Source: Minisyncoccia bacterium | GTDB lineage: Bacteria > Patescibacteriota > Minisyncoccia > Phycocordibacterales > Phycocordibacteraceae | Assembly: GCA_038228545.1 (NCBI GenBank) | Contig: JBBRPE010000001.1 | Location: 110,924-174,923 of the forward strand | Reading direction: 5' to 3' | Length of the DNA stretch: 64,000 nt | Shown: one piece after another, positions 1-64,000 of the stretch | How positions within the stretch are numbered: the first letter of the stretch is position 1 | Layout of the letters: the number at the start of each line of letters is the position of its first letter | Notes under the pieces: model-generated | Seen by the model: only the letters and a program-made list of their open reading frames with translations | Told to the model about the DNA's origin: nothing | Databases searched by the model: none | Program-made: the position numbers and the translations under genes

Positions 1-416
1 TCAGCTGCTGGTGCTTCTTCTACTGCGGGTACAGCAGCTTCTGCTTCTGCGGCAGCTTTCGCTGCAGCTTCAGCCTTTACTGCTTCCTCTGCTGCCTTTG
101 CGGCTGCAGCGGCGTCTTCAGCTGCCTTCTTCGCAATGTTCTTTCCGAGGTTAGCCTGCGAAACAACCTTAGAAGTCTTAGCGCCCTCGATTACGCCCTC
201 CTTTACGAGCAAGTTGTGAAGTGACGGAGAAACCTGAGCACCCTTAGAAATCCAGTCCTTGATAGCCTCAGGCTTCAGCGTTACCGCCTTGGTCTTTGGG
301 TTATAGGTACCAACAAGGTCGACATAGGAACCTGCCTTAGGGCCAGAGGCCTTCGGGAGTACAGCAATACGAAAGGCCGGGTCGTTCTTGCGGCCAATGC
401 GCTGGAATCGAATCAT
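1..416 (-). CDS. rpsP: 30S ribosomal protein S16 (partial; C-terminal low-complexity A/E/K-rich tail runs off the window start)
   Basis: Minus-strand translation from ATG at 414-416 gives MIRFQRIGRKNDPAFRIAVLPKASGPKAGSYVDLVGTYNP..., the S16 N-terminal signature; not in ORF track because it reaches the window edge. Confidence 0.8.
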   Translation of the reverse strand, partial: MIRFQRIGRKNDPAFRIAVLPKASGPKAGSYVDLVGTYNPKTKAVTLKPEAIKDWISKGAQVSPSLHNLLVKEGVIEGAKTSKVVSQANLGKNIAKKAAEDAAAAAKAAEEAVKAEAAAKAAAEAEAAVPAVEEAPAA

Positions 417-797
417 CAACATAGTGAGGGGAAATGTAACAAAATAGGGCGTTTTGGTCAAATATAAGGAAAATGCGGCGGGCCAGTGTAGGGGGACCCG
501 CCGCACCTTGCTGTTCCGAATGTGAAATTCCGGAAGGAGCGTTTAGTCGATAGACCAAACATTACGGCTTTCGCGAGCGGTGGCGCGCGACCCGAATGCC
601 TATCCGCGTGCTCAACCCACGGACTACGGCACTATACCAGAACCGGTTTCAAGGTAAACAGATCGGCGGTCCCCTTGTAGGGACCGCCGTAGCTCTGCTA
701 ATCAGTGCCTCTTCTCAGAGGTACAGAGCTGTCCGGTGCTAACCCCGGAACGTCGGCATCATAGCAGAAACAATCCTATCTGCTAAAGTAAGTACAA

Positions 798-2762
798 ATG
801 GCTGATGGCGCGACGTTCGAGGGACCCATAACTATTACCCGCACGGGTAAAGGTTTTTTTACCTATGATCCTGAACAGGAAGATGCATTCATTCCCGGAG
901 AAAATCTCGGAGGCGCTTTCCCTACTGACATAGTAAAAGTACAGCTGATGGGTAAAGAAAGTGACCCGCGTTCAGGAAAAATGCGCGAGATAGGAAAAGT
1001 AGTTGATATCGTCACACGCACGCGTGAATCATTCGTCGGCACACTCGTCGAAAATAAAGAGGACAACCTCACCATGCTTCAGCCCGATTGGAAGAAGATG
1101 TATGTGCCGTTTGTTGTTAAGGGAGACAGCCTTCCACTCGGACAGAAAGTACTTATCCGCTTTCAGGGGTGGGCAGCAAATCAGCCGTACCCGTGGGGCA
1201 CGCTCGAAGAAATCATCGGACCAGCCGGCGACCATGAGACCGAGATGCGCGCACTCGCGCTTTCACAAGGTTTCCATAGCAACTTCCCTCCTGGCGTTGT
1301 GAATCAGGCGGACGGTCTTGAAAAGACTGGCAAAGGACTTATTGCACAGGACGCCGAAGAAGGTATTCGCACCGGACGTCGGAAAGATTTCCGCGGTACT
1401 GTCACGTTCACTATTGACCCGTACGACGCGAAGGACTTCGACGACGCACTCTCAGTCAAGAAACTTGAGAACGGCAACACAGAAGTAGGTGTACACATTG
1501 CGGACGTTTCGTTCTTTGTGGTACCGGGAAGCTCGATAGATGACGAGGCGCGCAAGCGCGCAACGTCGGTCTACCTCGTCGACCGCACTATTCCCATGCT
1601 CCCTGAAGTGCTTTCTACCAATCTCTGCTCGCTCAATCCGAACGAGGACCGCCTTGCTGTGTCTGCAGTGTTCGAGCTGAACGACAACGGCGAGATAGTT
1701 TCTTCCTGGTTTGGCGAGAGTGTTATTCATTCCGACCGTCGCTTTACATATGAGGACGCTCAGGAAGTACTCGATACCGGCACGGGCGACTACCACGATG
1801 AGCTCGTCACCCTTCGCACGCTCGCATGGAAGATACGGGGACGACGCACCGACAAGGGTGCAATCGCATTTGATACACCTGAAGTAAAGGTAAAACTGAA
1901 TGACGAAGGCAAGCCTATTTCGATAGACCTAAAAGTACGCCAAGACACCAACATGTTGATTGAAGACTTCATGCTGCTCGCAAACGAAAACGTAGCGGCG
2001 ATGCTTACTGAAGCAGCAAAGAAAGCGCACCTCCAGAACTCAGTTATTTATCGTACGCATGACCTACCTGACGCAGAGCGTATTGAAAATCTTTCGCAGT
2101 TCCTCAAAGTCATGGGTTACCATCTCGAGACTACTGCGGGACGCGTGAAAGGTACCGACATCAATGCCCTGCTCGAGCAAGTAAAGGGAAAGCCGGAAGA
2201 ATATCTCATTAAGACGGCAACGCTTCGCTCGATGGCGAAGGCTGTCTACACGACGAAGAACGTCGGCCACTTCGGGCTCGCCTTTGAGTTCTACACGCAC
2301 TTCACGTCCCCCATTCGTCGCTACCCTGACCTCCTTATCCACCGCCTCGTGAAGCACACCAAGAACGGCGAGCCGTTCACGAGTGGACAGGTGGCAGAGC
2401 TTCCGGAACTTGCGACGCACTCAAGCGAACGTGAGCAAGCAGCAACCGAAGCTGAGCGCGATTCCATCAAGCTCAAGATTGTCGAATACATGGCAGACAA
2501 AGTGGGCGAGGAATTCGACGCGGTTATTTCCGGTGTGAACGACCGTGGCCTATACGTCGAACTCAACCTCACGCGTGCGGAAGGTATGATTCGCATCCGC
2601 GAGCTAGGCGACGATTATTTCATATACGACGAGAAGCATTACCGCATCGTCGGTGAACGTACCAAAAAGTCCTACGCACTCGGCGATCCTATCCGTGTGA
2701 AGCTGACAGAAGCGCGTCCGCTCGAACGTGAGCTCGACTTCGCACTCGTAGAAGCAACGTAA
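798..2762 (+). CDS. rnr: Ribonuclease R / VacB family 3'-5' exoribonuclease (RNB catalytic domain plus C-terminal S1 domain)
   Basis: 654-aa ORF; RNB motif FTIDPYDAKDFDDALSV, C-terminal S1-like GVISGVNDRGLYVEL. Confidence 0.9.
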   Translation: MADGATFEGPITITRTGKGFFTYDPEQEDAFIPGENLGGAFPTDIVKVQLMGKESDPRSGKMREIGKVVDIVTRTRESFVGTLVENKEDNLTMLQPDWKKMYVPFVVKGDSLPLGQKVLIRFQGWAANQPYPWGTLEEIIGPAGDHETEMRALALSQGFHSNFPPGVVNQADGLEKTGKGLIAQDAEEGIRTGRRKDFRGTVTFTIDPYDAKDFDDALSVKKLENGNTEVGVHIADVSFFVVPGSSIDDEARKRATSVYLVDRTIPMLPEVLSTNLCSLNPNEDRLAVSAVFELNDNGEIVSSWFGESVIHSDRRFTYEDAQEVLDTGTGDYHDELVTLRTLAWKIRGRRTDKGAIAFDTPEVKVKLNDEGKPISIDLKVRQDTNMLIEDFMLLANENVAAMLTEAAKKAHLQNSVIYRTHDLPDAERIENLSQFLKVMGYHLETTAGRVKGTDINALLEQVKGKPEEYLIKTATLRSMAKAVYTTKNVGHFGLAFEFYTHFTSPIRRYPDLLIHRLVKHTKNGEPFTSGQVAELPELATHSSEREQAATEAERDSIKLKIVEYMADKVGEEFDAVISGVNDRGLYVELNLTRAEGMIRIRELGDDYFIYDEKHYRIVGERTKKSYALGDPIRVKLTEARPLERELDFALVEAT

Positions 2763-2831
2763 GTATTGACTAGACGTGTAAATGTGGTACAGTGGTACAA
2801 ACCCCTGTACATCTCATTCGAAGGAGAACAT

Positions 2832-3458
2832 ATGCCCACCGAGGACCCAAAGTCTCGCGCAGAGCTCAATAAGCTCGCACGGATGCTCGATCGTCCGGGC
2901 TTCATACCACAGACGAAAGACCCATTCCTGTTCAGCTTCATTGTACGAACTGCCCTGGCAAACGGCGTGAGTCCGCAAGACATCGTGGCCCACGCGAATA
3001 CACGCATCGACGTCGCGATACTGCGAGCCGTTGCGCAAGGTGATGACGTCATGATTCTGCCGCTACTCTGTGTTGATATCGTCCGCAACGGCATCCGGCC
3101 GCTACTGACGGAGAGCGGAGACTCGGTAAAACGTCTCGCTGACAAAGAAGTCGAACTTCTCCGCTGGACGTTCCGCGACTATCTGGCCAAGGAAATCAGT
3201 TTCGTCAACGAAGTCGAGACTGATCACGGCTTCGTCCAGCTTGTGAACACCGCAGTGGAGGGTTGTAGGCTTGATCCTTGGCAACTCGCCGAGAAATCCC
3301 CTGCACGAGCAACTGTCCGTGGAGGCTTCACGTCCGGCCAAGATATCGGAGGCTGGTCGCGAGGCGAAGGCCCGCTTCTCCCCAAGAAATACCGGGTTCA
3401 GTTCTTTACGGAAGCGGTTCTTCCGGTTCTCGAGAAAGTGCTCAACATCACGGACTAA
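2832..3458 (+). CDS. Hypothetical protein (about 208 aa) immediately downstream of rnr
   Basis: ORF track 2766..3458; internal ATG at 2832 preceded by strong SD (GAAGGAGAACAT-ATG); no recognisable motif. Confidence 0.5.
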   Translation: MPTEDPKSRAELNKLARMLDRPGFIPQTKDPFLFSFIVRTALANGVSPQDIVAHANTRIDVAILRAVAQGDDVMILPLLCVDIVRNGIRPLLTESGDSVKRLADKEVELLRWTFRDYLAKEISFVNEVETDHGFVQLVNTAVEGCRLDPWQLAEKSPARATVRGGFTSGQDIGGWSRGEGPLLPKKYRVQFFTEAVLPVLEKVLNITD

Positions 3459-3461
3459 CAG

Positions 3462-3509
3462 TCCCACTGCCCTCTCTTTGGCTTGCCAGAGAGAGGGTGG
3501 ACTTTTTTA
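3462..3509. terminator. Bidirectional rho-independent terminator between convergent hypothetical gene and gdh
   Basis: GC-rich hairpin CCCTCTCT..AGAGAGGG(TGGAC) followed by TTTTTT. Confidence 0.5.
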
Positions 3510-4718
3510 GGCCTCGAGTATGCGGGTTACGGCAAGCGCATACGCAGCTTCGCGAAGCGTGATGTTTCGTTCTGCGGCGAAGTCCGCGACGTCGCGATAC
3601 GCATCTTCCATAGTGGTCTTTAGACGCTCTTCCACTTCTGCCCGCGTCCACGTTTCCCCTGACTTGTTTTGAAGCCATTCGAAATACGAAACGGTTACGC
3701 CACCGGCGTTCGCAAGCACATCAGGAATGACGATAATACCGTTCTCTGTGAGCGCCGCATCAGCTATAGGTGTCACCGGACCGTTCGCTATTTCAAGCAC
3801 GACGCCTGCCTGTACGCGCCCAACATTGTCGTCGCGTATCTGTTCCTCGAGTGCTGCAGGGATGATGATATCGGCCGGAATGGTGAAAATGGAATCGGCA
3901 GGAAGCTTCTCGCCTTCTGCTTCGTGTACGGAACCTTTTTCTTCTTTCACAGAAAGCACATGCTCAACATCAAGACCCTTCGGATTTGCGATTGTGCCGT
4001 GCGAATCCGCAATGGCAACAACGCGAGCGCCGCTTTGTGCAAGCAGGCGTGCTGCCTGTGCACCAGCATTCCCTGCTCCCTGAACACTTGCAGTGAGATT
4101 CTCGAGCGAACGATGCTGATCGCGCAGAAGTGCATCAAGTACTATGACTGCGCCGTCTGCTGTCGCTGTGTCGCGGCCTTCGCTTCCACCCTTATCAAGT
4201 GGCTTCCCCGTAATGAATGCGGGCGACGGCTTCCCGGTGATTTTTTCATATTCGTCGAGCATGACCGCCATGATTTCAGGAGTCGTGTACACATCAGGTG
4301 CAGGCACGTCTACGTCTGGTCCGAGGTGGTCGGCAAATGCTCGCACAAAAGCACGTGCCACTTCATGTATTTCATTCTTTGAATGCGTGCGTGGGTCAAA
4401 CGCAACACCGCCCTTCGCGCCACCGAATGGAATGTCTACAACGGCACACTTAATAGCCATCATCGCGGCAAGCGCCGAGACCTCGTCTTCGTCTGCGTCC
4501 GGATGGAAACGAATACCACCCTTGTAGGGTCCACGAGCATTATTAAACTGCACGCGATACGCAGGATACGTAGCGGTGCTTCCGTCGTCGCGCGTAATAG
4601 TCAGGTCTGCCTTGAGCACGCGGTCAGGTGTTTCAAGACGCGCACGGTCTTCTTCTGAAAGCCCGAGGAGCTCTGCTGCTCGGTCCATATTCTGCTTGAA
4701 GTATTCAAATGCGGCCAT
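3507..4718 (-). CDS. gdhA: Glutamate dehydrogenase (Glu/Leu/Phe/Val dehydrogenase family)
   Basis: 403 aa; GGIRFHPDADEDEV...VDIPFGGAKGG motifs and NAD(P) Rossmann GAGNAG. Confidence 0.9.
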   Translation of the reverse strand: MAAFEYFKQNMDRAAELLGLSEEDRARLETPDRVLKADLTITRDDGSTATYPAYRVQFNNARGPYKGGIRFHPDADEDEVSALAAMMAIKCAVVDIPFGGAKGGVAFDPRTHSKNEIHEVARAFVRAFADHLGPDVDVPAPDVYTTPEIMAVMLDEYEKITGKPSPAFITGKPLDKGGSEGRDTATADGAVIVLDALLRDQHRSLENLTASVQGAGNAGAQAARLLAQSGARVVAIADSHGTIANPKGLDVEHVLSVKEEKGSVHEAEGEKLPADSIFTIPADIIIPAALEEQIRDDNVGRVQAGVVLEIANGPVTPIADAALTENGIIVIPDVLANAGGVTVSYFEWLQNKSGETWTRAEVEERLKTTMEDAYRDVADFAAERNITLREAAYALAVTRILEA

Positions 4719-4980
4719 ATTCTTCTCTGGTGACTGCTATCAGAGAATCTTACGCCTCTCCAGGAATCGGTCTATGGGGATAGCTTCGCTCGGGGTAGTA
4801 AGAATCTCCGCAACTTCGACACTCACGTGTCGCACTTCACATAGTCCCCTCGTAGCGAAAACTCCCTAAAGCACTTCGTTAGTCGGGAGTTTTCTCCTCG
4901 GCTCATTGTGAAGTTGCTCTGCGTTCGGAATAGCGGATATTCTTTACTACCCATCGCTACGCGAGAAACGGAAGGAGTTT

Positions 4981-5147
4981 GTGTGGATGAAGGAAATTAA
5001 CTGGAAGCAGCCGAAGCGGAAAGAGTTTTGGAAAGAAATAGCCGACCGAGGTCCTCGAGTGGCGGTATTTCTTGAACGAAAGGACTATCCGCTTCGTGTC
5101 GCCCTGGAACGCCGGAGTTTTCCGTCATCCGCGCACACGAGTGTAGC
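4981..5147. repeat. Copy 1 of a duplicated ~150-170-nt non-coding element with terminal inverted repeats, starting 10 nt after the smc stop codon
   Basis: ~125-nt core (5001-5125, ctggaagcagccgaagc...ccggagttttcc) ~88% identical to 24750-24875; ends GTGTGGATGAAGG / CCGTCATCCGCGCACAC are inverted repeats; no conserved ORF. Confidence 0.7.
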
Positions 5148-7379
5148 CTATTTTGCGACCGCAGCAGCTTCTTCAAATTTAACTGAAAGTAGTTTACTGA
5201 TACCATCCGCGCCCATAGTGACGCCGTAGAGTATTCCGGCGCGCGACATAGTCTCGCGGTTGTGGGTGATGACGATGAGCTGGGATTTCTTGGCAAGCTC
5301 TTCAATCATGTCGCCGTAACGGCGCGAGTTTGCCTCGTCGAGTGCTGCGTCCGTCTCGTCGAGTATGAGGAACGGTGGCGGATTCACCTGACTCATAGCA
5401 AAAATAAGTGCGATAGACGTAAGTGCACGCTCACCGCCAGAAAGTTGCATGAGTGACTGCACGCGCTTCTTCGGCAAATGTACGGAAATTTCAATACCGG
5501 GCTTGCCCTGCTTCTTTGTTTTCTTCCCTGATATTTCTTCGTCTTCGTAGGTTTCGTCTTCATCGTCTTCCTCAATAGCATCCTGTTCCTCAAGGATGAG
5601 CTTTGCGCCACCGCCGCCAAACATAATGCCAAAGTATTCGCCGAAGGAATGATTTACCTGCGCGAGACCTTCAGCGAACGTTTTTGTAAGTTCGTCGTCG
5701 AGGTCAGTAATAAGTCCTGCCAAGCCCTCTGCAGACTTTGCGAGGTCTGCAAGCTCGCGTGCAAGAAATTCTTCGCGTTCGGTTGCTTCCGTGTATTCTC
5801 GCTTTACATCTTCACCAGTGCCGCCCGCTTCTTCCACACGAATCTTGAGACGTTCGAGAGTACGCTTTCGCATCTCCTGCACGGAACGCTCTTCGCTCGA
5901 TATTTCTTCCTGTTCATGATTAAACGCACTCGCTCCTGCAAGCGAGAGTACTTCCGCCCTATCGCGCTCAAGTTCGTCCGCGAGACTCTGGAGCTCGCGC
6001 ACACGGTAGTCTTCGCGAGCAACACTTCCTTCTTCACGGGCTTTCGTTTCTGCAAGTCCGAGGATGCGTCGCTTTTCTTCGCGGCCAGTCTCTTCATAGG
6101 CAAGTGCCGTCTCACGCGCTTTCATAAGCACGCTACGCGCCTTCTCGACAGCACCCTCGAGCTCGGCGTCCTTCTTCATGAGCTCGGTACGCTCGTTCTC
6201 GAGCTGATAGACCGTATTCTCCTCATCCTTGAGATAGTCGTCGTTTGGAGCCGCGTAACGGTCAAAGAAGGCAGCAACAGCAGCACGTAGTCCTTGGAGG
6301 GCTGCACGTATCGCGCCTGGTTCCGCCTGTTCCGTTTCGACAATCTTGGACTGTTTCTCCACTTCTTCGCGAAGCGTAGAGAGATCCTCACGGGTGACTT
6401 TCACGTACGGCTCGCGCGCGATAGCCGCCGTGCGTTTCTTTGCTTCATGGAGCCCGCCTTCGATGCGACCTATCTCGCGGGAAAGCGTGGAGCGTTCGCT
6501 CCCGATACGATCCACCTCACGCTCAGCCATTCGAATAGCTTCACTACGCTTCATACTCTCAGAGTCGCCGGTAACACCCTCGTCAAAGACTGCAAGTTCA
6601 GCGCTTGCGGTCGCGAGCTTCTCTGCTGCCACCATCTTGCGCTTAGCGGCATGCTCACGCTCCGACTCAATGTAGTTTTCCTCGACAGCGAAGTAGGTGC
6701 GAGCGAGCGATGCGAGCTCGTTCATGAGTTCTTCCGCGCGCTCTACCTTCTCTACTTGTTTCTGAAGGAAGCGGATGTGCGGAGCTATCTCTCGCCTAAG
6801 TGCTTCTACCTCACGGACATTATCCTGCGTGCGATCGAGTTTGCGTTCTGCTTCCTGTTTCTTGAATTCAAAAACTTTCAGACCAAGTGCATCTTCGAGC
6901 ATGGCGCGCCGCTCACGCGGATGTGCAAGCAAGATGCGGTCTGCCCCCCCCTGCGAGATGATGTGATGGCCTGTTTCGCCGATATTTGCTGACGCGAGAA
7001 GTTCCTGCACATCGCGCAAACGTACCTTCGAGCCGTTGATGAGGTATTCGGAAGACCCGTCTCGGAAAACAGCACGCTCAATCGTGACTTCCTCAAAGTC
7101 GAGCTTCGGGAATATGCGCTTGCGGTTATCGAATACGATAGCAACGGATGCGCGGTTGGAACGTGGTGTGGAATTAGACCCGCTCCATATAAGGTCTTCA
7201 CTGCGCTTGCCGCGCATGGATTTCATAGACTGTTCGCCAAGAGCAAAGCGGAACGCTTCAGCGACATTTGATTTACCCGAACCATTAGGCCCCACTATCG
7301 AAGTGGTTGCATTAGAAAAATCCAGAATCGTCTTTTTCGCGAACGATTTAAAGCCGACTATCTCGAGCCGTTTCAACAT
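5148..7379 (-). CDS. smc: SMC-family chromosome segregation ATPase (short, ~743 aa)
   Basis: N-terminal Walker A MLKRLEIVGFKSF...GPNGSGKSN, long coiled-coil middle, C-terminal signature LSGGERALTSIALIFA...LDETDAALD; start taken at ATG 7379 (ORF track extends to 7439). Confidence 0.8.
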   Translation of the reverse strand: MLKRLEIVGFKSFAKKTILDFSNATTSIVGPNGSGKSNVAEAFRFALGEQSMKSMRGKRSEDLIWSGSNSTPRSNRASVAIVFDNRKRIFPKLDFEEVTIERAVFRDGSSEYLINGSKVRLRDVQELLASANIGETGHHIISQGGADRILLAHPRERRAMLEDALGLKVFEFKKQEAERKLDRTQDNVREVEALRREIAPHIRFLQKQVEKVERAEELMNELASLARTYFAVEENYIESEREHAAKRKMVAAEKLATASAELAVFDEGVTGDSESMKRSEAIRMAEREVDRIGSERSTLSREIGRIEGGLHEAKKRTAAIAREPYVKVTREDLSTLREEVEKQSKIVETEQAEPGAIRAALQGLRAAVAAFFDRYAAPNDDYLKDEENTVYQLENERTELMKKDAELEGAVEKARSVLMKARETALAYEETGREEKRRILGLAETKAREEGSVAREDYRVRELQSLADELERDRAEVLSLAGASAFNHEQEEISSEERSVQEMRKRTLERLKIRVEEAGGTGEDVKREYTEATEREEFLARELADLAKSAEGLAGLITDLDDELTKTFAEGLAQVNHSFGEYFGIMFGGGGAKLILEEQDAIEEDDEDETYEDEEISGKKTKKQGKPGIEISVHLPKKRVQSLMQLSGGERALTSIALIFAMSQVNPPPFLILDETDAALDEANSRRYGDMIEELAKKSQLIVITHNRETMSRAGILYGVTMGADGISKLLSVKFEEAAAVAK

Positions 7380-7493
7380 TACGAAAAGTATACCGCATCG
7401 AACTCTCTCAGAGATAGCGCTGGAACGAGTATTTCCCAAATAAAAGAATTTCTAGAAATCGGAGGCTCTTGTATGTTGAAGATACAAGCGTAC

Positions 7494-8181
7494 CTACCAG
7501 CCCATCTTGTCGAGTGCAGCTTGTGCAGCATCCTGCTCTGCCTCTTGCTTACTCTTCCCTGCTCCGCGTGCGAATTCTTCTTCACCCAAAAATGCACCTA
7601 CCGTAAAGACTCGGTCATGATCCGGACCTTCTTCAGAAAGTGTCTTGTAGGACGGTGTGATGCTTTTCTTTTCCTGACCTGCTTCCTGGAAGCGGCTCTT
7701 TGCATCCTGGTACCCCTTGTTCTCGATTATGGAATCAATCTTTGGATAAAGCGTGCGTGCAACGAACGCTTCGGCCGCTTCGTAGCCCTGGTCCAAGTAG
7801 ATGCTTCCAAGTACTGCTTCAAAGGCATTCGCAAGGATAATGTCGCGTGCACGACCAGTGTCCTTCGCTTCACCTTTCGAAAGAAGGAGCATGTCGTTAA
7901 GACCAAGGAGCTTTGCACTTTCCGCGAGAGAGACGGTGTTCACAAGTGCGGCACGATACGCCGTGAGATCGCCCTCCGGCTTCATTGGAAATTTATTGAA
8001 AAGGTAGTGCGTGCTTGCGAGCTCGAGCACGGCATCACCGAGAAATTCGAGGCGTTCGTTGTGCGGTCCTGTCGCCTTATGCTCATTTAAATAGGAACGA
8101 TGCGTAAGCGCCTCGACCAGTAAGTCGAGGTTTTTGTAGCTAAGCCCCAGCTGGGCTGCGTATCCGCTGAATTCCGCCATA
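7494..8181 (-). CDS. rnc: Ribonuclease III
   Basis: RNase III signature HRSY...NERLEFLGDAVLEL plus C-terminal dsRBD; start at MAEFSG (ATG 8181; ORF track extends to 8240). Confidence 0.9.
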
Positions 8182-8230
8182 TGCCCGTAGATTATCGCAA
8201 AACGCTGTAAACGCCAGCGGGTCTTTTTTT

Positions 8231-8276
8231 CAACTATCACCTCTTTGTGACGACCGTCACAAAGAGGTGATAGTTG
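8231..8276 (-). promoter_or_regulatory. 21-bp perfect inverted repeat (hairpin) in the rnc 5' leader
   Basis: caactatcacctctttgtgac | gacc | gtcacaaagaggtgatagttg; 50-95 nt upstream of rnc start; T7 on one side only, so not a canonical terminator. Confidence 0.5.
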
Positions 8277-8369
8277 AAGGTTGCGTGAAGGTAGCGTGAG
8301 GGTCGCAGAAGTTGGTTGAAGCTGATTGAAATTGATTGAAATGAGGAGTGGCAGCCGTAAAGAATCCAG

Positions 8370-8405
8370 GCGCGAATACTATTCGCGCCTGGATTCTTTT
8401 AGACC
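8370..8405 (-). terminator. Probable terminator downstream of the NusB-NUDIX gene
   Basis: 16-bp GC-rich stem gaatccaggcgcgaat/attcgcgcctggattc with flanking A/T runs. Confidence 0.45.
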
Positions 8406-8428
8406 AACTCCGAGGTGTTGGTTTTAAA

Positions 8429-9331
8429 TTACGAGGAACGCGGTCGGTCGAGGAGTTTTTGGACGGCCGCAGTGACAATCGGAAGCATGTCGTCATAGAA
8501 GTTCAAATCGAGTATGTCGGGAAGACGGAACCACTTTGCATCATCGAGTCCACCGCTTTTTTTAAGCGTTAGCGTTTCAAACTCCGTCGAGACTAGGAAG
8601 AAATACACGTGCTTGCGTATCTTTCCCTTTTCCGGATGCGAGGCGACATATTCGTTCTCGCCAATCTGGTCTTCTACTTTGACGTTCATAAGCCCAAGCT
8701 CTTCGCCCACAACACGCGCCACGCCCACTTCCGGAGTTGGGTCTCCTTCTATATGACCCTTTGAGAGCGTCCAGCGCCCGAAGATGTCATGCACCAGCGC
8801 GAGGTAGTACTGGCCATCATGGAGTGCGTACACGATTGCGCCACCAAGCTTTTCAAGAGGAAGGTCTTCGCGCTTCACACGATCCTTCTTCCCTATCTCG
8901 TCTTTACCCGGTTCACCGAGCTCTTTGTAGACCGCACCGAGAACGCCGTTTACGAAACGACCCGAAGAGTCACCGCCGAATACCTTTGCAAGTTCAATTG
9001 CTTCGTTTATAGCTACCTTTGCCGGTACCTGCGTACGGTCAGCAAAAAGAAGTTCATAAAGCCCGATACGGAGTATGTTGCGATCAACTGGCGCAATCTT
9101 ATCGAGCGGCCAATCAGGCGCGGCTTTCTCAATGACCATATCAAGGTCGGGCTTTTTGGCGAGTACGCCATCGAGGAGAGTTTTCATAAAAGGCTGGTCG
9201 GTATCATCGCCGCCGAACTCGTCGACGTTGCGTGCGAGCATTTCTGCTGCACCTTTTGCGTCGGCACTAGTTGTGTCCCACTCAAAGAGTGTTTGCAAAA
9301 CTACCGAACGTGCTAGATGCCTGTTGGCCAT
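8429..9331 (-). CDS. nusB: NusB antitermination domain fused to a C-terminal NUDIX-like hydrolase domain
   Basis: N-terminus RHLARSVVLQTLFEWD...NRILRIGLYELLF...AINEAIELAKVFGG...FVNGVLGAVYKEL (NusB); C-terminus GHIEGDPTPEVGVARVVGEELGL (degenerate Nudix box); 300 aa versus ~140 for NusB alone. Confidence 0.75.
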   Translation of the reverse strand: MANRHLARSVVLQTLFEWDTTSADAKGAAEMLARNVDEFGGDDTDQPFMKTLLDGVLAKKPDLDMVIEKAAPDWPLDKIAPVDRNILRIGLYELLFADRTQVPAKVAINEAIELAKVFGGDSSGRFVNGVLGAVYKELGEPGKDEIGKKDRVKREDLPLEKLGGAIVYALHDGQYYLALVHDIFGRWTLSKGHIEGDPTPEVGVARVVGEELGLMNVKVEDQIGENEYVASHPEKGKIRKHVYFFLVSTEFETLTLKKSGGLDDAKWFRLPDILDLNFYDDMLPIVTAAVQKLLDRPRSS

Positions 9332-9554
9332 ATGAAAGAGCTGTATGAGTAGGATACCCTACTTTGGAAAAGTGCATTGCACTCATGCAATGCATCATGT
9401 GTATATCGAAAGGAAACAAAACGGAGAAAATCGAAACGGAACGAGTACTCCGCGAAAGCACGCTGTTCCGAAGACAGAGTAGTTTTGCGCAGAGTCGAGA
9501 AGAACTATCCCGACTACTGAAGCGCTTTAGGGATAGTTCGATATGAGACGACAA

Positions 9555-9582
9555 CGCAAAACCCGACATCTGAGTGTCGGGC
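9555..9582 (-). terminator. Rho-independent terminator after rpmF
   Basis: Minus strand: hairpin CCCGACACUCAGAUGUCGGG followed by UUUUG. Confidence 0.55.
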
Positions 9583-9612
9583 TGTGTGCTTTCTCGGAGT
9601 GCGAGTGGAGCG

Positions 9613-9975
9613 TTATACGCCCCCGCCGAAACCGGAACGTGACTTTGCCTTTCCGAGAGTCATGCGTCCGATAAGTCCCTGCTTCTTTTCACGTTCCTCT
9701 GTTGCCGTGTGCTTCTCGGGAGTCATGTTGGTGTTCGCTGCTTCTACCTTGTCGTGCTCCTTCTTTGCCTTGTCTTTCTTCTTCTGTTCAACTGCTTTCA
9801 CTTCCTTCTTGGAAACGATTTGAACGCCACGGTACATGCCCGTAGTCTCATCGATGCGGTGCGGAAGACGGAGTGCTCCGGACTCTTTGTCGACAACGAC
9901 GTTAGTCCCCGCAAGCGCATGGTGGCTGCGGCGGTTCTTGGTGTGCGAACTGGTGTGGCGCATTCGTACTGACAT
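9613..9975 (-). CDS. rpmF: 50S ribosomal protein L32 with long K/E-rich C-terminal extension
   Basis: From ATG 9975: MSVRMRHTSSHTKNRRSHHALAGTNVVVDKESGALRLPHRIDETTGMYRG matches L32 pattern (RRSHxAL...DK.SG...HR...GxYRG); ORF track N-terminal extension disregarded. Confidence 0.8.
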   Translation of the reverse strand: MSVRMRHTSSHTKNRRSHHALAGTNVVVDKESGALRLPHRIDETTGMYRGVQIVSKKEVKAVEQKKKDKAKKEHDKVEAANTNMTPEKHTATEEREKKQGLIGRMTLGKAKSRSGFGGGV

Positions 9976-9989
9976 AGTGGGAATACCGT

Positions 9990-10335
9990 ACCATATGGCC
10001 TTATATATGGCTAGAGCACCCCTTTTCCTTGTTATACGGCCCAGATAGTGCAAGGATTACTAGGTCGCCTTTGTGTGCTGAGCGGGACCTCAGCCGGGCG
10101 ATAATCCGAACGGTCTCTACGACCTTGTACCAATCCGGAATTTTTGGGAAATACCGGATGCACATCCAACAGAATTCCATGAACGTTTCTGCTGCTCGCC
10201 GCAAGGGGAGCAAACGAAAACGGGCCTGGCCGTACCGTCGAGATGGGTAGCTTAGCTCTATGAGCTGCCTCACAACCCGCGCCACCCAGGCGCACACACA
10301 GTCCTAATCTCGGAACATCTGTTCTTGACCCTGGA
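9990..10335 (+). ncRNA. Candidate non-coding RNA of unidentified family, ending in a strong terminator
   Basis: ~390 nt without convincing ORF between divergent rpmF start and rnhB stop; plus-strand intrinsic terminator at 10336-10370; internal hairpins such as ATCCGG..CCGGAT. Confidence 0.3.
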
Positions 10336-10370
10336 CGGGGCCGCCGCGCAATCGGCGGCCTTTCCCTTTT
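10336..10370 (+). terminator. Plus-strand rho-independent terminator
   Basis: GGCCGCCG-CGCAAT-CGGCGGCC followed by TTTCCCTTTTCGTTATT; no U-run in minus orientation. Confidence 0.5.
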
Positions 10371-10372
10371 CG

Positions 10373-10963
10373 TTATTCCTTTTCGTCCAGATGCAGAAAG
10401 GTCATACGATGTAGTTCACACGGGCCATGCTCACGGAGCGCTTCATAGTGCTTCTTGGTTCCGTATCCTTTATGTATATCGAATCCGTACAACGGATAGT
10501 CGAGTGCGAGTTTTTTCATAAGCCGGTCGCGCGTTACCTTGGCCGCGATAGATGCAAGCATAATGGCCGGAACGAGACCGTCGCCACCAATGATTGTTTC
10601 TTGTTCGTATTCCGGTGGAGCCTTGAGGGAACCGTCGAGATACACCTTTCCCTCTTCGGGATTCGGATGGAGTTTGCGTACACCGCGCCAAAGTGCACTT
10701 TTCACGGCAGGCGCAATGCCGCCCGCATCAATATCTTTCGCAGACACCAGTTGCACTACCGCCTGCACGGTTCCCTTTTTTATTTCTTCTTGAAGAAGCG
10801 CGAAGAGTACTTCGCGCTTCTTTTCTGAAAGCTTTTTCGAATCATTAAGGCCCGGAAACGCAGACTCAAAATCAAACTCTTTTGTGACGCGAATGACACC
10901 AACGGCAACCGGGCCAGCGAGCGGTCCACGACCAGCCTCATCAATTCCAATCAGGTACGACAT
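10373..10963 (-). CDS. rnhB: Ribonuclease HII
   Basis: MSYLIGIDEAGRGPLAGPVAVG...; start at ATG 10963 (ORF track extension to 11119 would overlap dnaE start region). Confidence 0.9.
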   Translation of the reverse strand: MSYLIGIDEAGRGPLAGPVAVGVIRVTKEFDFESAFPGLNDSKKLSEKKREVLFALLQEEIKKGTVQAVVQLVSAKDIDAGGIAPAVKSALWRGVRKLHPNPEEGKVYLDGSLKAPPEYEQETIIGGDGLVPAIMLASIAAKVTRDRLMKKLALDYPLYGFDIHKGYGTKKHYEALREHGPCELHRMTFLHLDEKE

Positions 10964-11015
10964 GGGCAAATCATAGCAGTTAGGGCTCTGGTACCAATTT
11001 GGTATCCTGTACGTA

Positions 11016-14000
11016 ATGACGAAGAGCGTACCAAATAGTCCCGAGATACTAGGCACGGGTGAGCTTGCGAGCGAGGCGTATAGCAATACGGTGAGCGAGA
11101 AAGCTGGGGCCCGCAACAACGTAGATGGGGTCGATTTGAAACGTTCTAAATTCGTACACCTCCATACGCATTCCCACTACTCCTTCCTTCAGGCACTACC
11201 GAAAGTGCCCGCTCTCGTGAAGGCGGCAGTAGCGGCTGATATGCCGGCACTTGCGCTTACGGACGTGGCGAATCTCCACGGTGCCGTGGAGTTCTACCAG
11301 GCGTGCGAGAAAGCGAAGTTAAAAGCGATTATCGGCGTGGATACCTATATTGCGCAACGTTCGCGTTTTGATAAGAATCCGGGAGACGAGGGAAAGCGTT
11401 CACATCTCGTTCTTCTTGCGGAAACGAATGAGGGCTATCGAAACCTTATGGTGCTCGTCACGAAAGCTTTCACCGAAGGCATGTTCGACAAGCCACGTAT
11501 CGATAAAGAGCTCTTACGCGAACACAAAGGCGGACTTATCGCTCTGATGCCGTCTTTCGCAGGAGAAGTCGCGCAGTATCTCAAAGCCGGAGACGTGAAG
11601 GGAGCCGGAGCCGCACTGGCTGAATACGTCAGCATCTTTGGAACAGAAAATGTGTTCCTTGAAATTACCCACCACCCGAAAGTCGATGGGCACGAAAAGC
11701 GCATGGAACAGATTAAAGAGCTTTCGTTACAGTCCGGTATTCCACTTGTCGCTCAACATGACGTGTACTACCTGAAGCCCTCCGACCGCGAAGCAACTGA
11801 GGTCATGCGTCGTATTGCGCACGGCTCAGAAGGTCGTAACGAGGAAGAGGATTTCTCATTTGTAAGTGAGGAACAGATGCGAAAGTGGTTCAAGGACATA
11901 CCCGACGCGGTTGACCGTTCCGGAGAAATTGCTGAGCGCTGTACCGTCACTATGGAGCTCGGGAGCTGGAACTTCCCCGCTGTTGAAACGGAGCCCGGCA
12001 AAACGCATGAGCAGATGCTCCGTGAACGCACGTATGGAGGACTCAGCATGCGCGGTATGGAAAAGACGGACGTTGTTGAAAAACGCATCGAATACGAGCT
12101 CGATGTCATCATCGGTAAGGGCTTCGCTCCCTACTTCCTCGCCGTGTCTGACCTACTCACCTTTGCGAAGAGCGAGGGTATTTTGACGACAACTCGCGGC
12201 TCAGCGGCTGGTTCGTTGGTGTCGTATCTCACGGGTATCACAAACGTTGACCCGCTTTTCTACAAGCTTCCATTCGAACGCTTCCTCAACCCCGAGCGCC
12301 CCAAAGCGCCTGATATCGACATGGACTTCGCTGACAACAGACGCGACGAGATGATTGCGTATGCAAAGCGTAAATATGGCGAGGATAAGGTTGCGCAGAT
12401 AGGCACCTTCGGCACCATGATGGCGCGTGCCGCCGTGCGCGACGTCGCGCGAGCTCTCGGGCATGCGTATAGGACCGGCGACCAAATTGCGAAACTCATA
12501 CCACTCGGTAGTCAGGGTTTCCCGATGACCATTGAACGCGCGCTTGAACTTGAGCCAGAGTTAAAACTTCTCTATGACCAGGATGACGACGCACGCCAAG
12601 TCATCGACCTTGCTCGTCAAATGGAAGGCTGTGTTCGCCATACCGGTGTGCACGCCGCGGGTGTCGTAATTGCACCGACGCCACTCACTGACTGGACACC
12701 GCTTCAGGTGGACCCGAAGACCGGCAAACTTATTACGCAGTACGACATGCATGCGGTGGAAGATGCGGGTCTTCTTAAGTTCGATTTCCTCGGCATTAAG
12801 AACCTCGCCATTCTCTCGGACGCCATTGCGCGCGTACAAAAAGACCGCGGCATCTTTATTGATATTGAAAACATTCCGATAGACGACGCAAAAACGTTTG
12901 CCATGCTCGCGCGCGGTGAGACGGAAGGTACATTCCAACTCAATGGCTCCGGCATGACGCGCTATCTGAAAGAACTACAGCCGACTTCGATTCATGATAT
13001 CAACGCGATGGTGGCGCTCTATCGCCCTGGTCCGATGGAAACGATTCCGCAATATATTGAGCGCAAGAAAAATCCGAAGCTTATCCGCTTCCTGGACCCA
13101 CGCATGGAAGACTACCTCGATGCATCCTACGGGCTCTTGGTGTATCAGGACGATGTGCTCCTGACTGCCATCAAACTTGGAGGCTACTCGTGGCTTGAAG
13201 CCGACACACTCCGTAAGGCTATGGGTAAGAAGATTCCGGCGGAGATGGAAGCGCAGAGAGAAAAACTTCTAAAAGGGTTCCAGGAGTTCGGAAAGATTTC
13301 AAAGGAGAAGGGCGATGCACTCTGGAAGCTCATTGAGCCGTTCGCTGCGTACGGATTTAATAAGGCCCACGCTGCCTGCTACGGCAAGGTTGCCTACCAA
13401 ACCGCCTACATGAAGGCTAATTACCCAGTCGAGTATATGGCGGCGGTGCTTACTGCGGATGCCGGTGACACGGAAAGCATCGCGACATTTGTTGCCGAGT
13501 GCGAACGTATGAAGATTCCCGTGCTTCCGCCAGACGTAAACGAAAGCGGTAGCGATTTCACGGTGGCAGGAGAAAAAGGCGACACGATTCGTTTCGGACT
13601 CACGACGATTAAGAACTTCGGCGAGGGAATCTCCGAAGCACTCCAGACCGAACGGACAAAGAACGGTCCCTTCACCGACCTGTCTGATTTCCTTTCGCGT
13701 ATTTCGTCCCGTAACCTCAATCGCAAATCACTCGAGTGTCTTATAAAATCAGGGGCGCTCGACCGATTTGCGGACCCGACGGGCGGACGCTCGCACCTTA
13801 TGAGTCACATCGAAACACTACTCACCTTCCACAAGGACGCCACAGTAGAAGCCCCACAAGATTCGCTGTTCGGTGCAGGGCTCTTTGCAGCTCCGAAGCT
13901 CACACTTCCTGCGGCAGATGTTTCGACAACACTATCCGACAAACTCGCGTGGGAAAAGGAGTTGCTTGGTATTTACGTATCCGGCCATCCACTCGATAGC

Positions 14001-14309
14001 CATACTGAAACGATAAGTAAAGCATCAACCACCATCGGTGCTATACGCACCGAGCCGCAAATAGGCCTTCCCGTTATTATCCCCGTACTTGTCCAGGAAG
14101 TACGTACAGTACTGACCAAAACCGGCGAAAAAATGGCATTTGTTAAGTTCGAAGACAAGTCTTCCTCCATCGAAGGTGTTATCTTCCCAAAGATTTATAA
14201 AGAACGCGGTGCGCTCGTGCAGGTAGGACAATGCCTTCTCCTTAAAGCGACCGTTAGTAATCGCAATGGCGAATTGTCGTTGGCAATCGAAAATCTCAAG
14301 GCACTCTAG
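11016..14309 (+). CDS. dnaE: DNA polymerase III alpha subunit
   Basis: 1097 aa; PHP domain FVHLHTHSHYSFLQA, polymerase core and C-terminal OB region; true start could be in-frame TTG at 11136 (MKRSKFVHLH). Confidence 0.9.
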   Translation: MTKSVPNSPEILGTGELASEAYSNTVSEKAGARNNVDGVDLKRSKFVHLHTHSHYSFLQALPKVPALVKAAVAADMPALALTDVANLHGAVEFYQACEKAKLKAIIGVDTYIAQRSRFDKNPGDEGKRSHLVLLAETNEGYRNLMVLVTKAFTEGMFDKPRIDKELLREHKGGLIALMPSFAGEVAQYLKAGDVKGAGAALAEYVSIFGTENVFLEITHHPKVDGHEKRMEQIKELSLQSGIPLVAQHDVYYLKPSDREATEVMRRIAHGSEGRNEEEDFSFVSEEQMRKWFKDIPDAVDRSGEIAERCTVTMELGSWNFPAVETEPGKTHEQMLRERTYGGLSMRGMEKTDVVEKRIEYELDVIIGKGFAPYFLAVSDLLTFAKSEGILTTTRGSAAGSLVSYLTGITNVDPLFYKLPFERFLNPERPKAPDIDMDFADNRRDEMIAYAKRKYGEDKVAQIGTFGTMMARAAVRDVARALGHAYRTGDQIAKLIPLGSQGFPMTIERALELEPELKLLYDQDDDARQVIDLARQMEGCVRHTGVHAAGVVIAPTPLTDWTPLQVDPKTGKLITQYDMHAVEDAGLLKFDFLGIKNLAILSDAIARVQKDRGIFIDIENIPIDDAKTFAMLARGETEGTFQLNGSGMTRYLKELQPTSIHDINAMVALYRPGPMETIPQYIERKKNPKLIRFLDPRMEDYLDASYGLLVYQDDVLLTAIKLGGYSWLEADTLRKAMGKKIPAEMEAQREKLLKGFQEFGKISKEKGDALWKLIEPFAAYGFNKAHAACYGKVAYQTAYMKANYPVEYMAAVLTADAGDTESIATFVAECERMKIPVLPPDVNESGSDFTVAGEKGDTIRFGLTTIKNFGEGISEALQTERTKNGPFTDLSDFLSRISSRNLNRKSLECLIKSGALDRFADPTGGRSHLMSHIETLLTFHKDATVEAPQDSLFGAGLFAAPKLTLPAADVSTTLSDKLAWEKELLGIYVSGHPLDSHTETISKASTTIGAIRTEPQIGLPVIIPVLVQEVRTVLTKTGEKMAFVKFEDKSSSIEGVIFPKIYKERGALVQVGQCLLLKATVSNRNGELSLAIENLKAL

Positions 14310-14369
14310 TTTTCTGCGACCCTTGTGTTATAACGCCTTCAGGCCGAGCACAGAACAAAGGAGGTTACC

Positions 14370-14627
14370 GTGGCAGCCAGCTTCAGCATGCGCGCTACGC
14401 TCCACTATCGATGGATAGAGGGCCTGCTCGAGATAGAGTACGTGATACCCGTCCGCAAATGGATTAACTTCAACGTGGTCAGCAAAGGGGGTCGCCTCAT
14501 TCTCCTTCCACCAGGAGTCGATATCGACGGCCCACTCGCGCACTTCCTCGCAACGAGCGAGCCCGTCTGGGACAACCCGCTCAAGCATGTCGACCGCATC
14601 ACCAGAGTTCGAAATAGGCCCCGCTAG
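14370..14627 (+). CDS. Hypothetical small protein (85 aa) with GTG start
   Basis: Strong SD AAGGAGG 7 nt upstream of GTG; overlapped on the opposite strand by an 86-aa ORF (14328..14588). Confidence 0.4.
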   Translation: MAASFSMRATLHYRWIEGLLEIEYVIPVRKWINFNVVSKGGRLILLPPGVDIDGPLAHFLATSEPVWDNPLKHVDRITRVRNRPR

Positions 14628-14643
14628 GTCTTCATAGTACGGC

Positions 14644-14680
14644 GGCTCTCCGGAGCCGCCGTTATCCTTTTATGCTATTC
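14644..14680 (+). terminator. Possible terminator/attenuator hairpin before thrS
   Basis: GGCGGCTC-TCCG-GAGCCGCC followed by GTTATCCTTTTATG. Confidence 0.35.
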
Positions 14681-16435
14681 TCAGAGAGATATATGGCCTC
14701 CCTCGAGGAAAAACGACACACCCTGGCACATCTGCTCGCAGCGGCTGTAGCTGAACGCTACCCACACGCAAAGGCCACTATTGGCCCCGCTATAGATAAC
14801 GGCTTTTACTACGATTTCGACTTCTCAGGAGGACCTCCTCCGAAGGAAGGCGACCTTCCGCTTATAGAAGAAGCTATGCGCGAACTCCTTCCATCGTGGG
14901 CAGACATGAACGGCACGGAAGTATCCGAGAAGGATGCTCGCGACCGCTTTGCCGGAAATCCATTCAAGCTCGAGATTATTGACGGCATCGTAACCGCCAA
15001 CGAACCAATCACCATTTACACAGCCGAAAACTTCACTGACCTCTGTCGCGGTGGCCACAGCGACACCCCGGCGCGTGATATTAAGTCCGACTCATTCGCA
15101 ATCGATCGCATTGCCGGAGCCTATTGGCGTGGCGACGAGAAGAATCCACAGCTTACCCGCATCTACGGACTCGCGTTTGAAACCAAGGAAGAGCTCGATA
15201 CATACCGCGAGCAGATGGAAGAGGCAAAGAAGCGTGACCACAAGAAGCTCGGGAAAGAACTCGACCTCTTCGTGTTTTCTGATTTGGTCGGTCCTGGTCT
15301 TCCGCTCTTTACCCCAAAGGGCACCATGGTGCGCAACTTGCTCGACGAATTCGTGTGGGAGCTCCGTCAGGCTGCCGGATATGAAAAGGTAGAAATTCCT
15401 CACATTACAAAGAAAGCCCTCTACGAGACATCCGGTCACTGGGAGAAATTCAAGGATGAGCTATTCAGAATTACGACCCGCGAGGGACACGAATTCGCAA
15501 TGAAGCCGATGAACTGCCCGCATCACACCCAGATATACGACCGCAAACAATGGAGCTACCGCGAGCTACCGCAACGCTACTGCAATACGACCGCCTGCTA
15601 CCGCGATGAGCAGACTGGTGAGCTATCCGGTCTTTCGCGTGTCCGTGCGTTCTGGCAGGATGATGCGCATGTCTTCTGTCGCACTGACCAGGTAAAGGAA
15701 GAATTCCTTAAGGTGTGGGACATTATTCATTCGTTCTACGGTACATTCGGTTTCGAGCTCAAGGTTCGTCTTTCTACCCACGACCCGGAACATCCGGAGA
15801 ACTACCTCGGAGGACCTGAAGTATGGGCAAAGACCGAAGGCGTACTACGAGACATCATTGCGGAAAAGAATGTGGACGCTATGGATGGTGTTGGCGAGGC
15901 TGCTTTCTACGGTCCAAAACTCGACTTCATTGCGAACGATTCTATCGGCCGAGAATGGCAGGTGGCTACTATCCAGCTCGACATGAGCCAGCCAGAGAGC
16001 TTCAATCTAACGTGCATTAACGAGGAGGGTCAGAAGGAGCGCATCGTTATGATTCACGCGGCTATCATGGGCTCCATAGAGCGTTTTCTTTCCATATACA
16101 TTGAGCACTGCGCAGGCGCCTTCCCTACCTGGCTTTCGCCAGTACAGGCACGTGTCCTTCCCGTATCCGATAAGCATGCTGAGTACGCCACACAGGTAGC
16201 GAATGAGCTCAAGGCAGCGGGTATACGTGCGGACGTGGATGGTGCAAACGAATCACTCGGCAAGAAAATCCGCGCGGCTAAGGGAGAAAAGATTCCCTAC
16301 CTACTCGTCGTCGGCGATAAGGAAATAGAGGAGAAGTCGGCAAGTGTCGAAGCGCGTGGCGATGAGAAACTGGGAGCTCTCAGTATTCCTGATTTCATTA
16401 CGCGTGTAGTGAGCGAAATTCAGTCACGCTCCTAA
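14672..16435 (+). CDS. thrS: Threonyl-tRNA synthetase (short form lacking N-terminal TGS domain)
   Basis: HTLAHLLAAAV...NGFYYDFDF editing-domain start, class II aaRS motifs, C-terminal anticodon-binding domain; likely start at second ATG (MASLEEK, ~14693). Confidence 0.9.
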   Translation: MLFSERYMASLEEKRHTLAHLLAAAVAERYPHAKATIGPAIDNGFYYDFDFSGGPPPKEGDLPLIEEAMRELLPSWADMNGTEVSEKDARDRFAGNPFKLEIIDGIVTANEPITIYTAENFTDLCRGGHSDTPARDIKSDSFAIDRIAGAYWRGDEKNPQLTRIYGLAFETKEELDTYREQMEEAKKRDHKKLGKELDLFVFSDLVGPGLPLFTPKGTMVRNLLDEFVWELRQAAGYEKVEIPHITKKALYETSGHWEKFKDELFRITTREGHEFAMKPMNCPHHTQIYDRKQWSYRELPQRYCNTTACYRDEQTGELSGLSRVRAFWQDDAHVFCRTDQVKEEFLKVWDIIHSFYGTFGFELKVRLSTHDPEHPENYLGGPEVWAKTEGVLRDIIAEKNVDAMDGVGEAAFYGPKLDFIANDSIGREWQVATIQLDMSQPESFNLTCINEEGQKERIVMIHAAIMGSIERFLSIYIEHCAGAFPTWLSPVQARVLPVSDKHAEYATQVANELKAAGIRADVDGANESLGKKIRAAKGEKIPYLLVVGDKEIEEKSASVEARGDEKLGALSIPDFITRVVSEIQSRS

Positions 16436-16448
16436 GGAATCAATAATG

Positions 16449-16487
16449 AGAAAAGGGCCTGGCGCTAACGCGCAAGGCCCTTTTGCC
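16449..16487. terminator. Bidirectional terminator between thrS and convergent small gene
   Basis: AAAAGGGCCTGGCGC-TAA-CGCGCAAGGCCCTTTTG hairpin flanked by A and T runs. Confidence 0.5.
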
Positions 16488-16505
16488 ACGTCCGCACTCT
16501 CTCCG

Positions 16506-16721
16506 CTACCTGATGAGCGGAAGTGGCACCCCGAACACGGTGTGTGCCAGGATGAAGACGATGGAGACGAGGGCGGTACCCGCTCCAAGGACGGTCATCC
16601 ATCCACCTGAAAGGAACCACGAGGACTCCTTCTTGGACGGGGGTTTTTGCTTTGTAAGCGGCGAACGGCGTCCGGAACGGTGATTGAACTTTCCGGAACC
16701 ACCACCGTGGTCATAGGCCAT
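16506..16721 (-). CDS. Hypothetical small membrane protein (71 aa, C-terminal TM helix)
   Basis: AGGAG SD 8 nt upstream of ATG; hydrophobic C-terminus WMTVLGAGTALVSIVFILAHTVFGVPLPL; flanked by two terminators. Confidence 0.45.
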   Translation of the reverse strand: MAYDHGGGSGKFNHRSGRRSPLTKQKPPSKKESSWFLSGGWMTVLGAGTALVSIVFILAHTVFGVPLPLIR

Positions 16722-16769
16722 GGGTTGTGCTCCTATTGCTGCCCCGCGAGAGTATGCGCCTCATGGAGG

Positions 16770-16812
16770 TAAATGCAAAAGCCGCAGACCAGAGGTCTGC
16801 GGCTTTTGCATT
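16770..16812 (-). terminator. Strong terminator hairpin after the giant surface protein gene
   Basis: 20-bp perfect stem aaatgcaaaagccgcagacc-aga-ggtctgcggcttttgcattt. Confidence 0.6.
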
Positions 16813-16822
16813 TAGTAAGAGA

Positions 16823-19800
16823 TTAACCCTCGACTACCTGGAGTGCACGAGTCACCGCCATCTTCACTCCGGTAACGCCAGCTGAGTAGCTAGAGTCAAC
16901 TGCAGTTGAGAGCGAGGATACGAGGCGCTCAAGGAAGCTTGGTGCGCAGCCGGCAGTTGCCTGTGCAATTTCCGGATGTACAGCCGTTCCGTCAGTGTGT
17001 GCACGGAATGCATCATCGAGTGCAACAACTACATGGGTGAGGAACGCCTGTGCGTCGCCGCCTGTCTTGTTGATATCGCGAATGATTGCAAATACCGTTT
17101 CCTTTTCACCGGCGACAAGCGCCTTAATGAAGGAAGGTACGTCCTGAGAAATTACCTTCGCGACTGGTACTTCTACAGTATGAGCCACCGGAGCGGTCAT
17201 GACGGTTATCTGTTCTACCACATTAGCGATAGGAGTTGCATGTTGCGTCGGTGCGACGTAGCTGTGAGTCTCCGTCTCACGAGAGAGTCCCTTCACGATG
17301 TCGTCTACCGTAAGAGTGCCGTTGTCAGCGAGGGCCTTGAAACCTTCGTACGACGAGTAGGTACGAGATGCTACCGGACGAACTGGAGCAGCTACTGAGT
17401 GCATAGCGGGTACGTATGCGACCTGTGTGTGAGCAACTGGTGCGTGCGCTATAGGCGCATAGACCGGCTCGTTTACCGCGTAGCTCATTTCGCCACCGAA
17501 GATTCCCATGCGACGGAGTGCGAACGGAAGTGCGTTACCAAGAACGAGGTACGCAATCGCAAGGCTCCAGAGCACGAGCATGAGCCAGTAGAGCGCCGTG
17601 CCAACAGGACCCAGGTCGAGACCGGTGTACGGAAGGTCAGCGAGGTACACGTACGAGACTGGGTTTCCTGTTACCGGAAGCGAGTCGAGTACGATGTGCG
17701 GCTGAGTAGTATCGACACGGAGTGTTGCAGAACACGTGATGACGTTACCGTTCGTTCCATAGAACGTACCTACGTAGGTGTAGACTCCCTGGCCGTTTGG
17801 AGAGACAGAGCGAGAGCCGCTCGCGTTCACGTCCCCGATACCCTGGTCAAGATGAACGTTATTCGTGTTCGTACTGTTCCAGTAGATGCGTGCGCTGTCA
17901 CCACTGCTGATGTTCGACGGCGATACGCTGAGGGTACACGACGGTCCTGGATTGTACGTATTCGTCGAGACGGTTGTTGCACACGTTACTGTGCCACCTG
18001 CGCCGGTAGCTGTACCAGTGTAGGTACGAGAACCTCCCGGAGTAACGGTGACTGCACCGCCCGTAACGGGACTCATAGAACCGACACCCTGGTCAATGAC
18101 GAATGACGTTGCGTTTGTGGTATTCCACGTAAGCGTCGTCTGGCCATTGCTGTTGATGCTTCCCGGGTTAGCAGAGAGCGTACAGGTCGGGCTTGGCGTC
18201 ACGACAACAACCGTTGCAGGACACGTAATCGTACCGCCTGCACCGGACGCTGTAAGAGCGTAGTTAGTGGTATGCGTCGGCGTTATGTTGCCACTGCCTG
18301 AGGTTGCTACGTTCGAAGAATTCGTTCCGTCCGCAAGCGTTACAGTCGTAGCGTTCGCAGTCGTCCAAATGAGGGTAGAAGAACCACCATAGTTCACGCT
18401 TGCTGGGCTAGCCGAGAGCGTACAGGTAGGAGCAGGTGGTGGCTGCGTTACCGTAACGGTAATCGGAGCAGGACATACGACCGTTCCACCAGGGCCAGTA
18501 GCCGTGAGTGTATAGGTCGTGGTCTGAGTAGGAGCTACGTTGCGGGAAGCCGCCGTTGCTACCGCTCCGATGCCCTGATTAATCGATACGCTCGTAGCGT
18601 TGTTGGTCGTCCACGAAAGCGTGGATGCACCTCCCTGCTGAATAACCTGTGGCGTTGCCGTAAGAGTACAGGTTGGAGCCTCTGGTGTTACAACGACGAT
18701 AGTCGTTGAACAATTTACCGAGGTGCTATTCGCACCCGTAGCCGTGAGGGTGTACGTCGTGGTTACGCTTGGCGCAACTGCAACTGAACCGTTTACAGAG
18801 ACAGTACCAACGCTTGAGATGCTTACTGCAGATGCGTTGCTCGTCGTCCAGGAAAGCGTTGCCGCTGAGCCCTGGGTGATTGAGGTCGGAACTGCAGAGA
18901 GCGTACAGCTTGGGTTCGATGGTGGAACCACATAGATGATGGTCTGACAGGTAGCAGTGCCGCCTGCACCCGAAACTGTAAGCGTGTAGGTTGAGCTCGC
19001 ACCAGGGGAGACAACTGTTGACCCGCCTGATACTGGTGAGATTGAACCGACACCCGAGAGTGAACCCGAAGTAGCGTTCACGCTCGTCCACGTAATGGTC
19101 GAACTACCTCCCTGCTGGATTGAGTTTGGCGAAGCGGTGAGCGTACAGGAAGGAGTTGGAGGAACGATGGTTACGACTACTGTTGTAGAACAGTGCGCAA
19201 CGCCACCAGGACCAACTGCCGTACCGGTGTAGGTCGTGGTCTGACTTGGCCACACACCGATGGAACCGCCCTGTACTGACTGAACATTTCCGATACCCTG
19301 GTCAACCGAGAAACTCGTTGCGCCAGACGTTGTCCATGAAAGATTCGATGAACCTCCCTGCTGGATGTTGTTTGGAGATGCGTTAAGCGTACAAATCGGA
19401 GGATTTGGCTGAACAACGGTTACCGTTGCCTGACAATTCACCGTACCGTTTGCACCAGTTGCCGTAAGTCCGTAGGTTGTCGTTTGTGATGGAGATACCA
19501 GTACCGAGCCGCCGAGCGATACGCTTCCGAGAGTCGAAATAGTAACGCTGTTTGCGTTCGTGGTTGACCATGAAAGTGTTGCGCTGTTTCCAGCAAGTAC
19601 GGACGTCGGACTAGCCGAGAGCGTACAGGTTGGTGGCTGTGGTGGCTGATTCACCGTAATGGTGGTCTGACAATTAACGCTACCGCCATTACCAGTTGCA
19701 GTAAGGGTGTAGGTTGTCGTGCCCCACGGGGTCACGTTCATTGAGCCGCCTGGAGAAACCGCACCGATGCCCTGATTAATCGATACGCTCGTTGCGTTAG

Positions 19801-21340
19801 AGGTCGTCCAAGAAAGAGTGGACGCACCACCGGTCGTAATCGATGTTGGGTTCGCATTAAGCGTACAGGTTGGTGGCTGTGGTGGCTGATTCACCGTAAC
19901 GCTGGTGTAACAACGGACCGTGCCGCCTGCACCTGTTGCAGTGAGTGTGTAATTCGTCGTCTGTGCAGGTGCCACAGTACGGGAACCGAATGTGCCAACT
20001 GATCCGACACCCTGGTCGATAGTTACTGACGTAGCGTTCGTCGTTCCCCAGTTGAGGGTGGACGCGCCGCCGGTCGTAATAGACGAAGGACTTGCGGAGA
20101 GCGTACAGGTTGGTGGCTGTGGAGCCTGCGTTACGACAACCGTCGTGTTGCAGTTTGCCGTGCCTCCAGGACCCGTAACCGTAAGGGTGTAGGTTGTCGT
20201 TTGTGTTGGGGAAACCTGCACGGAACCGCCAGTCGAGACTGCGCCGAAGCCGGTAAGGCTTGCAGAGGTCGCGTTGTTCGATGTCCAAGAGACTACCGAA
20301 GACTGACCATTCTGAATCGAGGTTGGATTTGCAGAGATGGTACAGCTTGGAGCCTGTGGTGGCTGATTCACGGTAACGGTCGTGTAACAGTGGACAGTTC
20401 CACCATTGCCGCTAGCAGTAAGGTCGTACGTCGTCGTCTGTGTCGGGCTAACGTTGCGTGAGCCGTTCGAAGCAACTGCGCCTACTGTTGGTGAAATCGA
20501 AATGCTTGCTGCATTTGTCGTTCCCCAGTTGAGGGTAGATGCACCACCCGTCGTTATGGAAGCAGGGCTCGCCGTAAGCGTACATGTTGGGGAAGGAATC
20601 TGAGTCACCGTTACGGTTGCGTAACAATGGATAGTACCGCCGTTACCGATAGCCGTAAGGTCGTAAGACGTCGTCTGGGACGGCGACACGTTGCGTGAGC
20701 CGGACGTATTTACCGAACCAATGCTCTGATTAATAGAAACGCTGTTTGCGTTCGTGGTATTCCACGAAAGCGTCGAGCTTCCGCCATTCTGTATGGACGT
20801 CGGGTTTGCTGAGAGCGTACAGGTCGGAGCTGGCGTCGGAATGGTTACCGTAACGGTGGTCGTACAATGTACGGTTGTGCCGTTACTAGTAGCCGTAAGG
20901 TCATAGGTCGTCGTCTGTGACGGATTTACCGTACGTGAACCTGAGGTTCCAACTCCACCGATGCCCTGATCGATACTAACGGTATCAGCATTCTGCGTGG
21001 ACCATGAAAGATTTGAAGAATAGCCCTGAGTTATCGTCGACGGATTTGCGTCGAAGTTACAGGTAGGAGGAGGCAGGGGAGCCGGTGCTGGAGTCACGGG
21101 TGCCGGAGCTGGCGCCGGTGCTGGAGCAGGAGGTGGTGGTGGGGGTGGTGGGGGTGGTGGGGCCGGAGCAGGGGGCGGAGTACAGCACGGTGGAAGAACC
21201 TGCGCCATAACCTGCGTAGGTGTTACGAGTCCGGTTGCAAAAGCAATACCGACGCCTGCTGAGAAAACGGTAAGTACGGTAACGACACCGATAAGAATCG
21301 GGCGCTGCTTTGCGTAGGACATTGAAGTTTCGATGCTCAT
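16823..21340 (-). CDS. Giant cell-surface protein (1505 aa): N-terminal TM/signal anchor, Pro-rich linker, ~17 tandem ~80-aa Cys-bounded Ig-like repeats, LPVTG/LPYTG sorting-signal-like segment with TM helix and RR, then ~255-aa C-terminal domain
   Basis: Repeats of form CTLSASPxSIxxGGSSTLxWxTTNATSVxIDQGIGxVxxSGSRxVSPxQTTTYTLTAxGxGGTVxC; 240-nt periodicity at DNA level; LPVTGNPVSYVYLADLPYTGLDLGPVGTALYWLMLVLWSLAIAYLVLGNALPFALRR. Confidence 0.8.
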   Translation of the reverse strand: MSIETSMSYAKQRPILIGVVTVLTVFSAGVGIAFATGLVTPTQVMAQVLPPCCTPPPAPAPPPPPPPPPPPAPAPAPAPAPVTPAPAPLPPPTCNFDANPSTITQGYSSNLSWSTQNADTVSIDQGIGGVGTSGSRTVNPSQTTTYDLTATSNGTTVHCTTTVTVTIPTPAPTCTLSANPTSIQNGGSSTLSWNTTNANSVSINQSIGSVNTSGSRNVSPSQTTSYDLTAIGNGGTIHCYATVTVTQIPSPTCTLTASPASITTGGASTLNWGTTNAASISISPTVGAVASNGSRNVSPTQTTTYDLTASGNGGTVHCYTTVTVNQPPQAPSCTISANPTSIQNGQSSVVSWTSNNATSASLTGFGAVSTGGSVQVSPTQTTTYTLTVTGPGGTANCNTTVVVTQAPQPPTCTLSASPSSITTGGASTLNWGTTNATSVTIDQGVGSVGTFGSRTVAPAQTTNYTLTATGAGGTVRCYTSVTVNQPPQPPTCTLNANPTSITTGGASTLSWTTSNATSVSINQGIGAVSPGGSMNVTPWGTTTYTLTATGNGGSVNCQTTITVNQPPQPPTCTLSASPTSVLAGNSATLSWSTTNANSVTISTLGSVSLGGSVLVSPSQTTTYGLTATGANGTVNCQATVTVVQPNPPICTLNASPNNIQQGGSSNLSWTTSGATSFSVDQGIGNVQSVQGGSIGVWPSQTTTYTGTAVGPGGVAHCSTTVVVTIVPPTPSCTLTASPNSIQQGGSSTITWTSVNATSGSLSGVGSISPVSGGSTVVSPGASSTYTLTVSGAGGTATCQTIIYVVPPSNPSCTLSAVPTSITQGSAATLSWTTSNASAVSISSVGTVSVNGSVAVAPSVTTTYTLTATGANSTSVNCSTTIVVVTPEAPTCTLTATPQVIQQGGASTLSWTTNNATSVSINQGIGAVATAASRNVAPTQTTTYTLTATGPGGTVVCPAPITVTVTQPPPAPTCTLSASPASVNYGGSSTLIWTTANATTVTLADGTNSSNVATSGSGNITPTHTTNYALTASGAGGTITCPATVVVVTPSPTCTLSANPGSINSNGQTTLTWNTTNATSFVIDQGVGSMSPVTGGAVTVTPGGSRTYTGTATGAGGTVTCATTVSTNTYNPGPSCTLSVSPSNISSGDSARIYWNSTNTNNVHLDQGIGDVNASGSRSVSPNGQGVYTYVGTFYGTNGNVITCSATLRVDTTQPHIVLDSLPVTGNPVSYVYLADLPYTGLDLGPVGTALYWLMLVLWSLAIAYLVLGNALPFALRRMGIFGGEMSYAVNEPVYAPIAHAPVAHTQVAYVPAMHSVAAPVRPVASRTYSSYEGFKALADNGTLTVDDIVKGLSRETETHSYVAPTQHATPIANVVEQITVMTAPVAHTVEVPVAKVISQDVPSFIKALVAGEKETVFAIIRDINKTGGDAQAFLTHVVVALDDAFRAHTDGTAVHPEIAQATAGCAPSFLERLVSSLSTAVDSSYSAGVTGVKMAVTRALQVVEG

Positions 21341-21431
21341 GATTGTTTGGTTGAATGCTTGGTAATTTCGATAATAAATTGGTTCCCTGCCACCGAGGTG
21401 GCGTACAAAAAAAGAGAGAAGAGGGTGGTTG

Positions 21432-21458
21432 GGAGGTCGTCTGGGGACGACCTCCCTT
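21432..21458 (-). terminator. Probable terminator after the GC-rich secreted-protein gene
   Basis: GGGAGGTCGTC-TGGGG-ACGACCTCCC hairpin, CU-rich tract downstream on minus strand. Confidence 0.4.
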
Positions 21459-21469
21459 CCTGAAGCGTT

Positions 21470-22471
21470 CTACTGCGGACAGTCTTCGAAGCGGAACCAC
21501 AAGTTGGTCCGCACGGAGCTGGCCCGAGCTTCTGCCTCGGAATTCCACACGATAGCCACTTCCTTGCGGTCGCGCTGTGCGTGGTATTCCGGAGGTTCGA
21601 CACCCATGCCACACGACGTCGTGCCGTCGTGCTCGGTCTTGCACAGCACGAGCCGGAGGCTCGCATCGTGCGCAAACCGAACCGGAACACGTACCGAGTA
21701 CCAGCCCGGAGTAACCCGGAGACAGCCACGGGAGTGAACCCGCATCTGCAGTGCGCTGGCGACGGCTGCAAAGTCGCAGTCTTCGTCACGCACCTGGTCG
21801 AGTGGCCGGTAGGCCCGTTCGGTGAAGGCGCCGTTTTGAAGCGGACCTTGAACGCCGATCGGGCACGCCGCTTCTTCTTGCGGCGTGATGTCTGTGGCGG
21901 CCATGGCCCCCACGTTCACCACATCGTCGTCGGCCGTTGTCCGAAACACCACGAACGCGCAGGGCGGCGGAGCGACAGGCGAGAGGCCCGGGTTGACGCA
22001 GTCAAGCTTCACGACGATGCGTCCGGTGATGCGGTCCCGAAAGACCTGCACGCCGGCAGCAATCCGCTGTGGCTGACACTGCATGAACACGTCGTCGGCT
22101 TCGCGGCTGTGACCGCGAACGCACGACGAGTAGTATTCGATGGAGTGGTCGACTTCGAAGCGCTCGACATCTTCCCGAAGGAAGCGAAGCATCTGGGCGA
22201 AGTCGCCGAGATGTTCGGATTCAGGATCCCCTTGGCGGAAAGCCGCGAGGAACTGAATCGGGTTAGCCACGCATCCGCGGAGCGGACGATGACCGGTCGA
22301 GTCGAGTCGAAGTGACTCCGTCATCCTGGTGGTGAGCTCCCCAATCGAGGGAAGTCCACCCGGACAGAAGGCGTGGTACGGATGTGTCGTTGCCTCTGCC
22401 GTTCCCGGCGCTCCCACCAAAGGCGGCAGCGCAAGAACGACTGAGGCGAGTAGCGCGGTGATGCGCTTCAT
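21470..22471 (-). CDS. Hypothetical secreted Cys-rich protein (333 aa) in a GC-rich island
   Basis: Signal peptide MKRITALLASVVLALPPLVGAPGTAEA after AGGGAG SD; ~10 Cys; local GC visibly higher (~60%+) than flanks; ORF track N-terminal extension (to 22588) disregarded. Confidence 0.55.
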   Translation of the reverse strand: MKRITALLASVVLALPPLVGAPGTAEATTHPYHAFCPGGLPSIGELTTRMTESLRLDSTGHRPLRGCVANPIQFLAAFRQGDPESEHLGDFAQMLRFLREDVERFEVDHSIEYYSSCVRGHSREADDVFMQCQPQRIAAGVQVFRDRITGRIVVKLDCVNPGLSPVAPPPCAFVVFRTTADDDVVNVGAMAATDITPQEEAACPIGVQGPLQNGAFTERAYRPLDQVRDEDCDFAAVASALQMRVHSRGCLRVTPGWYSVRVPVRFAHDASLRLVLCKTEHDGTTSCGMGVEPPEYHAQRDRKEVAIVWNSEAEARASSVRTNLWFRFEDCPQ

Positions 22472-22607
22472 TTTCTCAATCTCCCTTATAGCGCCGCCCC
22501 GGAATGGGACGGCATTGGTTGAACGAACGTAATTCCCCTCTTTGCTGTTGCAAAGTGGTATCTGTGCATGAGACGAGCTCATGAACAAATACCACTCAAC
22601 ACTCTTT

Positions 22608-23270
22608 TTACTGAATACTCACCAAGTGAGCAATAACAACGAAACGGTCTGACTTGGTAGCGAACGAATCGCAGGTGACAAGCGTAAGCTTGCTTCCCTC
22701 TACCGTAAGCGGCACACCGTCGTTCTGTGTATTCGCCTGTGCAACCGTCTCGATTTCGTAGACGTACGTCTTCCCTGCTCCTGTCACCAGAATCTGGTCA
22801 CCATGCGCAAGAGTCTGAATACCGTCGAATGCTTTGTAGGCCTGATTGTGGACGACGGGTAGGTAACTCGAGTGTCCGAAGATAACGACGTTCTTGCCGT
22901 TCTCACCAAGCGAGCCTGACGTTGGATAGCGCACAGCTCCATAGAGAAGATCGTTATCCAACACCTGTGCATTGGTACTCGTCGGATTAGCGACCGTTAC
23001 CGAAAGATTAATCTTTGGAATCGAAATCTTTTCCGGAAGCACTGCGGCTCCAGCAACTTCTGATTGCTGCTGTTGCTCGGTTAGCACCGGCGCCTGTGTG
23101 CCAGTCTTTGATGTGTCAGGGAGCAAGTCGAGTCCGGAAAGCGCAAGTACCGTGGTACCGAATATCACAAAGGCGAACGCAAGGAAGCTCCACTTCTTTG
23201 CGATAATGAGTGATATTCCGCCTTTCGGCTTGGCTGTGGTTGGGTTTGTGGACATATCGGTCTTATACAT
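22608..23270 (-). CDS. srt: Sortase family transpeptidase
   Basis: N-terminal TM anchor, catalytic His context VVIFGHSSY, TLxTC signature LTLVTC, conserved Arg near C-terminus. Confidence 0.8.
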   Translation of the reverse strand: MYKTDMSTNPTTAKPKGGISLIIAKKWSFLAFAFVIFGTTVLALSGLDLLPDTSKTGTQAPVLTEQQQQSEVAGAAVLPEKISIPKINLSVTVANPTSTNAQVLDNDLLYGAVRYPTSGSLGENGKNVVIFGHSSYLPVVHNQAYKAFDGIQTLAHGDQILVTGAGKTYVYEIETVAQANTQNDGVPLTVEGSKLTLVTCDSFATKSDRFVVIAHLVSIQ

Positions 23271-23359
23271 AAATACACTATAAAACAGGTAATGTCAAGT
23301 CCTCCCCATCCCCTACCTATTTTGACCCTGGGCGCTCGGTTTGACAAAGAATTGCGAGT

Positions 23360-24613
23360 GTGGTAATAAGTACGCATATGGAAACGACCCAGAATCACCC
23401 CCAGGTACAGACGACTAAGCGCGCTGCCGTAGGCGGCCTCGCAGTCGTCGGCTTTGTAGCGCTTATTCTTATTGGCATTGCAACTGCAATTTACGCAGCA
23501 TCCTTCCTTCCGAAGGCGTTCTCGAAGCTCTCTTCGGCAAACGTGTTCCTTTCGGGAATTGCCCAGCCAAACGACAACAATCAGCTCCAGGTGGTACAGC
23601 CAACAAACACCACGCCGGCTCCGACCTCTATTGTGCTTTCACCAGCAACCACGACCAACACTGTTATCACTCCTATCTATACACCTCCAGCACCGACCCC
23701 GACGTACACTGCTCCAGCGCCAAAGCCGACCTATACCGCTCCAGCAACACCGACGTACCATGTTGTCGCAGTTCCTGCTTCAACCAACTACACCGGACTT
23801 CCTGATCTTACGACGTCCATCATGTCGGTTGGGTACCTCCGCAACAACGGAGACACCAATTCCTTCGTCGCGGCTAATACCGTGCCAACGGGGCTTCAGG
23901 GTGCTGTTCGCTTCTCTATAGCTAACCGCGGAACAAACGTCTCTGCTCCATTTATCTTTGAGGCAAACATTCCAAGCGGCAACAGCTCAACGGTCTATCG
24001 TTCCCCATCTGAGCGTGCGCTCAATCCAGGCGATAGCGTTATCTTTACGCTCGGCTTCGACTCTACTCAGAGCGGAAGTCAGAACCTTCGTGTGACTGTT
24101 GATCCAAGCAACTACATTGCTGAATCAAACGAAAGCAACAACACTGGTACCGCTACTATTTACCTCAGTGGCAACTACAACAACTCGAATAACAATTCGA
24201 ACAACAACTCAAGTCAGTACGACAGCAACGGTACCTACTGTACGTACGGAACGTACTACTCAAATAGTCGTTACTACTGCAACTCAAGCTACAACGGTAA
24301 CAACAATTCGAATTCGAACACCAGCTCGTACGACAGCAATGGTCAGTATTGTACCTACGGGACGTACTCCTCAAGCGGTCGTTACTACTGCAACTCAAGC
24401 TACAACAGTAACGGTAACAACAATTCGAATCAGAACGATATCAACGGTCGCAATTGCCTCTACGGTACTTCCTACAGCAACGGTCAGTACTACTGCAACG
24501 CAAATACATACACTAATACTAATACCAACACCGGCAACAGTCAGTACGACAGCAACGGTCAGTATTGTGCCTACGGGACGTACTACTCGAACAATCGCTA
24601 TTACTGCTCCTAA
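23360..24613 (+). CDS. Membrane-anchored surface protein: N-terminal TM, Pro/Thr-rich linker, CARDB-like domain, C-terminal N/S/Y-rich tandem repeats
   Basis: CARDB-like ending ...NLRVTVDPSNYIAESNESNN; 4x repeat YDSNGxYCxYGTYYSNxRYYCNSSYN. Confidence 0.75.
   Translation: MVISTHMETTQNHPQVQTTKRAAVGGLAVVGFVALILIGIATAIYAASFLPKAFSKLSSANVFLSGIAQPNDNNQLQVVQPTNTTPAPTSIVLSPATTTNTVITPIYTPPAPTPTYTAPAPKPTYTAPATPTYHVVAVPASTNYTGLPDLTTSIMSVGYLRNNGDTNSFVAANTVPTGLQGAVRFSIANRGTNVSAPFIFEANIPSGNSSTVYRSPSERALNPGDSVIFTLGFDSTQSGSQNLRVTVDPSNYIAESNESNNTGTATIYLSGNYNNSNNNSNNNSSQYDSNGTYCTYGTYYSNSRYYCNSSYNGNNNSNSNTSSYDSNGQYCTYGTYSSSGRYYCNSSYNSNGNNNSNQNDINGRNCLYGTSYSNGQYYCNANTYTNTNTNTGNSQYDSNGQYCAYGTYYSNNRYYCS
24212..24610 (+). 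repeat. Tandem direct repeats (~108-111 nt, 4 copies) encoding the N/S/Y/C-rich C-terminal repeats
   Basis: agtcagtacgacagcaacggt...cgttactactgcaactcaagctacaac recurring at 24212, 24323, ~24430, 24539. Confidence 0.7.
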
Positions 24614-24667
24614 TTGGCAACGAGCTCCGCTCTTATAAAGTGATAGCCTTATTGACCTAAACTATTC

Positions 24668-24702
24668 ATGAAGAAGCCCCGCATACCGCAGGGCTTCTTC
24701 AT
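24668..24702. terminator. Terminator hairpin after the CARDB/NSY-repeat gene
   Basis: atgaagaagccc-cgcataccgcag-ggcttcttcat (11-bp stem) followed by TTT. Confidence 0.5.
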
Positions 24703-24726
24703 TTCACCCCCCTATCATGGAGTGAG

Positions 24727-24897
24727 TGTGTGTGAATACCAGGAATAAGCTGAAAGCAGCCGAAGCATAACGAGTTGAGGAAAGAAATATCCGACCGAGG
24801 TCCTCGAGTGGCGGTATTTCTTGAACGAAACGACTATATGCTTCGTGCGCCCTGGAACGCCGGAGTCTTCCTGGCATTCACACACACGAACGAAACC
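24727..24897. repeat. Copy 2 of the duplicated non-coding element with terminal inverted repeats, starting 10 nt after the gyrB stop codon
   Basis: Core 24750-24875 ~88% identical to 5001-5125; flanking inverted repeats GTGTGTGTGAATACC / GGCATTCACACACAC. Confidence 0.7.
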
Positions 24898-26994
24898 TTA
24901 AATATCCAGATTCGCCATCCGCGCGTTCGATTGAATGAACGACTTACGACTAGCAACGTCCGTACCCATGAGTACATCGAAGATGCGGTCCGCCTCCGCG
25001 GCATCATCCACCGTAACGCGCTTCAGTATGCGCTTACTCGGGTCCATGGTGGTCTCCCAGAGCTCGGACGGATTCATCTCTCCAAGACCTTTGTAACGCT
25101 GAATGGTTATCTTTTGCGACTTTGCAGGCTTCCCTTTTGTGTTTGTTTCCGCTTCAGCCGCCGCTTCTTCGGCTTCTACTTCTTCATCGGTCGCATCCGC
25201 TTCATTTACCACAAGGTCTGCGTCTTTGCCGAGAATCTGAGCCTTTTCTTCATCCGTATAGGCATACAGGATTTCCTTACCGCGCTTAATCTTGTAGAGC
25301 GGTGGCTGTGCAATATACACAAACCCTCCATCAATAACCTGACGGAAGTGACGGAAGAAGAGTGTGAGCAGGAGCGTGCGAATATGGGCTCCGTCCACGT
25401 CGGCGTCAGTTGCAATAATCACTTTGTGATAGCGAAGCTTCGTAATATCAAAGATGTCCCCGATAGCAGTACCCATGGCAATAACGAGATTCTTAATCTG
25501 TTCAGACGCAAGCATCTTATCAAGGCGAGCGCGTTCAATATTTAAAATCTTGCCGCGAAGCGGAAGAATGGCCTGCGTACGTCGGTCACGTCCCATTTTC
25601 GATGAGCCACCTGCCGAGTCTCCCTCCACAATGAAAAGTTCGCTCTCAGATGCATCCTTGGTCTGACAGTCAGCCAGCTTACCCGGAAGGGTCATGCCCT
25701 CAAGGGCACCCTTACGGAGCACCGAGTCTTTTGCAGCCTTTGCGGCCTTACGAGCCTTAAGGGCGAGCAGGACTTTATTTACAATTGCCTTGGCGTCGTC
25801 CGGATTCTCTTCAAGGAACGAGGAGAATGCGGTGCCGAAGACTGTCGCGGTTGCACCCTGCGCTTCGGTTGAGCCGAGTTTACCCTTGGTCTGACCTTCG
25901 AACTGAATCTCCGGCATCTTTATAGAAATAACTGCTGTGATACCTTCGAGGACATCATCACCCGTGAAGTTCTCCTCGCTTTCTTTGAGGATACCTGCGG
26001 AACGACCGTAGGAATTGAGCGTACGCGTGAGCGCTGTCTTGAAGCCGGTTACGTGCGTACCTTGTTCCGGATTGTAAATATTATTGGCGAATGCGAGCAG
26101 GCGCGGTGACAAATCATCCGTGTATTGAAGTGCGACTTCGACCGCGACATCATTCTCGCTCGAATCAACGTAGAAAATATTCTTGTGGGCGACCGTCTGG
26201 TGCTTGTTGTAAAACCCAATGAGCGAGCGCAGACCACCTTCAAAGAAGAAGGTCATGGACGGCACCTCAAGGCCGAGGTTGCGTGCGTAGAACTCGTTCT
26301 CAGAGTCCACCATGCCCGCTTCGCGTGCATCGATAACGGTAATACGCGTACCCTTCACGAGGTAGGCCTGCTGACGCAGATGCGAGACAATCTTGTCCCA
26401 ATTCCAAGTGATGCCTTCCTTGAAGATAGTGACGTCCGGCTTGAAAAAGACGATGGAGCCCTGGTGCGACGTCTTTCCAATCGGCTTAACCTTCGCAAGC
26501 GCTTTACCTATCTTGTATTCCTGCATGTGCATGACGCCGTCTTTGTGCACAATGACTTTCGTGTGCTCAGAGAGCGCGTTCACCACAGATGCGCCCACAC
26601 CGTGAAGACCACCCGAGACTTTGTACCCGGAATCTTCCCCGCCGAACTTACCGCCGGCATGCAGCGTGGTCATGATGGTCTCGAGTGCTGAGACTTTGGT
26701 CTTTGGGTGGATACCGACCGGAATACCGCGACCGTTATCCGTGACGCGTACGTAGCCGCCCGGAAGCAACACTACTTCGATATCATCCGCGAACCCACCC
26801 ATCGCTTCGTCGCGAGAGTTATCGAAGATTTCCCAGATGAGATGGTGAAGACCATCGGGTCCGGTAGTACCGATGTACATGCCCGGGCGCTTGCGGACCG
26901 GTTCGAGGCCCTCGAGGACGGTGATGCTAGAGGCATCATATTCGCCGCCTTTTGAGGCAGCTTTTTTCGCTATAGGAGCCACTTTCTTAGCCAT
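24898..26994 (-). CDS. gyrB: DNA gyrase subunit B
   Basis: GHKL ATPase motifs (LHHLIWEIFDNSRDEAMGG, DNGRGIP), TOPRIM, C-terminal ...SNARMANLDI; start at MAKKVAP (ATG 26994). Confidence 0.95.
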   Translation of the reverse strand: MAKKVAPIAKKAASKGGEYDASSITVLEGLEPVRKRPGMYIGTTGPDGLHHLIWEIFDNSRDEAMGGFADDIEVVLLPGGYVRVTDNGRGIPVGIHPKTKVSALETIMTTLHAGGKFGGEDSGYKVSGGLHGVGASVVNALSEHTKVIVHKDGVMHMQEYKIGKALAKVKPIGKTSHQGSIVFFKPDVTIFKEGITWNWDKIVSHLRQQAYLVKGTRITVIDAREAGMVDSENEFYARNLGLEVPSMTFFFEGGLRSLIGFYNKHQTVAHKNIFYVDSSENDVAVEVALQYTDDLSPRLLAFANNIYNPEQGTHVTGFKTALTRTLNSYGRSAGILKESEENFTGDDVLEGITAVISIKMPEIQFEGQTKGKLGSTEAQGATATVFGTAFSSFLEENPDDAKAIVNKVLLALKARKAAKAAKDSVLRKGALEGMTLPGKLADCQTKDASESELFIVEGDSAGGSSKMGRDRRTQAILPLRGKILNIERARLDKMLASEQIKNLVIAMGTAIGDIFDITKLRYHKVIIATDADVDGAHIRTLLLTLFFRHFRQVIDGGFVYIAQPPLYKIKRGKEILYAYTDEEKAQILGKDADLVVNEADATDEEVEAEEAAAEAETNTKGKPAKSQKITIQRYKGLGEMNPSELWETTMDPSKRILKRVTVDDAAEADRIFDVLMGTDVASRKSFIQSNARMANLDI

Positions 26995-27075
26995 ATTCGT
27001 AGATAGAGTATACCACAATTCAAACCCGTGCGGAGCCGACATTAAGCGACTTTTCTGACGCGCTACAATAGGCCT

Positions 27076-27888
27076 ATGCGTTACCCGCGTTTCCTTCTTG
27101 CAACACTCCTTACCGTGGCCGTTATTGGGGGGTCAATAGTTGCCTACCCAGAAGTAGCGCTTGCAGGTCCTTGCGGCGCCGCCTCTGCTCCTAATCCTCC
27201 TTACTTTATAACCCCCCCTGCCCCCTCAAGTGCGAGTTCTATAAGCATGGTCTCCGTGACCGTTATCCCTGGCCCGTGTAATACCGTGACCTTCACGTTT
27301 GCCCACGCCGCCTGTGGAGTAAATGACGGCACGGGCGGTTCTGACATAAGTCAGTCTTCGACTTCTTACACGGATACCGGAATGCAACCAAATAAATGCT
27401 ACGCATACACCCTTCAAGACATTAACGGCGGCGGGTATACGAGTACGCTCTCGACAGCATCTACAACGTATACTTTCGCGAACACTCCAGGCACTCCTAC
27501 CCTCGGCACGCCAACGGCAACCACGCTCACGCTCACGAACGCCGAGAACAGCAATCCGAGCGCAAGTCCCACCACCAACTTCGCCGTGCAGATAACAGTG
27601 ACGGCAGGAAGCGACGCCACCTGGAATAACAAGTGGGTAGATGGTTCCGGCAATCCATCAGCGTCTGCGGTGTGGCTTTCGGACGCGCAACTCGATAACC
27701 TCGTCATCACCGGGCTTCAAAGCAGTGTGACCTACGCGGCTGCTTCGAAGGCACGGAACACCGACACGGTGGAGACTTCTCTCTCCTCAACAGGAAGCAA
27801 CACAACGAGTGCAGGTGGCGGTGGCGCGACACGCATCATTCGAATTCGTGGCGGAACACGATTCCGTGGTGGAGTACGCTTGAAATAA
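27076..27888 (+). CDS. Secreted protein with two fibronectin-III-like beta domains
   Basis: Signal peptide MRYPRFLLATLLTVAVIGGSIVAYPEVALA; FN3-like ...LVITGLQSSVTYAAASKARN. Confidence 0.65.
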   Translation: MRYPRFLLATLLTVAVIGGSIVAYPEVALAGPCGAASAPNPPYFITPPAPSSASSISMVSVTVIPGPCNTVTFTFAHAACGVNDGTGGSDISQSSTSYTDTGMQPNKCYAYTLQDINGGGYTSTLSTASTTYTFANTPGTPTLGTPTATTLTLTNAENSNPSASPTTNFAVQITVTAGSDATWNNKWVDGSGNPSASAVWLSDAQLDNLVITGLQSSVTYAAASKARNTDTVETSLSSTGSNTTSAGGGGATRIIRIRGGTRFRGGVRLK

Positions 27889-27891
27889 TAT

Positions 27892-28455
27892 ATGAAACCC
27901 GTCCACATTTTCGGAAGCGTGGTCGCCATCGTACTTCTGGGTGCTGGTATTTGGTTTGCCGTTACACATCCCCTTCCTCATGCTCCCTTCAAGAGGGTGG
28001 CAACCACCCTGCCCTCGGCCGTCACCCCTTCCCTTCCGGAGCGCACGCCACCGACAGGAATGAAGCTCTATCGCAGTACGCTCTACCATTTCTCGTTCTT
28101 CTACCCTGACACGCTTACCGCGACCGAATTCAAAGAAAAAGGCACGGCGCTCACTGTTACCTTTGAGTCCGCTAGCGACCCAAAGCAGAGCTTCCAAATA
28201 TTCATTGTCCCCTACGGCCTCGAGCAGATAACTCCAGAGCGTTTCAAGCAGGACGACCCGTCAGGAGTACTTAACGACCAGCAGCAGATAACACTCGACG
28301 GCAAACAGGCAACCGTCTTCTTTAGCACAAATCCTTCACTTGGTGACACCCGAGAGATATGGTTCATCAATCACGGCTTTCTCTACGAAGTGACGACGTA
28401 CAAAGAACTCGACAGTTGGTTGGCCCAAATAATGGGCACGTGGAAGTTCGAGTAA
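27892..28455 (+). CDS. Membrane-anchored protein of unknown function (paralog of 56768..57355)
   Basis: N-terminal TM; shared blocks GMK(L/E)YRS..YHFS(F/L)FYP, FQIFIVPY, LGDTRE(I/V)WF..G(F/Y)LYE(V/I)TT.K.LDSWL....WKF. Confidence 0.7.
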   Translation: MKPVHIFGSVVAIVLLGAGIWFAVTHPLPHAPFKRVATTLPSAVTPSLPERTPPTGMKLYRSTLYHFSFFYPDTLTATEFKEKGTALTVTFESASDPKQSFQIFIVPYGLEQITPERFKQDDPSGVLNDQQQITLDGKQATVFFSTNPSLGDTREIWFINHGFLYEVTTYKELDSWLAQIMGTWKFE

Positions 28456-28456
28456 G

Positions 28457-28819
28457 TTACGCGCGACGCGTAACGACGACACCAGGCACACCATTGTCCC
28501 AGACCTGGGTCTTTTTGATGGTCACTCGTACTTCAAGGGCCGGAGTCTCGGTTAAAATCCGCTCCGCTATGGTGTTCGCGAGCGACTCGATAAGGTAACG
28601 GCTTTCACGCGAGAATGTCTCGTTCACAATCCGCTTTAGTGCATCGTAATCAATAGTATCTATGAGCGAATCAGACTGCCCTGCCCGGAGGAGGTGCGCA
28701 CCAACACGAAGACATACAACGAACTCCTGCTCCTTCGTGCGTTCGTGCTCGTAATGACCGTGTGCGCCCTGCACCAGTAGGCCGTCGACGGTGAGGTAAT
28801 CCATACTAACGAACTTCAA
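28457..28819 (-). CDS. folB: Dihydroneopterin aldolase family protein (FolB-like)
   Basis: 120 aa; FolB-like pattern ...DGLLVQGAHGHYEHE...FVVCLRV......DTIDY; overlaps pheT end by 14 nt. Confidence 0.55.
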   Translation of the reverse strand: MKFVSMDYLTVDGLLVQGAHGHYEHERTKEQEFVVCLRVGAHLLRAGQSDSLIDTIDYDALKRIVNETFSRESRYLIESLANTIAERILTETPALEVRVTIKKTQVWDNGVPGVVVTRRA

Positions 28820-30704
28820 ACCCGTCCCTATCGTTTAAGGCCTTCGTTACAGCCTCCATGACGGGAACCAACTCAGTATCGGAAAGCGTCTTGAGAGGAG
28901 ATTCAAATACAAGACGGAAGGCGTAGGATATACGTCCGTCTTTCTCGAACGTATCAAAACTGTCAGAGCGAACGAGCAGACTTCCTGCCGCATCAGTTAT
29001 TAATTTTTCTATCAAGTCTGGTGGTGTTCCGGCCGGCGTCCACACCGCGATGTCACGTAGCGCGAACGGATATAGGGAAAATGGTTCATACGGGCCAAGC
29101 TTCACTTTATTCGGCTCGTACCCTTCACCAAGACGAATAAGCTGTTCAGGCGACACCAAGAACTCGACAACCGATCCTTCAAGGGAGAACCGTGCTGCCC
29201 CCGGCGTCTGGAGCAGTTCTTGCTCAATAGTTGCGGCGTATTCTTTCAATACCGATTCGGACTCTTTTCCATCAACTGCATGCACCGCAAGCACGACCGC
29301 TAGCGTCTCTCCATCGTGTTTAAAAATAGTTCCTGCTTCGAAGAGTTTGACGATGGGTTCAGTACCGAGAGCACGCGGAGCGACGGCGACGGCGCGCGCA
29401 AGCGCTTCTTTCATATTCGGAACCAGTGATGCGCGCAACCAGGGCTTATCCTGCTGTAGCGCATTTGCAAGAGCTATATCGCCGTGCGTACCGAATGCCT
29501 GTAACGACACTTCGCTAAAGCCGCGCTCGGTAAGAAAGTCCTTAATATGCTCTGTGCCACGAAACTGCGTCTGCGAAGGTAACGACGGAAGTCCCGGTAA
29601 TTCCTCACCGGTAATCCGGTCGTATCCCAATATGCGCCCTACTTCTTCCGCTACGTTTTCTGGAATAACGACATCACTTCGTTCAAAGGGTGGCAGTATG
29701 GTGTACACCCCTTCGGCTTCGGTGTAGGTGAAGCCAAGACGGTCGAACACGCCACGAACCTCAGTGTCGCTAAACACTGCGCCGAGAATACCGTTCAGCT
29801 TCTCAAGCGACACTGTAACCGGGACAATTTCAGGAGCTCCGGCATACAGATCGGTTACCCCGACGAGCTCTCCTCCAGCAATTTTTTGTATGCAGGCAAG
29901 AACGTCTCGCATGGCGTAGGCAACAAGCGCTGGCGACGGCCTGTTCTGGAAACGTAAACTTGCATCAGTAAAGAGTTTGAGCGCCTGAGCGGACGTACGC
30001 ACACTCCTGCCGTCAAAGTGTGCCGACTCTATGATAATGTCGGTCGTCGTGTTCGTAATAGCTGCGGCTTTCCCGCCCTTAATACCGGCAATGCCAATAG
30101 GAAGGTCAACGTGTGCGTCCGTAATCAAAAGCGTGCCTTCCGGAAGCTCGTACACTTCATCGGTAAGTGTCGTTATTTTTTCTTCTGGACGAGCGCCACG
30201 TACACCAATCGCGTATGTACCTGCATCATTTGTAAGAAGTTTTGCATCGAAGGCATGCAACGGCTGGCCGATAGTAAGCATGACGTAGTTTGTAGCGTCA
30301 ACGACATTGTTTATGGAACGTTGTCCGACCGACTCCAGGGCCTCCTTGAGCCACGCTGGTGAAGGGCCAATTTGCACACCTTCCACGAGAGCGGCCATGT
30401 AGCGCGAACACATCTCCGGATTTTCTACGGAAACAGTCACCCGGTCTGTCGAGGGAAATTCGGGCACCTCCTCGCGCAGAGGATCCTGCTTCAGAGGAAG
30501 TTCAAGAATTGCAGAAAGCTCGTGGGCCACACCACGATGGGAAAGCATATAAGCCGCGCGGTCAGGTAGTACCTTCACCTCAAGGTAGTCGGGTGTTATC
30601 TCTTCAACTTCAGCAACGTGAAAGGTAAGCGCTTCGGACAGGGCGTTCGAGTCCGGAAGCGGTGAGGCGAAGAAGGTCTGCAGCCAGGCTGGTGATATTT
30701 TCAT
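28806..30704 (-). CDS. pheT: Phenylalanyl-tRNA synthetase beta subunit (short form)
   Basis: 632 aa; B3/4 and B5 domains; directly downstream (1-nt gap) of pheS. Confidence 0.85.
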   Translation of the reverse strand: MKISPAWLQTFFASPLPDSNALSEALTFHVAEVEEITPDYLEVKVLPDRAAYMLSHRGVAHELSAILELPLKQDPLREEVPEFPSTDRVTVSVENPEMCSRYMAALVEGVQIGPSPAWLKEALESVGQRSINNVVDATNYVMLTIGQPLHAFDAKLLTNDAGTYAIGVRGARPEEKITTLTDEVYELPEGTLLITDAHVDLPIGIAGIKGGKAAAITNTTTDIIIESAHFDGRSVRTSAQALKLFTDASLRFQNRPSPALVAYAMRDVLACIQKIAGGELVGVTDLYAGAPEIVPVTVSLEKLNGILGAVFSDTEVRGVFDRLGFTYTEAEGVYTILPPFERSDVVIPENVAEEVGRILGYDRITGEELPGLPSLPSQTQFRGTEHIKDFLTERGFSEVSLQAFGTHGDIALANALQQDKPWLRASLVPNMKEALARAVAVAPRALGTEPIVKLFEAGTIFKHDGETLAVVLAVHAVDGKESESVLKEYAATIEQELLQTPGAARFSLEGSVVEFLVSPEQLIRLGEGYEPNKVKLGPYEPFSLYPFALRDIAVWTPAGTPPDLIEKLITDAAGSLLVRSDSFDTFEKDGRISYAFRLVFESPLKTLSDTELVPVMEAVTKALNDRDGFEVR

Positions 30705-30705
30705 A

Positions 30706-31458
30706 TTATTCGGTCGTGTACGGAAGTGCGTTCACGAAACGTGTATCGCCGGAATGAAAAAGACGTACATCCGGAATGCCGTACTTAATCATGAGCAGAC
30801 GCTCAATTCCGCCACCAAATGCAAAGCCTTGATACACCTCCGGATCAACCCCTGCATTCCGAAGTACGTCCGGATGCACCATACCCCCTCCCATAACCTC
30901 AAGCCATTTTCCTTTTCCTCCATCACCTTGCGGGAACCACACGTCTATTTCTACCGATGGCTCGGTGAAGGGGAAATAACTCGGACGAAAACGTACTCGA
31001 GCACCTTCTCCCAGATATTCCGCAAAGAATCGGTCGAGCGTCCCTTTTAGGTGTGCGAGTGTGATGCCTTCGCCGACGACTAGTCCTTCGTTCTGATAGA
31101 ACTGCGCTTCGTGCGTGGCATCCGTTGCTTCGTTACGAAACACCTTACCGGGCACGATGATGCGATAGGGTGGAAGAATTCCCTGTTCCATCTGTGCCTT
31201 CATAAAACGAATCTGCACCGGAGACGTATGTGTGCGCAGCACCTTTCCCTCTTTCTGGTCCACCCAGAGCGTGTCCTGCATATCGCGAGCAGGGTGGTCC
31301 ATGGGCACACCAAGCGCAGTAAAGTTATGCCATTCGTCTTCAAGCTCAGGGCCGTATGCAATACCGAATCCCATGCGGCCGAATATGTCCGCGAACTCGC
31401 GTGTGGCCACGCTTATGGGGTGCAGTCGGCCCTCTGACATATACAGCCCAGTATACAC
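30706..31458 (-). CDS. pheS: Phenylalanyl-tRNA synthetase alpha subunit (catalytic core only)
   Basis: Class II motifs FRPSYFPFTEPS, GFAFGGGIERL. Confidence 0.85.
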   Translation of the reverse strand: MYTGLYMSEGRLHPISVATREFADIFGRMGFGIAYGPELEDEWHNFTALGVPMDHPARDMQDTLWVDQKEGKVLRTHTSPVQIRFMKAQMEQGILPPYRIIVPGKVFRNEATDATHEAQFYQNEGLVVGEGITLAHLKGTLDRFFAEYLGEGARVRFRPSYFPFTEPSVEIDVWFPQGDGGKGKWLEVMGGGMVHPDVLRNAGVDPEVYQGFAFGGGIERLLMIKYGIPDVRLFHSGDTRFVNALPYTTE

Positions 31459-31525
31459 GCGCCTGATGGAAAAAATAGCCTTTATTTGCTAGTATTCAGG
31501 AGTTAGGGCGCTCGAAATACTATCT

Positions 31526-32764
31526 ATGCATCTAGCGGTATTCGCTTATCCGTTCATCTTTACCGGCCTCTATTTTGAGGTGTTCATGCTCCTTACCTTT
31601 CTTTCGGCACCCGCTAAAGAGCGCCGTGCTCGTCCACCAGTAACCGTATACCCCAAAGTGGGTCTTATCGTTCCCTGCTGGAACGAAGAGACGACTATCG
31701 ACGGAACCGTGCAGTCCCTTTTGAATCTGGATTACCCGAAGGACCGGCTTCGCATCATTCTTGTAAACGACGGCTCGACTGACAACACAAAAACTGTCAT
31801 GGATTCCTATACCGGTAATCCGCAGATTACGGTTGTCCATAAGGAGAACGGTGGTAAGCACACCGCAATAAATCTCGGTATAGAAATCGTTAGTGATTGT
31901 GAATTCGTGGGCTGTCTTGATGCGGATTCATTCGTAGCAACGGACGCACTTCGCGAAATGATGTCAGCGTTCGGCGACCCGCAGGTTGGTGCCTCGACAC
32001 CGGCCATGTCCGTCTTCCAGCCGAAGAACATACTCGAACAGATGCAGAATGCTGAATACATTTTCGGTATTGCATTGCGTCACGCCCTTTCTGCAGTCAA
32101 CGGCATCTACGTTACACCCGGACCCTTCTCGGTCTATCGACGCTCCGTTATTGAGAAGATAGGCGGTTTCCGCCACGCACACCAGGCTGAAGACATGGAA
32201 ATGGCGCTCCGTATGCAACGTGCCGGCTACCAAATTGAAAACTCTCCGCGTGCCCGTGTATACACGAAGGTCCCACGTACCGTTGCAAAACTCGTAAAGC
32301 AGCGCACACGTTGGACAACCGGCTTCCTCAGAAACGTCATGAAAGACTACCGCGACATGGTCGGTAACCCGAAGTACGGAGTACTGGGGCTCGTGGTCCT
32401 CCCTCTTGGTTTCGCTGCTGTTATCGGAGGTGTTGCTTTGTTTGCACTTGCGATTGGACAGCTTGGTAGCGAGATATACCACGCGGTCGCTGTGACCTCG
32501 GGTGTACCGTTCTGGTATATCATTACGCCACGATTCTCGCTCGAGTGGTTTTATGCGCCAGTTACCTTTGTGACCGTCATTAGTATTGTCGTGCTGTGTA
32601 TTTCTACGTCGTTCATTGTCATCGGTAGGAATGTATCAAAGACGAAGACAACTCTTACGGTCAGTATTTTGGGTTACGCCTTCCTCTATGGCTTCATAGC
32701 TCCGTTTTGGCTACTACGAGCACTTGCAGACGTTGCCACGGGCACGCGCCGCGCATGGAGGTAA
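31526..32764 (+). CDS. Family 2 processive glycosyltransferase (PgaC/IcaA/cellulose-synthase-like)
   Basis: D, DxD and QxxRW motifs: IVPCWNEE, LVNDGSTD, CLDADS, VKQRTRWTTGF; multiple TM helices. Confidence 0.85.
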   Translation: MHLAVFAYPFIFTGLYFEVFMLLTFLSAPAKERRARPPVTVYPKVGLIVPCWNEETTIDGTVQSLLNLDYPKDRLRIILVNDGSTDNTKTVMDSYTGNPQITVVHKENGGKHTAINLGIEIVSDCEFVGCLDADSFVATDALREMMSAFGDPQVGASTPAMSVFQPKNILEQMQNAEYIFGIALRHALSAVNGIYVTPGPFSVYRRSVIEKIGGFRHAHQAEDMEMALRMQRAGYQIENSPRARVYTKVPRTVAKLVKQRTRWTTGFLRNVMKDYRDMVGNPKYGVLGLVVLPLGFAAVIGGVALFALAIGQLGSEIYHAVAVTSGVPFWYIITPRFSLEWFYAPVTFVTVISIVVLCISTSFIVIGRNVSKTKTTLTVSILGYAFLYGFIAPFWLLRALADVATGTRRAWR

Positions 32765-32786
32765 TCTCTGCTACTATACGAAAATC

Positions 32787-33470
32787 ATGCCTCTACCCCT
32801 TCGCAACGCTCTCATAGCCCTCGGTATCACGGCCGTCATTATTGGTACGGTTATCTACGCCATAAACTATCTCGATCGCCAACGTCTAGCGGAACTAACC
32901 GGTATCCAGACCCAGCTTGCTACCGATACCCTCAACCTCGAGACGCAGTACGCGCTTCTTGAAAATGCGCCATGCGAAGACATAACGGGTGGCAATGAGC
33001 TTTCTCAGGAAGTAAGTTCACTTGGCGACCGGCTTGCGGGTGCCGAAGAGCGCCTTGGCAACAAGAACGCACAGGTTATCGACCTGAAGAAGCAGTACAC
33101 CCTTTTACAGATTCGCGATTATCTTCTCACGCAGCAGCTTTCAAAGACGTGCCATCTCACACCGACGGTTGCGTTATATTTTTACTCAAACACTCCGGGT
33201 ACCTGCGAGAATTGTGACCGTGCCGGTTACGCGCTTTCCTATCTTCGTCAGACCTATCCTGCACTTCGAGTGTACTCATTTGATTACGATCTCGAACTTG
33301 GTGCTCTAAAGACGCTGATTGCCGTTGAGAAAATCCAGCCGCAGTTCCCTGCCTTCATCATAAACGGGAAGAAGAATTACGGCTTTACGTCGCTCAATGA
33401 CTTCGAAAAGCTTTTCCCCAAGACTCTTTTTGCTACGTCTACGGCGACCTCGACTACAACGAAAAAATAA
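32787..33470 (+). CDS. Hypothetical membrane-anchored protein with coiled coil and a C-terminal CxxC (thioredoxin-like?) region
   Basis: TM MPLPLRNALIALGITAVIIGTVIY, heptad region, FYSNTPGTCENCDRAGYALSY; start taken at ATG 32787 just after GT2 stop. Confidence 0.55.
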   Translation: MPLPLRNALIALGITAVIIGTVIYAINYLDRQRLAELTGIQTQLATDTLNLETQYALLENAPCEDITGGNELSQEVSSLGDRLAGAEERLGNKNAQVIDLKKQYTLLQIRDYLLTQQLSKTCHLTPTVALYFYSNTPGTCENCDRAGYALSYLRQTYPALRVYSFDYDLELGALKTLIAVEKIQPQFPAFIINGKKNYGFTSLNDFEKLFPKTLFATSTATSTTTKK

Positions 33471-33515
33471 GTTAGGTTAGTACAAACGTGCTGTCAGGAA
33501 AAGACAGTCCCATAT

Positions 33516-33591
33516 GCCGCCTTAGCTCAGTTGGTAGAGCAACACTTTTGTAAAGTGAAGGTCCCCAGTTCGAGCCTGGGAGGCGGCTCCA
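33516..33591 (+). tRNA. tRNA-Thr (anticodon UGU), CCA encoded
   Basis: Cloverleaf by hand: acceptor GCCGCCT/AGGCGGC, D-arm GCTCAGTTGGTAGAGC, anticodon loop TTTGTAA, T-arm CCCAGTTCGAGCCTGGG, discriminator T, CCA. Confidence 0.85.
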
Positions 33592-33593
33592 AT

Positions 33594-33632
33594 AAACGTA
33601 CAAGCGCTCCTCACGGAGCGCTTGTACGTTTA
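33594..33632. terminator. Bidirectional terminator shared by tRNA-Thr and the convergent rpsB-tsf operon
   Basis: 17-bp stem aaacgtacaagcgctcc-tcac-ggagcgcttgtacgttt. Confidence 0.6.
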
Positions 33633-34040
33633 TGTGGCATCGGGACCCGGTGTGCCCTTCCGAAGGGTTTTACGGAAACGAACGATGGTCGCTATAAGGG
33701 GAGAGCCTTCGGGCTCAGGGGCCGTGTCTCCACGCTCGGCAACTCGTTCACGAAGCGTACGGATAATACGCGTGAGAGCGCGTTCTGAGGCACGCACAGC
33801 GAGTAGAGTGGTATGTACAGCGTCATGAGCAACACGCTCACTAGTCGTTTTAACCATATGAGCAAAAAAAGCCGTCCAGTCTATGTGGCGAGCCACATAG
33901 ACTGCCCGAGCAACCTGTTTATCGAGGCGAGCGCGTGTACCGGAGAACAACCGTACTCCTTGCTTTGTCTCGAACCAGGAAAGGAATACGAAAGCCACCA
34001 GCAGAAAAAAAGTAATACAGATGGCAATAAGGTAGCTCAT
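33630..34040 (-). CDS. Hypothetical membrane protein (136 aa) downstream of tsf
   Basis: TM MSYLIAICITFFLLVAFVFLSWF then charged tail; no SD; start chosen internally (ORF track 33630..34154). Confidence 0.35.
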   Translation of the reverse strand: MSYLIAICITFFLLVAFVFLSWFETKQGVRLFSGTRARLDKQVARAVYVARHIDWTAFFAHMVKTTSERVAHDAVHTTLLAVRASERALTRIIRTLRERVAERGDTAPEPEGSPLIATIVRFRKTLRKGTPGPDAT

Positions 34041-34080
34041 AGGGTGTGCTGGTACACACGAGGGAACGCGTATGATTGCG

Positions 34081-34665
34081 TTATCCGCGGGCGGAGAAGC
34101 GGGAGAATTTAGATACTTCAATCCTCTCTCCAAACTTCTGAGAGGCCTCATCAATAAGCTGCTTCATGGTCTTGCTCTCGTCTTTGATGTAGGGCTGGTT
34201 CAAAAGAACGGTATCGCGGAAATAGCTATCCATCTTGCCGGCAAGAATCTTCTCCTGCATCTCGGCAGGCTTGTCCTTCACTTCTTCTTTAAATACGGCC
34301 ATAGCAGCGTCCTTTGCTTCGGGAGCGATTTCCGCATCCGTAAGATACTGCGGATTGGTTGCCGCCACCTGCATAGCAACCTCGCGTGCAAGTGTTTCAA
34401 AGTCAGGATTCTTCGACACGAAGTCAGTCTCAGACGAAAGAAGTACCATCGCGCCAATAGCCTTATCGTGGAGGTACATACCGACAGCACCCGCACCTAT
34501 TTCTCGGTCTGATTTCTTGTCTGCCGCTTCCGAGCTTCGCTTGCGCAAAATAACCTCTGCCTTCTCGATGTCGCCGTCTGCTTCCTCAAGTGCTTTCTTG
34601 CACTGCATTACTGAGAGGCCGGTTGCCTCACGAAGTTGCTTAACGATGTCTATTGAAATTTCCAT
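34081..34665 (-). CDS. tsf: Elongation factor Ts (short form)
   Basis: N-terminal UBA-like MEISIDIVKQLREATGLSVMQCKKALEEADGDIEKAEVILRK; downstream of rpsB. Confidence 0.85.
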   Translation of the reverse strand: MEISIDIVKQLREATGLSVMQCKKALEEADGDIEKAEVILRKRSSEAADKKSDREIGAGAVGMYLHDKAIGAMVLLSSETDFVSKNPDFETLAREVAMQVAATNPQYLTDAEIAPEAKDAAMAVFKEEVKDKPAEMQEKILAGKMDSYFRDTVLLNQPYIKDESKTMKQLIDEASQKFGERIEVSKFSRFSARG

Positions 34666-34820
34666 GGTGTGTATGTTTATTGTACTAAGTCTGTTCCTTC
34701 GTCTCCAGAGTGCGTTCAAAAGTTTCGGATACGAGGCGCGGGAGTGAGTTTTCTGGAGCGTACTAGCACGACGAAAGAAAACGAATGAACCGTAACGCGG
34801 TAGCTGGGACTTTTGAGTGC

Positions 34821-35531
34821 TTACGCCTTGATGCCGGACTCGAAGGCGGAAGCAAGCTCACCGAGCATAAGAGCAATATTTGCACGAGATGCGTCGTTCG
34901 TAACGATAGGATATGTAGCATCCTTAAGGTCGCAGTCAGAGCTGATGATGGCGATGATTGGAATACCAGCGTCGCGAGCCTCCTTCGTTGCGTGAGCATC
35001 ATGCTTGGTGTCTACGATAACGAGAGCGTCAGGACGCTTTGCAAGTGTCTTGATTCCTTCAAGGCGCTCCTCAAGTCGATCGATTTCGCGGTCAATGCGA
35101 ACGCGCTCAAGTTTCGTGTAGAGCTTTGAAAGTTCACCGCTTTCGCGCTTGGCTGAAAGGTCAGCAAGGCGGTCAATACGCTTCTTGATTTCCGTAAAGT
35201 TGGAGATGGTTCCACCGAGCCAGCGACTAGCTACAAACGGCTGCATGAGGCGCTTTGCGGCTTCACGAATGCCATCAGATGCTTCGCGCTTACCGCCAAC
35301 GAAGAGTACGGTCTTGCCATCGCGGGCGAGCGCTGCGATAGCGGTCTTAGCAGCAATAAGCTGTTGGTCGGTCTTCTCCAAATCGAATATTTCGAGCTTA
35401 CCCTTAGCGCCGAGCACAAAGGAGCGCATGGTCGGGTGGCGACGGCTCTTTACCTGGGCAAAATGAGCACCAGCGCCGAAGAGACGCTCGATTCCAGCAC
35501 CGGTCTGGCCGGAGGTAGTTGTTTCAGTCAT
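34821..35531 (-). CDS. rpsB: 30S ribosomal protein S2
   Basis: S2 family pattern (KGKLEIFDLEKT..., VLFVGGKRE, ALVIVD...EAR.AGIPIIAI). Confidence 0.9.
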   Translation of the reverse strand: MTETTTSGQTGAGIERLFGAGAHFAQVKSRRHPTMRSFVLGAKGKLEIFDLEKTDQQLIAAKTAIAALARDGKTVLFVGGKREASDGIREAAKRLMQPFVASRWLGGTISNFTEIKKRIDRLADLSAKRESGELSKLYTKLERVRIDREIDRLEERLEGIKTLAKRPDALVIVDTKHDAHATKEARDAGIPIIAIISSDCDLKDATYPIVTNDASRANIALMLGELASAFESGIKA

Positions 35532-35585
35532 GTAATACGTACCTTACCATAAGCCTTTTATGGCTTCAATAGGGCGTACGTGGTC

Positions 35586-36539
35586 TTATTCATCGTCCTC
35601 GGCGGGCCCTACTCCCCCGCTTTCCGCAGCCGCTTGAAGGGCTTCAACAATGGGGTCAATGTTCCCCAGCATGATTTTAGGCAGATTATGCCACGACTCC
35701 TTCAGACGATGGTCCGTAATGCGGTCCTGGAGAAAGTTATAGGTGCGAATCTTCTCAGAACGGTCACCGGTACCTATTTGGCCGGCGCGCAGGTCTGAGT
35801 GTTTTTTTGCCTCTTCTTCCACCGCAAGTGCTTCGAGCTTAGCGGCGAGAATCTGCATCGCTTTTGCGCGGTTACCCAACTGCGTGCGATCGCTCGACGA
35901 GCGTACATCGATACCAGTCGGACGGTGAATAAGGCGTACGGCAGATTCTACCTTGTTCACGTTTTGGCCACCGGCGCCTCCCGAGCGCGTAAACTCCATA
36001 TCTATATCTGCCAGATTGATTTCCACCACCGGCTTCACGCGTATCGGAAGCGCAGCTACGGACGCTGTGGACGTATGAATACGTCCTGATTTCTCCGTCT
36101 CCGGTACGCGCTGAACACGATGCACGCCCGTCTCATAGCGAAGCGCATCATATGCAGCGGCGTTATCAATTTCAAGTGTCATATCATCCACGCTACGCAC
36201 TTTCCAGCCCTTACCTTCGGCGTATTTCATATACATTTCGCGAAGCTCTTTCGCAAAATGCGACGCCTCGTCGCCACCGGCGGCAGCGCGAAATTCGAGT
36301 ACAACAGCCTTTGGCTTACTCTCCTCTTCTTTCTCTTTCTCAGTGATACGCTCTATATCATCAAGTATTTCTTTCTGGCGGGCCGTGATGCGCTCTTCGT
36401 CTTCCGCAGCCATTTCGAGTAAGAGAGCGTCTTCCCCTGCAGCTTCACGGCTTGATACCCGTTCTTGTTCGAGACGCTCATATTCCTCCGCGAGGTAGCG
36501 GGTTTCGTGATTGTTTTTAAATTCGGAGGAATATTCCAT
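35586..36539 (-). CDS. prfA: Peptide chain release factor 1
   Basis: GGQ motif [11 protein letters not shown]; RF1-type tripeptide PET in [20 protein letters not shown]. Confidence 0.85.
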
Positions 36540-36589
36540 AGGTATAGAGTATCACCGCTAACGCACAGGGAATAAGAAAACGGACCTGG

Positions 36590-36680
36590 ATGCAAGGCGT
36601 GGGAAGTTAGTTTCTGTAGACGTACTTCGGTACGACGAAAGAAACTAACGGGACCCGCAACGACGCAGATGGGCCCGTTT
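36590..36680 (-). terminator. Tandem hairpins (terminator/structured spacer) between rpmE and prfA
   Basis: Hairpin acgggaccc...gggcccgt, then gttagtttct-[cgtac-TTCG-gtacg]-agaaactaac with UUCG tetraloop and U-rich flank. Confidence 0.4.
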
Positions 36681-36682
36681 TG

Positions 36683-36934
36683 TTATTTCTTAGCTTGTGC
36701 GGCGCGTTGCTTGAAGCGCTCTACTCGTCCCGTCTTATCGAGGGTACGGTCCTCCCCCGTATAGAACGGATGAGAAGCACTTGAGATTTCGACCGTGAAT
36801 TTGTCGTATTCAGTACCTTTCACAGTGCCCTTCTCAGTCGTGCGAATAGTGGAGCCGATAAGGAACTGTTCCCCTGAGGAGATATCCTCAAAGAGTACAG
36901 TACGGTAATCGGCTGGATGTGTGTCCTTTTTCAT
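36683..36934 (-). CDS. rpmE: 50S ribosomal protein L31
   Basis: MKKDTHPADYRTV...HPFYTGEDRTLDKTGRVERFKQR. Confidence 0.9.
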   Translation of the reverse strand: MKKDTHPADYRTVLFEDISSGEQFLIGSTIRTTEKGTVKGTEYDKFTVEISSASHPFYTGEDRTLDKTGRVERFKQRAAQAKK

Positions 36935-37038
36935 TGCCTAGGGACTATAGCAAAATCGACCGTTCAAAGCAAACCGTATTCCGCCGAGTCAGCACAGGAC
37001 ACCAGTATCGACAGCTCTGAACGCTAGAGAGTGAGGAG

Positions 37039-40000
37039 CTAGAACTCGTTGAACTTCGGGAGGACATTCACCGTCACCGACCTCGAAACTCCCTCACACG
37101 TAACGGTGTAGGTAGACTGGGTGGTCACATTCAGGATGGTTGTCGTGTTTGTGCTTGCAGCATTCGTAATATCGCACGATGTGTCCGAAAGGGTTGAGTT
37201 GGTGGTGTTAAAGCCTGGACCACCGATATTCGTTCCGGTAAGGGTACACGCCACGCCTGTAGTTACACCGGTTGCACTCCATGAGACGACTACCGAACCG
37301 CCCGAAACGACGCGCGACGGTGTCGCCGTAATAGTTGGGGTGTCTCCAGCTCCACAGGTGTAGGGGTTACCAGTGATAGTAACTGGTGTGCAGGAGGTCG
37401 GGCCTGCATTCTGCGTGCCATTGGTTGCGCTCACCGTCGGTGAGTAGCTACCCCCGCCTGCGTACTTGTTTATAAACGTTGTTGCAGAACTGGTTTGTGA
37501 CGATGGATTACCGCCGACGGCGCTCCACGTGTAGCTGTTTGCTGCTGGCGCGAAGTTGGCTGCGACCACGGTCCACGTCACGTTCTGATTCGGTGCAGCA
37601 CTAGCGGGTGATGGCGTACAGGAAGATATAACTGGAGAAGCCGGAGCCGTCACAGTCACGGCTGTCCAGGCACTGCAGTTGTCGACTTCACTTGACTCCG
37701 TAATAGTACCCGTGCCTGCGGACGAGTTCTTGTCGGCGCAGACGCGCATGTACTTCGTTGTGCCGGCGTCTGCAAGCGGGTAGGTATAGGAAATGGTCGC
37801 CGGTTCCGTATTGCCGTTCGCAAGAGTAGCCGTAACAATCGTGCCTGCATCAATCACGTTGATGGTGCCCGCTGCATTATCGGCACGCTGGAGCAAGTTA
37901 GTGAACGTAGCTCCCGTCGAAGCATTACCAGTGTTTGAAATCGTAGAAGTAAACGCTACCGAAGAATTTGCTTGAGCGGTGCTCGGTGTTACGACGCCCG
38001 CGGTAAGATTCGGCTGGTTGAGCGACACAAGTGTAAGGGTGACGCCACAGAACGGACTTCCCCACGTGTTAGTAGTTATGCCATTTGCGGTTGAGCCAGG
38101 GAAGGTGCTTACATAACCCGCGCTTTGCTTATGGATGACGGCAGACTGTCCAACGGTGATAAGTCCGCGATGTACGGCAGCAGCGCCTATGTCCGAGTCT
38201 TGCGTATATGGACTACTTCCCCACACACTACCGCCATTTGCACCGCCCGTAACGCTGACGTCGCCGGTGTACGCGGAACACTGGTCGGTTACGGTAACAG
38301 CTGTCCAAGCTCCACAATTATTTACCTCATTTGATTCCGCTATGGTGCCGGTGCCTGCAGCAGAGTTTTTATCGGCACAAATACGCATGTACTTGGTCTT
38401 TCCCGCATCATTCGCAGGGAATGTGTAGAAAATAGTAGCTGCCTCCGTACTACCGTTAGCAAGGGTCGCTGTCACAACCGTACCTGCATCAACCACGTTG
38501 ACGGTGCCCGCTGCATCGTCCGCTTTTTGGAGCAGGTTTGTGAAGGTTGCGCCGGTAGATATAGTACCGGTGTTCGATATGGTCGAAGAGAAGCTTGTGG
38601 CGTTTCCTTGCACAGCTGTCGTCGGAGATACTGCTCCGGCTGAAAGGTCGGACGCAGCGCCCGCGATACTTACACTGTTACTGCAAGCAAAGCTTGTACT
38701 CTGGCTACCAGACGTAACCAATACCGATGCGGTCTTGCTTCCCGGTGAAGCATAGGAAGGAGATATCGATATGCTTGACCCCGAGATTCCGTCCGTACCA
38801 CTCCAAGAATACGTGTACGCGCCGGTTCCACCTGATGGAACTGCGGTCCAAGTAACAGCTGCACCAGTGATAGCAGATGTCGGTGACACCGAACACGTTG
38901 CGGAAAGTGTTGGGTATACCGTGACCGCAGTCCAAACGCTACAGTTATCCGCCTCATTCGATTCAGTAATGACGCCTGTACCGACGGCTGATTGCTTATC
39001 TGCACAGGCACGCAAGTACCAGGTGCCAGCCGTAAGTGAGACGGTTGGTGTGAATGTTGCGGTGTTCGATGCTGGCGAAGCGCCAAGTGTTGGATTTGCA
39101 TAGGTGGCGACGTCCGTTGCGCCGGTTCCACCTGAGTCAGTAGCGCGCTGAAGCAGGTCGGTAAATCCAGCGCCTGAGCTAAGACTGCCTGTATTGCTTA
39201 TGGTCGCGGTATACGTCTGTGCGATACCATTCACTGCCGTTGCAGGAGTTGGTCCACTCGCTGTGAGGTTTGGTTGTGCTGCTGCAGTTACGGTGACCGT
39301 CTGGTATGCGCTGCAGTTATTGCCCTCGTTTGATTCGTTTACGGAACCTACAAAGGAAGAATTATTGTCGGCGCATGCACGTACCTGGAAGGTGCCGGTA
39401 GACCCGAAGGTAACGCTCGCACTCGCCGTGCCTGAAGTACCGGAAGTAAGATTTCCAATCGTGTTGGCTGCGTAGATGGAGCCACCCGAGACCTGAATAA
39501 TGTTATTGAAATTACCACCTGATGGATTGGTTGGTCCGAGTCCGCTATTGGTTACTGTAGAATTTATAGTCACTGCGACATTCACAGTAGCGGACGTCGG
39601 CGAGACGAGACCGGCGGCCAAGTCCGGCAAGTTGACCGTAACGACAGAGGTGCCCGTTGCTGTTCCTGTACCGGTACAGGTAAGTGTGTACGTAGTACTC
39701 GTTGATGGTGTGACGACGACCGTATGGGAGCTTCCGTCCGCAGTTATTGCTCCAACACCATTATTGATAGAGCCTGACGAAGAGTTTGCACAGGTATAGG
39801 TAAGTGTCTGACTACTGCCCACGTTTATGGTCGCTGCAGCTGGTGTAAATGTTGCTACCGGAGCTGCAGGAGCTGCAATAGCAACTGAAGTCCATGGTCC
39901 GCAGTTATTTGCCTCGTTCGATTCAGCGACAGCATTAGAGGTGTCCGCGCAGAGACGCACTTGATACGTTCCTGCCGCACCGAATGAGTAGGTGCTTCCG

Positions 40001-42003
40001 GCGGTCACGCCACTCGAACCGCTCGCGGCTATAGCGATGGCCGGAGATGTACCCACAGTTGTGACTCCTTGTATCTCGAAGTATGACGTGAAGGCCGGGA
40101 ACGCGACCGCATTTCCGATGTTTTGAACGGTGCCCGTGAACGTGAGCGGTGTGCCAGCAGTTCCTGAAACCGGCGCAACATTTGCCGTCACTGTAAGATC
40201 CGGCTGTAGGCCGGTTATTGATACCGTGGTGCTACATGCCAGTGCAGACGTGGTTTGCACGCCATCTGAAATAGTAACCGTACCGGTCTTTGAGCCCGCT
40301 GATGGATAGGTTACCGGTGCACTCGGTCCAGTTGCGCCAGCAAGCGGAGCAGTCCCTCCCCAAGAGTAGGTATAGCCACTTCCCGTTCCGCCCGAACCAC
40401 TCGCGGTCCAGGTTATGGTCGTTGCTGTTGTACCAGATGACGGCGATGCGGAGCAGGAGCCGGTCAGTACTGGGTAGGCAGTAATGTTGGAGAACGCCTG
40501 AGTTGAACCCGTACCAGTACATGTAAGTGTGTACGTGGTAACACCGCTTGATCCAGGAGTGACACTCATGGTGTGTGCCGACCCGTCTGCAGTTATTGCC
40601 GTTCCGTTAATAGTTCCGCTCGATGAATTAGTACAGGTGTACGTCAGGGTCTGGCTTGCGCCAAGAATTATAGTCGCCGAAGTCGGCGTTAATGTCGCCA
40701 CAGGAGCTGGTGGAGTTGTAATAGTAACGGTTTTCGAAGTCCAACCTGATAACCCGCCACGACTGTCTTGTGTCTGTGCCTCGAATGTATAGGTACCCGC
40801 AGAGCCCCAGGAGTGATTGCTCGTGCCTTGTGTTCCGGACGAGATATAGCCCGACGCAGGAATAAGCTCGTCTACGGTGCCGTTATTGTCCCAATCGACT
40901 CCGTAACGGATAGTGTCTCCGTCAGGGTCAGTCGCTGTGAATCCGTAGCCGTAGCTGGTGCTTGTAAGACCGGACGCTGGACCGGTGATGGTCGGCGCAT
41001 TGGGGTTATTGTTCGAGGCAATGCCGACCAGTGCGTACGGAATGACCATCGCACCTACGTTTAGCACATAGGGACTTTTTATGATGGTGTTGCTGTTCCA
41101 TGCAGCAGCTCCTCCGCTCACCGTCGGTTGACCGAAACCGGATATGGCACCGCCCGTCATGGGGAGATTGTTTCCATAACAGCCTGCAACATAGCTATAC
41201 CCGTCTTGACTTGAATTGCGATAGTCGTAATACCGGTAATAGAATTTGCCTGTCGTTGCCCCGTAATTAAATGTAGGGGTGAGGGGTCCGGTTCCAGTAA
41301 TAGTGCACTGTTGCTTAAGAGAACCATCTCCTTGCACTACCGGACCTCCACAGCTCATGCCAGTCGTCCCCGTAAGAGAGCGTGCTGGCGGAGCGACACG
41401 GAGCGGTACGTAGACGTCGAAGTTAAGGTTTAGACCAGCGCTCGCGTCTTGATAATTATAATTGACGATAAAGTCGTTCGGATTACAGGTGATTGAAGAC
41501 GGCGCACTTGCCTGCCAGTCACCATAGGGTGAGTCTGCAGAATACCCCGTTCCGAACCACGTTATATTCTGTGGTGTCCATGCAGGGAACACAAAATTAA
41601 CAACGGTTCCGGTAGGAACACTAGCTCCGCTCGATATGATTTGTCCGTTCGAAGCGTTCGTTACAGATACGTCATAGCCGATAGTGATGTCCGGATTTGA
41701 TAGTCCGTCTACCCATCCTTCAGTGCTGCTTTCGCCACCACCTATCCACCGGTTCCAGGCATACCAAAGGTCATCATTCACCGTTATGTGCTGCGTATAG
41801 CTTCCGCTATTAGGAACCGATGCAGCAACAGTTAGAGTTTCAGTACTACTACTTGGAGATGGGTCGGTTTCCGGAGGAATGGCATTATTACCAACATTGT
41901 ACGTACAGGTACCGCTACACCCCGCCCAGGCACCATGTGCAAGCAACAAGACCGCACCGAGTGCGAACGTGAGCAGCACAGCTGTTTTAAGTGTTTTCAT
42001 CAT
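37039..42003 (-). CDS. Giant secreted surface protein (1654 aa) with multiple CARDB-like repeats, a PKD/Ca-binding-like segment and an LCCL domain
   Basis: Signal peptide MMKTLKTAVLLTFALGAVLLLAHGAWA; CARDB repeats ending ESNE(A/V)NNC; TDPDGDTIRYGVDWDNNGTVDE; LCCL-like CSAYTGDV...VWGSSPYTQDSDIGAAAVHRGLITVGQ...; start overlaps upstream stop (ATGA). Confidence 0.8.
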   Translation of the reverse strand: MMKTLKTAVLLTFALGAVLLLAHGAWAGCSGTCTYNVGNNAIPPETDPSPSSSTETLTVAASVPNSGSYTQHITVNDDLWYAWNRWIGGGESSTEGWVDGLSNPDITIGYDVSVTNASNGQIISSGASVPTGTVVNFVFPAWTPQNITWFGTGYSADSPYGDWQASAPSSITCNPNDFIVNYNYQDASAGLNLNFDVYVPLRVAPPARSLTGTTGMSCGGPVVQGDGSLKQQCTITGTGPLTPTFNYGATTGKFYYRYYDYRNSSQDGYSYVAGCYGNNLPMTGGAISGFGQPTVSGGAAAWNSNTIIKSPYVLNVGAMVIPYALVGIASNNNPNAPTITGPASGLTSTSYGYGFTATDPDGDTIRYGVDWDNNGTVDELIPASGYISSGTQGTSNHSWGSAGTYTFEAQTQDSRGGLSGWTSKTVTITTPPAPVATLTPTSATIILGASQTLTYTCTNSSSGTINGTAITADGSAHTMSVTPGSSGVTTYTLTCTGTGSTQAFSNITAYPVLTGSCSASPSSGTTATTITWTASGSGGTGSGYTYSWGGTAPLAGATGPSAPVTYPSAGSKTGTVTISDGVQTTSALACSTTVSITGLQPDLTVTANVAPVSGTAGTPLTFTGTVQNIGNAVAFPAFTSYFEIQGVTTVGTSPAIAIAASGSSGVTAGSTYSFGAAGTYQVRLCADTSNAVAESNEANNCGPWTSVAIAAPAAPVATFTPAAATINVGSSQTLTYTCANSSSGSINNGVGAITADGSSHTVVVTPSTSTTYTLTCTGTGTATGTSVVTVNLPDLAAGLVSPTSATVNVAVTINSTVTNSGLGPTNPSGGNFNNIIQVSGGSIYAANTIGNLTSGTSGTASASVTFGSTGTFQVRACADNNSSFVGSVNESNEGNNCSAYQTVTVTAAAQPNLTASGPTPATAVNGIAQTYTATISNTGSLSSGAGFTDLLQRATDSGGTGATDVATYANPTLGASPASNTATFTPTVSLTAGTWYLRACADKQSAVGTGVITESNEADNCSVWTAVTVYPTLSATCSVSPTSAITGAAVTWTAVPSGGTGAYTYSWSGTDGISGSSISISPSYASPGSKTASVLVTSGSQSTSFACSNSVSIAGAASDLSAGAVSPTTAVQGNATSFSSTISNTGTISTGATFTNLLQKADDAAGTVNVVDAGTVVTATLANGSTEAATIFYTFPANDAGKTKYMRICADKNSAAGTGTIAESNEVNNCGAWTAVTVTDQCSAYTGDVSVTGGANGGSVWGSSPYTQDSDIGAAAVHRGLITVGQSAVIHKQSAGYVSTFPGSTANGITTNTWGSPFCGVTLTLVSLNQPNLTAGVVTPSTAQANSSVAFTSTISNTGNASTGATFTNLLQRADNAAGTINVIDAGTIVTATLANGNTEPATISYTYPLADAGTTKYMRVCADKNSSAGTGTITESSEVDNCSAWTAVTVTAPASPVISSCTPSPASAAPNQNVTWTVVAANFAPAANSYTWSAVGGNPSSQTSSATTFINKYAGGGSYSPTVSATNGTQNAGPTSCTPVTITGNPYTCGAGDTPTITATPSRVVSGGSVVVSWSATGVTTGVACTLTGTNIGGPGFNTTNSTLSDTSCDITNAASTNTTTILNVTTQSTYTVTCEGVSRSVTVNVLPKFNEF

Positions 42004-43490
42004 GTTGTGGGTGGGCCAAGTGACGTGTGGTGCGGCACGGTAAGTGTGGTTGCTTTACGACGTGCGACGACTGCCCGCCAAATAAGGAACGCGAGAAGGA
42101 GTAGCGCAAGGACTGATCCAATTATAAAGAGTAGTGTGGTATTCGAGCAGTTCTTGCCGAGAGCTTCACAGGTGTACGGGACCGTTACTTGATCAACAAG
42201 TTTTCCGTGCTGATACAGTTTTGCAACAACTTCGAACGAATCCGAACGTTGTGTAAGAGGTACGGTAATGGCAACGAGATTGCCAGGAATACTGCCTGAG
42301 TAGGATGTGTGTCCAAGCGGTAAGAAGGAGAATGCATCACCTATCACCGGTAGAAGTGCTTTCACCGACACATCAACACGAGCGTCATCGGCTACACCAT
42401 AGCCAGTGCTATGGAAACATACAAAGGCCTTATTTACTCCTCCCAGAGGATAGCCGGTGACGTCTACGGAGCTGAGTCGTGCTTCATAGGAACCGCCGAA
42501 ACGCACGAACCGGAAACCTACGATAGACTTTGCCCCCTTGGAGGTCGTCAGCTCTGCCGTCGTGTAGTAAACCGTGTGATGGGTATCAGTCACGACATGA
42601 CTCACGGTAGTGGAAGCATTCGAAGAAAGTGAAATATGTTGAACCGAGGTTTCGAGCAACGTACTTGGTCTCAAACCATCCCAAACGTACGTCTTCCAGG
42701 TCACATCTCCGACGTAGGATGTTTTGAGCGTATTTGCGACAGTGACTCGAATCGGCACGTCATGAATCTCTTGGGAGACAGCTGGTGCGTACGCAGCAAA
42801 GCGATATTGCTTACCGACAAGCATTCCTGATGTCTTGTCGAAACGGACGGCGCCCGTCTGCGAGTTTATTATTGAAAAATTATAGGAACCGCCGGTAACA
42901 TCATCCGTAAAGGTAAGGCCCTCGAAATTAAAACGATCGTCCTGTACCGCATACGTGCTGATGCGGTACAGGCCCGGCTCCATATCGCCCGGCACTTTCC
43001 AAATAACCTGTACCTGCTTCGTCTCGCCTGGCTGCAACGTTATATTTTGTGCTATCGGAAAGAAATCTACGACGTCCGGTCCGTTCACATTCTTAGTGAG
43101 GTCTGCTGACTGTTGGTGGAATATCTTTACGTACACCGTCGTATCAACCACTGGATAGGCGTTTGTGTTCTTGACCTTAGCAGTAAGCGCCATAGGCGCT
43201 CCTGCAGCAACGCTCAGGAGTTGAGCATCAATGGAAACCTGCACCGAACCGAATTGATAGTAATCAAAACAGGACTTAAGTTCGCCCGTCGGTTTAATGG
43301 ATGAACCGGGAGCAATATATCCCCGAGTTGGTTCAGAAGGGGGTCCTTTATGCGCAGGCGTTGTCGTTGCAGACACAAGCGTCGGAAAAGTACCGACAAG
43401 TGCAAGTAGGAGTAGAGATGAAAACAGTCGCGAAGCGATTTTCATGGGTACCAAAAGTATACCAGTCAAAACATCACACGTCGCACACAT
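42000..43490 (-). CDS. Surface protein with signal peptide and C-terminal TM anchor, translationally coupled to the giant CARDB protein
   Basis: MKIASRLFSSLLLLALVGTFPTLVSA (probable start ATG 43445); C-terminal LLFIIGSVLALLLLAFLIWRAVVARRK. Confidence 0.7.
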   Translation of the reverse strand: MCATCDVLTGILLVPMKIASRLFSSLLLLALVGTFPTLVSATTTPAHKGPPSEPTRGYIAPGSSIKPTGELKSCFDYYQFGSVQVSIDAQLLSVAAGAPMALTAKVKNTNAYPVVDTTVYVKIFHQQSADLTKNVNGPDVVDFFPIAQNITLQPGETKQVQVIWKVPGDMEPGLYRISTYAVQDDRFNFEGLTFTDDVTGGSYNFSIINSQTGAVRFDKTSGMLVGKQYRFAAYAPAVSQEIHDVPIRVTVANTLKTSYVGDVTWKTYVWDGLRPSTLLETSVQHISLSSNASTTVSHVVTDTHHTVYYTTAELTTSKGAKSIVGFRFVRFGGSYEARLSSVDVTGYPLGGVNKAFVCFHSTGYGVADDARVDVSVKALLPVIGDAFSFLPLGHTSYSGSIPGNLVAITVPLTQRSDSFEVVAKLYQHGKLVDQVTVPYTCEALGKNCSNTTLLFIIGSVLALLLLAFLIWRAVVARRKATTLTVPHHTSLGPPTT

Positions 43491-43494
43491 TACG

Positions 43495-44994
43495 TTACTT
43501 AGTGGGGATGACGGGAACAGTCACGAGTGTCTCCGTCGTTACGCCGGGAGTATTTATGCTCGTAATGAGTCGTCCATACTTATCCATTGCGAACGCAGGA
43601 CCGTGTATAACCGAGCTTGCGAGAGGAAGCCCTGATTCAACTGCCTGAAGCTGAGAGAATCGTATGATGTCGTGCTCAAGTGAGACCGAAGGTTGGAACC
43701 AGCCATGTGAAGCCGGGACGAGGAGAATATTTGCACCCTGTTCTTTCTTAACCGAAACACCAAGGCGCGGCATCATCACCTCGAGACAAAAGAGTACGGA
43801 TGCACGCGCATTCCCTGCTGTGGCAATGCTTCCATGCCCGATGCCGTTGCCGTAGTTACGATTGGTCGTGAACCGCTCTTCTTCTTTGGTTGCGCCTAAT
43901 GTCTGCAAAAGAAGCTTGAAAAAGAACGGCAGGTACTCACCTTGCGGTGTCAGCACGAGTTTATCGCGTAATCCATAGTCGCCTGTAATTGTATCGGCGT
44001 ATGCACGTACAAAGCGCAAACCACCCGAAGTCTTGATGAGGCCTGAATCTATAAATACGGAGTTGGTCGTCGTGCCCGTGAAGGAACCCAGAGTATCAAG
44101 CGAAAACGGTGTTAAGAGGTGCGAGTCTTCTGGCATAAGCACAATATCAGCGTGTTCTGTGACCGCATGCCGTACAAACTGTCCATTCGTAATGGTGAGC
44201 GCATCATCCTGAAGTGTGCGTCCACCGGTATCGGGTGCCCACGAAGAAAGGAGTGCTACAGTCACCGGCGCCTCCTTGCTACGATTGGGATCCATCATCT
44301 GACGGAGTGCAACCGTCGGTAGTACGGATACGATGATCAGCACTGCACAGATTCCAGCGAGCTGGAAAGAGCTCAAGCGCTGCTGTTTGGTACGTAGTGC
44401 ACCGTAGATGAGCACGTTCGCAAGAGCAAGGAGAAACGCGAGCATAGGGAGTCCGCCATACGCGACAACCTGACGCCAGCTTTCGTTATCTATAAGCGGT
44501 ACTGCACTGAAACCAGCGGTGAAAAAGAGTGGATTGTGTATACCCTGGGCAAACGTAAGTGCGTTAAACGTGAACATGCGCAGATATTCAAATGCAGGCC
44601 ACAACACGGCCACGGCAAGGCCATCAAGTACGTATTCGAGGCGTAGTAGACGAACCAGCATCATCCAAAACCCAACACATACGGCAGTTGAGAGCGTAAC
44701 TAATGTCCAACTAAATATGATGAACGTAAGACCAAACAACGAATTTGTGACGCCAAAGACGGTTGGTAGCGGATACGCGGCGAAGAACCAGGAGCATCCT
44801 GTGCCCATAATGGCGATACCGGCGAGCGTACCGGCAAAAAATGCCTCGCGTGCACTCCTCACTTCCCTGCTCGCCATCAGTAGCGGGATGAGTGCGACGA
44901 AGCTTACGAACCAGGCGCCTGGCACCCGGTACGCAAGGGCGAACAGCGCGCCACCTAACAATGCCAGCAAATACGGATTTTTTGTAAACATCAT
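43495..44994 (-). CDS. lnt: Apolipoprotein N-acyltransferase-like protein (polytopic N-terminal membrane domain plus CN-hydrolase domain)
   Basis: N-terminal multi-TM region; CN-hydrolase Glu/Lys/Cys contexts resemble E. coli Lnt: IVLMPEDS, DKLVLTPQGEYLP, VLFCLEVMMP. Confidence 0.7.
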   Translation of the reverse strand: MMFTKNPYLLALLGGALFALAYRVPGAWFVSFVALIPLLMASREVRSAREAFFAGTLAGIAIMGTGCSWFFAAYPLPTVFGVTNSLFGLTFIIFSWTLVTLSTAVCVGFWMMLVRLLRLEYVLDGLAVAVLWPAFEYLRMFTFNALTFAQGIHNPLFFTAGFSAVPLIDNESWRQVVAYGGLPMLAFLLALANVLIYGALRTKQQRLSSFQLAGICAVLIIVSVLPTVALRQMMDPNRSKEAPVTVALLSSWAPDTGGRTLQDDALTITNGQFVRHAVTEHADIVLMPEDSHLLTPFSLDTLGSFTGTTTNSVFIDSGLIKTSGGLRFVRAYADTITGDYGLRDKLVLTPQGEYLPFFFKLLLQTLGATKEEERFTTNRNYGNGIGHGSIATAGNARASVLFCLEVMMPRLGVSVKKEQGANILLVPASHGWFQPSVSLEHDIIRFSQLQAVESGLPLASSVIHGPAFAMDKYGRLITSINTPGVTTETLVTVPVIPTK

Positions 44995-45899
44995 TGAATT
45001 CTGAATAGGTCACGCAGCTCTTTTGGGCGTATCGAAGAGAAACCGTGCATCAGTGTCCATACATTGAAAGCACCCACCCCGAAGAGTAGATCGAGTAGTG
45101 GAATGACATTCAGGAGGTAGAGAACGGCAAGGAACACGAGCGCGAGATTGAGGGCGACCACGCGCCAGATATATTCAGTTCGCTGGGGTTTCTGTTCGGT
45201 GCGTTCTGATAATTTAAACCAGTATACCGCATACCAGATGAGGTAGTGCACGAGTATTAGGCCCCAGAACCACATAATCGCGTACCCTGGAACAAATTTC
45301 TGGGCAAGGAAATACAAGATGATACTGAGTACCGCCCAGCTAAAAAATGCGTACGACGTCGTCGTAGGTGCCCGCTTGTTTCGAACACACAACACGACGT
45401 AGCATATGATTGCAAGCACGGAAAGTCCTGCCATGTACGGAAGTATATGCAGAGAAAGGTACCCTTCCGCAATCATGGCTCCGTAGATGAGCATGAACGG
45501 TAACGCTTCAAGTGCGGTATACACGGAGTGTTTCTTATTGAGAAGTCGTCCCTCATCGAGTGCGAAATGAAGAAGGAAACCGGCACCCGTAATGAAGTTA
45601 TAGTAGGAAACCGGAACAAGGAGAACAAGCCAAAGCAAAAACGAAAAGCCGCCGGAGAGTAGTGCTATTTTCCGTCCATCAAGTTTTCCGGCTTCTGCCT
45701 GATACCAATACGCAAGCAAGAAGTGTCCTTGGCCGAGCACAATAACGGTAAAGGCCATGAGCTTGAACGGCAGAATAAGCGCCACAGCGATCGTAATAAT
45801 CACCGATATAACTCGGACCAGAATTACTTCGACGAACATGGTGCGCGACATGAAGGTAGTATAGCCGACTCTACAGATTGAGCGGTGTTTTCGTACCAC
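44991..45899 (-). CDS. Polytopic membrane protein, unknown function (paralog of next gene)
   Basis: ~8 hydrophobic segments; shared motif V(I/F)VLGQ(G/S)HF..(Y/M)(W/I)YQ and FxLHFA(L/V)DE with 45871..46734. Confidence 0.6.
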   Translation of the reverse strand: MVRKHRSICRVGYTTFMSRTMFVEVILVRVISVIITIAVALILPFKLMAFTVIVLGQGHFLLAYWYQAEAGKLDGRKIALLSGGFSFLLWLVLLVPVSYYNFITGAGFLLHFALDEGRLLNKKHSVYTALEALPFMLIYGAMIAEGYLSLHILPYMAGLSVLAIICYVVLCVRNKRAPTTTSYAFFSWAVLSIILYFLAQKFVPGYAIMWFWGLILVHYLIWYAVYWFKLSERTEQKPQRTEYIWRVVALNLALVFLAVLYLLNVIPLLDLLFGVGAFNVWTLMHGFSSIRPKELRDLFRIQ

Positions 45900-46734
45900 T
45901 TACCCATCGAGACGCAAAGATGAAATGCGCAAAGGTCCACGCGTAATAGTAGGCGGGAGCGAATACGTATTTCAATCCGCTTACGCCCCCGTACACGAAC
46001 AAGAGGAACCCACCCAGAGATGCCGTAAAGGTAATGAGGTTATCCATCCAATATTGGCGTGCACGCGGCGTGCCCTGCACCTTCGCGGCATAACCGATGA
46101 ACCAATTGAAATAATGAAGGAGAATTATAAGCGCGAGCACTTGACCGGGCACATGGAATGCGAACGCGGCCACGCAGGCAAGCGCCTCTACCAGCCAGAG
46201 ATAGCGCTCGGTAGCCGACGGCGCAAGCGACGGCACCAGGAGGCGAATAATTGCTACGAGCGCAAGGACGACGACCAGCGCCTCGGAAGCAATTTGGTAC
46301 TGCGGGAAAAAAGCATTCAAAGAAAGGGTGAAATAGAGGAGGACAAAACCGGCGATGCTGACGAGGCTCGTTCGCGTTATTTTTTCTCCCTGCAGGTAGA
46401 ACTCGTCTACCGCGAAATGGAGGCCAAAAAAGAACGGCATTGCGAGGAGGAGCGGTGTAAAGCTTCCCCACAGCATGAAATACGCAACCGTAACGGCGAG
46501 CGCGAGTATGATGGTCACCCCATACCGCTTGGTCTTCATGCGACCGCCGCGATATTGGTAGATATACATCATCACGAAATGTGATTGCCCGAGCACAACG
46601 AACGTGGAGACTATTAGATTCGGCGACAGCAACACCGCAGCGACGGTGACCAGTACCGGTAGGCCAATGTTGCGCACGAATACAAGCGGGGATGTTGCGT
46701 CCAATAGACGGGGTTGTTCGCCGGCGGAAGTCAT
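45871..46734 (-). CDS. Polytopic membrane protein, unknown function (paralog of previous gene)
   Basis: 287 aa, multi-TM; 29-nt overlap with downstream paralog. Confidence 0.6.
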   Translation of the reverse strand: MTSAGEQPRLLDATSPLVFVRNIGLPVLVTVAAVLLSPNLIVSTFVVLGQSHFVMMYIYQYRGGRMKTKRYGVTIILALAVTVAYFMLWGSFTPLLLAMPFFFGLHFAVDEFYLQGEKITRTSLVSIAGFVLLYFTLSLNAFFPQYQIASEALVVVLALVAIIRLLVPSLAPSATERYLWLVEALACVAAFAFHVPGQVLALIILLHYFNWFIGYAAKVQGTPRARQYWMDNLITFTASLGGFLLFVYGGVSGLKYVFAPAYYYAWTFAHFIFASRWVSGTKTPLNL

Positions 46735-46758
46735 AGCTCCAGTATAACAAGAGAGGAA

Positions 46759-48117
46759 TTAGTGTCCTGACACCGTATCAATATCTGCCTGGAAATCTGA
46801 CGCATAGCTCATAACACTATTCGCGTACGCCTGCGCAGCGCCGGAGGCCCAACCACCTCCAGCATAGTATTTGGCAGCGGCCGTGTGTTCTGCGGTTATG
46901 TTTCCGCCCACACCTCCTACGTCTTGTAGGTAGAAGCCGGTTGCGACAATGGCATGGAGAGCGTTCCAGGGATCAGTCGCGGAAACGTTCAGTGCTGACT
47001 TTATACGTGACTGGTAGAGCACCCACGTAGAAGGAATAAACTGAGTTGGGCCCATAGCTCCTCCGTAGCCTCCGGATTGTGGACACGATACGGCAGTGGT
47101 GGACCAATCCCGACCAAGTGCATCCATGAGACTTTTGAAGACAGTAGTATCGCGGGGTGCTTTCATAACGCCGGAGAACGGTGTACCGGTATTCTTTCCT
47201 TTCCCGTCGCCTGTCACAAGATCAGTCACGAGACACTGTCCGGTATTCTTTCCCAAATTCGATTCCTGTCTAAGAATAGCGAGGATGAACGCCGGACGGA
47301 CTCCCGTTAACTTCGAGGCAATAGTTGCGTCGTCAATTGCGGTACCGAGCGGTATCGCTCCCCCGCCACCAGCCAAACCGAACAGTTCTGCACGTATCTG
47401 CGTCGCAGTTTTTTGCTGAGATGCCACAATCTCCTGATATTTCGACTCTTGACCCTTTGTCGCTGCGAGAAGCTGCTGCTTTTGGGTTTGTTGATCCACA
47501 ACCTGTTTCTTTGCCTGAAGTTGGAGCTGTGCAATCTGTTCCTGCTGTGTGAGCTGTGTCTCAAGCGCGTCCTTTTCTGTCTGAGCCTTCAGCTTTATGC
47601 CCGTTATTTGTGTATAGGAATCTCCAAGCGATTTTTTTAGGAACACATAGGAATCAAGATCCCCAAACAGTTTTGAGAGGTCTTGCGCGGAAAAGGCCAC
47701 CTCTACTATGGAGTAGTGATCTATCTCATCGGTTTTTCTAAGTATTTGAGCCAACGACTCTTTTTCGCTGTCTAGCTTGTTTGAAAGCGTTGAAATAGTC
47801 TTCTGATGTATGGTGATGTTCGTCCCGAGCTGTGAGATGGCGACTTGCGTAGCTTTCACCTGCAACTGTGCCGCTTTAATCTTTGCATTCAATGTCTGGA
47901 CTTCAGTTGAGAGTGACTTTCCTTGTGCATCGAGTGTGTCTACCACTGCTTGATTCTGGGCTATCTGCTTATTGAGGTCATCGAGTTGCGCTTGGAGCTG
48001 TGCGCGTCTGTCGTCAGTAGTCTGGGCATAAAGTGCCTGTGGTAGAACTGCCCCGGTGAGAGCAACGAGTAGGAGAATGCCGACGAGCACGGCTTGTACG
48101 AAGAACCGAGAACGCAT
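46759..48117 (-). CDS. Secreted coiled-coil protein with C-terminal lytic-transglycosylase/lysozyme-like domain
   Basis: Signal/TM, ~250 aa Q/L-rich coiled coil, then RPAFILAILRQESNLGKNTGQC (SLT-like E-S motif). Confidence 0.6.
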   Translation of the reverse strand: MRSRFFVQAVLVGILLLVALTGAVLPQALYAQTTDDRRAQLQAQLDDLNKQIAQNQAVVDTLDAQGKSLSTEVQTLNAKIKAAQLQVKATQVAISQLGTNITIHQKTISTLSNKLDSEKESLAQILRKTDEIDHYSIVEVAFSAQDLSKLFGDLDSYVFLKKSLGDSYTQITGIKLKAQTEKDALETQLTQQEQIAQLQLQAKKQVVDQQTQKQQLLAATKGQESKYQEIVASQQKTATQIRAELFGLAGGGGAIPLGTAIDDATIASKLTGVRPAFILAILRQESNLGKNTGQCLVTDLVTGDGKGKNTGTPFSGVMKAPRDTTVFKSLMDALGRDWSTTAVSCPQSGGYGGAMGPTQFIPSTWVLYQSRIKSALNVSATDPWNALHAIVATGFYLQDVGGVGGNITAEHTAAAKYYAGGGWASGAAQAYANSVMSYASDFQADIDTVSGH

Positions 48118-48145
48118 ATCGTGATGTAGTATAGCAGACGCAAGA

Positions 48146-48182
48146 AACGCCGATTCCTGTACGGAATCGGCGTTTCTTCATG
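48146..48182. terminator. Terminator hairpin downstream of rplY
   Basis: agaaacgccgattcc-tgtac-ggaatcggcgtttct (15-bp stem) with A/T flanks. Confidence 0.5.
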
Positions 48183-48191
48183 TAAAACTAG

Positions 48192-48833
48192 TTACTCGGC
48201 TTCTGCGGAATCATCAGCTGCCTTACCCTTCGATTCAACTTCGATGGAATCCATATCAGGGCCGGTTGATTCGGTTTCAACCTCAATTTCAACTGCTTGT
48301 ATAAGCGCGACGACTTCTTCACCGTCAACCATCACCGTAACGCCATGGGGAATCGAGAGATCGCTCACGTGAATCTGGTCGCCTTCGGCGGCAAGTTTCG
48401 AAATATCTACCTCAATTTCGTGTGGAAGGTTTGCCGCATCAGCTTCGATTTCGAGCTCATGCATAACCTTCACGAGGTTGAACCCGGCCTTCACGGCTGC
48501 CGACTCACCGACGAATTCAAGCGGCACGGCGATTTCAACCTTCGCACCCTTCACAAGAGCAAGCAGGTCGGTGTGGCGAGGTACGCTCGTTACTGGATCG
48601 TAGTCCACATCATGGATGAGCACCTGCAGGTCCTTGCCGATTCCCGTAAGCGAAAGCACGGATGATTCGCCCGCATCGCGGAGGATTTTCTTGAAATCAT
48701 GCAGATCAAGGGAGATGGAGATTGGCTCCTGTTTTGGTCCGTATACAACCGCAGGAATACGGCCCTCCTTTACGAGAGCGCGAGCGGCTTCCTTGCCGGT
48801 TAGTTCACGAGTCTGTGCATTCAAAGTGACCAT
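48192..48833 (-). CDS. rplY: 50S ribosomal protein L25 / general stress protein Ctc, acidic C-terminal tail
   Basis: MVTLNAQTRELTGKEAARALVKEGRIPAVVYG... L25 N-terminal pattern plus Ctc beta-barrel. Confidence 0.85.
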   Translation of the reverse strand: MVTLNAQTRELTGKEAARALVKEGRIPAVVYGPKQEPISISLDLHDFKKILRDAGESSVLSLTGIGKDLQVLIHDVDYDPVTSVPRHTDLLALVKGAKVEIAVPLEFVGESAAVKAGFNLVKVMHELEIEADAANLPHEIEVDISKLAAEGDQIHVSDLSIPHGVTVMVDGEEVVALIQAVEIEVETESTGPDMDSIEVESKGKAADDSAEAE

Positions 48834-48901
48834 ATATATGTATCTATTTACCTGGCGAGTATGCCTGAAAACAATCGGAATGGCAAGATACGAGGCCTTT
48901 T

Positions 48902-49900
48902 CTAGCCCTTAAGGGCATCAGTCACCTTCTCAAGGCGCTCAAGAAAAACTACTCGAGCTGCCTTCACGTTCTTCGGGTCTCCTTTCCAGACATCAAGCGC
49001 TTCTTCCTGAAGAGCACGGGCATAGGAGTACGTTAGTGGCCAGGGAGCTCCCTTTTCCCTTGCTACTTTGCAAATTGCGCGAAGATTTTCTGTTGCCTGA
49101 TCGGGGGTCTGTCCACCAGAAAGAAACACGATGCCGGCTAGGTTTGGCGGTACGTGCGCCATAAGTACCTCAACGGTGTCGTTCGCCACTTCCTCGGGCG
49201 TGTCCATACGCCCGCTTTCCTTTCCGGACAACACCATCGATGTTTTCAAAATAGCCCCGGACATATCGACCGCATGGTCAGTAAGCGCATCAAACACGGT
49301 GCGGAGTGTTGCTTCGAGGACCTGTTTCGTGCGCACACGGCTATGCTTCCCTTCATAGAGGACTTCTGGCTCTATGAGCGGCACCATGGACACTTCCTGT
49401 GCATCACGTGCGTAGGTCGCAAGACGGCGTGCGTTTTCTACCAAAGCTTGGGCCGTTGGAAGTGTATCTCCTTCGATGCGCACTACCGCGCGCCACTTCG
49501 TAAAGCCAGTCTCGTATTCCTTATGATACTCAATCAATCGGTCGCAGAGTCCAATGACACCTTTTGTAATGAGCTCATCCGGACTTTCTGAGAATGGTTC
49601 GGTACCTTCATCTACTTTAATACCAGGAATGATGCCGCGCTCAGCAAGCGACTTCGGAAACAACTTCTTATCGTTTCCCTTTTCGGCAAGTGTTTCTTTG
49701 TAGAGGATGACGCCGGAAAGGTACTTTTCAATACCGGGAGCGCCAAGGAATAGATCGCGGAATGCGCGACGGTTTTCATCGGTTCCTGCGACTCCATACA
49801 GAGCGAGGCGTTTATCCGCGCTCGCTGTGCTTTCGTCTGCCGCGAGTATCCCCTTGCCTGGCGCAAGAAGTTTGTGTGCAGTATCGAAAAGATCAGTCAT
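48902..49900 (-). CDS. fba: Fructose-bisphosphate aldolase, class I
   Basis: GKGILAADES... class I FBA signature; 332 aa. Confidence 0.9.
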   Translation of the reverse strand: MTDLFDTAHKLLAPGKGILAADESTASADKRLALYGVAGTDENRRAFRDLFLGAPGIEKYLSGVILYKETLAEKGNDKKLFPKSLAERGIIPGIKVDEGTEPFSESPDELITKGVIGLCDRLIEYHKEYETGFTKWRAVVRIEGDTLPTAQALVENARRLATYARDAQEVSMVPLIEPEVLYEGKHSRVRTKQVLEATLRTVFDALTDHAVDMSGAILKTSMVLSGKESGRMDTPEEVANDTVEVLMAHVPPNLAGIVFLSGGQTPDQATENLRAICKVAREKGAPWPLTYSYARALQEEALDVWKGDPKNVKAARVVFLERLEKVTDALKG

Positions 49901-49939
49901 ACGAAAAGTGTAGCATGCAGGCCGTGGTAAACTGGCCCT

Positions 49940-50932
49940 ATGTCACAGATTGATTTTCTCGCCATAGGCGACATTGTTACCGAACCGTTTATTCGATTGA
50001 AAGAAGCTGAAATTCTCGACCGCGATGGCGCGGAGCCGAAGCTCGCCATGCGCTGGGGCGACAAAATTCCCTACGAATCAGCTACGGTGTGTGCTGCCGT
50101 CGGTAATGCTTCAAACGCTGCTGTCTCTGCAGCACGTCTCGGACTCAATTCCGCACTTCGTGCGTATGTAGGCGATGACACCTACGGTCGTGAAGATATC
50201 GATGTTCTTACACACGAGAACGTTTCGACGGAGTTCATTGTCACTGAGGCAGGAAAGAAATCAAACTATCACTATGTGCTCTGGTACGAGCAAGACCGTA
50301 CTATTCTGGTGAAGCACGAGGAGTTCAGTTACTCGGTTCCGGAAATTGCAGAGTCACCAAAGTGGCTCTATCTTTCCTCCCTTGCCGATCATTCGCTTCC
50401 GTACCATCAGGCATGGGGCACTTGGCTCAAAGAGCATCCAGAAACCAAGCTCGCGTTTCAGCCGGGCACCTTCCAGATGAAGCTGGGCATTGAAGCACTT
50501 AAAGACCTCTACGAAAGCACCGAGGTGTTCGTCGTAAACCGCGATGAAGCAGCGCGTATTCTGTCAGGCGATCGAGATGACATTCCAGCGCTCCTCACAG
50601 GACTGCACGCACTCGGACCGAAGACGGTTATTGTGACCGATAACACAAACGGTGCCTACGCGTCTGACGGTACGAAGAGCTACCACGTGCCGATGTATCC
50701 TGACCAACCAATGGCGTATGAACGCACAGGTGCAGGGGATGCGTTTGCGTCTACATTCGTGTCGGCACTAGCACTCGGTCTTAGTTTTGAAGATGCGCTT
50801 TTGTGGGCTCCCATTAACTCAATGGCCGTTGTACAGAAAATAGGCGCACAGGCTGGCTTACTCACGCGTGAGGAACTCGAGAAGTTCCTTGCAGACGCAC
50901 CACCGAGCTACAAGATCGAGTCGATAGCGTAA
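49940..50932 (+). CDS. PfkB-family carbohydrate kinase (possible 6-phosphofructokinase / ribokinase-like)
   Basis: PfkB signature ...ERTGAGDAFASTFV; divergent from fba. Confidence 0.8.
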   Translation: MSQIDFLAIGDIVTEPFIRLKEAEILDRDGAEPKLAMRWGDKIPYESATVCAAVGNASNAAVSAARLGLNSALRAYVGDDTYGREDIDVLTHENVSTEFIVTEAGKKSNYHYVLWYEQDRTILVKHEEFSYSVPEIAESPKWLYLSSLADHSLPYHQAWGTWLKEHPETKLAFQPGTFQMKLGIEALKDLYESTEVFVVNRDEAARILSGDRDDIPALLTGLHALGPKTVIVTDNTNGAYASDGTKSYHVPMYPDQPMAYERTGAGDAFASTFVSALALGLSFEDALLWAPINSMAVVQKIGAQAGLLTREELEKFLADAPPSYKIESIA

Positions 50933-51078
50933 GTCTGGGGTACGAGGAACGCTTTTAGTGGCACATCGTTAATGATGTGTACGATAATGAGTGTCGCAAA
51001 GCCACCAACAAGCGTTATGGCAAGGACGCCAAGATATGAATTAATCGCTAGATTTCGTGTTCGTAGATTTGTTTTCAT
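50908..51078 (-). CDS. Candidate 56-aa small membrane protein translationally coupled to transketolase C-subunit (ATGA overlap)
   Basis: Hand translation MKTNLRTRNLAINSYLGVLAITLVGGFATLIIVHIINDVPLKAFLVPQTYAIDSIL; below the 60-aa ORF-track cutoff. Confidence 0.3.
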   Translation of the reverse strand: MKTNLRTRNLAINSYLGVLAITLVGGFATLIIVHIINDVPLKAFLVPQTYAIDSIL

Positions 51079-52058
51079 GAAATAAAAGTACGCACAGCAT
51101 CTGTAATGTGAGTAGAACCGAGACCATAGTGCTCGATGAGTTCATCCGGCTCTCCGGATTGCCCAAACACATCCTGTATACCCATTCGTACAACTGGCAC
51201 GGGGTATTTTTCGGATAGCATCTCGGCAACGGCACTTCCCATACCTCCAGCTGCCTGATGCTCTTCAATAGTTATCACACGGCCAGTTTTCCTTGCAGCC
51301 GCGATAATAGTGTCGCTATCGAGCGGTTTAATCGTATGTAGGTTAATAACTATGGTGCCGATACCGTCACTTTCGAGTGCGCGGGCAGCAAGGAGTGCGT
51401 TGTAGCAAAGTGAGCCGGTAGCAATCAAGGTGACCTTCGCCTTATCGCTTTCCCAAAGTGTAATTGCCTTCCCTATTTCAAACGGTGTCTCCGGGGTCGT
51501 AAACACCGGTGTTGCCGCCCTCCCGAACCTAATATAAGTAGGGTCGGCAGTCTTCGCTGCCGCAACAATTGCCTTCCTTCCCTCCTCGGCATCAGCCGGA
51601 TTAATAACAACCATATTCGGCAGCATGCGCATAAGTCCTATATCTTCGAGCATTTGGTGCGTCGCTCCATCGGGGCCCACCGACACGCCTGCATGCATAC
51701 CTCCTATCTTCACCGGTGTTTCGTTAAGAGCGATGGTTGTGCGTATCTGTTCGTAATTACGTCCTGGACTAAACGCTGCGTAACTCGCAATGAACGGTAT
51801 CTTCCCGACAGCTGCCATACCCGCTGCTGTTGCGGCCATGTTCTGCTCAGCAACACCCATCTCGATAAAGCGGTCTGGAAATTCTTTCTGGAACCACTCC
51901 GCACGTGTACTTTCAGCGAGGTCGGCACACAGTACAACCACGTTCCCGTTCGCCTTTCCGGCTTCAACCGTACCAAGTCCGAAGCCATCACGTGTCGGCT
52001 TCTTCTCGATGTCTTTATCGAAAAGATTCTCCTTCAGTTTTGTGTCGGGTTTAATCAT
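51075..52058 (-). CDS. tkt: Transketolase, C-terminal subunit (pyrimidine-binding and C-terminal domains)
   Basis: ...FIEMGVAEQNMAATAAGMA...; 4-nt overlap with N-terminal subunit gene. Confidence 0.9.
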   Translation of the reverse strand: MIKPDTKLKENLFDKDIEKKPTRDGFGLGTVEAGKANGNVVVLCADLAESTRAEWFQKEFPDRFIEMGVAEQNMAATAAGMAAVGKIPFIASYAAFSPGRNYEQIRTTIALNETPVKIGGMHAGVSVGPDGATHQMLEDIGLMRMLPNMVVINPADAEEGRKAIVAAAKTADPTYIRFGRAATPVFTTPETPFEIGKAITLWESDKAKVTLIATGSLCYNALLAARALESDGIGTIVINLHTIKPLDSDTIIAAARKTGRVITIEEHQAAGGMGSAVAEMLSEKYPVPVVRMGIQDVFGQSGEPDELIEHYGLGSTHITDAVRTFIS

Positions 52059-52912
52059 GAATATTCGTGTGGAACTTTGCCGGCCATGGTGCGGATTTCT
52101 TTGAGGAACTTCTTTGCCTCTTCCTTGTTTGGTGCCTTTCCATGCCAGTGGTAGTCAAACTCGATATCAGGTACGCCCTTTCCTGGGATAGTGTGTGCAA
52201 TGATGACGGTCGGTTTTTCGTATATGGCTTTTGCCTCATCAACGGCTTCGATGAACTGACGAATGTTGTGTCCATCTACTTCAAGGACATGCCAGTTGAA
52301 GGCTTCATACTTCGCCTTGAGCGAATCAAGAGGCATGATGTCTTCCGTCATTCCGTCTATCTGGATATTATTGCGGTCTATGATGGCCGTGAGGTTCGAG
52401 AGCTTGTTCTTACCAATCCACATAACCGCCTCCCAGATTATTCCCTCGTCCTGCTCGCCATCACCCATGACGACATACGTGTGATTTTTCTTACCATCCA
52501 TACGAAGTGCGTACGCAATTCCGCCTGCCTGCGGAAGGCCCTCGCCAAGAGGTCCTGAGGTGGTTTCAAGTCCCGGAAGTTTGAGACGCTCCGGGTGACC
52601 TTGAAGCCGGGTACCAAATTTGCGAAGCGTGAGACATTCCTCTACCGGGAAATAGCCTGCGTGTGCCATTGCGGAGTAACGTACCGGCACAATGTGTCCA
52701 TTACTAAGTATCAAACGGTCGCGTTCTTCCCAGTCAGGTTTCTTTGGGTCGTGCTTGAGTACATGAAAGTAGAGTGCAGCGAATATATCTGCCATACCAA
52801 GCGGACCAGCGGTGTGACCGCTTCCGGCCGCAACCAACATGTTGATTATGGTCTCGCGAATATTTTCCGCCTTCTCTTCTATATTTTGAACTTGCTCATC
52901 CGTCAGCGACAT
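52055..52912 (-). CDS. tkt: Transketolase, N-terminal (TPP-binding) subunit
   Basis: GSGHTAGPLGMADIFAALY...GDGEQDEG; split-gene arrangement. Confidence 0.9.
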   Translation of the reverse strand: MSLTDEQVQNIEEKAENIRETIINMLVAAGSGHTAGPLGMADIFAALYFHVLKHDPKKPDWEERDRLILSNGHIVPVRYSAMAHAGYFPVEECLTLRKFGTRLQGHPERLKLPGLETTSGPLGEGLPQAGGIAYALRMDGKKNHTYVVMGDGEQDEGIIWEAVMWIGKNKLSNLTAIIDRNNIQIDGMTEDIMPLDSLKAKYEAFNWHVLEVDGHNIRQFIEAVDEAKAIYEKPTVIIAHTIPGKGVPDIEFDYHWHGKAPNKEEAKKFLKEIRTMAGKVPHEYS

Positions 52913-52967
52913 ATTTTTAGAATATCACGCGTCCGGGTACAGAAACGGAATGAGGGCGTATGAAGGT

Positions 52968-53690
52968 CTACTCGTATAGACCGTGAGTGTCAGTTAATTC
53001 TGCGAACTCTGCAAACGCCGCCTTAATATCGTTCGAGCGCCAGATGCCGGAACCGACGACAAGGCGAGAGACGCCAGCGTTCAGGAGGAGACGTGCTGAC
53101 TCTAGATTCACTCCCCCGTCTACCTGTATCGGCATATCAGGATGCTTACTTCTGAATATTGCAATTTTGTTCAAGACTTCCGTTGCAAAGGGTTGTCCCT
53201 GCTTACCAATATTCTGTATTCCCATGAACTGCACGTAATCAATGTCACCGAGATACGGCTCGAGCAATTCTGAATTGGTATTAATGTTAATGGCGAGACC
53301 AAAAGAGAGTGATTCGGTTGCAAAACCCTTCTCATGTCCATATTTAACTTTTAAGTCCGTAATGAGACGCGGCATATACGTTGTTGATTCGAGGTGAGCC
53401 AGTATGCGTGTCGCTCCGGCAGCAATCCAGGTTCCAGTGATTTGCTCGGGGTCGCGTACCATTAAATCGACTTCTACATGCAAATTATCAATCTGTGGAA
53501 GCGTTCCTCCATTCGCAGACATGCGTGCAAATTCATCAGTGCCATTCGAGTATGGCCAAGAAGCTGGTTCAGCAAATACACCATCGACAATATCAACTTG
53601 CACGTCAGTCGCTATGCCTACTAAGCGAGCAAGCTTCTCGTCCAAATCAAGCTTTGATGTTGGAAGTATGGCAGGAACGATTATACCCAT
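52968..53690 (-). CDS. rpe: Ribulose-phosphate 3-epimerase-like (TIM barrel)
   Basis: IVPAILP...DIVDGVFA...VDLMV.DP...QFMGIQNIGKQGQPF...IQVDGGVN. Confidence 0.7.
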   Translation of the reverse strand: MGIIVPAILPTSKLDLDEKLARLVGIATDVQVDIVDGVFAEPASWPYSNGTDEFARMSANGGTLPQIDNLHVEVDLMVRDPEQITGTWIAAGATRILAHLESTTYMPRLITDLKVKYGHEKGFATESLSFGLAININTNSELLEPYLGDIDYVQFMGIQNIGKQGQPFATEVLNKIAIFRSKHPDMPIQVDGGVNLESARLLLNAGVSRLVVGSGIWRSNDIKAAFAEFAELTDTHGLYE

Positions 53691-53745
53691 ACGCTAAGTA
53701 TAGTGGGGCGGTTGTAGTGCTGATTCACGTAGGTGGATAAGCCCG

Positions 53746-53790
53746 ACCTAGAATTTTGAAAGTCCGCGCATGTGACGTGACGAAGGTGCT
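53746..53790 (-). pseudogene. Remnant of a duplicated rpiB 3' end downstream of pilin gene 1
   Basis: Minus-strand reading ...SSRHMRGLSKF* mirrors rpiB C-terminus ...SPRHMRRLSKF*; ~80% nt identity over ~45 nt with 54358-54400. Confidence 0.5.
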
Positions 53791-53810
53791 CGGTGAAATA
53801 ACAGACCTGA

Positions 53811-54329
53811 CTAGGGATTCGCCCAACATCCTACTTCGCTCCAGGTCGTTCCGTCTGAAATACTGGTTCGCCCGCTACTGCCATAGCAAAGATAGCGCGC
53901 ACTACCAGCCTTCGCGCTTTCATAGGGAAGATATGCCAGGATAGTAAATTTGTCCGGACTGTCAGGATAGGTGTTAACAAAAAAGAGGCAGTACGTCCCA
54001 CAGGTTGTGCCACTCGATTGGAGGAGTTGATTACACACAGCAGAGGCTGACCCGGCATAATTACCGCCAAAGGAAATATAGCTACAGTGACTACTCTGTC
54101 CTATCCACCCAGTGTCTCCATTTTTTATTGCGGTATAACTTCCTGTTTCGCTGTATTCACTATTCATAATGAGGCGAAATTGCTGTGCCTCTTCTCGCAC
54201 CGCAGTATCAGCAGCGCGCAATCGTGCCATATGTAAATTCGCAAGTACCACTGAGGAAAGAAGTCCTATGATAGCGATAACAACGAGAAGTTCGATGAGG
54301 GTGAACCCGCGTGGTACTTCTCTTTTCAT
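53811..54329 (-). CDS. Type IV pilin / pseudopilin-like protein (prepilin N-terminal methylation motif)
   Basis: MKREVPRGFTLIELLVVIAIIGLL..., C-terminal Cys pair; start at ATG 54329 (ORF-track extension overlaps rpiB). Confidence 0.8.
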   Translation of the reverse strand: MKREVPRGFTLIELLVVIAIIGLLSSVVLANLHMARLRAADTAVREEAQQFRLIMNSEYSETGSYTAIKNGDTGWIGQSSHCSYISFGGNYAGSASAVCNQLLQSSGTTCGTYCLFFVNTYPDSPDKFTILAYLPYESAKAGSARYLCYGSSGRTSISDGTTWSEVGCWANP

Positions 54330-54357
54330 ATTTTTAGGGCTGTAGAGGGGTTTTAAA

Positions 54358-54840
54358 CTAAAACTTAGAAAGTCTGCGCATGTGTCGCGGTGACGCCGCA
54401 TCAAACGCGGTACTGAGGAAAATACGCACGGCTTCGTCTGCATCATCAGGTGAGACAAACCGAGCACCGATAGAGAGCACGTTCGCATTATTGTGCTTAC
54501 GAGAAAGTCGTATGACATCAAATCCATCTTCGGAATGTCCTCCTTCGACATCAAGAGCGTCGAGTGCCGGCTCTTTACCGTAAAAAACCGCCGCACGAAT
54601 GGCCGGAACTCGGTTCGCGCACATTGCCTCGCCCTGCCCGCTTCCGGCAACGATAATACCGAAGGCATCCTCCGATGCGATTTTGTGAGCAAAGGGCGTT
54701 ACGTAATCCGGATAATCGTCTTCGGGATCAAGCGTAGCTGGGCCAAGGTCTTCCACTTCATAGCCAAGTACTTGTAGATGGTCAAACAATGCAGTTTTAA
54801 GTCTGAAGCCAGCATGGTCGCCCGTAAGATATATTTTCAT
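54358..54840 (-). CDS. rpiB: Ribose-5-phosphate isomerase B (RpiB/LacAB family)
   Basis: MKIYLTGDHAGF...GIIVAGSGQGEAMCANR; start at ATG 54840. Confidence 0.85.
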   Translation of the reverse strand: MKIYLTGDHAGFRLKTALFDHLQVLGYEVEDLGPATLDPEDDYPDYVTPFAHKIASEDAFGIIVAGSGQGEAMCANRVPAIRAAVFYGKEPALDALDVEGGHSEDGFDVIRLSRKHNNANVLSIGARFVSPDDADEAVRIFLSTAFDAASPRHMRRLSKF

Positions 54841-54883
54841 ATTTTGAGTATCAGCCACACCAGATGTAGTTCAGGTGAAGTAA

Positions 54884-55393
54884 TTATGGATTTGAATAAC
54901 AGCCCGGGTCAGTCCATCCAGCACTGTTGCTATCAGTAATGCTATATTTTCCGCCACTTCCGTAACATAGCCAACGCGCGCTACCCGCCAAGGCGCTGGC
55001 ATACGGCAGATATGCCATGATGGTGAACTTATCAGGCGAGTCAGGATTCGTTGCGGCAAACCAGACACAGTTTCCACCACATGTAGCACCAGCAGCTTTC
55101 ACGAGTGCAGTACAAATACTCGCAGCTTGCGTAGCGTAGTTTCCTCCGAAGCCGCTGCAACTCTGGCCGGCAGTGAGCCATGATCCGCCAGCACCCGATT
55201 TAATCACAGCGTACGAGCCCACATCCGAGTACTGCAATTGCATGATATTTCTGAACTGTTCGGCTTCAGAGCGGACGGTAGCGTCTGCCGCCTTCGCACG
55301 CGTAGTGTTCAGGCTTGCAAGGGCAACGGATGCAATAACACCGATAATAGCGATAACGACGAGAAGTTCGATAAGGGTAAACCCGCGTTGCAT
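54884..55393 (-). CDS. Type IV pilin / pseudopilin-like protein, paralog of 53811..54329
   Basis: MQRGFTLIELLVVIAIIGVIASVALA...; shares PDSPDKFTI(M/L)AYLPY..A.AGSAR(W/Y)LCYGSGG with paralog. Confidence 0.85.
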   Translation of the reverse strand: MQRGFTLIELLVVIAIIGVIASVALASLNTTRAKAADATVRSEAEQFRNIMQLQYSDVGSYAVIKSGAGGSWLTAGQSCSGFGGNYATQAASICTALVKAAGATCGGNCVWFAATNPDSPDKFTIMAYLPYASALAGSARWLCYGSGGKYSITDSNSAGWTDPGCYSNP

Positions 55394-55396
55394 ACC

Positions 55397-55663
55397 CTAG
55401 TTTGTTGGTCTATTCATAGTCTGGAATTGCTGTTGCTGAAATCGTGTCGGTCCAACTGGTTTGCGAGAATTTATAACCATCGCCGTAGCAATGGCAGCGA
55501 ACGAGAAAATGATAACCACAAGCAGGACATAGTTTGCCTGAAACGGACTTTTTACCGCTTTCACACGAATAAGCCACTCAATGAGACTTTCCTCCTTGGC
55601 ACGGACGAACGTCCGTCGCACCGGGACTTCTTCTTCTTCAAATTCGACTCCGTTTACTTCCAT
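55397..55663 (-). CDS. Hypothetical small single-pass membrane protein (88 aa) immediately upstream of pilin 2
   Basis: Acidic N-terminus, TM YVLLVVIIFSFAAIATAMVI; 3-nt gap to pilin start, 5-nt gap after gap gene. Confidence 0.45.
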   Translation of the reverse strand: MEVNGVEFEEEEVPVRRTFVRAKEESLIEWLIRVKAVKSPFQANYVLLVVIIFSFAAIATAMVINSRKPVGPTRFQQQQFQTMNRPTN

Positions 55664-55668
55664 AGGGT

Positions 55669-56682
55669 TTAGAGGTTACCAGCCTTTATGACGTGTTCGA
55701 CTAAGGTGTGGGTGTACCCTGCTTCGTTGTCATACCACGCGAGTACTTTCACCAGATTGCCATCAACAACGCGCGTCATACCAAGGTCAGCGATAGATGC
55801 GAAGCGCTCGCCGATAATGTCACTCGACACAAGTTCCTCATCCGTCGTCTTGAAGATTCCAGCCCAGCGCGCATCCGTCCCTGCCGTGCGCAGAATGTCG
55901 TTCACTTCGTCCACAGTTGTTGGTCGCTTCGCAATAAACGTAATGTCTGCAATGGAGCCTGCGGGCACCGGCACTCGAAGACTGATGCCGTCAAACTTTC
56001 CAGCAAGAGCCGGATACGCCTTCGTGACCGCAATCGCGGCACCGGTCGACGTGGGTACAATATTCTGTGCCGCTGCCCTTCCTTCTTTCATATCCTTTTT
56101 GGACGGTCCGTCGACAATGGACTGACTCGCTGTGTACGCGTGCGTAGTGGAGAGAATAGCTTTCTCAATACCGAGAGCTTCATCAAGTATCGCAATGACA
56201 GGACTCGCGGAGTTCGTTGTGCACGATGCATTACTCGTAATCGGGCATGTGCCGAGTTTGCTCTCGTCGAGCCCCATGAGCACGGTCGCGCCGAGTGGGT
56301 TCTCTTCCTTTACTGGGCCCGTGATGACGACATGACGTGCGCCGGCAGTAACGTGCGCATGTGCCTTTTCGTAGTCCGTAAAGAATCCCGTTGCTTCAAC
56401 CACAACATCAATGGCAAGGTCTTTCCATGGGAGAAGTAGAGGGTCCTTTTCAGAAAGAAAAGTTACGGGCTTTCCGTTAATCACCAGCTTTCCGTCCACT
56501 GCTTCAACAGGAAATGGGGCATGGCCGTAGACCGTGTCGTGTGAGAGCAAATAAGCAAAGTCCTCAAGCGAACCGAGGTCATTTATGGCTACAAGTTCCA
56601 CTTCCGGCCTATCAAACGTTTGACGCACGAACGCTCGTCCTATCCTTCCAAATCCATTAATGGCGACACGTACTGGTTTCAT
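55669..56682 (-). CDS. gap: Glyceraldehyde-3-phosphate dehydrogenase
   Basis: MKPVRVAINGFGRIGR..., catalytic ASCTTNS, 337 aa. Confidence 0.95.
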   Translation of the reverse strand: MKPVRVAINGFGRIGRAFVRQTFDRPEVELVAINDLGSLEDFAYLLSHDTVYGHAPFPVEAVDGKLVINGKPVTFLSEKDPLLLPWKDLAIDVVVEATGFFTDYEKAHAHVTAGARHVVITGPVKEENPLGATVLMGLDESKLGTCPITSNASCTTNSASPVIAILDEALGIEKAILSTTHAYTASQSIVDGPSKKDMKEGRAAAQNIVPTSTGAAIAVTKAYPALAGKFDGISLRVPVPAGSIADITFIAKRPTTVDEVNDILRTAGTDARWAGIFKTTDEELVSSDIIGERFASIADLGMTRVVDGNLVKVLAWYDNEAGYTHTLVEHVIKAGNL

Positions 56683-56767
56683 AGATAGATTTCGTATATA
56701 GGTGTTTGTCCGTACAGTGTAGCATCGTCAATTTCCGCTTTCCCCATCTATATATAGGTATGATTTC

Positions 56768-57355
56768 TTAAAATATGAGGAATTTCCAGCTTGAAATAAC
56801 GGGGTCGAGCCAGGAATCGAGCGCTTTAAGGGTCGTGATTTCATAGAGATAGCCATCATGCACAAACCACACTTCTCGTGTATCACCCAGAGCCTGATTG
56901 GTGCTGTAAAAACTTGAAGCAACAGCACTATCGACCGTACGGTCAGTTGCATTCAAACGCACACCTGATGGTTCATCTTTTTTAAAACGTGCAGCGGATA
57001 CTTGAGCGTCCGTATACGGAACGATGAATATTTGAAATCCCTCTATCGATTTGAGATTCTGAAAGGTGATGGTACGTGCCCCGCCACCCTCGTCACGTTC
57101 TGACACACTCAATGCTTCGGGATAGAAAAGTGAGAAGTGATACGGAATGCTTCGGTACTCCTTCATGCCTGCTGGCGGTGTTCTTGGTGCTGGTGGTAGC
57201 GACGGTTTCGCTGGGCCAGAACTAAACACTCCGGTACTCGGTGTCATAGGAACGTCCCATGCTCCAAACTTTTTATGCTGTGTTACGACAACGATGATAA
57301 GTACAAGACACACAAGTGCTATGGCGACTCCGGTAAGTAAGGTACTTCGCTTCAT
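56768..57355 (-). CDS. Membrane-anchored protein of unknown function (paralog of 27892..28455)
   Basis: Shared motifs with 27892..28455 (see that entry); 4-nt gap downstream of Gly-rich surface protein gene. Confidence 0.7.
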   Translation of the reverse strand: MKRSTLLTGVAIALVCLVLIIVVVTQHKKFGAWDVPMTPSTGVFSSGPAKPSLPPAPRTPPAGMKEYRSIPYHFSLFYPEALSVSERDEGGGARTITFQNLKSIEGFQIFIVPYTDAQVSAARFKKDEPSGVRLNATDRTVDSAVASSFYSTNQALGDTREVWFVHDGYLYEITTLKALDSWLDPVISSWKFLIF

Positions 57356-57359
57356 AGCA

Positions 57360-59531
57360 TTACTGCTGTCTGAGAATCAGGCGACCACTCACGAGTTTGA
57401 GCCGGAATCCTTCAAAGAGGCGCATATTGCGGGAGGTTGAACCTCCACCCGAGGAACTTTCTGCTCCTATGGTGTAGAAGGTCGATGGCGAGCTGTAATT
57501 GTTGTATTCGGTTGCTATGTAATCAGACGAGCGAGCACTACTCGAAATACGTATTTCATCAAGACCTCCACTATAGGCACTCGAGTTACCGGCGTTCGTT
57601 ACTTCTGAATTACCAAATGAGTAATACGCGAGCGGTCCGGGTGTAGGAGATTGTTTCGTGACGGTACTTGGAGAACTGGCGACCCCGTTCATGAAACCGA
57701 TAAGCTGTGTACCAGACACGTTGTAACGCATCACTACTTGGTACCAGCCACTAGCGTACACAATACCTGAGCCGGCCGTCACACACGAAAGTGACCCTAT
57801 CCAAATGCATGCCTTCACGGTGTTGTTCGTCTCGACTTCTATCTGGTTATCATGCCAGCCTCCGCCTGGAGCGACCTGACCGAGCTCGTCGAACACGCCG
57901 CCGCCGGCCGAGTTCGGCTTTATCCATGCTTCGAGCGTTATGCTCGATGGTTCAGTGAATCCGGGCGTTTCGAGATACTGTGTGGTTCCATTCATGCTCG
58001 CTCCGCCGCCAAAAAGGCCGGTAATCGCAGTAACACTGTTGTTGTTACTCGCGGCGTTTCCATTGGTCGTTGAGTCGTTGGTCGTGAGCGACGAACCGTT
58101 TGGAAGGTGGTACACCGCCACGTAGTTACTATCCCAGACATCCGTCGGATTTGATGGGTCAAAGGTAATCGAGCTGTTGCCGTAGCACATATAAAAAACG
58201 GAGTCAGTGGTAGCCGAGACTGTCGGTACTTTCACCCAGTAATTTACGACTCCTGTGGAGGCTGAGTACGATTCCACCTCCCAGGACATGAGACCCGTAC
58301 AGTTGCTACTCGTATAAAAATTAATATCGTAGCCGGAACTACTCTGCGCCTTACCTCCATTACCCGTAGAGCGAAGATCGGCAATACCGCCAGAGCCGTT
58401 ATACGTCCCGCTAACGAGCACCGGAAAATTCGTCTGGTCGGTGTTTGGAACTTTGGTGTGATCTATCGTGATAGCTCGCGAGTAGTTATAGGTACCGCTT
58501 ACGGTAAGTGGTGTATAAGTTATGATAATAAGTCCCTGTCCCCCAACACCGCCTGCAGGGAATGCTGACGTACCTCCACCACCACCACCACCACCACCAC
58601 CATACGTTCCTCCCGCACCACCAACGCCACCACCTGCGCCTGAGGAGCCGGACCCGCCGGCACCTCCTCCGCCTGCCCCGTGTGTAGCGTCCCATTCCTT
58701 ACCGGCACCACCGGCACCACCTGCTCCCGTACTCACGGCGCTTCCTCCTCCTCCTCCACCACCTGCGCCACCCGCTCCCGTACCCGCAGTACCTGCGTTT
58801 CCTGCCGCTCCCCCAGATGCACCTCCCGTACCACCGGTCGTACCATCTGAACCGGAACCCCCGGTACCTCCTACGCCAGCACTCGGCGAAGCTCCTGCAG
58901 TAGATGAACCTCCGTCCGCGCCTCCACCACCACCACCACCGCCACCAGCAACGGCATCACCGCCGTTCTTACCAGCTCCGCTTGGTCCTGCTGCACCACC
59001 GCCACCCATACTCGCTCGAAAGTTTCCTACACCGTTACCGCCACCAGCTCCCCCACTGAATTTTGTCGTACCAACACCAGATCCTGATGCACCGCCAGTG
59101 GCACCTGTTATTGGCGTTGTCGCTGGATTAGGCGCCACACCACCAGAACCTCCTTTTGCTCCGACGGAAGAAGCACCCAGACTTGCACCATTGAAGTACG
59201 TATCGCCGCCAGCAGTACCTACGGCCCCTGCCGCACCAACGCTATAGGTAACCGTGCCGGAAAGAGAAAGATTACTTACTTTGGAATAAGCACCACCACC
59301 ACCACCGCCTGTTCCCGCTCCATTAATTGTCGTAGCGCCACCGCCACCGATTACCTCAACCGAATTCGAGGAACTGTTCCAGTTTCCTGGCACCGTCCAA
59401 CTTGATCCTGCCGTGAGATAAATGGTTGTTACTGCCGCATGAGCAACCGGAAGTGGCGAAACGGAAAATACGAGAGCAATGATGAGCACCAGGCTCATCA
59501 TTCGTACTCCGGTAGATAGATAGCGACTCAT
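57360..59531 (-). CDS. Secreted Gly-rich surface protein with DUF2341-like and concanavalin-A/LamG-like domains
   Basis: Signal peptide; ~280-aa GGxGG low-complexity; ...RAITIDHTKVPNTDQTNFPVLVS...FYMCYGN (DUF2341-like); ...VAVYHL...TLEAWIKPNS... (LamG-like). Confidence 0.65.
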   Translation of the reverse strand: MSRYLSTGVRMMSLVLIIALVFSVSPLPVAHAAVTTIYLTAGSSWTVPGNWNSSSNSVEVIGGGGATTINGAGTGGGGGGAYSKVSNLSLSGTVTYSVGAAGAVGTAGGDTYFNGASLGASSVGAKGGSGGVAPNPATTPITGATGGASGSGVGTTKFSGGAGGGNGVGNFRASMGGGGAAGPSGAGKNGGDAVAGGGGGGGGGADGGSSTAGASPSAGVGGTGGSGSDGTTGGTGGASGGAAGNAGTAGTGAGGAGGGGGGGSAVSTGAGGAGGAGKEWDATHGAGGGGAGGSGSSGAGGGVGGAGGTYGGGGGGGGGGTSAFPAGGVGGQGLIIITYTPLTVSGTYNYSRAITIDHTKVPNTDQTNFPVLVSGTYNGSGGIADLRSTGNGGKAQSSSGYDINFYTSSNCTGLMSWEVESYSASTGVVNYWVKVPTVSATTDSVFYMCYGNSSITFDPSNPTDVWDSNYVAVYHLPNGSSLTTNDSTTNGNAASNNNSVTAITGLFGGGASMNGTTQYLETPGFTEPSSITLEAWIKPNSAGGGVFDELGQVAPGGGWHDNQIEVETNNTVKACIWIGSLSCVTAGSGIVYASGWYQVVMRYNVSGTQLIGFMNGVASSPSTVTKQSPTPGPLAYYSFGNSEVTNAGNSSAYSGGLDEIRISSSARSSDYIATEYNNYSSPSTFYTIGAESSSGGGSTSRNMRLFEGFRLKLVSGRLILRQQ

Positions 59532-59554
59532 GGTCTTATGTTACTCTATCGCCG

Positions 59555-62500
59555 TTATGCCCCCGTCACCGGTGCTCCTGCGTTTGCAGTCGTTCCCCCG
59601 TCAGAAGGAGGAGTATCGACAACGGACGTTACTGCGATGGCCGTGACAGCGACACTCCTGGTGACCATCGTGCTGTTCCCTGCCGCGTCAGTCACGGTGT
59701 AGGAAATGGTGTAGGAACCGACAGTAGCAGTGTCGACCGTCCCGGTGGTCTGAATGTGAGAGGTAATGTCACCATCTATATTGTCAGAGGCCGTCGCTCC
59801 CTGCTCGGTGTAGATCGAGCCCTGGGTCACCGTCATCGACGCCATACCGTTAAGCGTGATTGTCGGTGCAACTGTATCGCCAGTTGGAGTAGTGGTTCCT
59901 GTCGTTGGTGCTGGTGTCGGAGCTGGAACAGGTGTTGGTGTAGGAGTTGGAGTTGGAGTTGGAGTCGGCGGCGTCTGACTCTGATTGAAACCGGTCGTTA
60001 CAGCTGCTGGAAGATTCTGGGTTTGCACGATGAAGTAGTCAAATGGCGTATCAGTAGCTTGACCCTGAGAGAGCGTCACGGTGAACTTCCCTTCTATCTT
60101 GCTTGAGATGTACCACGAGCCTGCTACCGGTCCATTGAAGGTGACGAAGACCTTGCTTGATGCGTGCGCAAGTGGGCTGATAACGTCCACCGTCGTTGTG
60201 CCGGTTGCAAGAACACCGTTGCCCGCTGAAGACGAGCCGTCGGTCGCGGTCGTTGCAATGAACTGGTGCGCAGCAAGCGTATCGAACTGTGCGAAGCCGT
60301 TCGAAATGATGACGCCGAGGTCGGCGAGGGCGGAAACGAGCGTCTGTGTTGAGAAGAGAGAAGTAGTAGTTGATGTTGCGTTCTGGGCCGCCGCGAGCTG
60401 AGCAAGTGTTTCTTCGATAGAGGTGACGCGGATGGTAAGCGCGTCTACACGCGCGTTTACGTCGGCAAGTCCGGCAAGCGTGAAGGTTGCAAGCTTGAGT
60501 ATGTCTACGCCAGTTCCATCTGCAGAAAGTACAGAGCTTGCGCTATTACCCGCAAGGACGAGATTGCCGAACTGTGCGGAGAAGTTCGAGCCCGCGCTTT
60601 TTGCAACAAAGGAATTTGCTTCGACATTTCCGTTAATCGTGAGATTGGTGGTGGTGGCACTACCGATTCCGACGCCAACATTACCGTTATCGTCCACCGT
60701 AATTGCGGCAACAGCTGTGCCCTTGTATGTCGATTTAACCGTTGACGTTCCGGTAAGTGCGCCTGAGATATTTACTGCGCCATTGAACTGCTTCATTGCA
60801 GAAACAATGTAGGGAGTGAAGTTGGCGTAATTGAGCTGAAGCTTGCCATTCATGTCCGTCGTTACGAGGTCAGGGAATACCTTCTGAACGTCCTGGGCAA
60901 TAAAGCCGGTGTGTACCGGGTCACCGTCTGCTTCAGCATTCCAGTTGTACGTGACTGCATCGAGCGATAGTACGGAAGTGAGGTCTGGTGCAAGTGTCGC
61001 TATGTTCTTTTTGAGCGTACGGTCGGACGAACAACCGATACCGGCGTTGGTGATGGTACACACGCCACCCGCGTTGCCGAAGGTCGCGATACCGGCACCA
61101 GTTGCGATGGTCGCATTACCGACAACGAGCATGGTAGATGTCGCCGTAGTCGTAGTGCCGATACCGACACGACCGTTAGCATTAGCGCTACCAATGAAGA
61201 ACGATGGTGTCGTACTGCCGGCAGCTCCGATGTAGACCGCGGAGGTGGTCGAAGCAATAGACACAGAGAACGTACCCGCAGGTGTCGTTGTGCCGATACC
61301 GATATTTCCGCCAGACGCATTCAAGGTAATATTTCGAGCGGCAGTACCTTGCTGGATAGCCTGTATATCGACGCGGTTGTTTGTGTTATCCAGAGTAATC
61401 GTAAACTCTTTGCGTGAGCTACCGTTTACCGAGTCCGCCAAACGGAAACTGCCGTTACCGCTTGTGGTAATGACGTTCAGGGTAGCTGATCCGCCTTCTA
61501 CGTCCAAGACTGATGCGGGGGTAGTAGTACCAATACCTACGCTACCGGTGTTGAGCACCGTTAAGAGTGTCGATGTTGCACTCGCAGTTGAGGAACCGAT
61601 GGCGAAGAGAGTTGTGTTAGTGGAGCCGTTGTTTGCCTGTATGGACAGAAGAGCAAATGGCGATGTGGAAGCGATACCGACTGTACCGGTCGTCGGCAGT
61701 GAGTAGCTTGACGCGGAGGAAGTTGCCACAAGCGTACCGTAAATAAGGTTACCGATGTTGAGCTGATTGTTTCCAGTTGCGCTTGGGAAAAGCGTATTGA
61801 AACCAATGCCGATGTTGTTAGCACCGGTGGTGATATACCCAGTACCGCTAGTGTTTAACTGAACACCAAGGAAAATATTGTTGTAACCGCTCGTATTGTT
61901 GTAACCCGACTGATGACCAATAAAGGTGTTGTAGTGCGAGCCGGTTCCATTATTGTAGCCGGAAGCGTAACCGATATAGGTACTGCCAATAGTTAACTGA
62001 GTAAAATTACCTAAACCGGCGTTGGTACCTATAGCCACAGTGCTCGAGGCGGCAGCATTTCCAAGGGCCTGATATCCGACAGCGACGTTACCCGAGTTGC
62101 CGAGTACGCCTCCAAGTGAGGCGCTACCGATAGCGACGTTAAAGCTTCCGGCAGTAAGGTTAGTTGCCGCAGATGCACCAATACCGACGTTATTCTTACC
62201 GGAAGTGATGGCTGGGAAAGCATTCATGCCTATGGCAGTGTTTTGGCTACCACTCGTGGTGAGAGCAAGCGCGTTGAGACCGAGACTTACATTGCTTCCC
62301 GTCGAGGAAGCGGTAACGAATGTCGCGCCTCCGAACGTGAAGAGTGTAGACGTAGCGGCATTAAGGTTGGTATTTATCGTGCCCGTGTTACTGACGCTAA
62401 AGAGTGTCGTCGTTGCGCTCGCTGTGGAGGAACCAATGGCGAAGAGCGTCTTGTTGGTATCGACCGCATTCGCCTGGATAGAGAACTTCGCATACGGAGA

Positions 62501-64000
62501 GGTGGAGCCTACACCGACATTACCACCGTTCGCCACGCGGAAGCGTTCAACACCGTTTGTACCAATACCAATGTAGTTAGAAGCACCACTCACATCGAGG
62601 TAGGCGTACGGGATACCATATCCAGCTGTAGCGATGTACTGACCGACGTTCAGTGACCCGTTGACATCAAGTCCGTTTTCAAAGATCGAGTTACCGAAGA
62701 CATCAAGAGCTTTTCCTGCCGCAGGAGCAGCCGTACCAATACCAACCTGACCGCTACCGGTAACAACAAAGTGCGTTGCTGAAGTGGAACCGATTATAAA
62801 CTCAGGTATACCTGAGCCAATACCATCTGGATTTACAGAGAGAAGTCCTGCTGGTGTTGAAGTTCCAATACCAATTCTTCCGTCAGCGGTAATAATCATC
62901 CGAGGGAACAATATTCCTCCAAAGTTGCCTGTCTGGAAGTTAAGCTGACCACCATTCGATTCTAATGTCGCACCAAAGCTTGCCCAGAAGTTCTCAGCGC
63001 CTGCAACCCTTCCACGGAAGGAGAAATCACCAAGAGTGTCACCATTATTCACATCAGCTGGAGCATCCAAAGTTCCACGTGTTCGCATAAAGTCGATGTC
63101 AGGACCACAACCTGCACATACCGTCGACGCTCGACGGAATTCGTTAAGACCTCCCAAAGTCGTCTGTATGACAGCGCCCGACGCAGCGTTACGTACAACG
63201 AAGTTGCCGTTCGGAGTTGCGGTGTTGATTCCTACGTTCCCTGCACCCGTCACTATGAGGTGAGTCGCAGTTGAGGAACCGATGACAAATTCAGGTACGC
63301 CGGAACCGAGGGCATTCGGATTCACTGAAAGCTGACCCCACGGTGTTGTGGTGCCGATACCGACGAAGCCACCGGATGCGATGATCACCTGACTCGTGCC
63401 GTTATTTTCGCGGAAGTTAATAGCAGCACCCGTCGGGCGGTTCAGATACAGATCTTTGTCGACTCCCTGCGAGCTCAAGATGTTGTAATTACCCGTTGCG
63501 ACCGAACCGTTCAAACTGATTGCGCCGTAAGCTCCTGAACCTGCCCACTGGCCGATATTCACGGAGCCGGTGCCCGCAGCTCCTCCGACAGCGAGCAGTG
63601 CTGCAGGCGACGTGGTTCCGATACCGACGTTTCCTCCCGAGGGATTAAGGAGGAGATTCGTCGTCGCTACCGCATTCTCATTGGTATATGCCTGGATGAA
63701 GGGGCTGGTAGCACTAAGGGAACCGAGACCGAGTGCTGCACCACCATTACCCTGGAAGATACCAGCGATTGTTGAACCAGTGGTGTTGACGTCAAGTTTG
63801 AAAGCGGGTGAGGTCGTACCGATACCGACGTTAGTACCGGTGTTGTTGTAGATATTTCCACCCAAGCTGGTCCAGAAGTTTGCACCGCCTGTAGAAAGAC
63901 ACGTGCCGTTCACTGCGTAACAGCCTGCGGTAATGTTGAAACCATTCGCTGCAGTGGTGGAACCGGTGTTGTCGATGGAGAAGAGTGTCGTAGTTGCACT
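59555..64000 (-). CDS. Giant tail-fibre-like repeat protein (partial, N-terminus beyond window) with internal peptidase-S74 intramolecular-chaperone domain, coiled coil and C-terminal Ig-like (DUF5011-like) domain
   Basis: Reading frame open to window end; repeats ...GGNVGIGTTSP...; S74-like SSDRTLKKNIATLAPDLTSVLSLDAVTYNWNAEADGDPVHTGFIAQDVQKVFPDLV; Pro/Thr linker then TITLNGMASMTVTQGSIYTEQGATASDNIDGDIT. Confidence 0.75.
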   Translation of the reverse strand, partial: SATTTLFSIDNTGSTTAANGFNITAGCYAVNGTCLSTGGANFWTSLGGNIYNNTGTNVGIGTTSPAFKLDVNTTGSTIAGIFQGNGGAALGLGSLSATSPFIQAYTNENAVATTNLLLNPSGGNVGIGTTSPAALLAVGGAAGTGSVNIGQWAGSGAYGAISLNGSVATGNYNILSSQGVDKDLYLNRPTGAAINFRENNGTSQVIIASGGFVGIGTTTPWGQLSVNPNALGSGVPEFVIGSSTATHLIVTGAGNVGINTATPNGNFVVRNAASGAVIQTTLGGLNEFRRASTVCAGCGPDIDFMRTRGTLDAPADVNNGDTLGDFSFRGRVAGAENFWASFGATLESNGGQLNFQTGNFGGILFPRMIITADGRIGIGTSTPAGLLSVNPDGIGSGIPEFIIGSTSATHFVVTGSGQVGIGTAAPAAGKALDVFGNSIFENGLDVNGSLNVGQYIATAGYGIPYAYLDVSGASNYIGIGTNGVERFRVANGGNVGVGSTSPYAKFSIQANAVDTNKTLFAIGSSTASATTTLFSVSNTGTINTNLNAATSTLFTFGGATFVTASSTGSNVSLGLNALALTTSGSQNTAIGMNAFPAITSGKNNVGIGASAATNLTAGSFNVAIGSASLGGVLGNSGNVAVGYQALGNAAASSTVAIGTNAGLGNFTQLTIGSTYIGYASGYNNGTGSHYNTFIGHQSGYNNTSGYNNIFLGVQLNTSGTGYITTGANNIGIGFNTLFPSATGNNQLNIGNLIYGTLVATSSASSYSLPTTGTVGIASTSPFALLSIQANNGSTNTTLFAIGSSTASATSTLLTVLNTGSVGIGTTTPASVLDVEGGSATLNVITTSGNGSFRLADSVNGSSRKEFTITLDNTNNRVDIQAIQQGTAARNITLNASGGNIGIGTTTPAGTFSVSIASTTSAVYIGAAGSTTPSFFIGSANANGRVGIGTTTTATSTMLVVGNATIATGAGIATFGNAGGVCTITNAGIGCSSDRTLKKNIATLAPDLTSVLSLDAVTYNWNAEADGDPVHTGFIAQDVQKVFPDLVTTDMNGKLQLNYANFTPYIVSAMKQFNGAVNISGALTGTSTVKSTYKGTAVAAITVDDNGNVGVGIGSATTTNLTINGNVEANSFVAKSAGSNFSAQFGNLVLAGNSASSVLSADGTGVDILKLATFTLAGLADVNARVDALTIRVTSIEETLAQLAAAQNATSTTTSLFSTQTLVSALADLGVIISNGFAQFDTLAAHQFIATTATDGSSSAGNGVLATGTTTVDVISPLAHASSKVFVTFNGPVAGSWYISSKIEGKFTVTLSQGQATDTPFDYFIVQTQNLPAAVTTGFNQSQTPPTPTPTPTPTPTPVPAPTPAPTTGTTTPTGDTVAPTITLNGMASMTVTQGSIYTEQGATASDNIDGDITSHIQTTGTVDTATVGSYTISYTVTDAAGNSTMVTRSVAVTAIAVTSVVDTPPSDGGTTANAGAPVTGA

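Follow-up and report, generated by a model that had tools for sequence, protein, structure and literature searches.

A previously undescribed family of CGAG-bounded hairpin elements in one Parcubacteria subclade behaves more like a mobile REP/MITE-type repeat than a fixed regulatory tail of smc and gyrB

The sequences that follow smc and gyrB in the DNA studied here are members of a previously undescribed family of non-coding elements of ~170–190 bp, which belongs to one Parcubacteria (Paceibacteria-like Patescibacteria) subclade and which we name CGAG-bounded hairpin elements. In its behaviour the family is closer to mobile repeats of the REP/MITE type than to a fixed regulatory tail of smc and gyrB. 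We see about an even chance that it is a lineage-restricted, REP/BIME/MITE-like structured intergenic repeat, which is copied or exchanged within the genome and lies flush with stop codons. The first-pass annotation had offered a structured 3′-UTR RNA or a MITE-like element, and the latter fits best, with several copies per genome, empty sites in distant relatives and turnover of type and orientation at the gyrB site. A 3′-UTR RNA in the sense of smc and gyrB is disfavoured, because the element at the gyrB site of a related contig (L045) has the opposite orientation and strand indicators favour antisense. Likewise, the suggested tie to chromosome-maintenance genes is incidental, since other copies follow rpmF (L32) or precede gdh. 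Below, the window means the whole 64-kb stretch of DNA that was analysed.

The next relatives of the window GyrB (698 aa) and SMC (an SMC_N protein of 743 aa), at 84–87% identity, are by annotation Patescibacteria, Parcubacteria or Paceibacterota MAGs. The minus strand of the window carries rpmF, nusB-NUDIX, rnc (RNase III), smc and gdh in this order and with conserved synteny, and RNase R, dnaE, proS, gyrB and pheST, housekeeping genes which were identified from Pfam and are also in conserved synteny, lie nearby. The NusB-NUDIX fusion has 300 aa, as it does in L040, L041 and L042. A motif (A/G)TCCCCATAGAC upstream of gdh is conserved in the window (4719-4783), L041 and L042, and L040 has the diverged form GTCCACATGGAC; the motif could be a promoter or leader element of gdh. 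The C-terminus of the CARDB-domain protein consists of repeats rich in Asn, Ser, Tyr and Cys (SNGQYC.YGTYYSN.RYYC; direct repeat D12, 24200-24607), and a hairpin at 24670-24705 comes after the end of this gene and adjoins the element after gyrB. Three very large ORFs of 1452–1654 aa, all on the minus strand (16823-21340, 37039-42003 and 59555-63913), likely encode surface or adhesin proteins. The ORF at 16823-21340 contains ~12 tandem repeats of 237–246 nt (~80 aa), and two type IV pilin-like genes (53811-54692 and 54884-55393; N_methyl motif) are located near the very large ORFs. Perfect hairpins of 16–24 bp stand at several gene ends (8227-8280, 8359-8399, 10784-10829, 16768-16816, 33592-33633 and 48140-48185), often flanked by an A-tract and a T-tract, and the one at 33592-33633 directly follows the tRNA; the genome appears to use unusually long perfect hairpins as bidirectional terminators. 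The GC skew of the window mainly reflects gene composition and does not reveal the replication direction.

Table 1. Positions of the elements, their parts and neighbouring features (window coordinates unless a related contig is named; R1 and R2 are the covariance models described in the text)
Feature	Type	Position	Strand	Score or remark
smc stop codon		5148-5150	-	
gyrB stop codon		24898-24900	-	
gdh		3507-4718	-	
rpmF (L32)		9613-10053	-	Pfam
nusB-NUDIX		8429-9331	-	Pfam
CARDB-like gene		23360-24613	+	
tRNA		33516-33588		reaches Rfam gathering score
Copy A	type 1	4974-5146	+	R1 186 bits, E 2e-39; R2 163.6 bits
Copy A, P1		~4977-4995 paired with 5118-5138		
Copy A, 5′ loop motif CUGGAAGCAGCC		5001-5012		
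Copy A, P2		5010-5019 with 5089-5100		
Copy A, apical stem P3		5033-5073		
Copy A, GACUAU		5083-5088		
Copy A, CCUGGAA		5103-5109		
Copy A, 3′ tail GAGUGUAGC		5139-5147		
Copy B	type 1	24723-24895	+	R1 186.5 bits, E 1.6e-39
Copy B, 3′ tail GAACGAAACC		24888-24897		
Copy C	type 2	9442-9610	+	R1 36.7 bits, E 3e-6; R2 128 bits (training member)
Copy C, 3′ tail GAGUGGAGCG		9603-9612		touches rpmF stop codon
Copy X_A	type 2	4784-4956	-	R1 38.1 bits, E 1.7e-6; R2 120 bits (training member)
X_A/A spacer		4957-4973	no strand	between the two 5′ tails
Copy L027-X	type 2	L027:12097-12265	-	R1
Tail-bounded hairpins, 69-146 nt		L041:2876-3021; L040:12240-12308; L041:8710-8879; L042:12229-12319		

Two copies in the same orientation had been described, and both lie where the first-pass annotation placed them (copies A and B in Table 1; repeat family D15), A between copy X_A and the smc stop codon and B between the hairpin at 24670-24705 and the gyrB stop codon. 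Its figure of ~88% identity over a core of ~125 nt was fair, because 110/122 positions (90%) are identical between 5001-5122 and 24750-24870; over the full spans then claimed, identity is 82%. The closing stem ends 9 nt from the stop codon of smc and 10 nt from that of gyrB, and the hairpin GAAAUACCGCC...GGCUAUUUC with its U-rich tract was recovered in the folds. The likeness of the two copies is far above chance, with a covariance-model E of ~1e-39 for each copy, and a three-motif pattern matched the window twice (A and B) vs 0 times in 100 shuffles. The absence of a conserved peptide was also borne out, and we reject a coding sequence, since an indel between A and B shifts the reading frame. 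Parts of the earlier description had to be changed: there are four family members in the window rather than two, the extra ones being C and X_A, and the hairpin is not a small structure within a larger element, as the entire 170 nt forms one long hairpin with a side stem. Mechanically called ORFs of 82–256 aa cross the elements at 4981-5229 (+), 4997-5305 (-) and 24775-25545 (+) and are not conserved between copies; as gene calls they would be spurious, and the same may hold for a 174-aa ORF that directly follows gyrB in L028 and has no Pfam match.

The search for further copies in related loci, which had been proposed as a check, yielded three. A third, diverged copy, L027-E, is located downstream of gyrB in L027, a related metagenome contig whose GyrB is 85% identical to that of the window; the sequence of its closing stem is wholly different yet pairs, and RNAalifold on A, B and L027-E gave 59 pairs, 19 of them with compensatory changes. 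The covariance model built from these three copies (R1) matched X_A, C and L027-X, none of which was in its training set, at E values of 1e-6 to 1e-13. A second model from six copies (R2) then matched an untrained seventh copy, L045:12087-12255, with 107 bits and E 1e-21, and with filters off it found exactly four full copies in the 64-kb window. Thus seven long copies from three genomes are in hand, and the copy number is four per 64 kb. Other scans gave nothing more: R2 found no copy in ~90 kb from five loci of more distant relatives; the three-motif type-1 pattern matched only unrelated sequences unlike the element, by inspection, in metagenome and viral contig collections, and R1 found none on the metagenome loci so matched; the type-2 pattern had no match in the viral contig collection; and an exact 20-mer scan of a genome-contig collection returned 25 matches, mostly in high-GC Actinobacteria, which we read, without aligning them, as chance.

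The seven copies fall into two subtypes. Type 1 (A, B and L027-E) has the loop motifs CUGGAAGCAGCC and CCUGGAA, and type 2 (X_A, C, L027-X and the L045 copy) has CCGAACGCAGAG, an apical stem like AAAACUCCC...GGGAGUUUU and a short P4 hairpin. Identity is ~40–50% between subtypes and 58–80% within type 2, and at least two subtypes are carried by one genome, that of the window. Copy C, with an apical hairpin of A-tract, stem and U-tract, fills the spacer between rpmF and nusB-NUDIX. Copy X_A, for which the forward sense is the minus strand, lies 66 nt upstream of gdh and shares ~70% identity with the type-2 copies that follow gyrB in L027 and L045. X_A and A stand head-to-head with a spacer of 17 nt and thus form a doublet. 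In folds of the relatives L041 and L042, the matching tails (UCGCUCC ... GGAGCGA) can pair into a small hairpin; in L041 these are the adjoining tails of a head-to-head doublet (#1/#2).

All seven copies adopt one long hairpin with a side stem, in which the closing stem P1 (~18 pairs) leads through a purine-rich junction to the long arm P2–P3 and the short side hairpin P4. This fold has been kept by compensatory substitutions. In the seven-copy alignment, 46/58 pairs are changed on both sides and 90.2% of cells are in standard pairs; when the 3′ partners are slid by 1–3 columns as a control, pairing falls to 35–48%, and none of 500 shuffles reaches any of the five pairing measures. P1 is the fastest-evolving part, with 67–75% identity between A and B vs 90% in the core, and in 17/18 of its pairs both sides have been altered with compensation. 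The loop motifs, which are CUGGAAGCAGCC or CCGAACGCAGAG together with GACUAU, are better conserved than the stems, and the A-rich loops are on one strand. Such conserved loop motifs and A-rich loops would be more usual in a functional RNA than in a selfish repeat.

Outside P1, every copy has similar, non-pairing, purine-rich tails on the forward strand, approximately AACGGAGCGA 5′ of the stem and GAGCGGAAGC 3′ of it; the hairpin is therefore bounded by direct CGA/G ... C/GAG. A tail of 9–10 nt abuts the stop codon in 7/8 gene-following cases, whichever end of the element faces the gene. The same boundaries, CGCTCG / CTCGCTCC, flank hairpins of 69–91 nt directly after smc in L040, L041 and L042, as well as a hairpin of 146 nt, representing a third type, which L041 has between rpmF and nusB. 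R2 matches one of these regions (L040:12232-12311) at 31.8 bits, and the family as defined by its tails is broader than what R2 detects. For the hairpin census the strict version was used, as the permissive one was too noisy. A 109-nt long hairpin at 34712-34820 fills the spacer between rpsB (34821-35531, -) and tsf (34081-34719, -), a spacer of only 53–57 nt in L027 and L045; it may be a different insertion, since it has no CGAG tails and reaches only 12 bits with R2.

Comparison of related genomes gave contrasting pictures for the sites after smc and after gyrB. We took the subclade as genomes with SMC at least 82% identical; the more distant set comprised relatives with 71–75% SMC identity and other gyrB loci (L028 and L035–L039). 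At the post-smc site, all four subclade genomes carry an element whose position and orientation are the same, although the content of the hairpin differs (69–91 nt in the relatives, ~160 nt in the window); this constancy looks vertical rather than mobile. Between gyrB and the CARDB gene, each of three genomes has its own arrangement: the window carries a reversed type-1 element, L027 a reversed type-2 element together with a forward type-1 element, and L045 a forward type-2 element. Elements at this site can therefore face either way with respect to the gene, and the three occupied genomes share the downstream flank CTTCATGAATGC...TATCACT. L027-X has 80% identity and a similar P1 to the L045 copy, yet faces the other way. 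R2 found no element after gyrB in L028 and L035–L039; L037, L038 and L039 have a gyrB/CARDB spacer of only 53–62 nt with a simple hairpin of 41–52 nt. Hence, neither presence nor orientation nor, given the other subtype in the window, the kind of element after gyrB is fixed.

Exchange between loci is also indicated by the copies themselves. The doublet X_A/A of the window, between smc and gdh, corresponds to the doublet X/E of L027, which lies at a different locus, between gyrB and the CARDB gene. Moreover, the cores of A and B are 90% identical, vs ~61% for either copy against L027-E, which implies that sequence was copied or gene-converted inside this genome once the lineages had separated; A and B are far more alike than is expected of old intergenic DNA. 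No transposase, integrase or reverse transcriptase domain was found by Pfam in ~40 ORFs of the window, nor do these occur in the Pfam lists of the related loci L027, L028 and L037–L045. A Logan contig of 2075 nt (L001, SRR19962015), whose Gdh is identical to that of the window, ends 35 nt upstream of gdh, beside X_A, and this end is probably an assembly break caused by the repeat.

The constraint on the loops can be read in another way, as a multi-copy structured non-coding RNA made from the forward strand, with a three-way junction and A-rich loops, which would have a protein partner or act as a cis-antisense RNA over gene 3′-ends. The turnover of copies would then reflect gene duplication and loss rather than selfish mobility. 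We find this doubtful, although covariation is strong in every helix and the loop motifs are conserved across subtypes and genomes. The forward strand of the model is the plus strand of the window for A, B and C and is thus antisense to smc, gyrB and rpmF, and a set of soft indicators weakly favours it as the folding strand. It has the lower folding energy in 6/6 copies, with a large gap only for A (15 kcal/mol) and C (7 kcal/mol); for A, the plus strand gives -68.9 kcal/mol (z -3.8) and the minus strand -53.3 (z -1.9), and for B both strands give ~-72 to -75 kcal/mol (z ~-6.7). G-U exceeds A-C in the stems by 25:6 on model pairs and by 25:10 (p = 0.017) on the union of pairs predicted from either strand, but the excess is not significant (7:3) on the intersection of the pairs predicted from both strands. 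Unpaired positions of the forward strand are 36–47% A and 57–68% purine, and in 3/4 type-2 copies (X_A, L027-X and L045) the P4 hairpin is closed by a GNRA loop, either GUGA or GAGA. However, strand asymmetry would equally arise with one DNA strand as the folded species. Upstream of A, B and C, a scan for promoter-like sites found none, and the 5′ ends of X_A and A, only 17 nt apart, leave no room for promoters. Since A and C run opposite to the minus-strand operon around them, transcripts from these places most likely represent the reverse strand, and the forward strand has no obvious source of transcription. The syntenic sites of distant relatives are empty, and the post-smc hairpins of close relatives are much shorter with the same tails. 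Nor did an Rfam check, proposed earlier, give a match: no family reaches its gathering score at the elements, the window containing only the tRNA, and around all four copies Rfam 15, including 6S, SRP and Weinberg-type orphan motifs, returned only chance-level matches at E up to 10 (COG2908, 18.9 vs 58.7 bits; mir-278, snoZ43, Ref68 and speF). A diverged form of a known housekeeping RNA (6S, SRP) or of another described RNA family is accordingly very improbable. The overall shape of closing stem, internal loops and terminal stem in ~170 nt is reminiscent of 6S RNA, and GGAAGCAGCC of the helix 8 motif of SRP; but no 6S or SRP model scored on any copy at E up to 10, GGAAGCAGCC lies near the base of the hairpin and not beside an apical tetraloop, four copies of two subtypes occur within 20 kb, and the syntenic regions of relatives are without the element, with hairpins of 69–91 nt in its place in close relatives. 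Identity with 6S or SRP RNA is effectively refuted.

Alternatively, the elements could be hairpins in the sense of the genes, in 3′-UTRs or between cistrons, which are co-transcribed with smc, gyrB and rpmF as bidirectional terminators, 3′-end stabilisers or RNase III sites, and which evolve in place, homogenised by gene conversion, without mobility of their own. Such an explanation, which we hold to be rather unlikely, would account well for the start 9–10 nt past the stop codon in 7/8 cases and for the constancy of the post-smc element; long perfect hairpins of 20–24 bp at many other gene ends of the genome and the genes for RNase III and RNase R nearby agree with it. An embedded terminator had been suggested by the first-pass annotation, and its layout stands, for the apical A-tract, GC stem and U-tract are those of a bidirectional terminator. 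A consensus terminator scan (4500-10300 and 24300-25200) nevertheless called none of the apical hairpins in the four window copies; the totals matched those expected from shuffles, and only one called site, a minus-strand stem (9436-9453) that overlaps the edge of C, touches an element. A relaxed definition of terminators might still fit, because the U-rich tracts are paired with A-tracts. A role as terminator or in 3′-end protection is plausible but would leave the conserved loops and the non-pairing tails, needless for a terminator, unexplained. The strand indicators lean antisense, and the doublet of L027 (type 2 plus type 1) matches that of the window at another locus. The type-2 element after gyrB is inverted between L027 and L045 despite 80% identity and a similar P1, and hence a cis function of the sense strand would not be preserved. 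It is unlikely, too, that the family is a new class of multi-copy structured RNA or folded single-stranded DNA, distinct from REP/RAYT, MITEs and attC, of which a Parcubacteria protein would recognise the three-way junction and the A-rich loops strand-specifically; such a class could amount to hairpin-directed mobilisation that targets the position after stop codons, or to an RNA–protein system at transcript 3′-ends.

Among known repeats, the REP/BIME/REPIN sequences of Proteobacteria, which are mobilised by RAYT (Y1 HUH) transposases, are the nearest analogues, and hairpin-forming MITEs are close as well. They are interspersed extragenic hairpins after stop codons or within operons, two hairpin types in inverted orientation form mosaics (here X_A/A and L027-X/E), and they persist within one lineage. 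REPINs also have a short conserved motif beside the hairpin foot and a variable, compensating stem (PMC3116915), and compensatory changes have been documented in these mobile hairpins (PMC3116915). Our family has a conserved CGAG at both feet and head-to-head doublets (X_A/A, L027-X/E and L041 #1/#2), which may or may not correspond to these REPIN features, since the doublet members are of different subtypes and the motifs are direct rather than inverted. Unlike REPs of ~35 nt, the element has 170 nt and is four to five times longer, contains a three-way junction with conserved A-rich loops, and is bounded by direct purine-rich repeats (CGAG ... CGAG) rather than inverted REP units. No RAYT gene was seen in the 64-kb window, and the host is a reduced-genome member of the Parcubacteria.

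Hairpin-forming MITEs of 100–170 bp include Correia/NEMIS in Neisseria, ERIC/IRU in enterobacteria and RUP/BOX in pneumococci. They are imperfect palindromes found in either orientation and co-transcribed with their neighbours, their presence varies at orthologous sites, and they can supply terminators or RNase III sites. The elements described here resemble them in size, imperfect palindromy, occurrence in either orientation and variable presence at orthologous sites. However, terminal inverted repeats of MITEs are conserved between copies, whereas the closing stem is the least conserved part of our element: each copy has a closing stem of 16–20 bp, and its sequence varies (67–75% identity between A and B, unrelated in L027-E). 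We know of no insertion sequence that matches the element. No target-site duplication that varies between sites was seen; every site has the same CGA/G ... C/GAG flanks (AACGGAGCGA / GAGCGGAAGC), which points to a part of the element or a fixed target rather than a duplication. Intrinsic terminators share the location right after stop codons and the apical A-tract, GC-rich stem and U-tract, but they need only ~30–40 nt, without conserved loops or tails. Integron attC sites, like the element, keep their structure while the sequence varies, fold as a single strand downstream of ORFs and do so strand-specifically. We rejected attC because the element has no R″/R′ core sites (RYYYAAC / GTTRRRY), variable hairpin feet, CGAG tails, housekeeping neighbours, no integrase and no fixed orientation to the gene. 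TIGR-Tas arrays, which are tandem, are unrelated. Repeats of diversity-generating retroelements were rejected, as the differences between A and B are not adenine-specific, the elements lie outside ORFs and the window ORFs include no reverse transcriptase; so was parS, which has only CACGTGA in common with the P4 hairpin. In the literature on Patescibacteria and Parcubacteria we found no report of such repeats or RNA motifs.

For the repeat of REP/BIME/MITE type that we prefer, four copies in the window and variable occupancy of the gyrB site agree with mobile repeats in general. The direct tails, the conserved loops, the lack of a transposase in the searches above, the constancy of the post-smc site, the small number of copies and the chance-level outcome of the collection scans count against it. 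According to this model, the elements would move through the genome, or be swapped between its loci, as a folded single strand, whether by transposition or by gene conversion, and a trans-acting protein may recognise the conserved tails and the hairpin foot, as in REP/REPIN–RAYT systems or MITEs. Once inserted, they may be tolerated or used as large hairpins at transcript 3′-ends, where they could block 3′-to-5′ exonucleases, be substrates of RNase III or aid termination in both directions. REP-bearing mRNAs are substrates of RNase R and PNPase (PMC12320835).

On the practical side, the family explains assembly breaks and spurious ORF calls in these MAGs (e.g. 4981-5229), and it gives an alignment with strong covariation for experimental use. 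It does not indicate that chromosome-maintenance genes are specifically regulated. The genomes of Parcubacteria and other candidate-phyla-radiation bacteria are very small and tightly packed, and we found almost nothing reported on their non-coding DNA. A tightly packed genome nonetheless keeps 170-nt elements with a strongly constrained fold at the stop codons of smc, gyrB and rpmF. This implies that either a mobilisation or recombination system which has so far escaped notice operates in these genomes, or structured RNAs of large size play a part at the ends of their transcripts.

Follow-up and report, generated by a model that had tools for sequence, protein, structure and literature searches.

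A candidate structured RNA with a hairpin-enclosed start codon between rpmF and rnhB in one clade of Parcubacteria

The spacer between rpmF and rnhB in a parcubacterial genome appears to encode, as an independent unit, a structured RNA of about 305 nt, which, with moderate confidence, is also considered to be the mRNA of a small open reading frame (sORF) under translational gating, that is, a small-peptide mRNA or a dual-function RNA. An sORF-bearing structured RNA is preferred over a plain non-coding RNA because an AUG conserved within one of the hairpins (H3) opens a frame of 28–47 codons in every homologue. On the best-supported reading, the unit constitutes a new family limited to a single clade of Parcubacteria.

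The window, meaning the whole stretch of 64,000 nt of DNA that was analysed, derives from a genome of the Parcubacteria (Paceibacterota), and the top matches of its rnhB product come from Parcubacteria MAGs, at identities of no more than 80%. An exact-protein look-up of the rpmF and rnhB products of the window returned no record, and metagenome and genome scans gave a closest relative at about 80%, with none nearer. Because the window is without a close relative, the claims specific to it rest on two homologous loci, L081 and L004. The genes of the locus and the proposed limits of the transcript are listed below by position in the window.

9613–9975, minus strand: rpmF, with its ATG at 9975
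9985–10013, minus strand: rpmF promoter, with a -35 box TAGCCA at 10008–10013, 17 nt, and TGG-TACGGT with the -10 box at 9985–9990, 9 nt from the ATG
10029–10057, plus strand: promoter-like element of the unit, with a -35 box TTGTTA at 10029–10034, a 17-nt spacer and a -10 box AAGGAT at 10052–10057
10063–10370, plus strand: proposed transcript of about 305 nt, its 5' end placed by promoter geometry and its 3' end at the terminator U-tract
10337–10370, plus strand: intrinsic terminator, GGGGCCGCCG-CGCAAU-CGGCGGCCUU followed by UCCCUUUU
10373–10963, minus strand: rnhB
from 11016, plus strand: dnaE, with its own -10 box

The gap between rpmF and rnhB spans 397 nt (9976–10372), and its first 90 nt or so probably house the promoters of rpmF and of the unit, arranged back to back. 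A pattern of the form TTGnnn-N16–18-nAnnnT is present in 16 of the 17 homologues, 96–133 nt before the AUG and 5–8 nt before the first hairpin (H1), while minus-strand matches to the same pattern inside the unit are scattered. The -10 box of the unit, AAGGAT, is weak and would set the start of transcription near 10063, at the foot of H1; an alternative -10 element, TGT-TATACG (10030–10038), would place it near 10045. On the rpmF side, the sequence ATGGTA(A/C/G)GGTA is found within the rpmF-proximal 40 nt or so in nearly all relatives, and the geometry of the rpmF promoter resembles that of the ATG-proximal -10 boxes elsewhere in the genome, in which many ATGs are preceded by -10 boxes ending about 6 nt upstream.

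The terminator hairpin (10337–10362) comprises 10 bp, eight of them G-C, with a 6-nt loop and the tail TCCCTTTTCG, and its reverse complement has no T-run, which bears out an earlier note on this DNA, made from the sequence, in describing a strong terminator on the plus strand only. The terminator ends 3–10 nt from the stop codon of rnhB on the opposite strand. A terminator hairpin is found at the same place and in the same orientation in all homologues; the U-tract that follows is good in the types of the window, L004 and L003 but poor in that of L001. A promoter and a terminator of its own, as expected of a dual-function sRNA or a small-protein gene, can thus be read from the sequence of the unit. 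The earlier note had proposed an ORF-free transcription unit of about 390 nt with several internal hairpins. The independent plus-strand unit is backed by the promoter-like element, by covarying helices and by the same-orientation terminator hairpin of the homologues, and the hairpins were confirmed, the fold being more stable than that of dinucleotide-shuffled sequences (z-scores over the whole spacer of -3.24, plus strand, and -2.47, minus strand; z = -3.18 for 10063–10370). The length, by contrast, is probably about 305 nt (298–399 nt among the first eight homologues measured), and the description as ORF-free was wrong, because a 30-codon ORF with a conserved AUG lies at 10158–10250.

The unit occurs in 16 loci besides the window, all in one Parcubacteria clade, at the same site, in the same orientation and always divergent from rpmF, giving a homologue set of 17 sequences. 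Searches with nhmmer and with profiles recovered collinear full-length copies in L081 and L004 and partial copies in L002, L006, L003 and L005, and the alignment showed that these six loci and L001 carry a unit of about 300–400 nt beside rpmF, ending in a plus-orientation hairpin terminator. Further members (L161–L165, L167–L170 and L172–L175) were drawn from contigs encoding close rnhB homologues. Given the collinear recurrence of the unit, terminator hairpin and orientation included, in 16 other loci, it is more than a chance feature.

Most Parcubacteria lack the unit at the syntenic site, and it varies far more than the flanking genes. Some distant relatives possess there an SD-led gene for a Cys-rich product of about 80 aa, which lies on the rnhB/rpmF strand, has its own terminator just before rpmF and shows mismatches of 19/13/37 by codon position between L007 and L014; in others the site codes for an acidic product of about 125 aa or is empty. 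The small Cys-rich gene is absent from the window, and in five loci (L003, L005, L006, L165 and L167) it is present together with the unit, the two being convergent. An inverted copy of the element in the relatives with an rpmF-proximal terminator was rejected, as nhmmer searches of both strands were negative and a real protein of about 80 aa is encoded there. Within the 64-kb window, the unit is a single copy without paralogues. A lone match between a 16-mer of H1 and a viral contig was dismissed as a chance match, and literature searches returned nothing relevant.

The predicted hairpins and the sORF follow one another along the transcript in this order.

10063–10102, plus strand: H1, with the outer stem GUCGCC/GGCGAU, the inner stem GCUGAG/CUCAGC and the apical loop CGGGAC at 10083–10088
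10112–10124, plus strand: H2, GGUC-UCUAC-GACC
10133–10160, plus strand: H3, AUCCGG/CCGGAU with a purine-rich loop (GGGAAAUA), the AUG at 10158–10160 lying in its 3' foot
10158–10250, plus strand: sORF of 30 codons and UAG, product MHIQQNSMNVSAARRKGSKRKRAWPYRRDG
10215–10235, plus strand: conserved block within the sORF, CGAAAACGG-N6-CCGUAC, with the small hairpin ACGG/CCGU
10245–10270, plus strand: stop hairpin of 10 bp, three of them G-U, whose 5' arm holds the UAG at 10248–10250
10279–10325, plus strand: 3' region, with a hairpin GCGCC/GGCGC at 10279–10293, a conserved CACAGUCC at 10297–10304 and a hairpin GGAAC/GUUCU at 10312–10325

The helices were scored from per-sequence folds, without a covariance model, because the MAFFT alignments of all homologues were inconsistent with the structure; MAFFT alignments of distant members are unreliable, and the helix alignment was made partly by hand. 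Both stems of H1 covary. The outer stem is GUCGUCC/GGACGGC in L004, GUUACG/CGUAAC in L002 and GCUGCCG/CGGCAGC in L163, and the inner stem is CCUAG/CUAGG in L002, CCGG/CCGG in L006 and CCAG/CUGG in L167, while a loop of the form NGGGAC/CNUGAC is seen in about 11 of the 17 homologues. The site of H2 is occupied by GGCC/GGCC in L081 and by GGGC/GCCC in L004 and in L172, the loops being variable. In H3, the A (+1) of the start codon is paired in 14 and the U (+2) in 13 of the 15 scored homologues, and of the 32 cells for positions -1 to -3, 30 are paired, compared with 15.3 in shuffles, a test that is inflated by the kinship of the sequences. The compensatory changes are nevertheless plain in the sequences themselves: the pair at position -1 is variously C-G, G-C, U-A or A-U, and the AUG is invariant.

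The conserved block is the most conserved part of the unit, its sequence being shared without change by L081, L004 and the window except for the 6-nt loop, which varies, and CGAAAACG reappears, with its reading frame unchanged, in L002 and L167. A hairpin at or beside the stop codon is present in most homologues, as exemplified by GCUAGUUCC-UUCG-GGAACUAGC in L001 and GCUAGC...GCUAGC in L163, and the GGAAC/GUUCU hairpin of the 3' region has counterparts in L081 (GAGCCC/GGGCUU) and L004 (GGGU/GCCC). Longer-range pairing was predicted by RNAalifold in both subtypes, each with compensatory pairs. In the window type, codons 1–4 of the sORF pair with the last codon and the stop, with two compensatory pairs, and in the L001 type the stop region pairs with GCUGGCUCAU of the 5'-UTR and GUUC pairs with GAAC just before the terminator.

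The strand polarity of these helices bears on the possibility, raised for the long structured leader of rpmF in the earlier note, that the interval acts on the minus strand, either as an rpmF 5' leader or as the 3' UTR of rnhB in an rnhB–rpmF operon. The two genes are adjacent and co-oriented across the Parcubacteria, in a conserved rnhB-then-rpmF order with a gap of 5 nt to more than 1 kb, and the minus-strand fold likewise beats the shuffles (z = -2.47). However, in seven homologues, a U faces the G of the AUG in H3, and such helix G-U pairs, which become A-C mismatches on the minus strand, therefore fit the plus strand only; the same holds for the terminator, which is functional on the plus strand only. 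Moreover, rpmF is served by a -10 box of its own, conserved and 9 nt from the ATG, relatives in which rpmF follows rnhB by 5–80 nt have no such leader, and in the five loci with both the Cys-rich gene and the unit a separate minus-strand terminator stands between them. A minus-strand origin of the signal is considered very improbable, and the leader of rpmF was not supported. A degraded yceD/DUF177 gene, or another protein gene on the rpmF strand, was rejected as well, since the minus-strand ORFs are not conserved: those of 98 and 87 aa can be aligned to L081 and L004 only with indels that are not multiples of three.

With respect to these minus-strand ORFs, the earlier statement that the interval holds only implausible ORFs was correct, but it overlooked the sORF, the AUG of which is kept in 17 of 17 homologues. 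The frame from this AUG is open for 28–47 codons in all 17 (30, 30, 40, 39, 38, 44, 45, 35, 33, 47, 34, 35, 36, 36, 38, 35 and 28 codons), while stops number 27 and 22 in the two alternative frames of these spans. The frame is taken as selected because about 1.4 stops (1.3–1.6) would be expected per span and some 12 lineages are all open, the number of independent lineages among the 17 sequences being our own judgement. Gene callers predict the copies of the sORF in L004, L172, L162 and L164, and the L004 and L172 products are present in public data as P0122 and P0124; a profile search of protein databases with the sORF peptide recovered only the four called copies, and the peptides had no match among Pfam, NCBIfam and PDB sequences. 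The features that the peptides share are weak, consisting of an N-terminal M-x-x-x-x-N, a basic patch and a terminal [DE]-[YP]-G or D-[GS], and by a count from the sequences their net charge spans about -2 to +15, so that their chemistry is not conserved.

The sORF may be translated; the frame open in all 17 homologues and the invariant AUG point that way indirectly, and the substitution pattern, which is not protein-like, points the other way. In L163, a canonical AGGAGG stands 4 nt before the AUG, and H3 presents an SD-like loop in the window; this loop may mean nothing here, because the genome is almost without SD use (1 of 42 genes, against a background of 8.9%).

The kind of constraint acting on the unit is illustrated by the close pair formed by L004 and L172–L175, which are 94.3% identical over 3.1 kb. 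In nusB, rpmF, rnhB and dnaE, 132 of 809 third codon positions differ (16%), compared with 1.2% of first and second positions, and the divergence of the whole spacer between L004 and L172 is 4.4%. The sORF shows a substitution pattern opposite to that of a normal protein gene: none of its 40 third positions has changed, four codons differ nonsynonymously, and five first- or second-position changes, together with the indel of an AAG repeat unit, fall within about 20 nt. Three of the five changes lie in a small hairpin (GCCU-GAG-GGGU to ACCC-GAA-GGGU), where two convert wobble pairs into Watson–Crick pairs and the third is located in the loop. All four changes in the 3'-UTR fall in predicted hairpins, where they make up two double substitutions of facing bases, U.U to C.C and U.G to C.A, which are classical isosteric exchanges in rRNA. 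Because of the unchanged third positions, the facing double substitutions and the compensatory pairs found by RNAalifold, the fold of the RNA is regarded as the main object of selection, accompanied by an open frame and a fixed AUG, with a peptide that drifts almost freely.

The same observations lend some weight to a purely non-coding structured RNA, which would owe its action to its fold, with the binding or sequestration of a protein as one example, and in which the AUG and the frame would be by-products of RNA constraint. Such an RNA would account for constraint at the level of nucleotides (0 of 40 third positions changed in the sORF, as opposed to 16% in the neighbouring genes), for the occurrence of the same codons (CGA AAA CGG and CCG UAC) in divergent species, for the covariation of the last sense codon with codons 3–4 as an RNA helix and for the unconserved chemistry of the peptide, and it is compatible with the SD-poor genome. 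On the other hand, a homologous AUG followed by 28 or more open codons in 17 of 17 sequences (about 12 lineages) is very unlikely to arise by chance, the AUG is invariant although the adjacent helix pairs change freely, and in L163 the AUG is preceded by the canonical AGGAGG. A non-coding role is rated the clearly less probable account, with a modest likelihood, and the structured RNA that also carries an sORF is retained as the preferred reading.

The combination of a short frame and a hairpin around its start is also reminiscent of a type I toxin–antitoxin-like module, in which a folded mRNA silences a toxic peptide and control is exerted by an antisense RNA, possibly read-through from rnhB, which has no minus-strand terminator. 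With fewer than 50 codons, the sORF falls below the 60-codon bound on the small ORFs of such modules, and within the folded mRNA its ribosome-binding site would be sequestered: the hairpin holds the AUG and the SD-like loop, and it is joined by long-range pairing in the L001 type and start–stop pairing in the window type. The patchy, lineage-restricted distribution and the rapid turnover of the peptide are in keeping with such a module, as are the peptides of L003 and L006, the only hydrophobic ones, in which a charged tail comes after a hydrophobic helix. Nevertheless, the peptide of the window and most of the others lack the hydrophobic stretch expected of a membrane-active peptide, no positionally conserved antisense promoter or terminator was found inside the unit, the 64 kb contain one copy, and the Pfam and NCBIfam searches were negative. 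A toxin–antitoxin function is therefore judged unlikely.

An open frame with a drifting peptide is typical of regulatory leader ORFs as well, and the 3' end of the sORF can pair with a segment just before the terminator, as would be required of an attenuator in which translation of the sORF sets terminator formation for a downstream gene on the plus strand. No gene that could be so regulated is present, however: past the terminator lies the antisense strand of rnhB or, in loci of the L003 type, the convergent Cys-rich gene, and dnaE (11016) has its own -10 box. Attenuation must be rated very improbable.

A highly divergent housekeeping RNA (RNase P RNA, tmRNA, 6S RNA or SRP RNA) is the least credible of the explanations weighed and is regarded as exceedingly unlikely, notwithstanding a size that would approximately suit RNase P RNA or tmRNA and the RNase P-like words that had been pointed out in the earlier note. 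Rfam searches at the gathering score over the whole window detected only a tRNA located elsewhere, and at E<=10 on 9900–10450 and E<=5 on seven homologous loci, models for RNase P RNA, tmRNA, 6S and SRP RNA included, they returned terminator look-alikes alone; ARAGORN found no tmRNA in the window. The absence of any identity with RNase P RNA, tmRNA or SRP RNA by eye was thus upheld, and with no Rfam family matching, 'unidentified' was a fair label. The RNase P-like words (GGGAAAUACCGG and ACAGAAUUCC), on the contrary, proved misleading: they are adjacent to each other, about 10 nt apart, they are not kept in L081 or L004, and no RNase P model matched even at E<=10. The syntenic site is, in addition, empty of the unit in most Parcubacteria, and the variation of the unit is far above that of the flanking genes.

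Individually, RNase P RNA (RNaseP_bact_a/b) was rejected because the covariance models, which call for a P4 helix formed by CR-I GAGGAAAGUCC and a distant CR-V ACAGAAnnCGGCUUA, were without a match. In the case of tmRNA, the unit has no tRNA-like domain of acceptor stem, T-arm and CCA and no tRNA-like end, the ARAGORN and Rfam results are negative, and the 3' hairpin, with its 6-nt CGCAAU loop and its stem of 8–10 bp, is not a T-arm; a reading as a tmRNA-like tag (ANENG...LAL*) was ruled out, as L004 has no stop in that frame. SRP RNA, of which the domain IV motif would be expected, had no Rfam match, and the fold is a series of short hairpins rather than a rod. The exclusion of 6S RNA, likewise without an Rfam match, rests partly on shape, the short hairpins not forming a long rod with a central bubble, because the 6S models are known to be insensitive.

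In the proposed mechanism, a sigma-70-type promoter (about 10029–10057) would drive a plus-strand gene divergent from rpmF, and transcription would stop at the terminator at 10337–10370, abutting the convergent rnhB. H1, as a 5'-terminal stem-loop, would likely serve as a 5' stabilizer. H3 would expose the purine-rich, SD-like loop with the AUG held in its 3' strand, and this hairpin, together with the pairing of the start and stop regions, may gate the access of ribosomes to the AUG. The fold and the passage of ribosomes through the frame would then outweigh the sequence of the peptide. Taken further, the unit might found a class of its own in Parcubacteria, the 'translated structured RNA', with a short frame held open by selection, the AUG locked in a covarying hairpin, a neutral peptide and ribosome passage itself as the signal, a rather doubtful proposal at present; if it were true, the RNA could sense translation status, or it could be a switch that depends on the ribosome and acts on the stability of the RNA or, in antisense, on the convergent rnhB. 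This proposal is set against a host genome that otherwise relies on leaderless, SD-free initiation.

To our knowledge, almost no regulatory RNAs or small proteins have been described in CPR/Patescibacteria, the genomes of which are very compact. If real, the unit would be among the first conserved, strongly folded RNAs with a transcription unit of their own and a gated mini-ORF defined in this group, situated beside the gene for ribosomal protein L32. It is invisible to annotation pipelines, having no Rfam match and an ORF of fewer than 50 codons. The scarcity of SD sequences and the position of -10 boxes right at start codons in the host bear on how a hairpin-internal AUG could be used.

Among known systems, tmRNA is comparable in being a structured RNA of about 300–400 nt with a short internal frame, a stop in a hairpin and a species-variable peptide; the unit, in contrast, has no tRNA-like domain, CCA end or Ala resume codon, and its frame starts with AUG. 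The start-codon operator hairpins, represented by the phage MS2 replicase operator and RNA thermometers, share with H3 the placing of a fixed AUG in the 3' strand of a short, covarying stem whose loop holds or adjoins the ribosome-binding purines, although the hairpin of the unit is one module of a larger RNA. The type I toxin mRNAs hok, aapA1, fst and tisB are similar in their small ORF within a folded mRNA of 300–400 nt, the start codon and SD-like element in a helix, 5'–3' pairing, patchy spread and fast peptide evolution; they differ in that the peptide of the window is strongly basic and non-hydrophobic, no antisense RNA gene was found, and the unit is a single copy. Dual-function sRNAs include RNAIII/delta-hemolysin of S. 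aureus, SR1/SR1P of B. subtilis and SgrS/SgrT of E. coli. No kinship with them exists in sequence or in Rfam, and no conserved single-stranded seed could be defined across the subtypes; unlike SgrT and SR1P, the peptide of the unit is far less conserved, and its host is a largely SD-free Parcubacterium with a reduced genome. The resemblance lies in a stand-alone unit of a few hundred nucleotides with a predicted promoter, an intrinsic terminator, hairpins and an ORF of a few dozen codons, and in a nucleotide constraint that exceeds the needs of the peptide, and on the best-supported reading the new family is kin in kind to the dual-function sRNAs and small-protein genes.

The gap between rnhB and rpmF was found to carry protein-coding genes in relatives. 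In some of these loci it encodes a fast-evolving, Cys-rich protein of approximately 70–85 aa (for example, ...ALLKAGFKACVQKGNACTCSS...), the gene for which has a Shine–Dalgarno (SD) sequence and its own terminator, is also present in loci L003 and L005, and is missing from the window. Mismatches between the L007 and L014 copies are biased by codon position (19/13/37 at the first, second and third positions, respectively), and a Pfam search returned no match to the protein.

Cys-rich gene in loci from relatives
L007, 4595-4969
L014, 4595-4969
L006, 4601-4930
L165, 2233-2490
L168, 2267-2482

In another subclade (L008-L010, L013, L017 and L021), the first ~380 nt of the gap after rnhB hold the gene for a different, well-conserved acidic protein of ~125 aa (for example, ...DPELAERVVALYSSVDETLNELRVPDEERKEVEQNLMEAIAADLLVRLGE...), for which a Pfam search gave no significant match. 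On the other side of rnhB, an NTP_transf_6 (PF06042) gene missing from the window sits between dnaE and rnhB in some close relatives, overlapping the rnhB start (L161 1032-1646; L162 1020-1634).

In and next to rpmF, the product of which extends past the ~60-aa L32 core by a long, Lys/Glu-rich C-terminal region, the window contains the following minus-strand features.

9613-9975, minus, rpmF, 120 aa
9332-9612, minus, rpmF-nusB spacer
about 9548-9582, minus, rpmF terminator (CCGACA...TGTCGG and a T-run)
9453..9436, minus, second terminator-like site in the spacer
8429-9331, minus, fusion of nusB and a NUDIX hydrolase domain, 300 aa

In the closest homologue pair, L004 and L172, the corresponding spacer is 97.8 % identical, while synonymous sites are ~16 % diverged. 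The spacer may contain another small conserved element.

The 16-mer formed by the inner stem and loop of H1, the 5'-terminal hairpin of the putative RNA in the rpmF-rnhB spacer (CTGAGCGGGACCTCAG), occurs once in the IMG/VR viral contig L176 (8543-8558). The contig is high-GC and has neither rnhB nor rpmF nearby. This match was judged to be due to chance.

Across the window, the ATG of 12 of the 42 long ORFs follows the end of a TAnAnT box by 4-12 nt (mode, 6; background, 1.3 %). A GGAG/GAGG/AGGA core 3-12 nt before the start was observed in only one of the 42 (background, 8.9 %). Judged from the whole window, the genome appears to be mostly leaderless, with few SD sequences, a pattern exemplified by the following ATGs.

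7379, 48117, 36539, 46734, 45851 and 53690, minus
11016, plus

What the first reader, a model, noticed from the sequence alone, without database searches (positions are those of the whole stretch)
16823..17700. LPxTG-type sorting signal followed by an extra ~255-aa domain
The giant Ig-repeat protein carries LPVTG and, 20 aa later, LPYTG followed directly by a hydrophobic helix and RR. This is the canonical sortase cell-wall sorting signal. The reading frame then continues, with Met immediately after RR, for ~255 more residues with no stop. After sortase cleavage a membrane-embedded C-terminal fragment with a presumably cytoplasmic domain would remain. That is atypical: sorting signals normally end the protein. 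This could be a fused downstream gene, a programmed read-through or a genuine bipartite protein.
Basis: seen in the sequence. Interest (0 to 1): 0.6.

Follow-up and report, generated by a model that had tools for sequence, protein, structure and literature searches.

The report
Sortase signal followed by conserved cytoplasmic domain
A giant surface protein of an ultra-small (Paceibacteria, CPR) bacterium carries a sortase-type anchoring signal followed by a conserved 228-residue intracellular domain, and this layout recurs in over 160 species beside a dedicated sortase gene, so it is a real and undescribed variant of cell-wall sorting, not an assembly error.

Summary
ORF 16823-21340 encodes 1505 aa. 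It has a signal peptide, PPCC plus poly-Pro, 14 Ig-like repeats, LPVTG, LPYTG, a TM helix and RR. After RR come 228 more residues, ending at a stop and a hairpin.

The continuation is not an artefact. Motif, helix and tail lie in one ORF in 87/87 related loci, and 166 species representatives encode a relative.

The conserved motif is [IVLM]-P-Y-T-G-L-D/E-L-G-P-x-G-T. LPVTG is a non-conserved chance match, and the Met after RR is not conserved.

A sortase gene with intact His/Cys/Arg lies upstream on the same strand in 60/60 loci with enough flank. One natural variant lacks the ectodomain, the motif and the sortase gene, yet keeps the helix and tail.

The tail ends in a roughly 105-aa helical domain modelled at high confidence. 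It matches the domain III "collar" of clamp-loader DnaX, delta and delta'.

Best reading: this is a dedicated sortase-substrate system whose post-cleavage membrane remnant is itself a functional protein. Cleavage is inferred, not shown. Neither Pfam, NCBIfam nor the literature describes it. It is a new variant of a known kind. Interest 0.65.

The parts
16823..21340 (-). Whole gene, 1505 aa: signal peptide, PPCC/poly-Pro, 14 Ig-like repeats, PYTG motif, TM helix, cytoplasmic tail
   Evidence: ORF list and translation. The exact protein is present in NCBI as a 1505-aa call.
21233..21340 (-). N-terminal signal-peptide-like segment (aa 1-36: K/R n-region, 20-aa h-region, AFA|TG)
   Evidence: Hydropathy peak at aa 13-40. 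The same layout with an AxA site occurs in complete homologs. Cleavage is inferred.
21182..21193 (-). PPCC motif at the start of the mature protein, followed by a poly-Pro/Ala spacer
   Evidence: Translation. A CC motif is present in 39 of 59 complete homologs.
17699..21061 (-). 14 tandem ~80-aa Ig-like repeats, each with a conserved Cys pair
   Evidence: Repeat parsing and alignment A5. AF2 pLDDT 92.6. Foldseek hits to SoxY, PKD, Ig and an S-layer protein.
17666..17680 (-). LPVTG: non-conserved chance match, not part of the signal
   Evidence: Homologs have LPHV/LPQV..QPL here, and the T and G columns are variable.
17597..17662 (-). Conserved extracellular block PVSYVYLADLPYTGLDLGPVGT, holding the sortase-type pentapeptide LPYTG at 17621-17635
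   Evidence: Column counts in 78 homologs: P69, L63, Y71, L77, S69, P77, Y75, T77, G77, L76, D68/E10, L77, G78, P68, G79, T80. xPYTG occurs in 84/87 loci.
17516..17605 (-). Transmembrane helix, unusually well conserved (Y, W, W, S, A, A, Y, F, P positions)
   Evidence: Hydropathy. AF2 helix 30-75 with pLDDT 90-95. Column counts include Y82/82, W82/82, Y88/88 and P95/95.
17510..17515 (-). RR stop-transfer (positive-inside) residues
   Evidence: Translation. These columns are R56/K10 and R63/K11.
17276..17359 (-). Conserved cytoplasmic motif YSSYEGFKALADNGTLTVDDIVKGLSRE, between Pro/Ala/His-rich linkers
   Evidence: Invariant or near-invariant F120, L129, D133, I134, V135, G137, L138 and R140. 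AF2 short helices 116-121 and 131-141.
16826..17143 (-). C-terminal ~105-aa six-helix domain with the fold of clamp-loader (DnaX gamma/tau, delta, delta', RFC) domain III, the 'collar'
   Evidence: AF2 block pLDDT of 91-98 over most of this stretch (84-85 for residues 261-280). Foldseek pdb: 46 of the top 47 hits are clamp-loader subunits, rmsd 2.1-2.7 over about 112 columns for the best hits, 18-20% identity, best E 1.5e-3. Weak DnaX HMM hit in the same region, E 0.13.
16777..16807 (-). Terminator-like hairpin (GCCGCAGACC-TCT-GGTCTGCGGC + TTTT) 15 nt after the stop codon
   Evidence: Read directly from the sequence. The consensus scan did not list it.
22608..23270 (-). Sortase gene (220 aa, N-terminal TM anchor, His133/Cys200/Arg209), same strand, two genes upstream
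   Evidence: Pfam PF04203, E 7e-22. No curated class reaches its cutoff. Catalytic residues are invariant in four orthologs. A sortase is present upstream in 60/60 loci.
21470..22471 (-). Secreted Cys-rich protein of unknown function (333 aa from MKRITALL), between the sortase and the substrate gene
   Evidence: Translation. No Pfam or NCBIfam hit. Positional orthologs in L001, L005 and L006 and in 43 ORF hits across the loci.
23360..24613 (+). Divergently transcribed membrane-anchored CARDB-domain protein; part of the block that is co-lost with the sortase
   Evidence: Pfam CARDB, E 2e-9. Same position in L006 and L088. Absent in L089.

Best explanation
The gene encodes a genuine two-part precursor that serves as the dedicated substrate of the sortase encoded two genes upstream.

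Shown:
- One uninterrupted ORF holds a signal-peptide-like N-terminus, a variable surface stalk (here 14 Ig-like repeats), a conserved [IVLM]PYTG-LDLGPxGT block, a conserved TM helix, basic residues and a conserved 228-aa tail.
- The tail ends in a clamp-loader-collar-like helical domain.
- This architecture and the neighbouring sortase are conserved across Paceibacteria.

Inferred:
- The precursor is exported by Sec and held in the membrane by the C-terminal helix.
- The membrane-anchored sortase, with its catalytic domain outside, cleaves between Thr and Gly of PYTG and transfers the stalk to the cell wall (lipid II or peptidoglycan).
- The remnant GLDLGPxGT-TM-tail stays in the membrane as a protein with its own function.
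- That function is most plausibly oligomerisation or scaffolding through the collar-like domain. In clamp loaders this domain is the oligomerisation module (established knowledge).
For: 1. Not an artefact. 113 database homologs cover motif, TM and tail. 166 GTDB species representatives encode a relative, and 80 loci show tblastn matches across the junction. All 87 tail-bearing stop-to-stop ORFs contain the motif in the same ORF.
2. Motif conservation. P, Y, T and G are present in 75-77 of 78 sequences, with I/V/L/M in front. They are also kept in a second subfamily, IPYTGFEAGP, whose flanks and middle tail domain differ.
3. Sortase linkage. A PF04203 sortase with invariant H/C/R lies 1.3 kb upstream on the same strand. 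The same holds in 60/60 loci with at least 2.5 kb of upstream DNA. In subfamily 2 the gene order changes but the sortase becomes directly adjacent, with a 3-nt gap.
4. Co-loss. The one full-length homolog lacking ectodomain and PYTGLDL (P0096) sits in the same gyrB/thrS/dnaE slot. There the sortase, the middle gene and the CARDB gene are all absent, while the TM helix and tail are retained.
5. Topology and composition. The ectodomain has 30 Cys, 0 Lys and 1 Glu. The tail has 1 Cys and a normal charged composition. RR follows the helix.
6. No other candidate substrate. No other LPxTG-plus-TM signal occurs in the window, and no canonical C-terminal signal occurs in about 1.3 Mb of related loci.
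7. The tail is folded. AF2 pLDDT is above 90 over most of it, and the clamp-loader domain III match is specific.
8. Precedent. Post-sortase C-peptides can be functional in S. gordonii, where SGO_1180 senses them (cited in PMC11326707 and PMC11502775).
Against: - Cleavage has not been observed; all evidence is comparative.
- The sortase link sits inside broader conserved synteny (gyrB ... thrS-dnaE). Part of the 60/60 figure may therefore reflect shared ancestry rather than functional coupling.
- The co-loss is a single evolutionary event.
- Conservation extends well beyond what known sortases read: YLSQ before the motif, LDLGPxGT after it, and the helix itself. That pattern would also fit a structural juxtamembrane element.
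- No LPXTG or Gram_pos_anchor model matches.
- The sortase fits no curated class.
- Whole genomes could not be searched for other substrates.
- The function of the collar-like domain is an inference from fold alone (Foldseek E about 1e-3; sequence HMM E 0.13).
Confidence: 0.65

Rival explanations
1. Uncleaved type I membrane protein. PYTGLDLGPxGT is a structural or interaction motif next to the membrane, the whole protein stays membrane-anchored through its helix, and the neighbouring sortase processes some other protein elsewhere in the genome.
For: Conservation extends well beyond the pentapeptide and includes the TM helix. No LPXTG-anchor HMM matches. A long folded cytoplasmic domain is what an ordinary transmembrane receptor or anchor would carry. 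The synteny block also includes unrelated housekeeping genes.
Against: PYTG is the part kept across both subfamilies while its flanks change. The sortase is adjacent in 60/60 loci and remains adjacent after a gene-order change. Motif, ectodomain and sortase are lost together in P0096. No alternative substrate was seen in the window or in 1.3 Mb of related loci.
Confidence: 0.22
2. Sortase-dependent polymerisation or signalling rather than wall anchoring. Either the sortase joins stalks into fibres (pilus-like, or head-to-tail through the new N-terminus), or its cut acts as a 'site-1' cleavage that frees or activates the cytoplasmic collar-like domain.
For: The best, though sub-threshold, NCBIfam match of the sortase is class C. 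The remnant is conserved and persists without the sortase in P0096. C-peptide signalling has precedent.
Against: The ectodomain has no lysine at all, so the canonical pilin-motif Lys nucleophile is absent. No partner kinase, sigma factor or site-2 protease is seen in the cassette. Nothing tests release of the tail.
Confidence: 0.1
3. Assembly or annotation artefact: two genes fused by a lost stop or a frameshift, or programmed read-through, or a separately translated tail starting at Met1278.
For: Sorting signals normally end the protein (PMC12445088). A Met directly follows RR. Repeat-rich genes of this family often break assemblies.
Against: The same uninterrupted junction occurs in 87/87 loci from independent assemblies and in 113 database proteins. 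The Met column is variable. No Shine-Dalgarno-like sequence precedes it. The tail has no independent hydrophobic anchor.
Confidence: 0.02

Closest known systems
Canonical LPXTG cell-wall sorting signal and sortase A substrates of Gram-positive bacteria (e.g. S. aureus protein A)
   Same: N-terminal signal peptide, xPxTG pentapeptide, hydrophobic helix a few residues later, basic residues on the cytoplasmic side, and a membrane-anchored Cys transpeptidase with a His/Cys/Arg triad (definition in PMC12445088).
   Different: The signal does not end the protein; 228 conserved residues follow. The consensus is IPYTG inside a 22-residue conserved block. The TM helix is itself conserved. No PF00746 or TIGR01167 match.
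Dedicated one-sortase/one-target systems (SrtB-IsdC with NPQTN; class GN 'marine' sortase TIGR03784 with its single target)
   Same: A sortase gene is genomically paired with one substrate carrying a variant, family-specific motif. The sortase falls outside the housekeeping class.
   Different: The sortase matches none of those classes at threshold (TIGR03784 scores 21.9 bits against a cutoff of 158). The substrate carries a large cytoplasmic domain. A third, secreted Cys-rich gene belongs to the cassette. The host is a CPR bacterium.
C-peptide sensing in Streptococcus gordonii (remnant of the LPXTG signal sensed by histidine kinase SGO_1180)
   Same: The membrane remnant left by sortase has a function of its own (PMC11326707, PMC11502775).
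   Different: There the remnant is a helix of about 30 residues acting on a separate kinase. Here it is about 265 residues with a folded domain, and it is kept by selection even where the sortase and motif are lost.
Domain III ('collar') of clamp-loader subunits DnaX gamma/tau, HolA delta, HolB delta' and RFC
   Same: Same helical fold (rmsd 2.1-2.6 A over about 112 columns, 18-20% identity). Similar sequence pattern (weak DnaX HMM hit at model positions 234-288).
   Different: There are no AAA+ domains I or II. The domain is tethered to the membrane behind a sorting signal. Sequence-only searches of Pfam and PDB find nothing.

Membership tests
Sortase substrate with cell-wall sorting signal (LPXTG type) | N-terminal Sec signal peptide | tested here: inconclusive
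   A basic n-region, a 20-aa hydrophobic region and an AFA|TG site are present and conserved in homologs. No dedicated predictor was available.
Sortase substrate with cell-wall sorting signal (LPXTG type) | LPXTG-type pentapeptide on the extracellular side of the helix | tested here: met
   LPYTG at aa 1236-1240. The family has [IVLM]PYTG in 84/87 loci.
Sortase substrate with cell-wall sorting signal (LPXTG type) | Hydrophobic domain followed by a short positively charged tail that ends the protein | tested here: not met
   The helix and RR are present, but 228 more residues follow. The median is 268 residues after the Gly in 87 loci.
Sortase substrate with cell-wall sorting signal (LPXTG type) | Match to curated anchor models (PF00746 Gram_pos_anchor / TIGR01167) | tested here: not met
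   No hit at E <= 1 in Pfam or NCBIfam for the whole protein or the C-terminal 291 aa.
Sortase substrate with cell-wall sorting signal (LPXTG type) | Cognate sortase encoded in the genome | tested here: met
   PF04203 sortase at 22608-23270 on the same strand. Present in 60/60 related loci. Co-lost with the motif in L089.
Sortase substrate with cell-wall sorting signal (LPXTG type) | Cleavage between Thr and Gly and transfer to peptidoglycan | not testable with these tools
   Needs biochemistry or proteomics.
Sortase (PF04203) classes A-F/GN | Sortase domain with catalytic His, Cys (TLxTC) and Arg | tested here: met
   E 7e-22, 77.9 bits against a cutoff of 26.6. H133, C200 and R209 are invariant in four orthologs.
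Sortase (PF04203) classes A-F/GN | Assignment to a curated class | tested here: not met
   The best match is class C at 45.8 bits against a cutoff of 160. Classes E, D, F and GN all fall far below their cutoffs.
Sortase-assembled pilin | Lysine nucleophile (pilin motif) in the secreted part | tested here: not met
   Zero Lys in ectodomain aa 41-1235. Homologs often have 0-5.
Clamp-loader domain III (collar) fold | Structural match to domain III of gamma/tau, delta and delta' | tested here: met
   Foldseek pdb: 46 of the top 47 hits are clamp-loader subunits, probability 0.82-1.00 (1.00 for the best 36), rmsd 2.1-2.7 for the best hits. This rests on a high-confidence AF2 model.
Clamp-loader domain III (collar) fold | Significant sequence-profile match (e.g. 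PF12169, DnaX models) | tested here: inconclusive
   Only NF011523 at E 0.13. No Pfam hit. No PDB sequence hit at E <= 10.
Clamp-loader subunit (DnaX/HolA/HolB) | AAA+ domains I and II preceding domain III | tested here: not met
   The tail upstream of the domain consists of disordered linkers and two short helices. It is not a clamp-loader subunit.

The most novel reading that the evidence does not exclude
Sortase cleavage here is a processing step in a transmembrane device, not merely an anchoring step. Cutting at PYT|G uncouples a wall-linked stalk from a membrane-tethered DnaX-collar-like module. That module then oligomerises or docks onto the clamp loader or replisome, linking surface assembly to replication or division in these minimal cells. 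The gene sits between gyrB and thrS-dnaE in the loci whose gene content was listed (window, L001, L005, L006, L088, L089). The tail is kept even when stalk, motif and sortase are lost.
Probability: 0.1. Interest if true: 0.9.

Novelty: new variant of a known kind. Interest (0 to 1): 0.65.

Why it matters
Sorting signals for sortases, exosortases, archaeosortases and rhombosortases are defined as short C-terminal tags whose leftover is usually treated as waste. This widespread, strictly conserved family breaks that rule. The leftover is a folded domain of about 265 residues in total that selection keeps even without the sortase.

That gives a concrete, testable case of a sortase acting on a bipartite protein. 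It also identifies the likely single substrate of the sortase found in many Paceibacteria. CPR sortases are noted as common, without this substrate described, in PMC6744442.

Finally, it defines a core envelope component of organisms whose cell surface and host attachment are poorly understood. It also warns annotators that C-terminal-only rules miss such substrates.

Tried and rejected
- Plus-strand reading. The given coordinates translated on the + strand are full of stops; the gene is on the - strand.
- Family models. Pfam and NCBIfam on the whole protein and on the tail gave no significant family. A PDB sequence-profile search gave nothing at E <= 10.
- Assembly-error, read-through and internal-start readings. 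These were rejected on ortholog evidence.
- LPVTG as a second signal. Rejected because it is not conserved.
- Pilin-type polymerisation. Disfavoured because the ectodomain has no Lys.
- Lipobox at PPCC. The residues before the Cys do not fit (by inspection).
- dnaX for profile comparison. I looked for a dnaX gene in the window and the fetched loci and found none.
- Middle gene. A homolog search returned only 3 hits, too shallow for a structure prediction.
- Source record. The look-up by the middle protein's exact sequence failed.
- Representative-library search. The profile included Ig-repeat columns, so its totals (15,479 hits) overstate the size of the tail family.
- Literature. Searches for sortase in CPR/Patescibacteria/Parcubacteria, for PYTG, and for internal LPXTG with cytoplasmic tails found no description of this architecture.
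- Terminator scan. The consensus scan did not list the hairpin after the stop codon that is visible by eye.
Full report
**1. Observation**

The coordinates are correct but the gene is on the minus strand. Translated on the plus strand, the interval is full of stops. ORF 16823..21340 (-) encodes 1505 aa.

Its C-terminal part reads ...HIVLDSLPVTGNPVSYVYLADLPYTGLDLGPVGTALYWLMLVLWSLAIAYLVLGNALPFALRRMGIFGG... The positions are as follows:

| Element | Residues | Window coordinates |
|---|---|---|
| LPVTG | aa 1221-1225 | 17680-17666 |
| LPYTG | aa 1236-1240 | 17635-17621 |
| Hydrophobic helix | aa 1246-1275 | 17605-17516 |
| RR | aa 1276-1277 | 17515-17510 |
| Met after RR | aa 1278 | 17509-17507 |

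- The frame continues for 228 residues after RR, or 265 after the Gly of LPYTG, to TAA at 16825-16823.
- A 10-bp GC-rich hairpin with a T-run follows at 16807-16777.
- The protein has only two hydrophobic segments, one N-terminal and this one.
- By composition, 0.10 LPxTG are expected in a protein of this make-up. Two or more occur in 0.5% of shuffles.
- This is the only LPxTG-like motif followed by a hydrophobic stretch in any frame of the window.
- The repeats are Ig-like. There are 14 units of about 80 aa, each with a Cys pair. One unit models at pLDDT 92.6 as a beta-sandwich that matches SoxY, PKD, Ig and S-layer domains.

**2. Is the continuation real?**

Yes.

- A search with the last 291 aa found 122 proteins. 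About 113 of them cover the motif, helix and tail, with E-values down to 4e-88. The named ones come from Paceibacteria and Minisyncoccia.
- A scan of one genome per GTDB species found 166 species with a relative. Eighty loci were fetched, and most showed tblastn matches spanning query residues 1-291.
- In all 87 loci (including the window and earlier look-ups), the tail lies in the same stop-to-stop ORF as an xP[YQ]TG motif. A median of 268 residues follows the Gly.
- The window protein is itself called as a 1505-aa gene in NCBI.
- The column of the Met after RR is variable (A23, V22, L15, M13, I5), and no ribosome-binding-like sequence precedes it.

A lost stop, a frameshift, read-through and a conserved internal start are therefore all rejected.

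**3. What is conserved**

Column counts over 78 sequences give P-L-x-[YF]-[VL]-Y-L-S-[QE]-[IVLM]-P-Y-T-G-L-[DE]-L-G-P-x-G-T-x-x-Y-W. P, Y, T and G occur in 75-77 of 78 sequences.

- Across the 87 loci the pentapeptide is IPYTG 52, VPYTG 13, LPYTG 8, TPYTG 6 and MPYTG 5.
- The upstream LPVTG is not conserved; homologs read LPHV.., LPQV.. followed by QPL.
- The TM helix is unusually well conserved, with invariant Y, W, Y and P positions.
- After basic residues comes a Pro/Ala/His-rich linker, then a conserved motif YSSYEGFKSFAxxGALTIDDIVKGLSRE, a second linker, and a strongly conserved domain of about 105 aa.
- A second subfamily keeps IPYTG, the helix and the final domain. It has FEAGP after the motif and a different middle domain.
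- The ectodomain is the variable part. It ranges from a Pro/Gly-rich spacer with no Ig repeats (L005, true ORF 5413-6861) to many repeats plus other domains.

**4. The tail**

AF2 with 114 sequences gave mean pLDDT 77.8. The model has a long helix at residues 30-75 (TM plus extension), two short helices in the YSSYEGF...SRE motif, disordered linkers, and a six-helix domain at residues 186-290. That domain has block pLDDT of 91-98 over most of its length, dipping to 84-85 at residues 261-280.

- Foldseek against the PDB returned clamp-loader subunits for 46 of the top 47 hits: E. coli gamma/tau, delta and delta', B. subtilis delta, and RFC. The best hits have rmsd 2.1-2.7 A over about 112 columns and 18-20% identity, with a best E of 1.5e-3.
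- The aligned part must be their C-terminal domain III, the collar, because the query has no alpha/beta AAA+ module. The only weak sequence hit, NCBIfam DnaX at E 0.13, maps tail residues 174-228 to model positions 234-288.
- Sequence-only searches of Pfam and PDB are negative.
- Composition supports the topology. The ectodomain has 30 Cys, 0 Lys and 1 Glu in 1195 residues, while the tail has 1 Cys and ordinary charged residues.

**5. The sortase link**

Two genes upstream on the same strand lies a 220-aa sortase (PF04203, E 7e-22). It has an N-terminal anchor and His133, Cys200 (TLVTC) and Arg209, all invariant in four orthologs at 42-47% identity. It reaches no curated class cutoff; the best match is class C at 45.8 bits against 160.

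Between the sortase and the substrate gene lies a secreted, Cys-rich, fast-evolving protein with no family. A CARDB-domain membrane protein is transcribed divergently.

- The order gyrB | CARDB(-) | sortase | secreted protein | PYTG protein | thrS | dnaE recurs in distant relatives.
- With HMMs built here, 60 of 60 loci having at least 2.5 kb upstream of the PYTG ORF carry a sortase on the same strand, 650-1800 nt upstream.
- In subfamily 2 the unknown gene and the sortase swap places. The sortase then abuts the substrate gene with a 3-nt gap.
- No canonical C-terminal sorting signal was found in about 1.3 Mb of these loci.

**6. A natural experiment**

P0096 is the only full-length homolog without the motif. 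It has an N-terminal helix, a 35-aa loop, then GPIGTTLYW..., the helix and the complete tail.

It occupies the same slot, with gyrB directly followed by P0096, then thrS and dnaE. The CARDB gene, the sortase and the secreted protein are all absent from the 17-kb locus. This is seen in two independent assemblies.

Ectodomain, motif and sortase are thus lost together while the helix and tail are kept. This ties the motif to the sortase. It also shows that the remnant is a functional unit in its own right.

**7. Mechanism**

Shown:
- The architecture.
- Its conservation.
- The sortase pairing.
- The fold of the tail.

Inferred:
- Sec export and signal-peptide removal.
- Retention in the membrane by the C-terminal helix.
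- Cleavage at PYT|G by the dedicated sortase, with transfer of the stalk to the wall.
- Persistence of GLDLGPxGT-TM-tail as a membrane protein whose collar-like domain oligomerises or scaffolds.

The oligomerisation role of domain III in clamp loaders is established knowledge. The canonical definition of a sorting signal is in PMC12445088. Functional post-sortase remnants have a precedent in S. gordonii.

The main rival is an uncleaved type I membrane protein, which the very broad conservation around the motif would also fit. I rate it at about 0.2. Pilin-type polymerisation is disfavoured because the ectodomain has no lysine.

**8. Comparison and novelty**

The system works like a dedicated sortase-substrate pair. 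It fails one defining feature of a sorting signal, because the signal does not end the protein. It also matches no curated anchor model or sortase class.

More than half of CPR genomes are reported to have a sortase (PMC6744442). Searches found no description of this substrate, of PYTG, or of sorting signals followed by cytoplasmic domains.

I file it as a new variant of a known kind.

- Interest is 0.65. The layout is surprising for sortase biology and gives a concrete handle on the CPR envelope, but cleavage and tail function remain inferred.
- The most novel reading not excluded is that sortase cleavage is a processing step that uncouples a wall-linked stalk from a membrane-tethered, collar-like module acting on the clamp loader, replisome or division apparatus. 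I give it a probability of about 0.1.

Noticed in passing
window 21182-21193 (-), aa 50-53, and homologs in L001-L086: Just after the predicted signal peptide, the mature protein starts with a conserved ...AQVxPPCC motif followed by a long poly-Pro run. A CC motif is present in 39 of 59 complete homologs, and in some an AxA site sits directly before CC. The function is unknown; an intermolecular disulfide, perhaps with the Cys-rich secreted neighbour, is possible.
   Followed up: partly
window 21470-22471 (-): A secreted, Cys-rich 333-aa protein lies between the sortase and the substrate gene. It matches no family and evolves fast: only 3 hits among 5.8 billion proteins, and 16-26% identity between positional orthologs with three invariant Cys. 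It is lost together with the sortase in L089.
   Followed up: partly
window 23360-24613 (+): A divergently transcribed membrane-anchored CARDB-domain protein has a C-terminal Asn/Ser/Tyr-rich region of repeated YCxYGTYYSNxRYYC-like units. It holds the same position in relatives and is absent where the sortase is absent.
   Followed up: partly
window 17699-21193 (-), ectodomain aa 41-1235: The composition is extreme: 240 Thr, 162 Ser, 122 Gly, 30 Cys, zero Lys and a single Glu in 1195 residues. This accounts for the positive GC-skew bump at 16-22 kb.
   Followed up: partly
window 59555-63913 (-): A 1452-aa protein carries a Peptidase_S74 domain (the intramolecular chaperone of endosialidase, typical of phage tail spikes and fibres) and a bacterial surface Ig-like domain. 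It is followed by a 723-aa DUF2341 protein at 57360-59531.
   Followed up: no
window 37039-42003 (-): A 1654-aa surface protein has five CARDB domains and an LCCL domain. It heads a same-strand run of genes that includes an Lnt-N-like membrane protein (43495-44994) and an SLT transglycosylase (46759-48117).
   Followed up: no
L003, L004, L006 and about 27 of the 87 loci: Homologous genes very often sit at a contig end or contain N-runs inside the repeat or poly-Pro region. Database entries for this family are therefore frequently N-terminally truncated, and gene callers start them inside a repeat.
   Followed up: partly
L089 8001-8978 and L090 745-1722 (P0096): This is a tail-only variant with two predicted helices, a 35-aa loop, no PYTGLDL and no ectodomain. 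It lies in a genome locus lacking the sortase cassette. It would be a useful natural control for any experiment on the remnant.
   Followed up: yes
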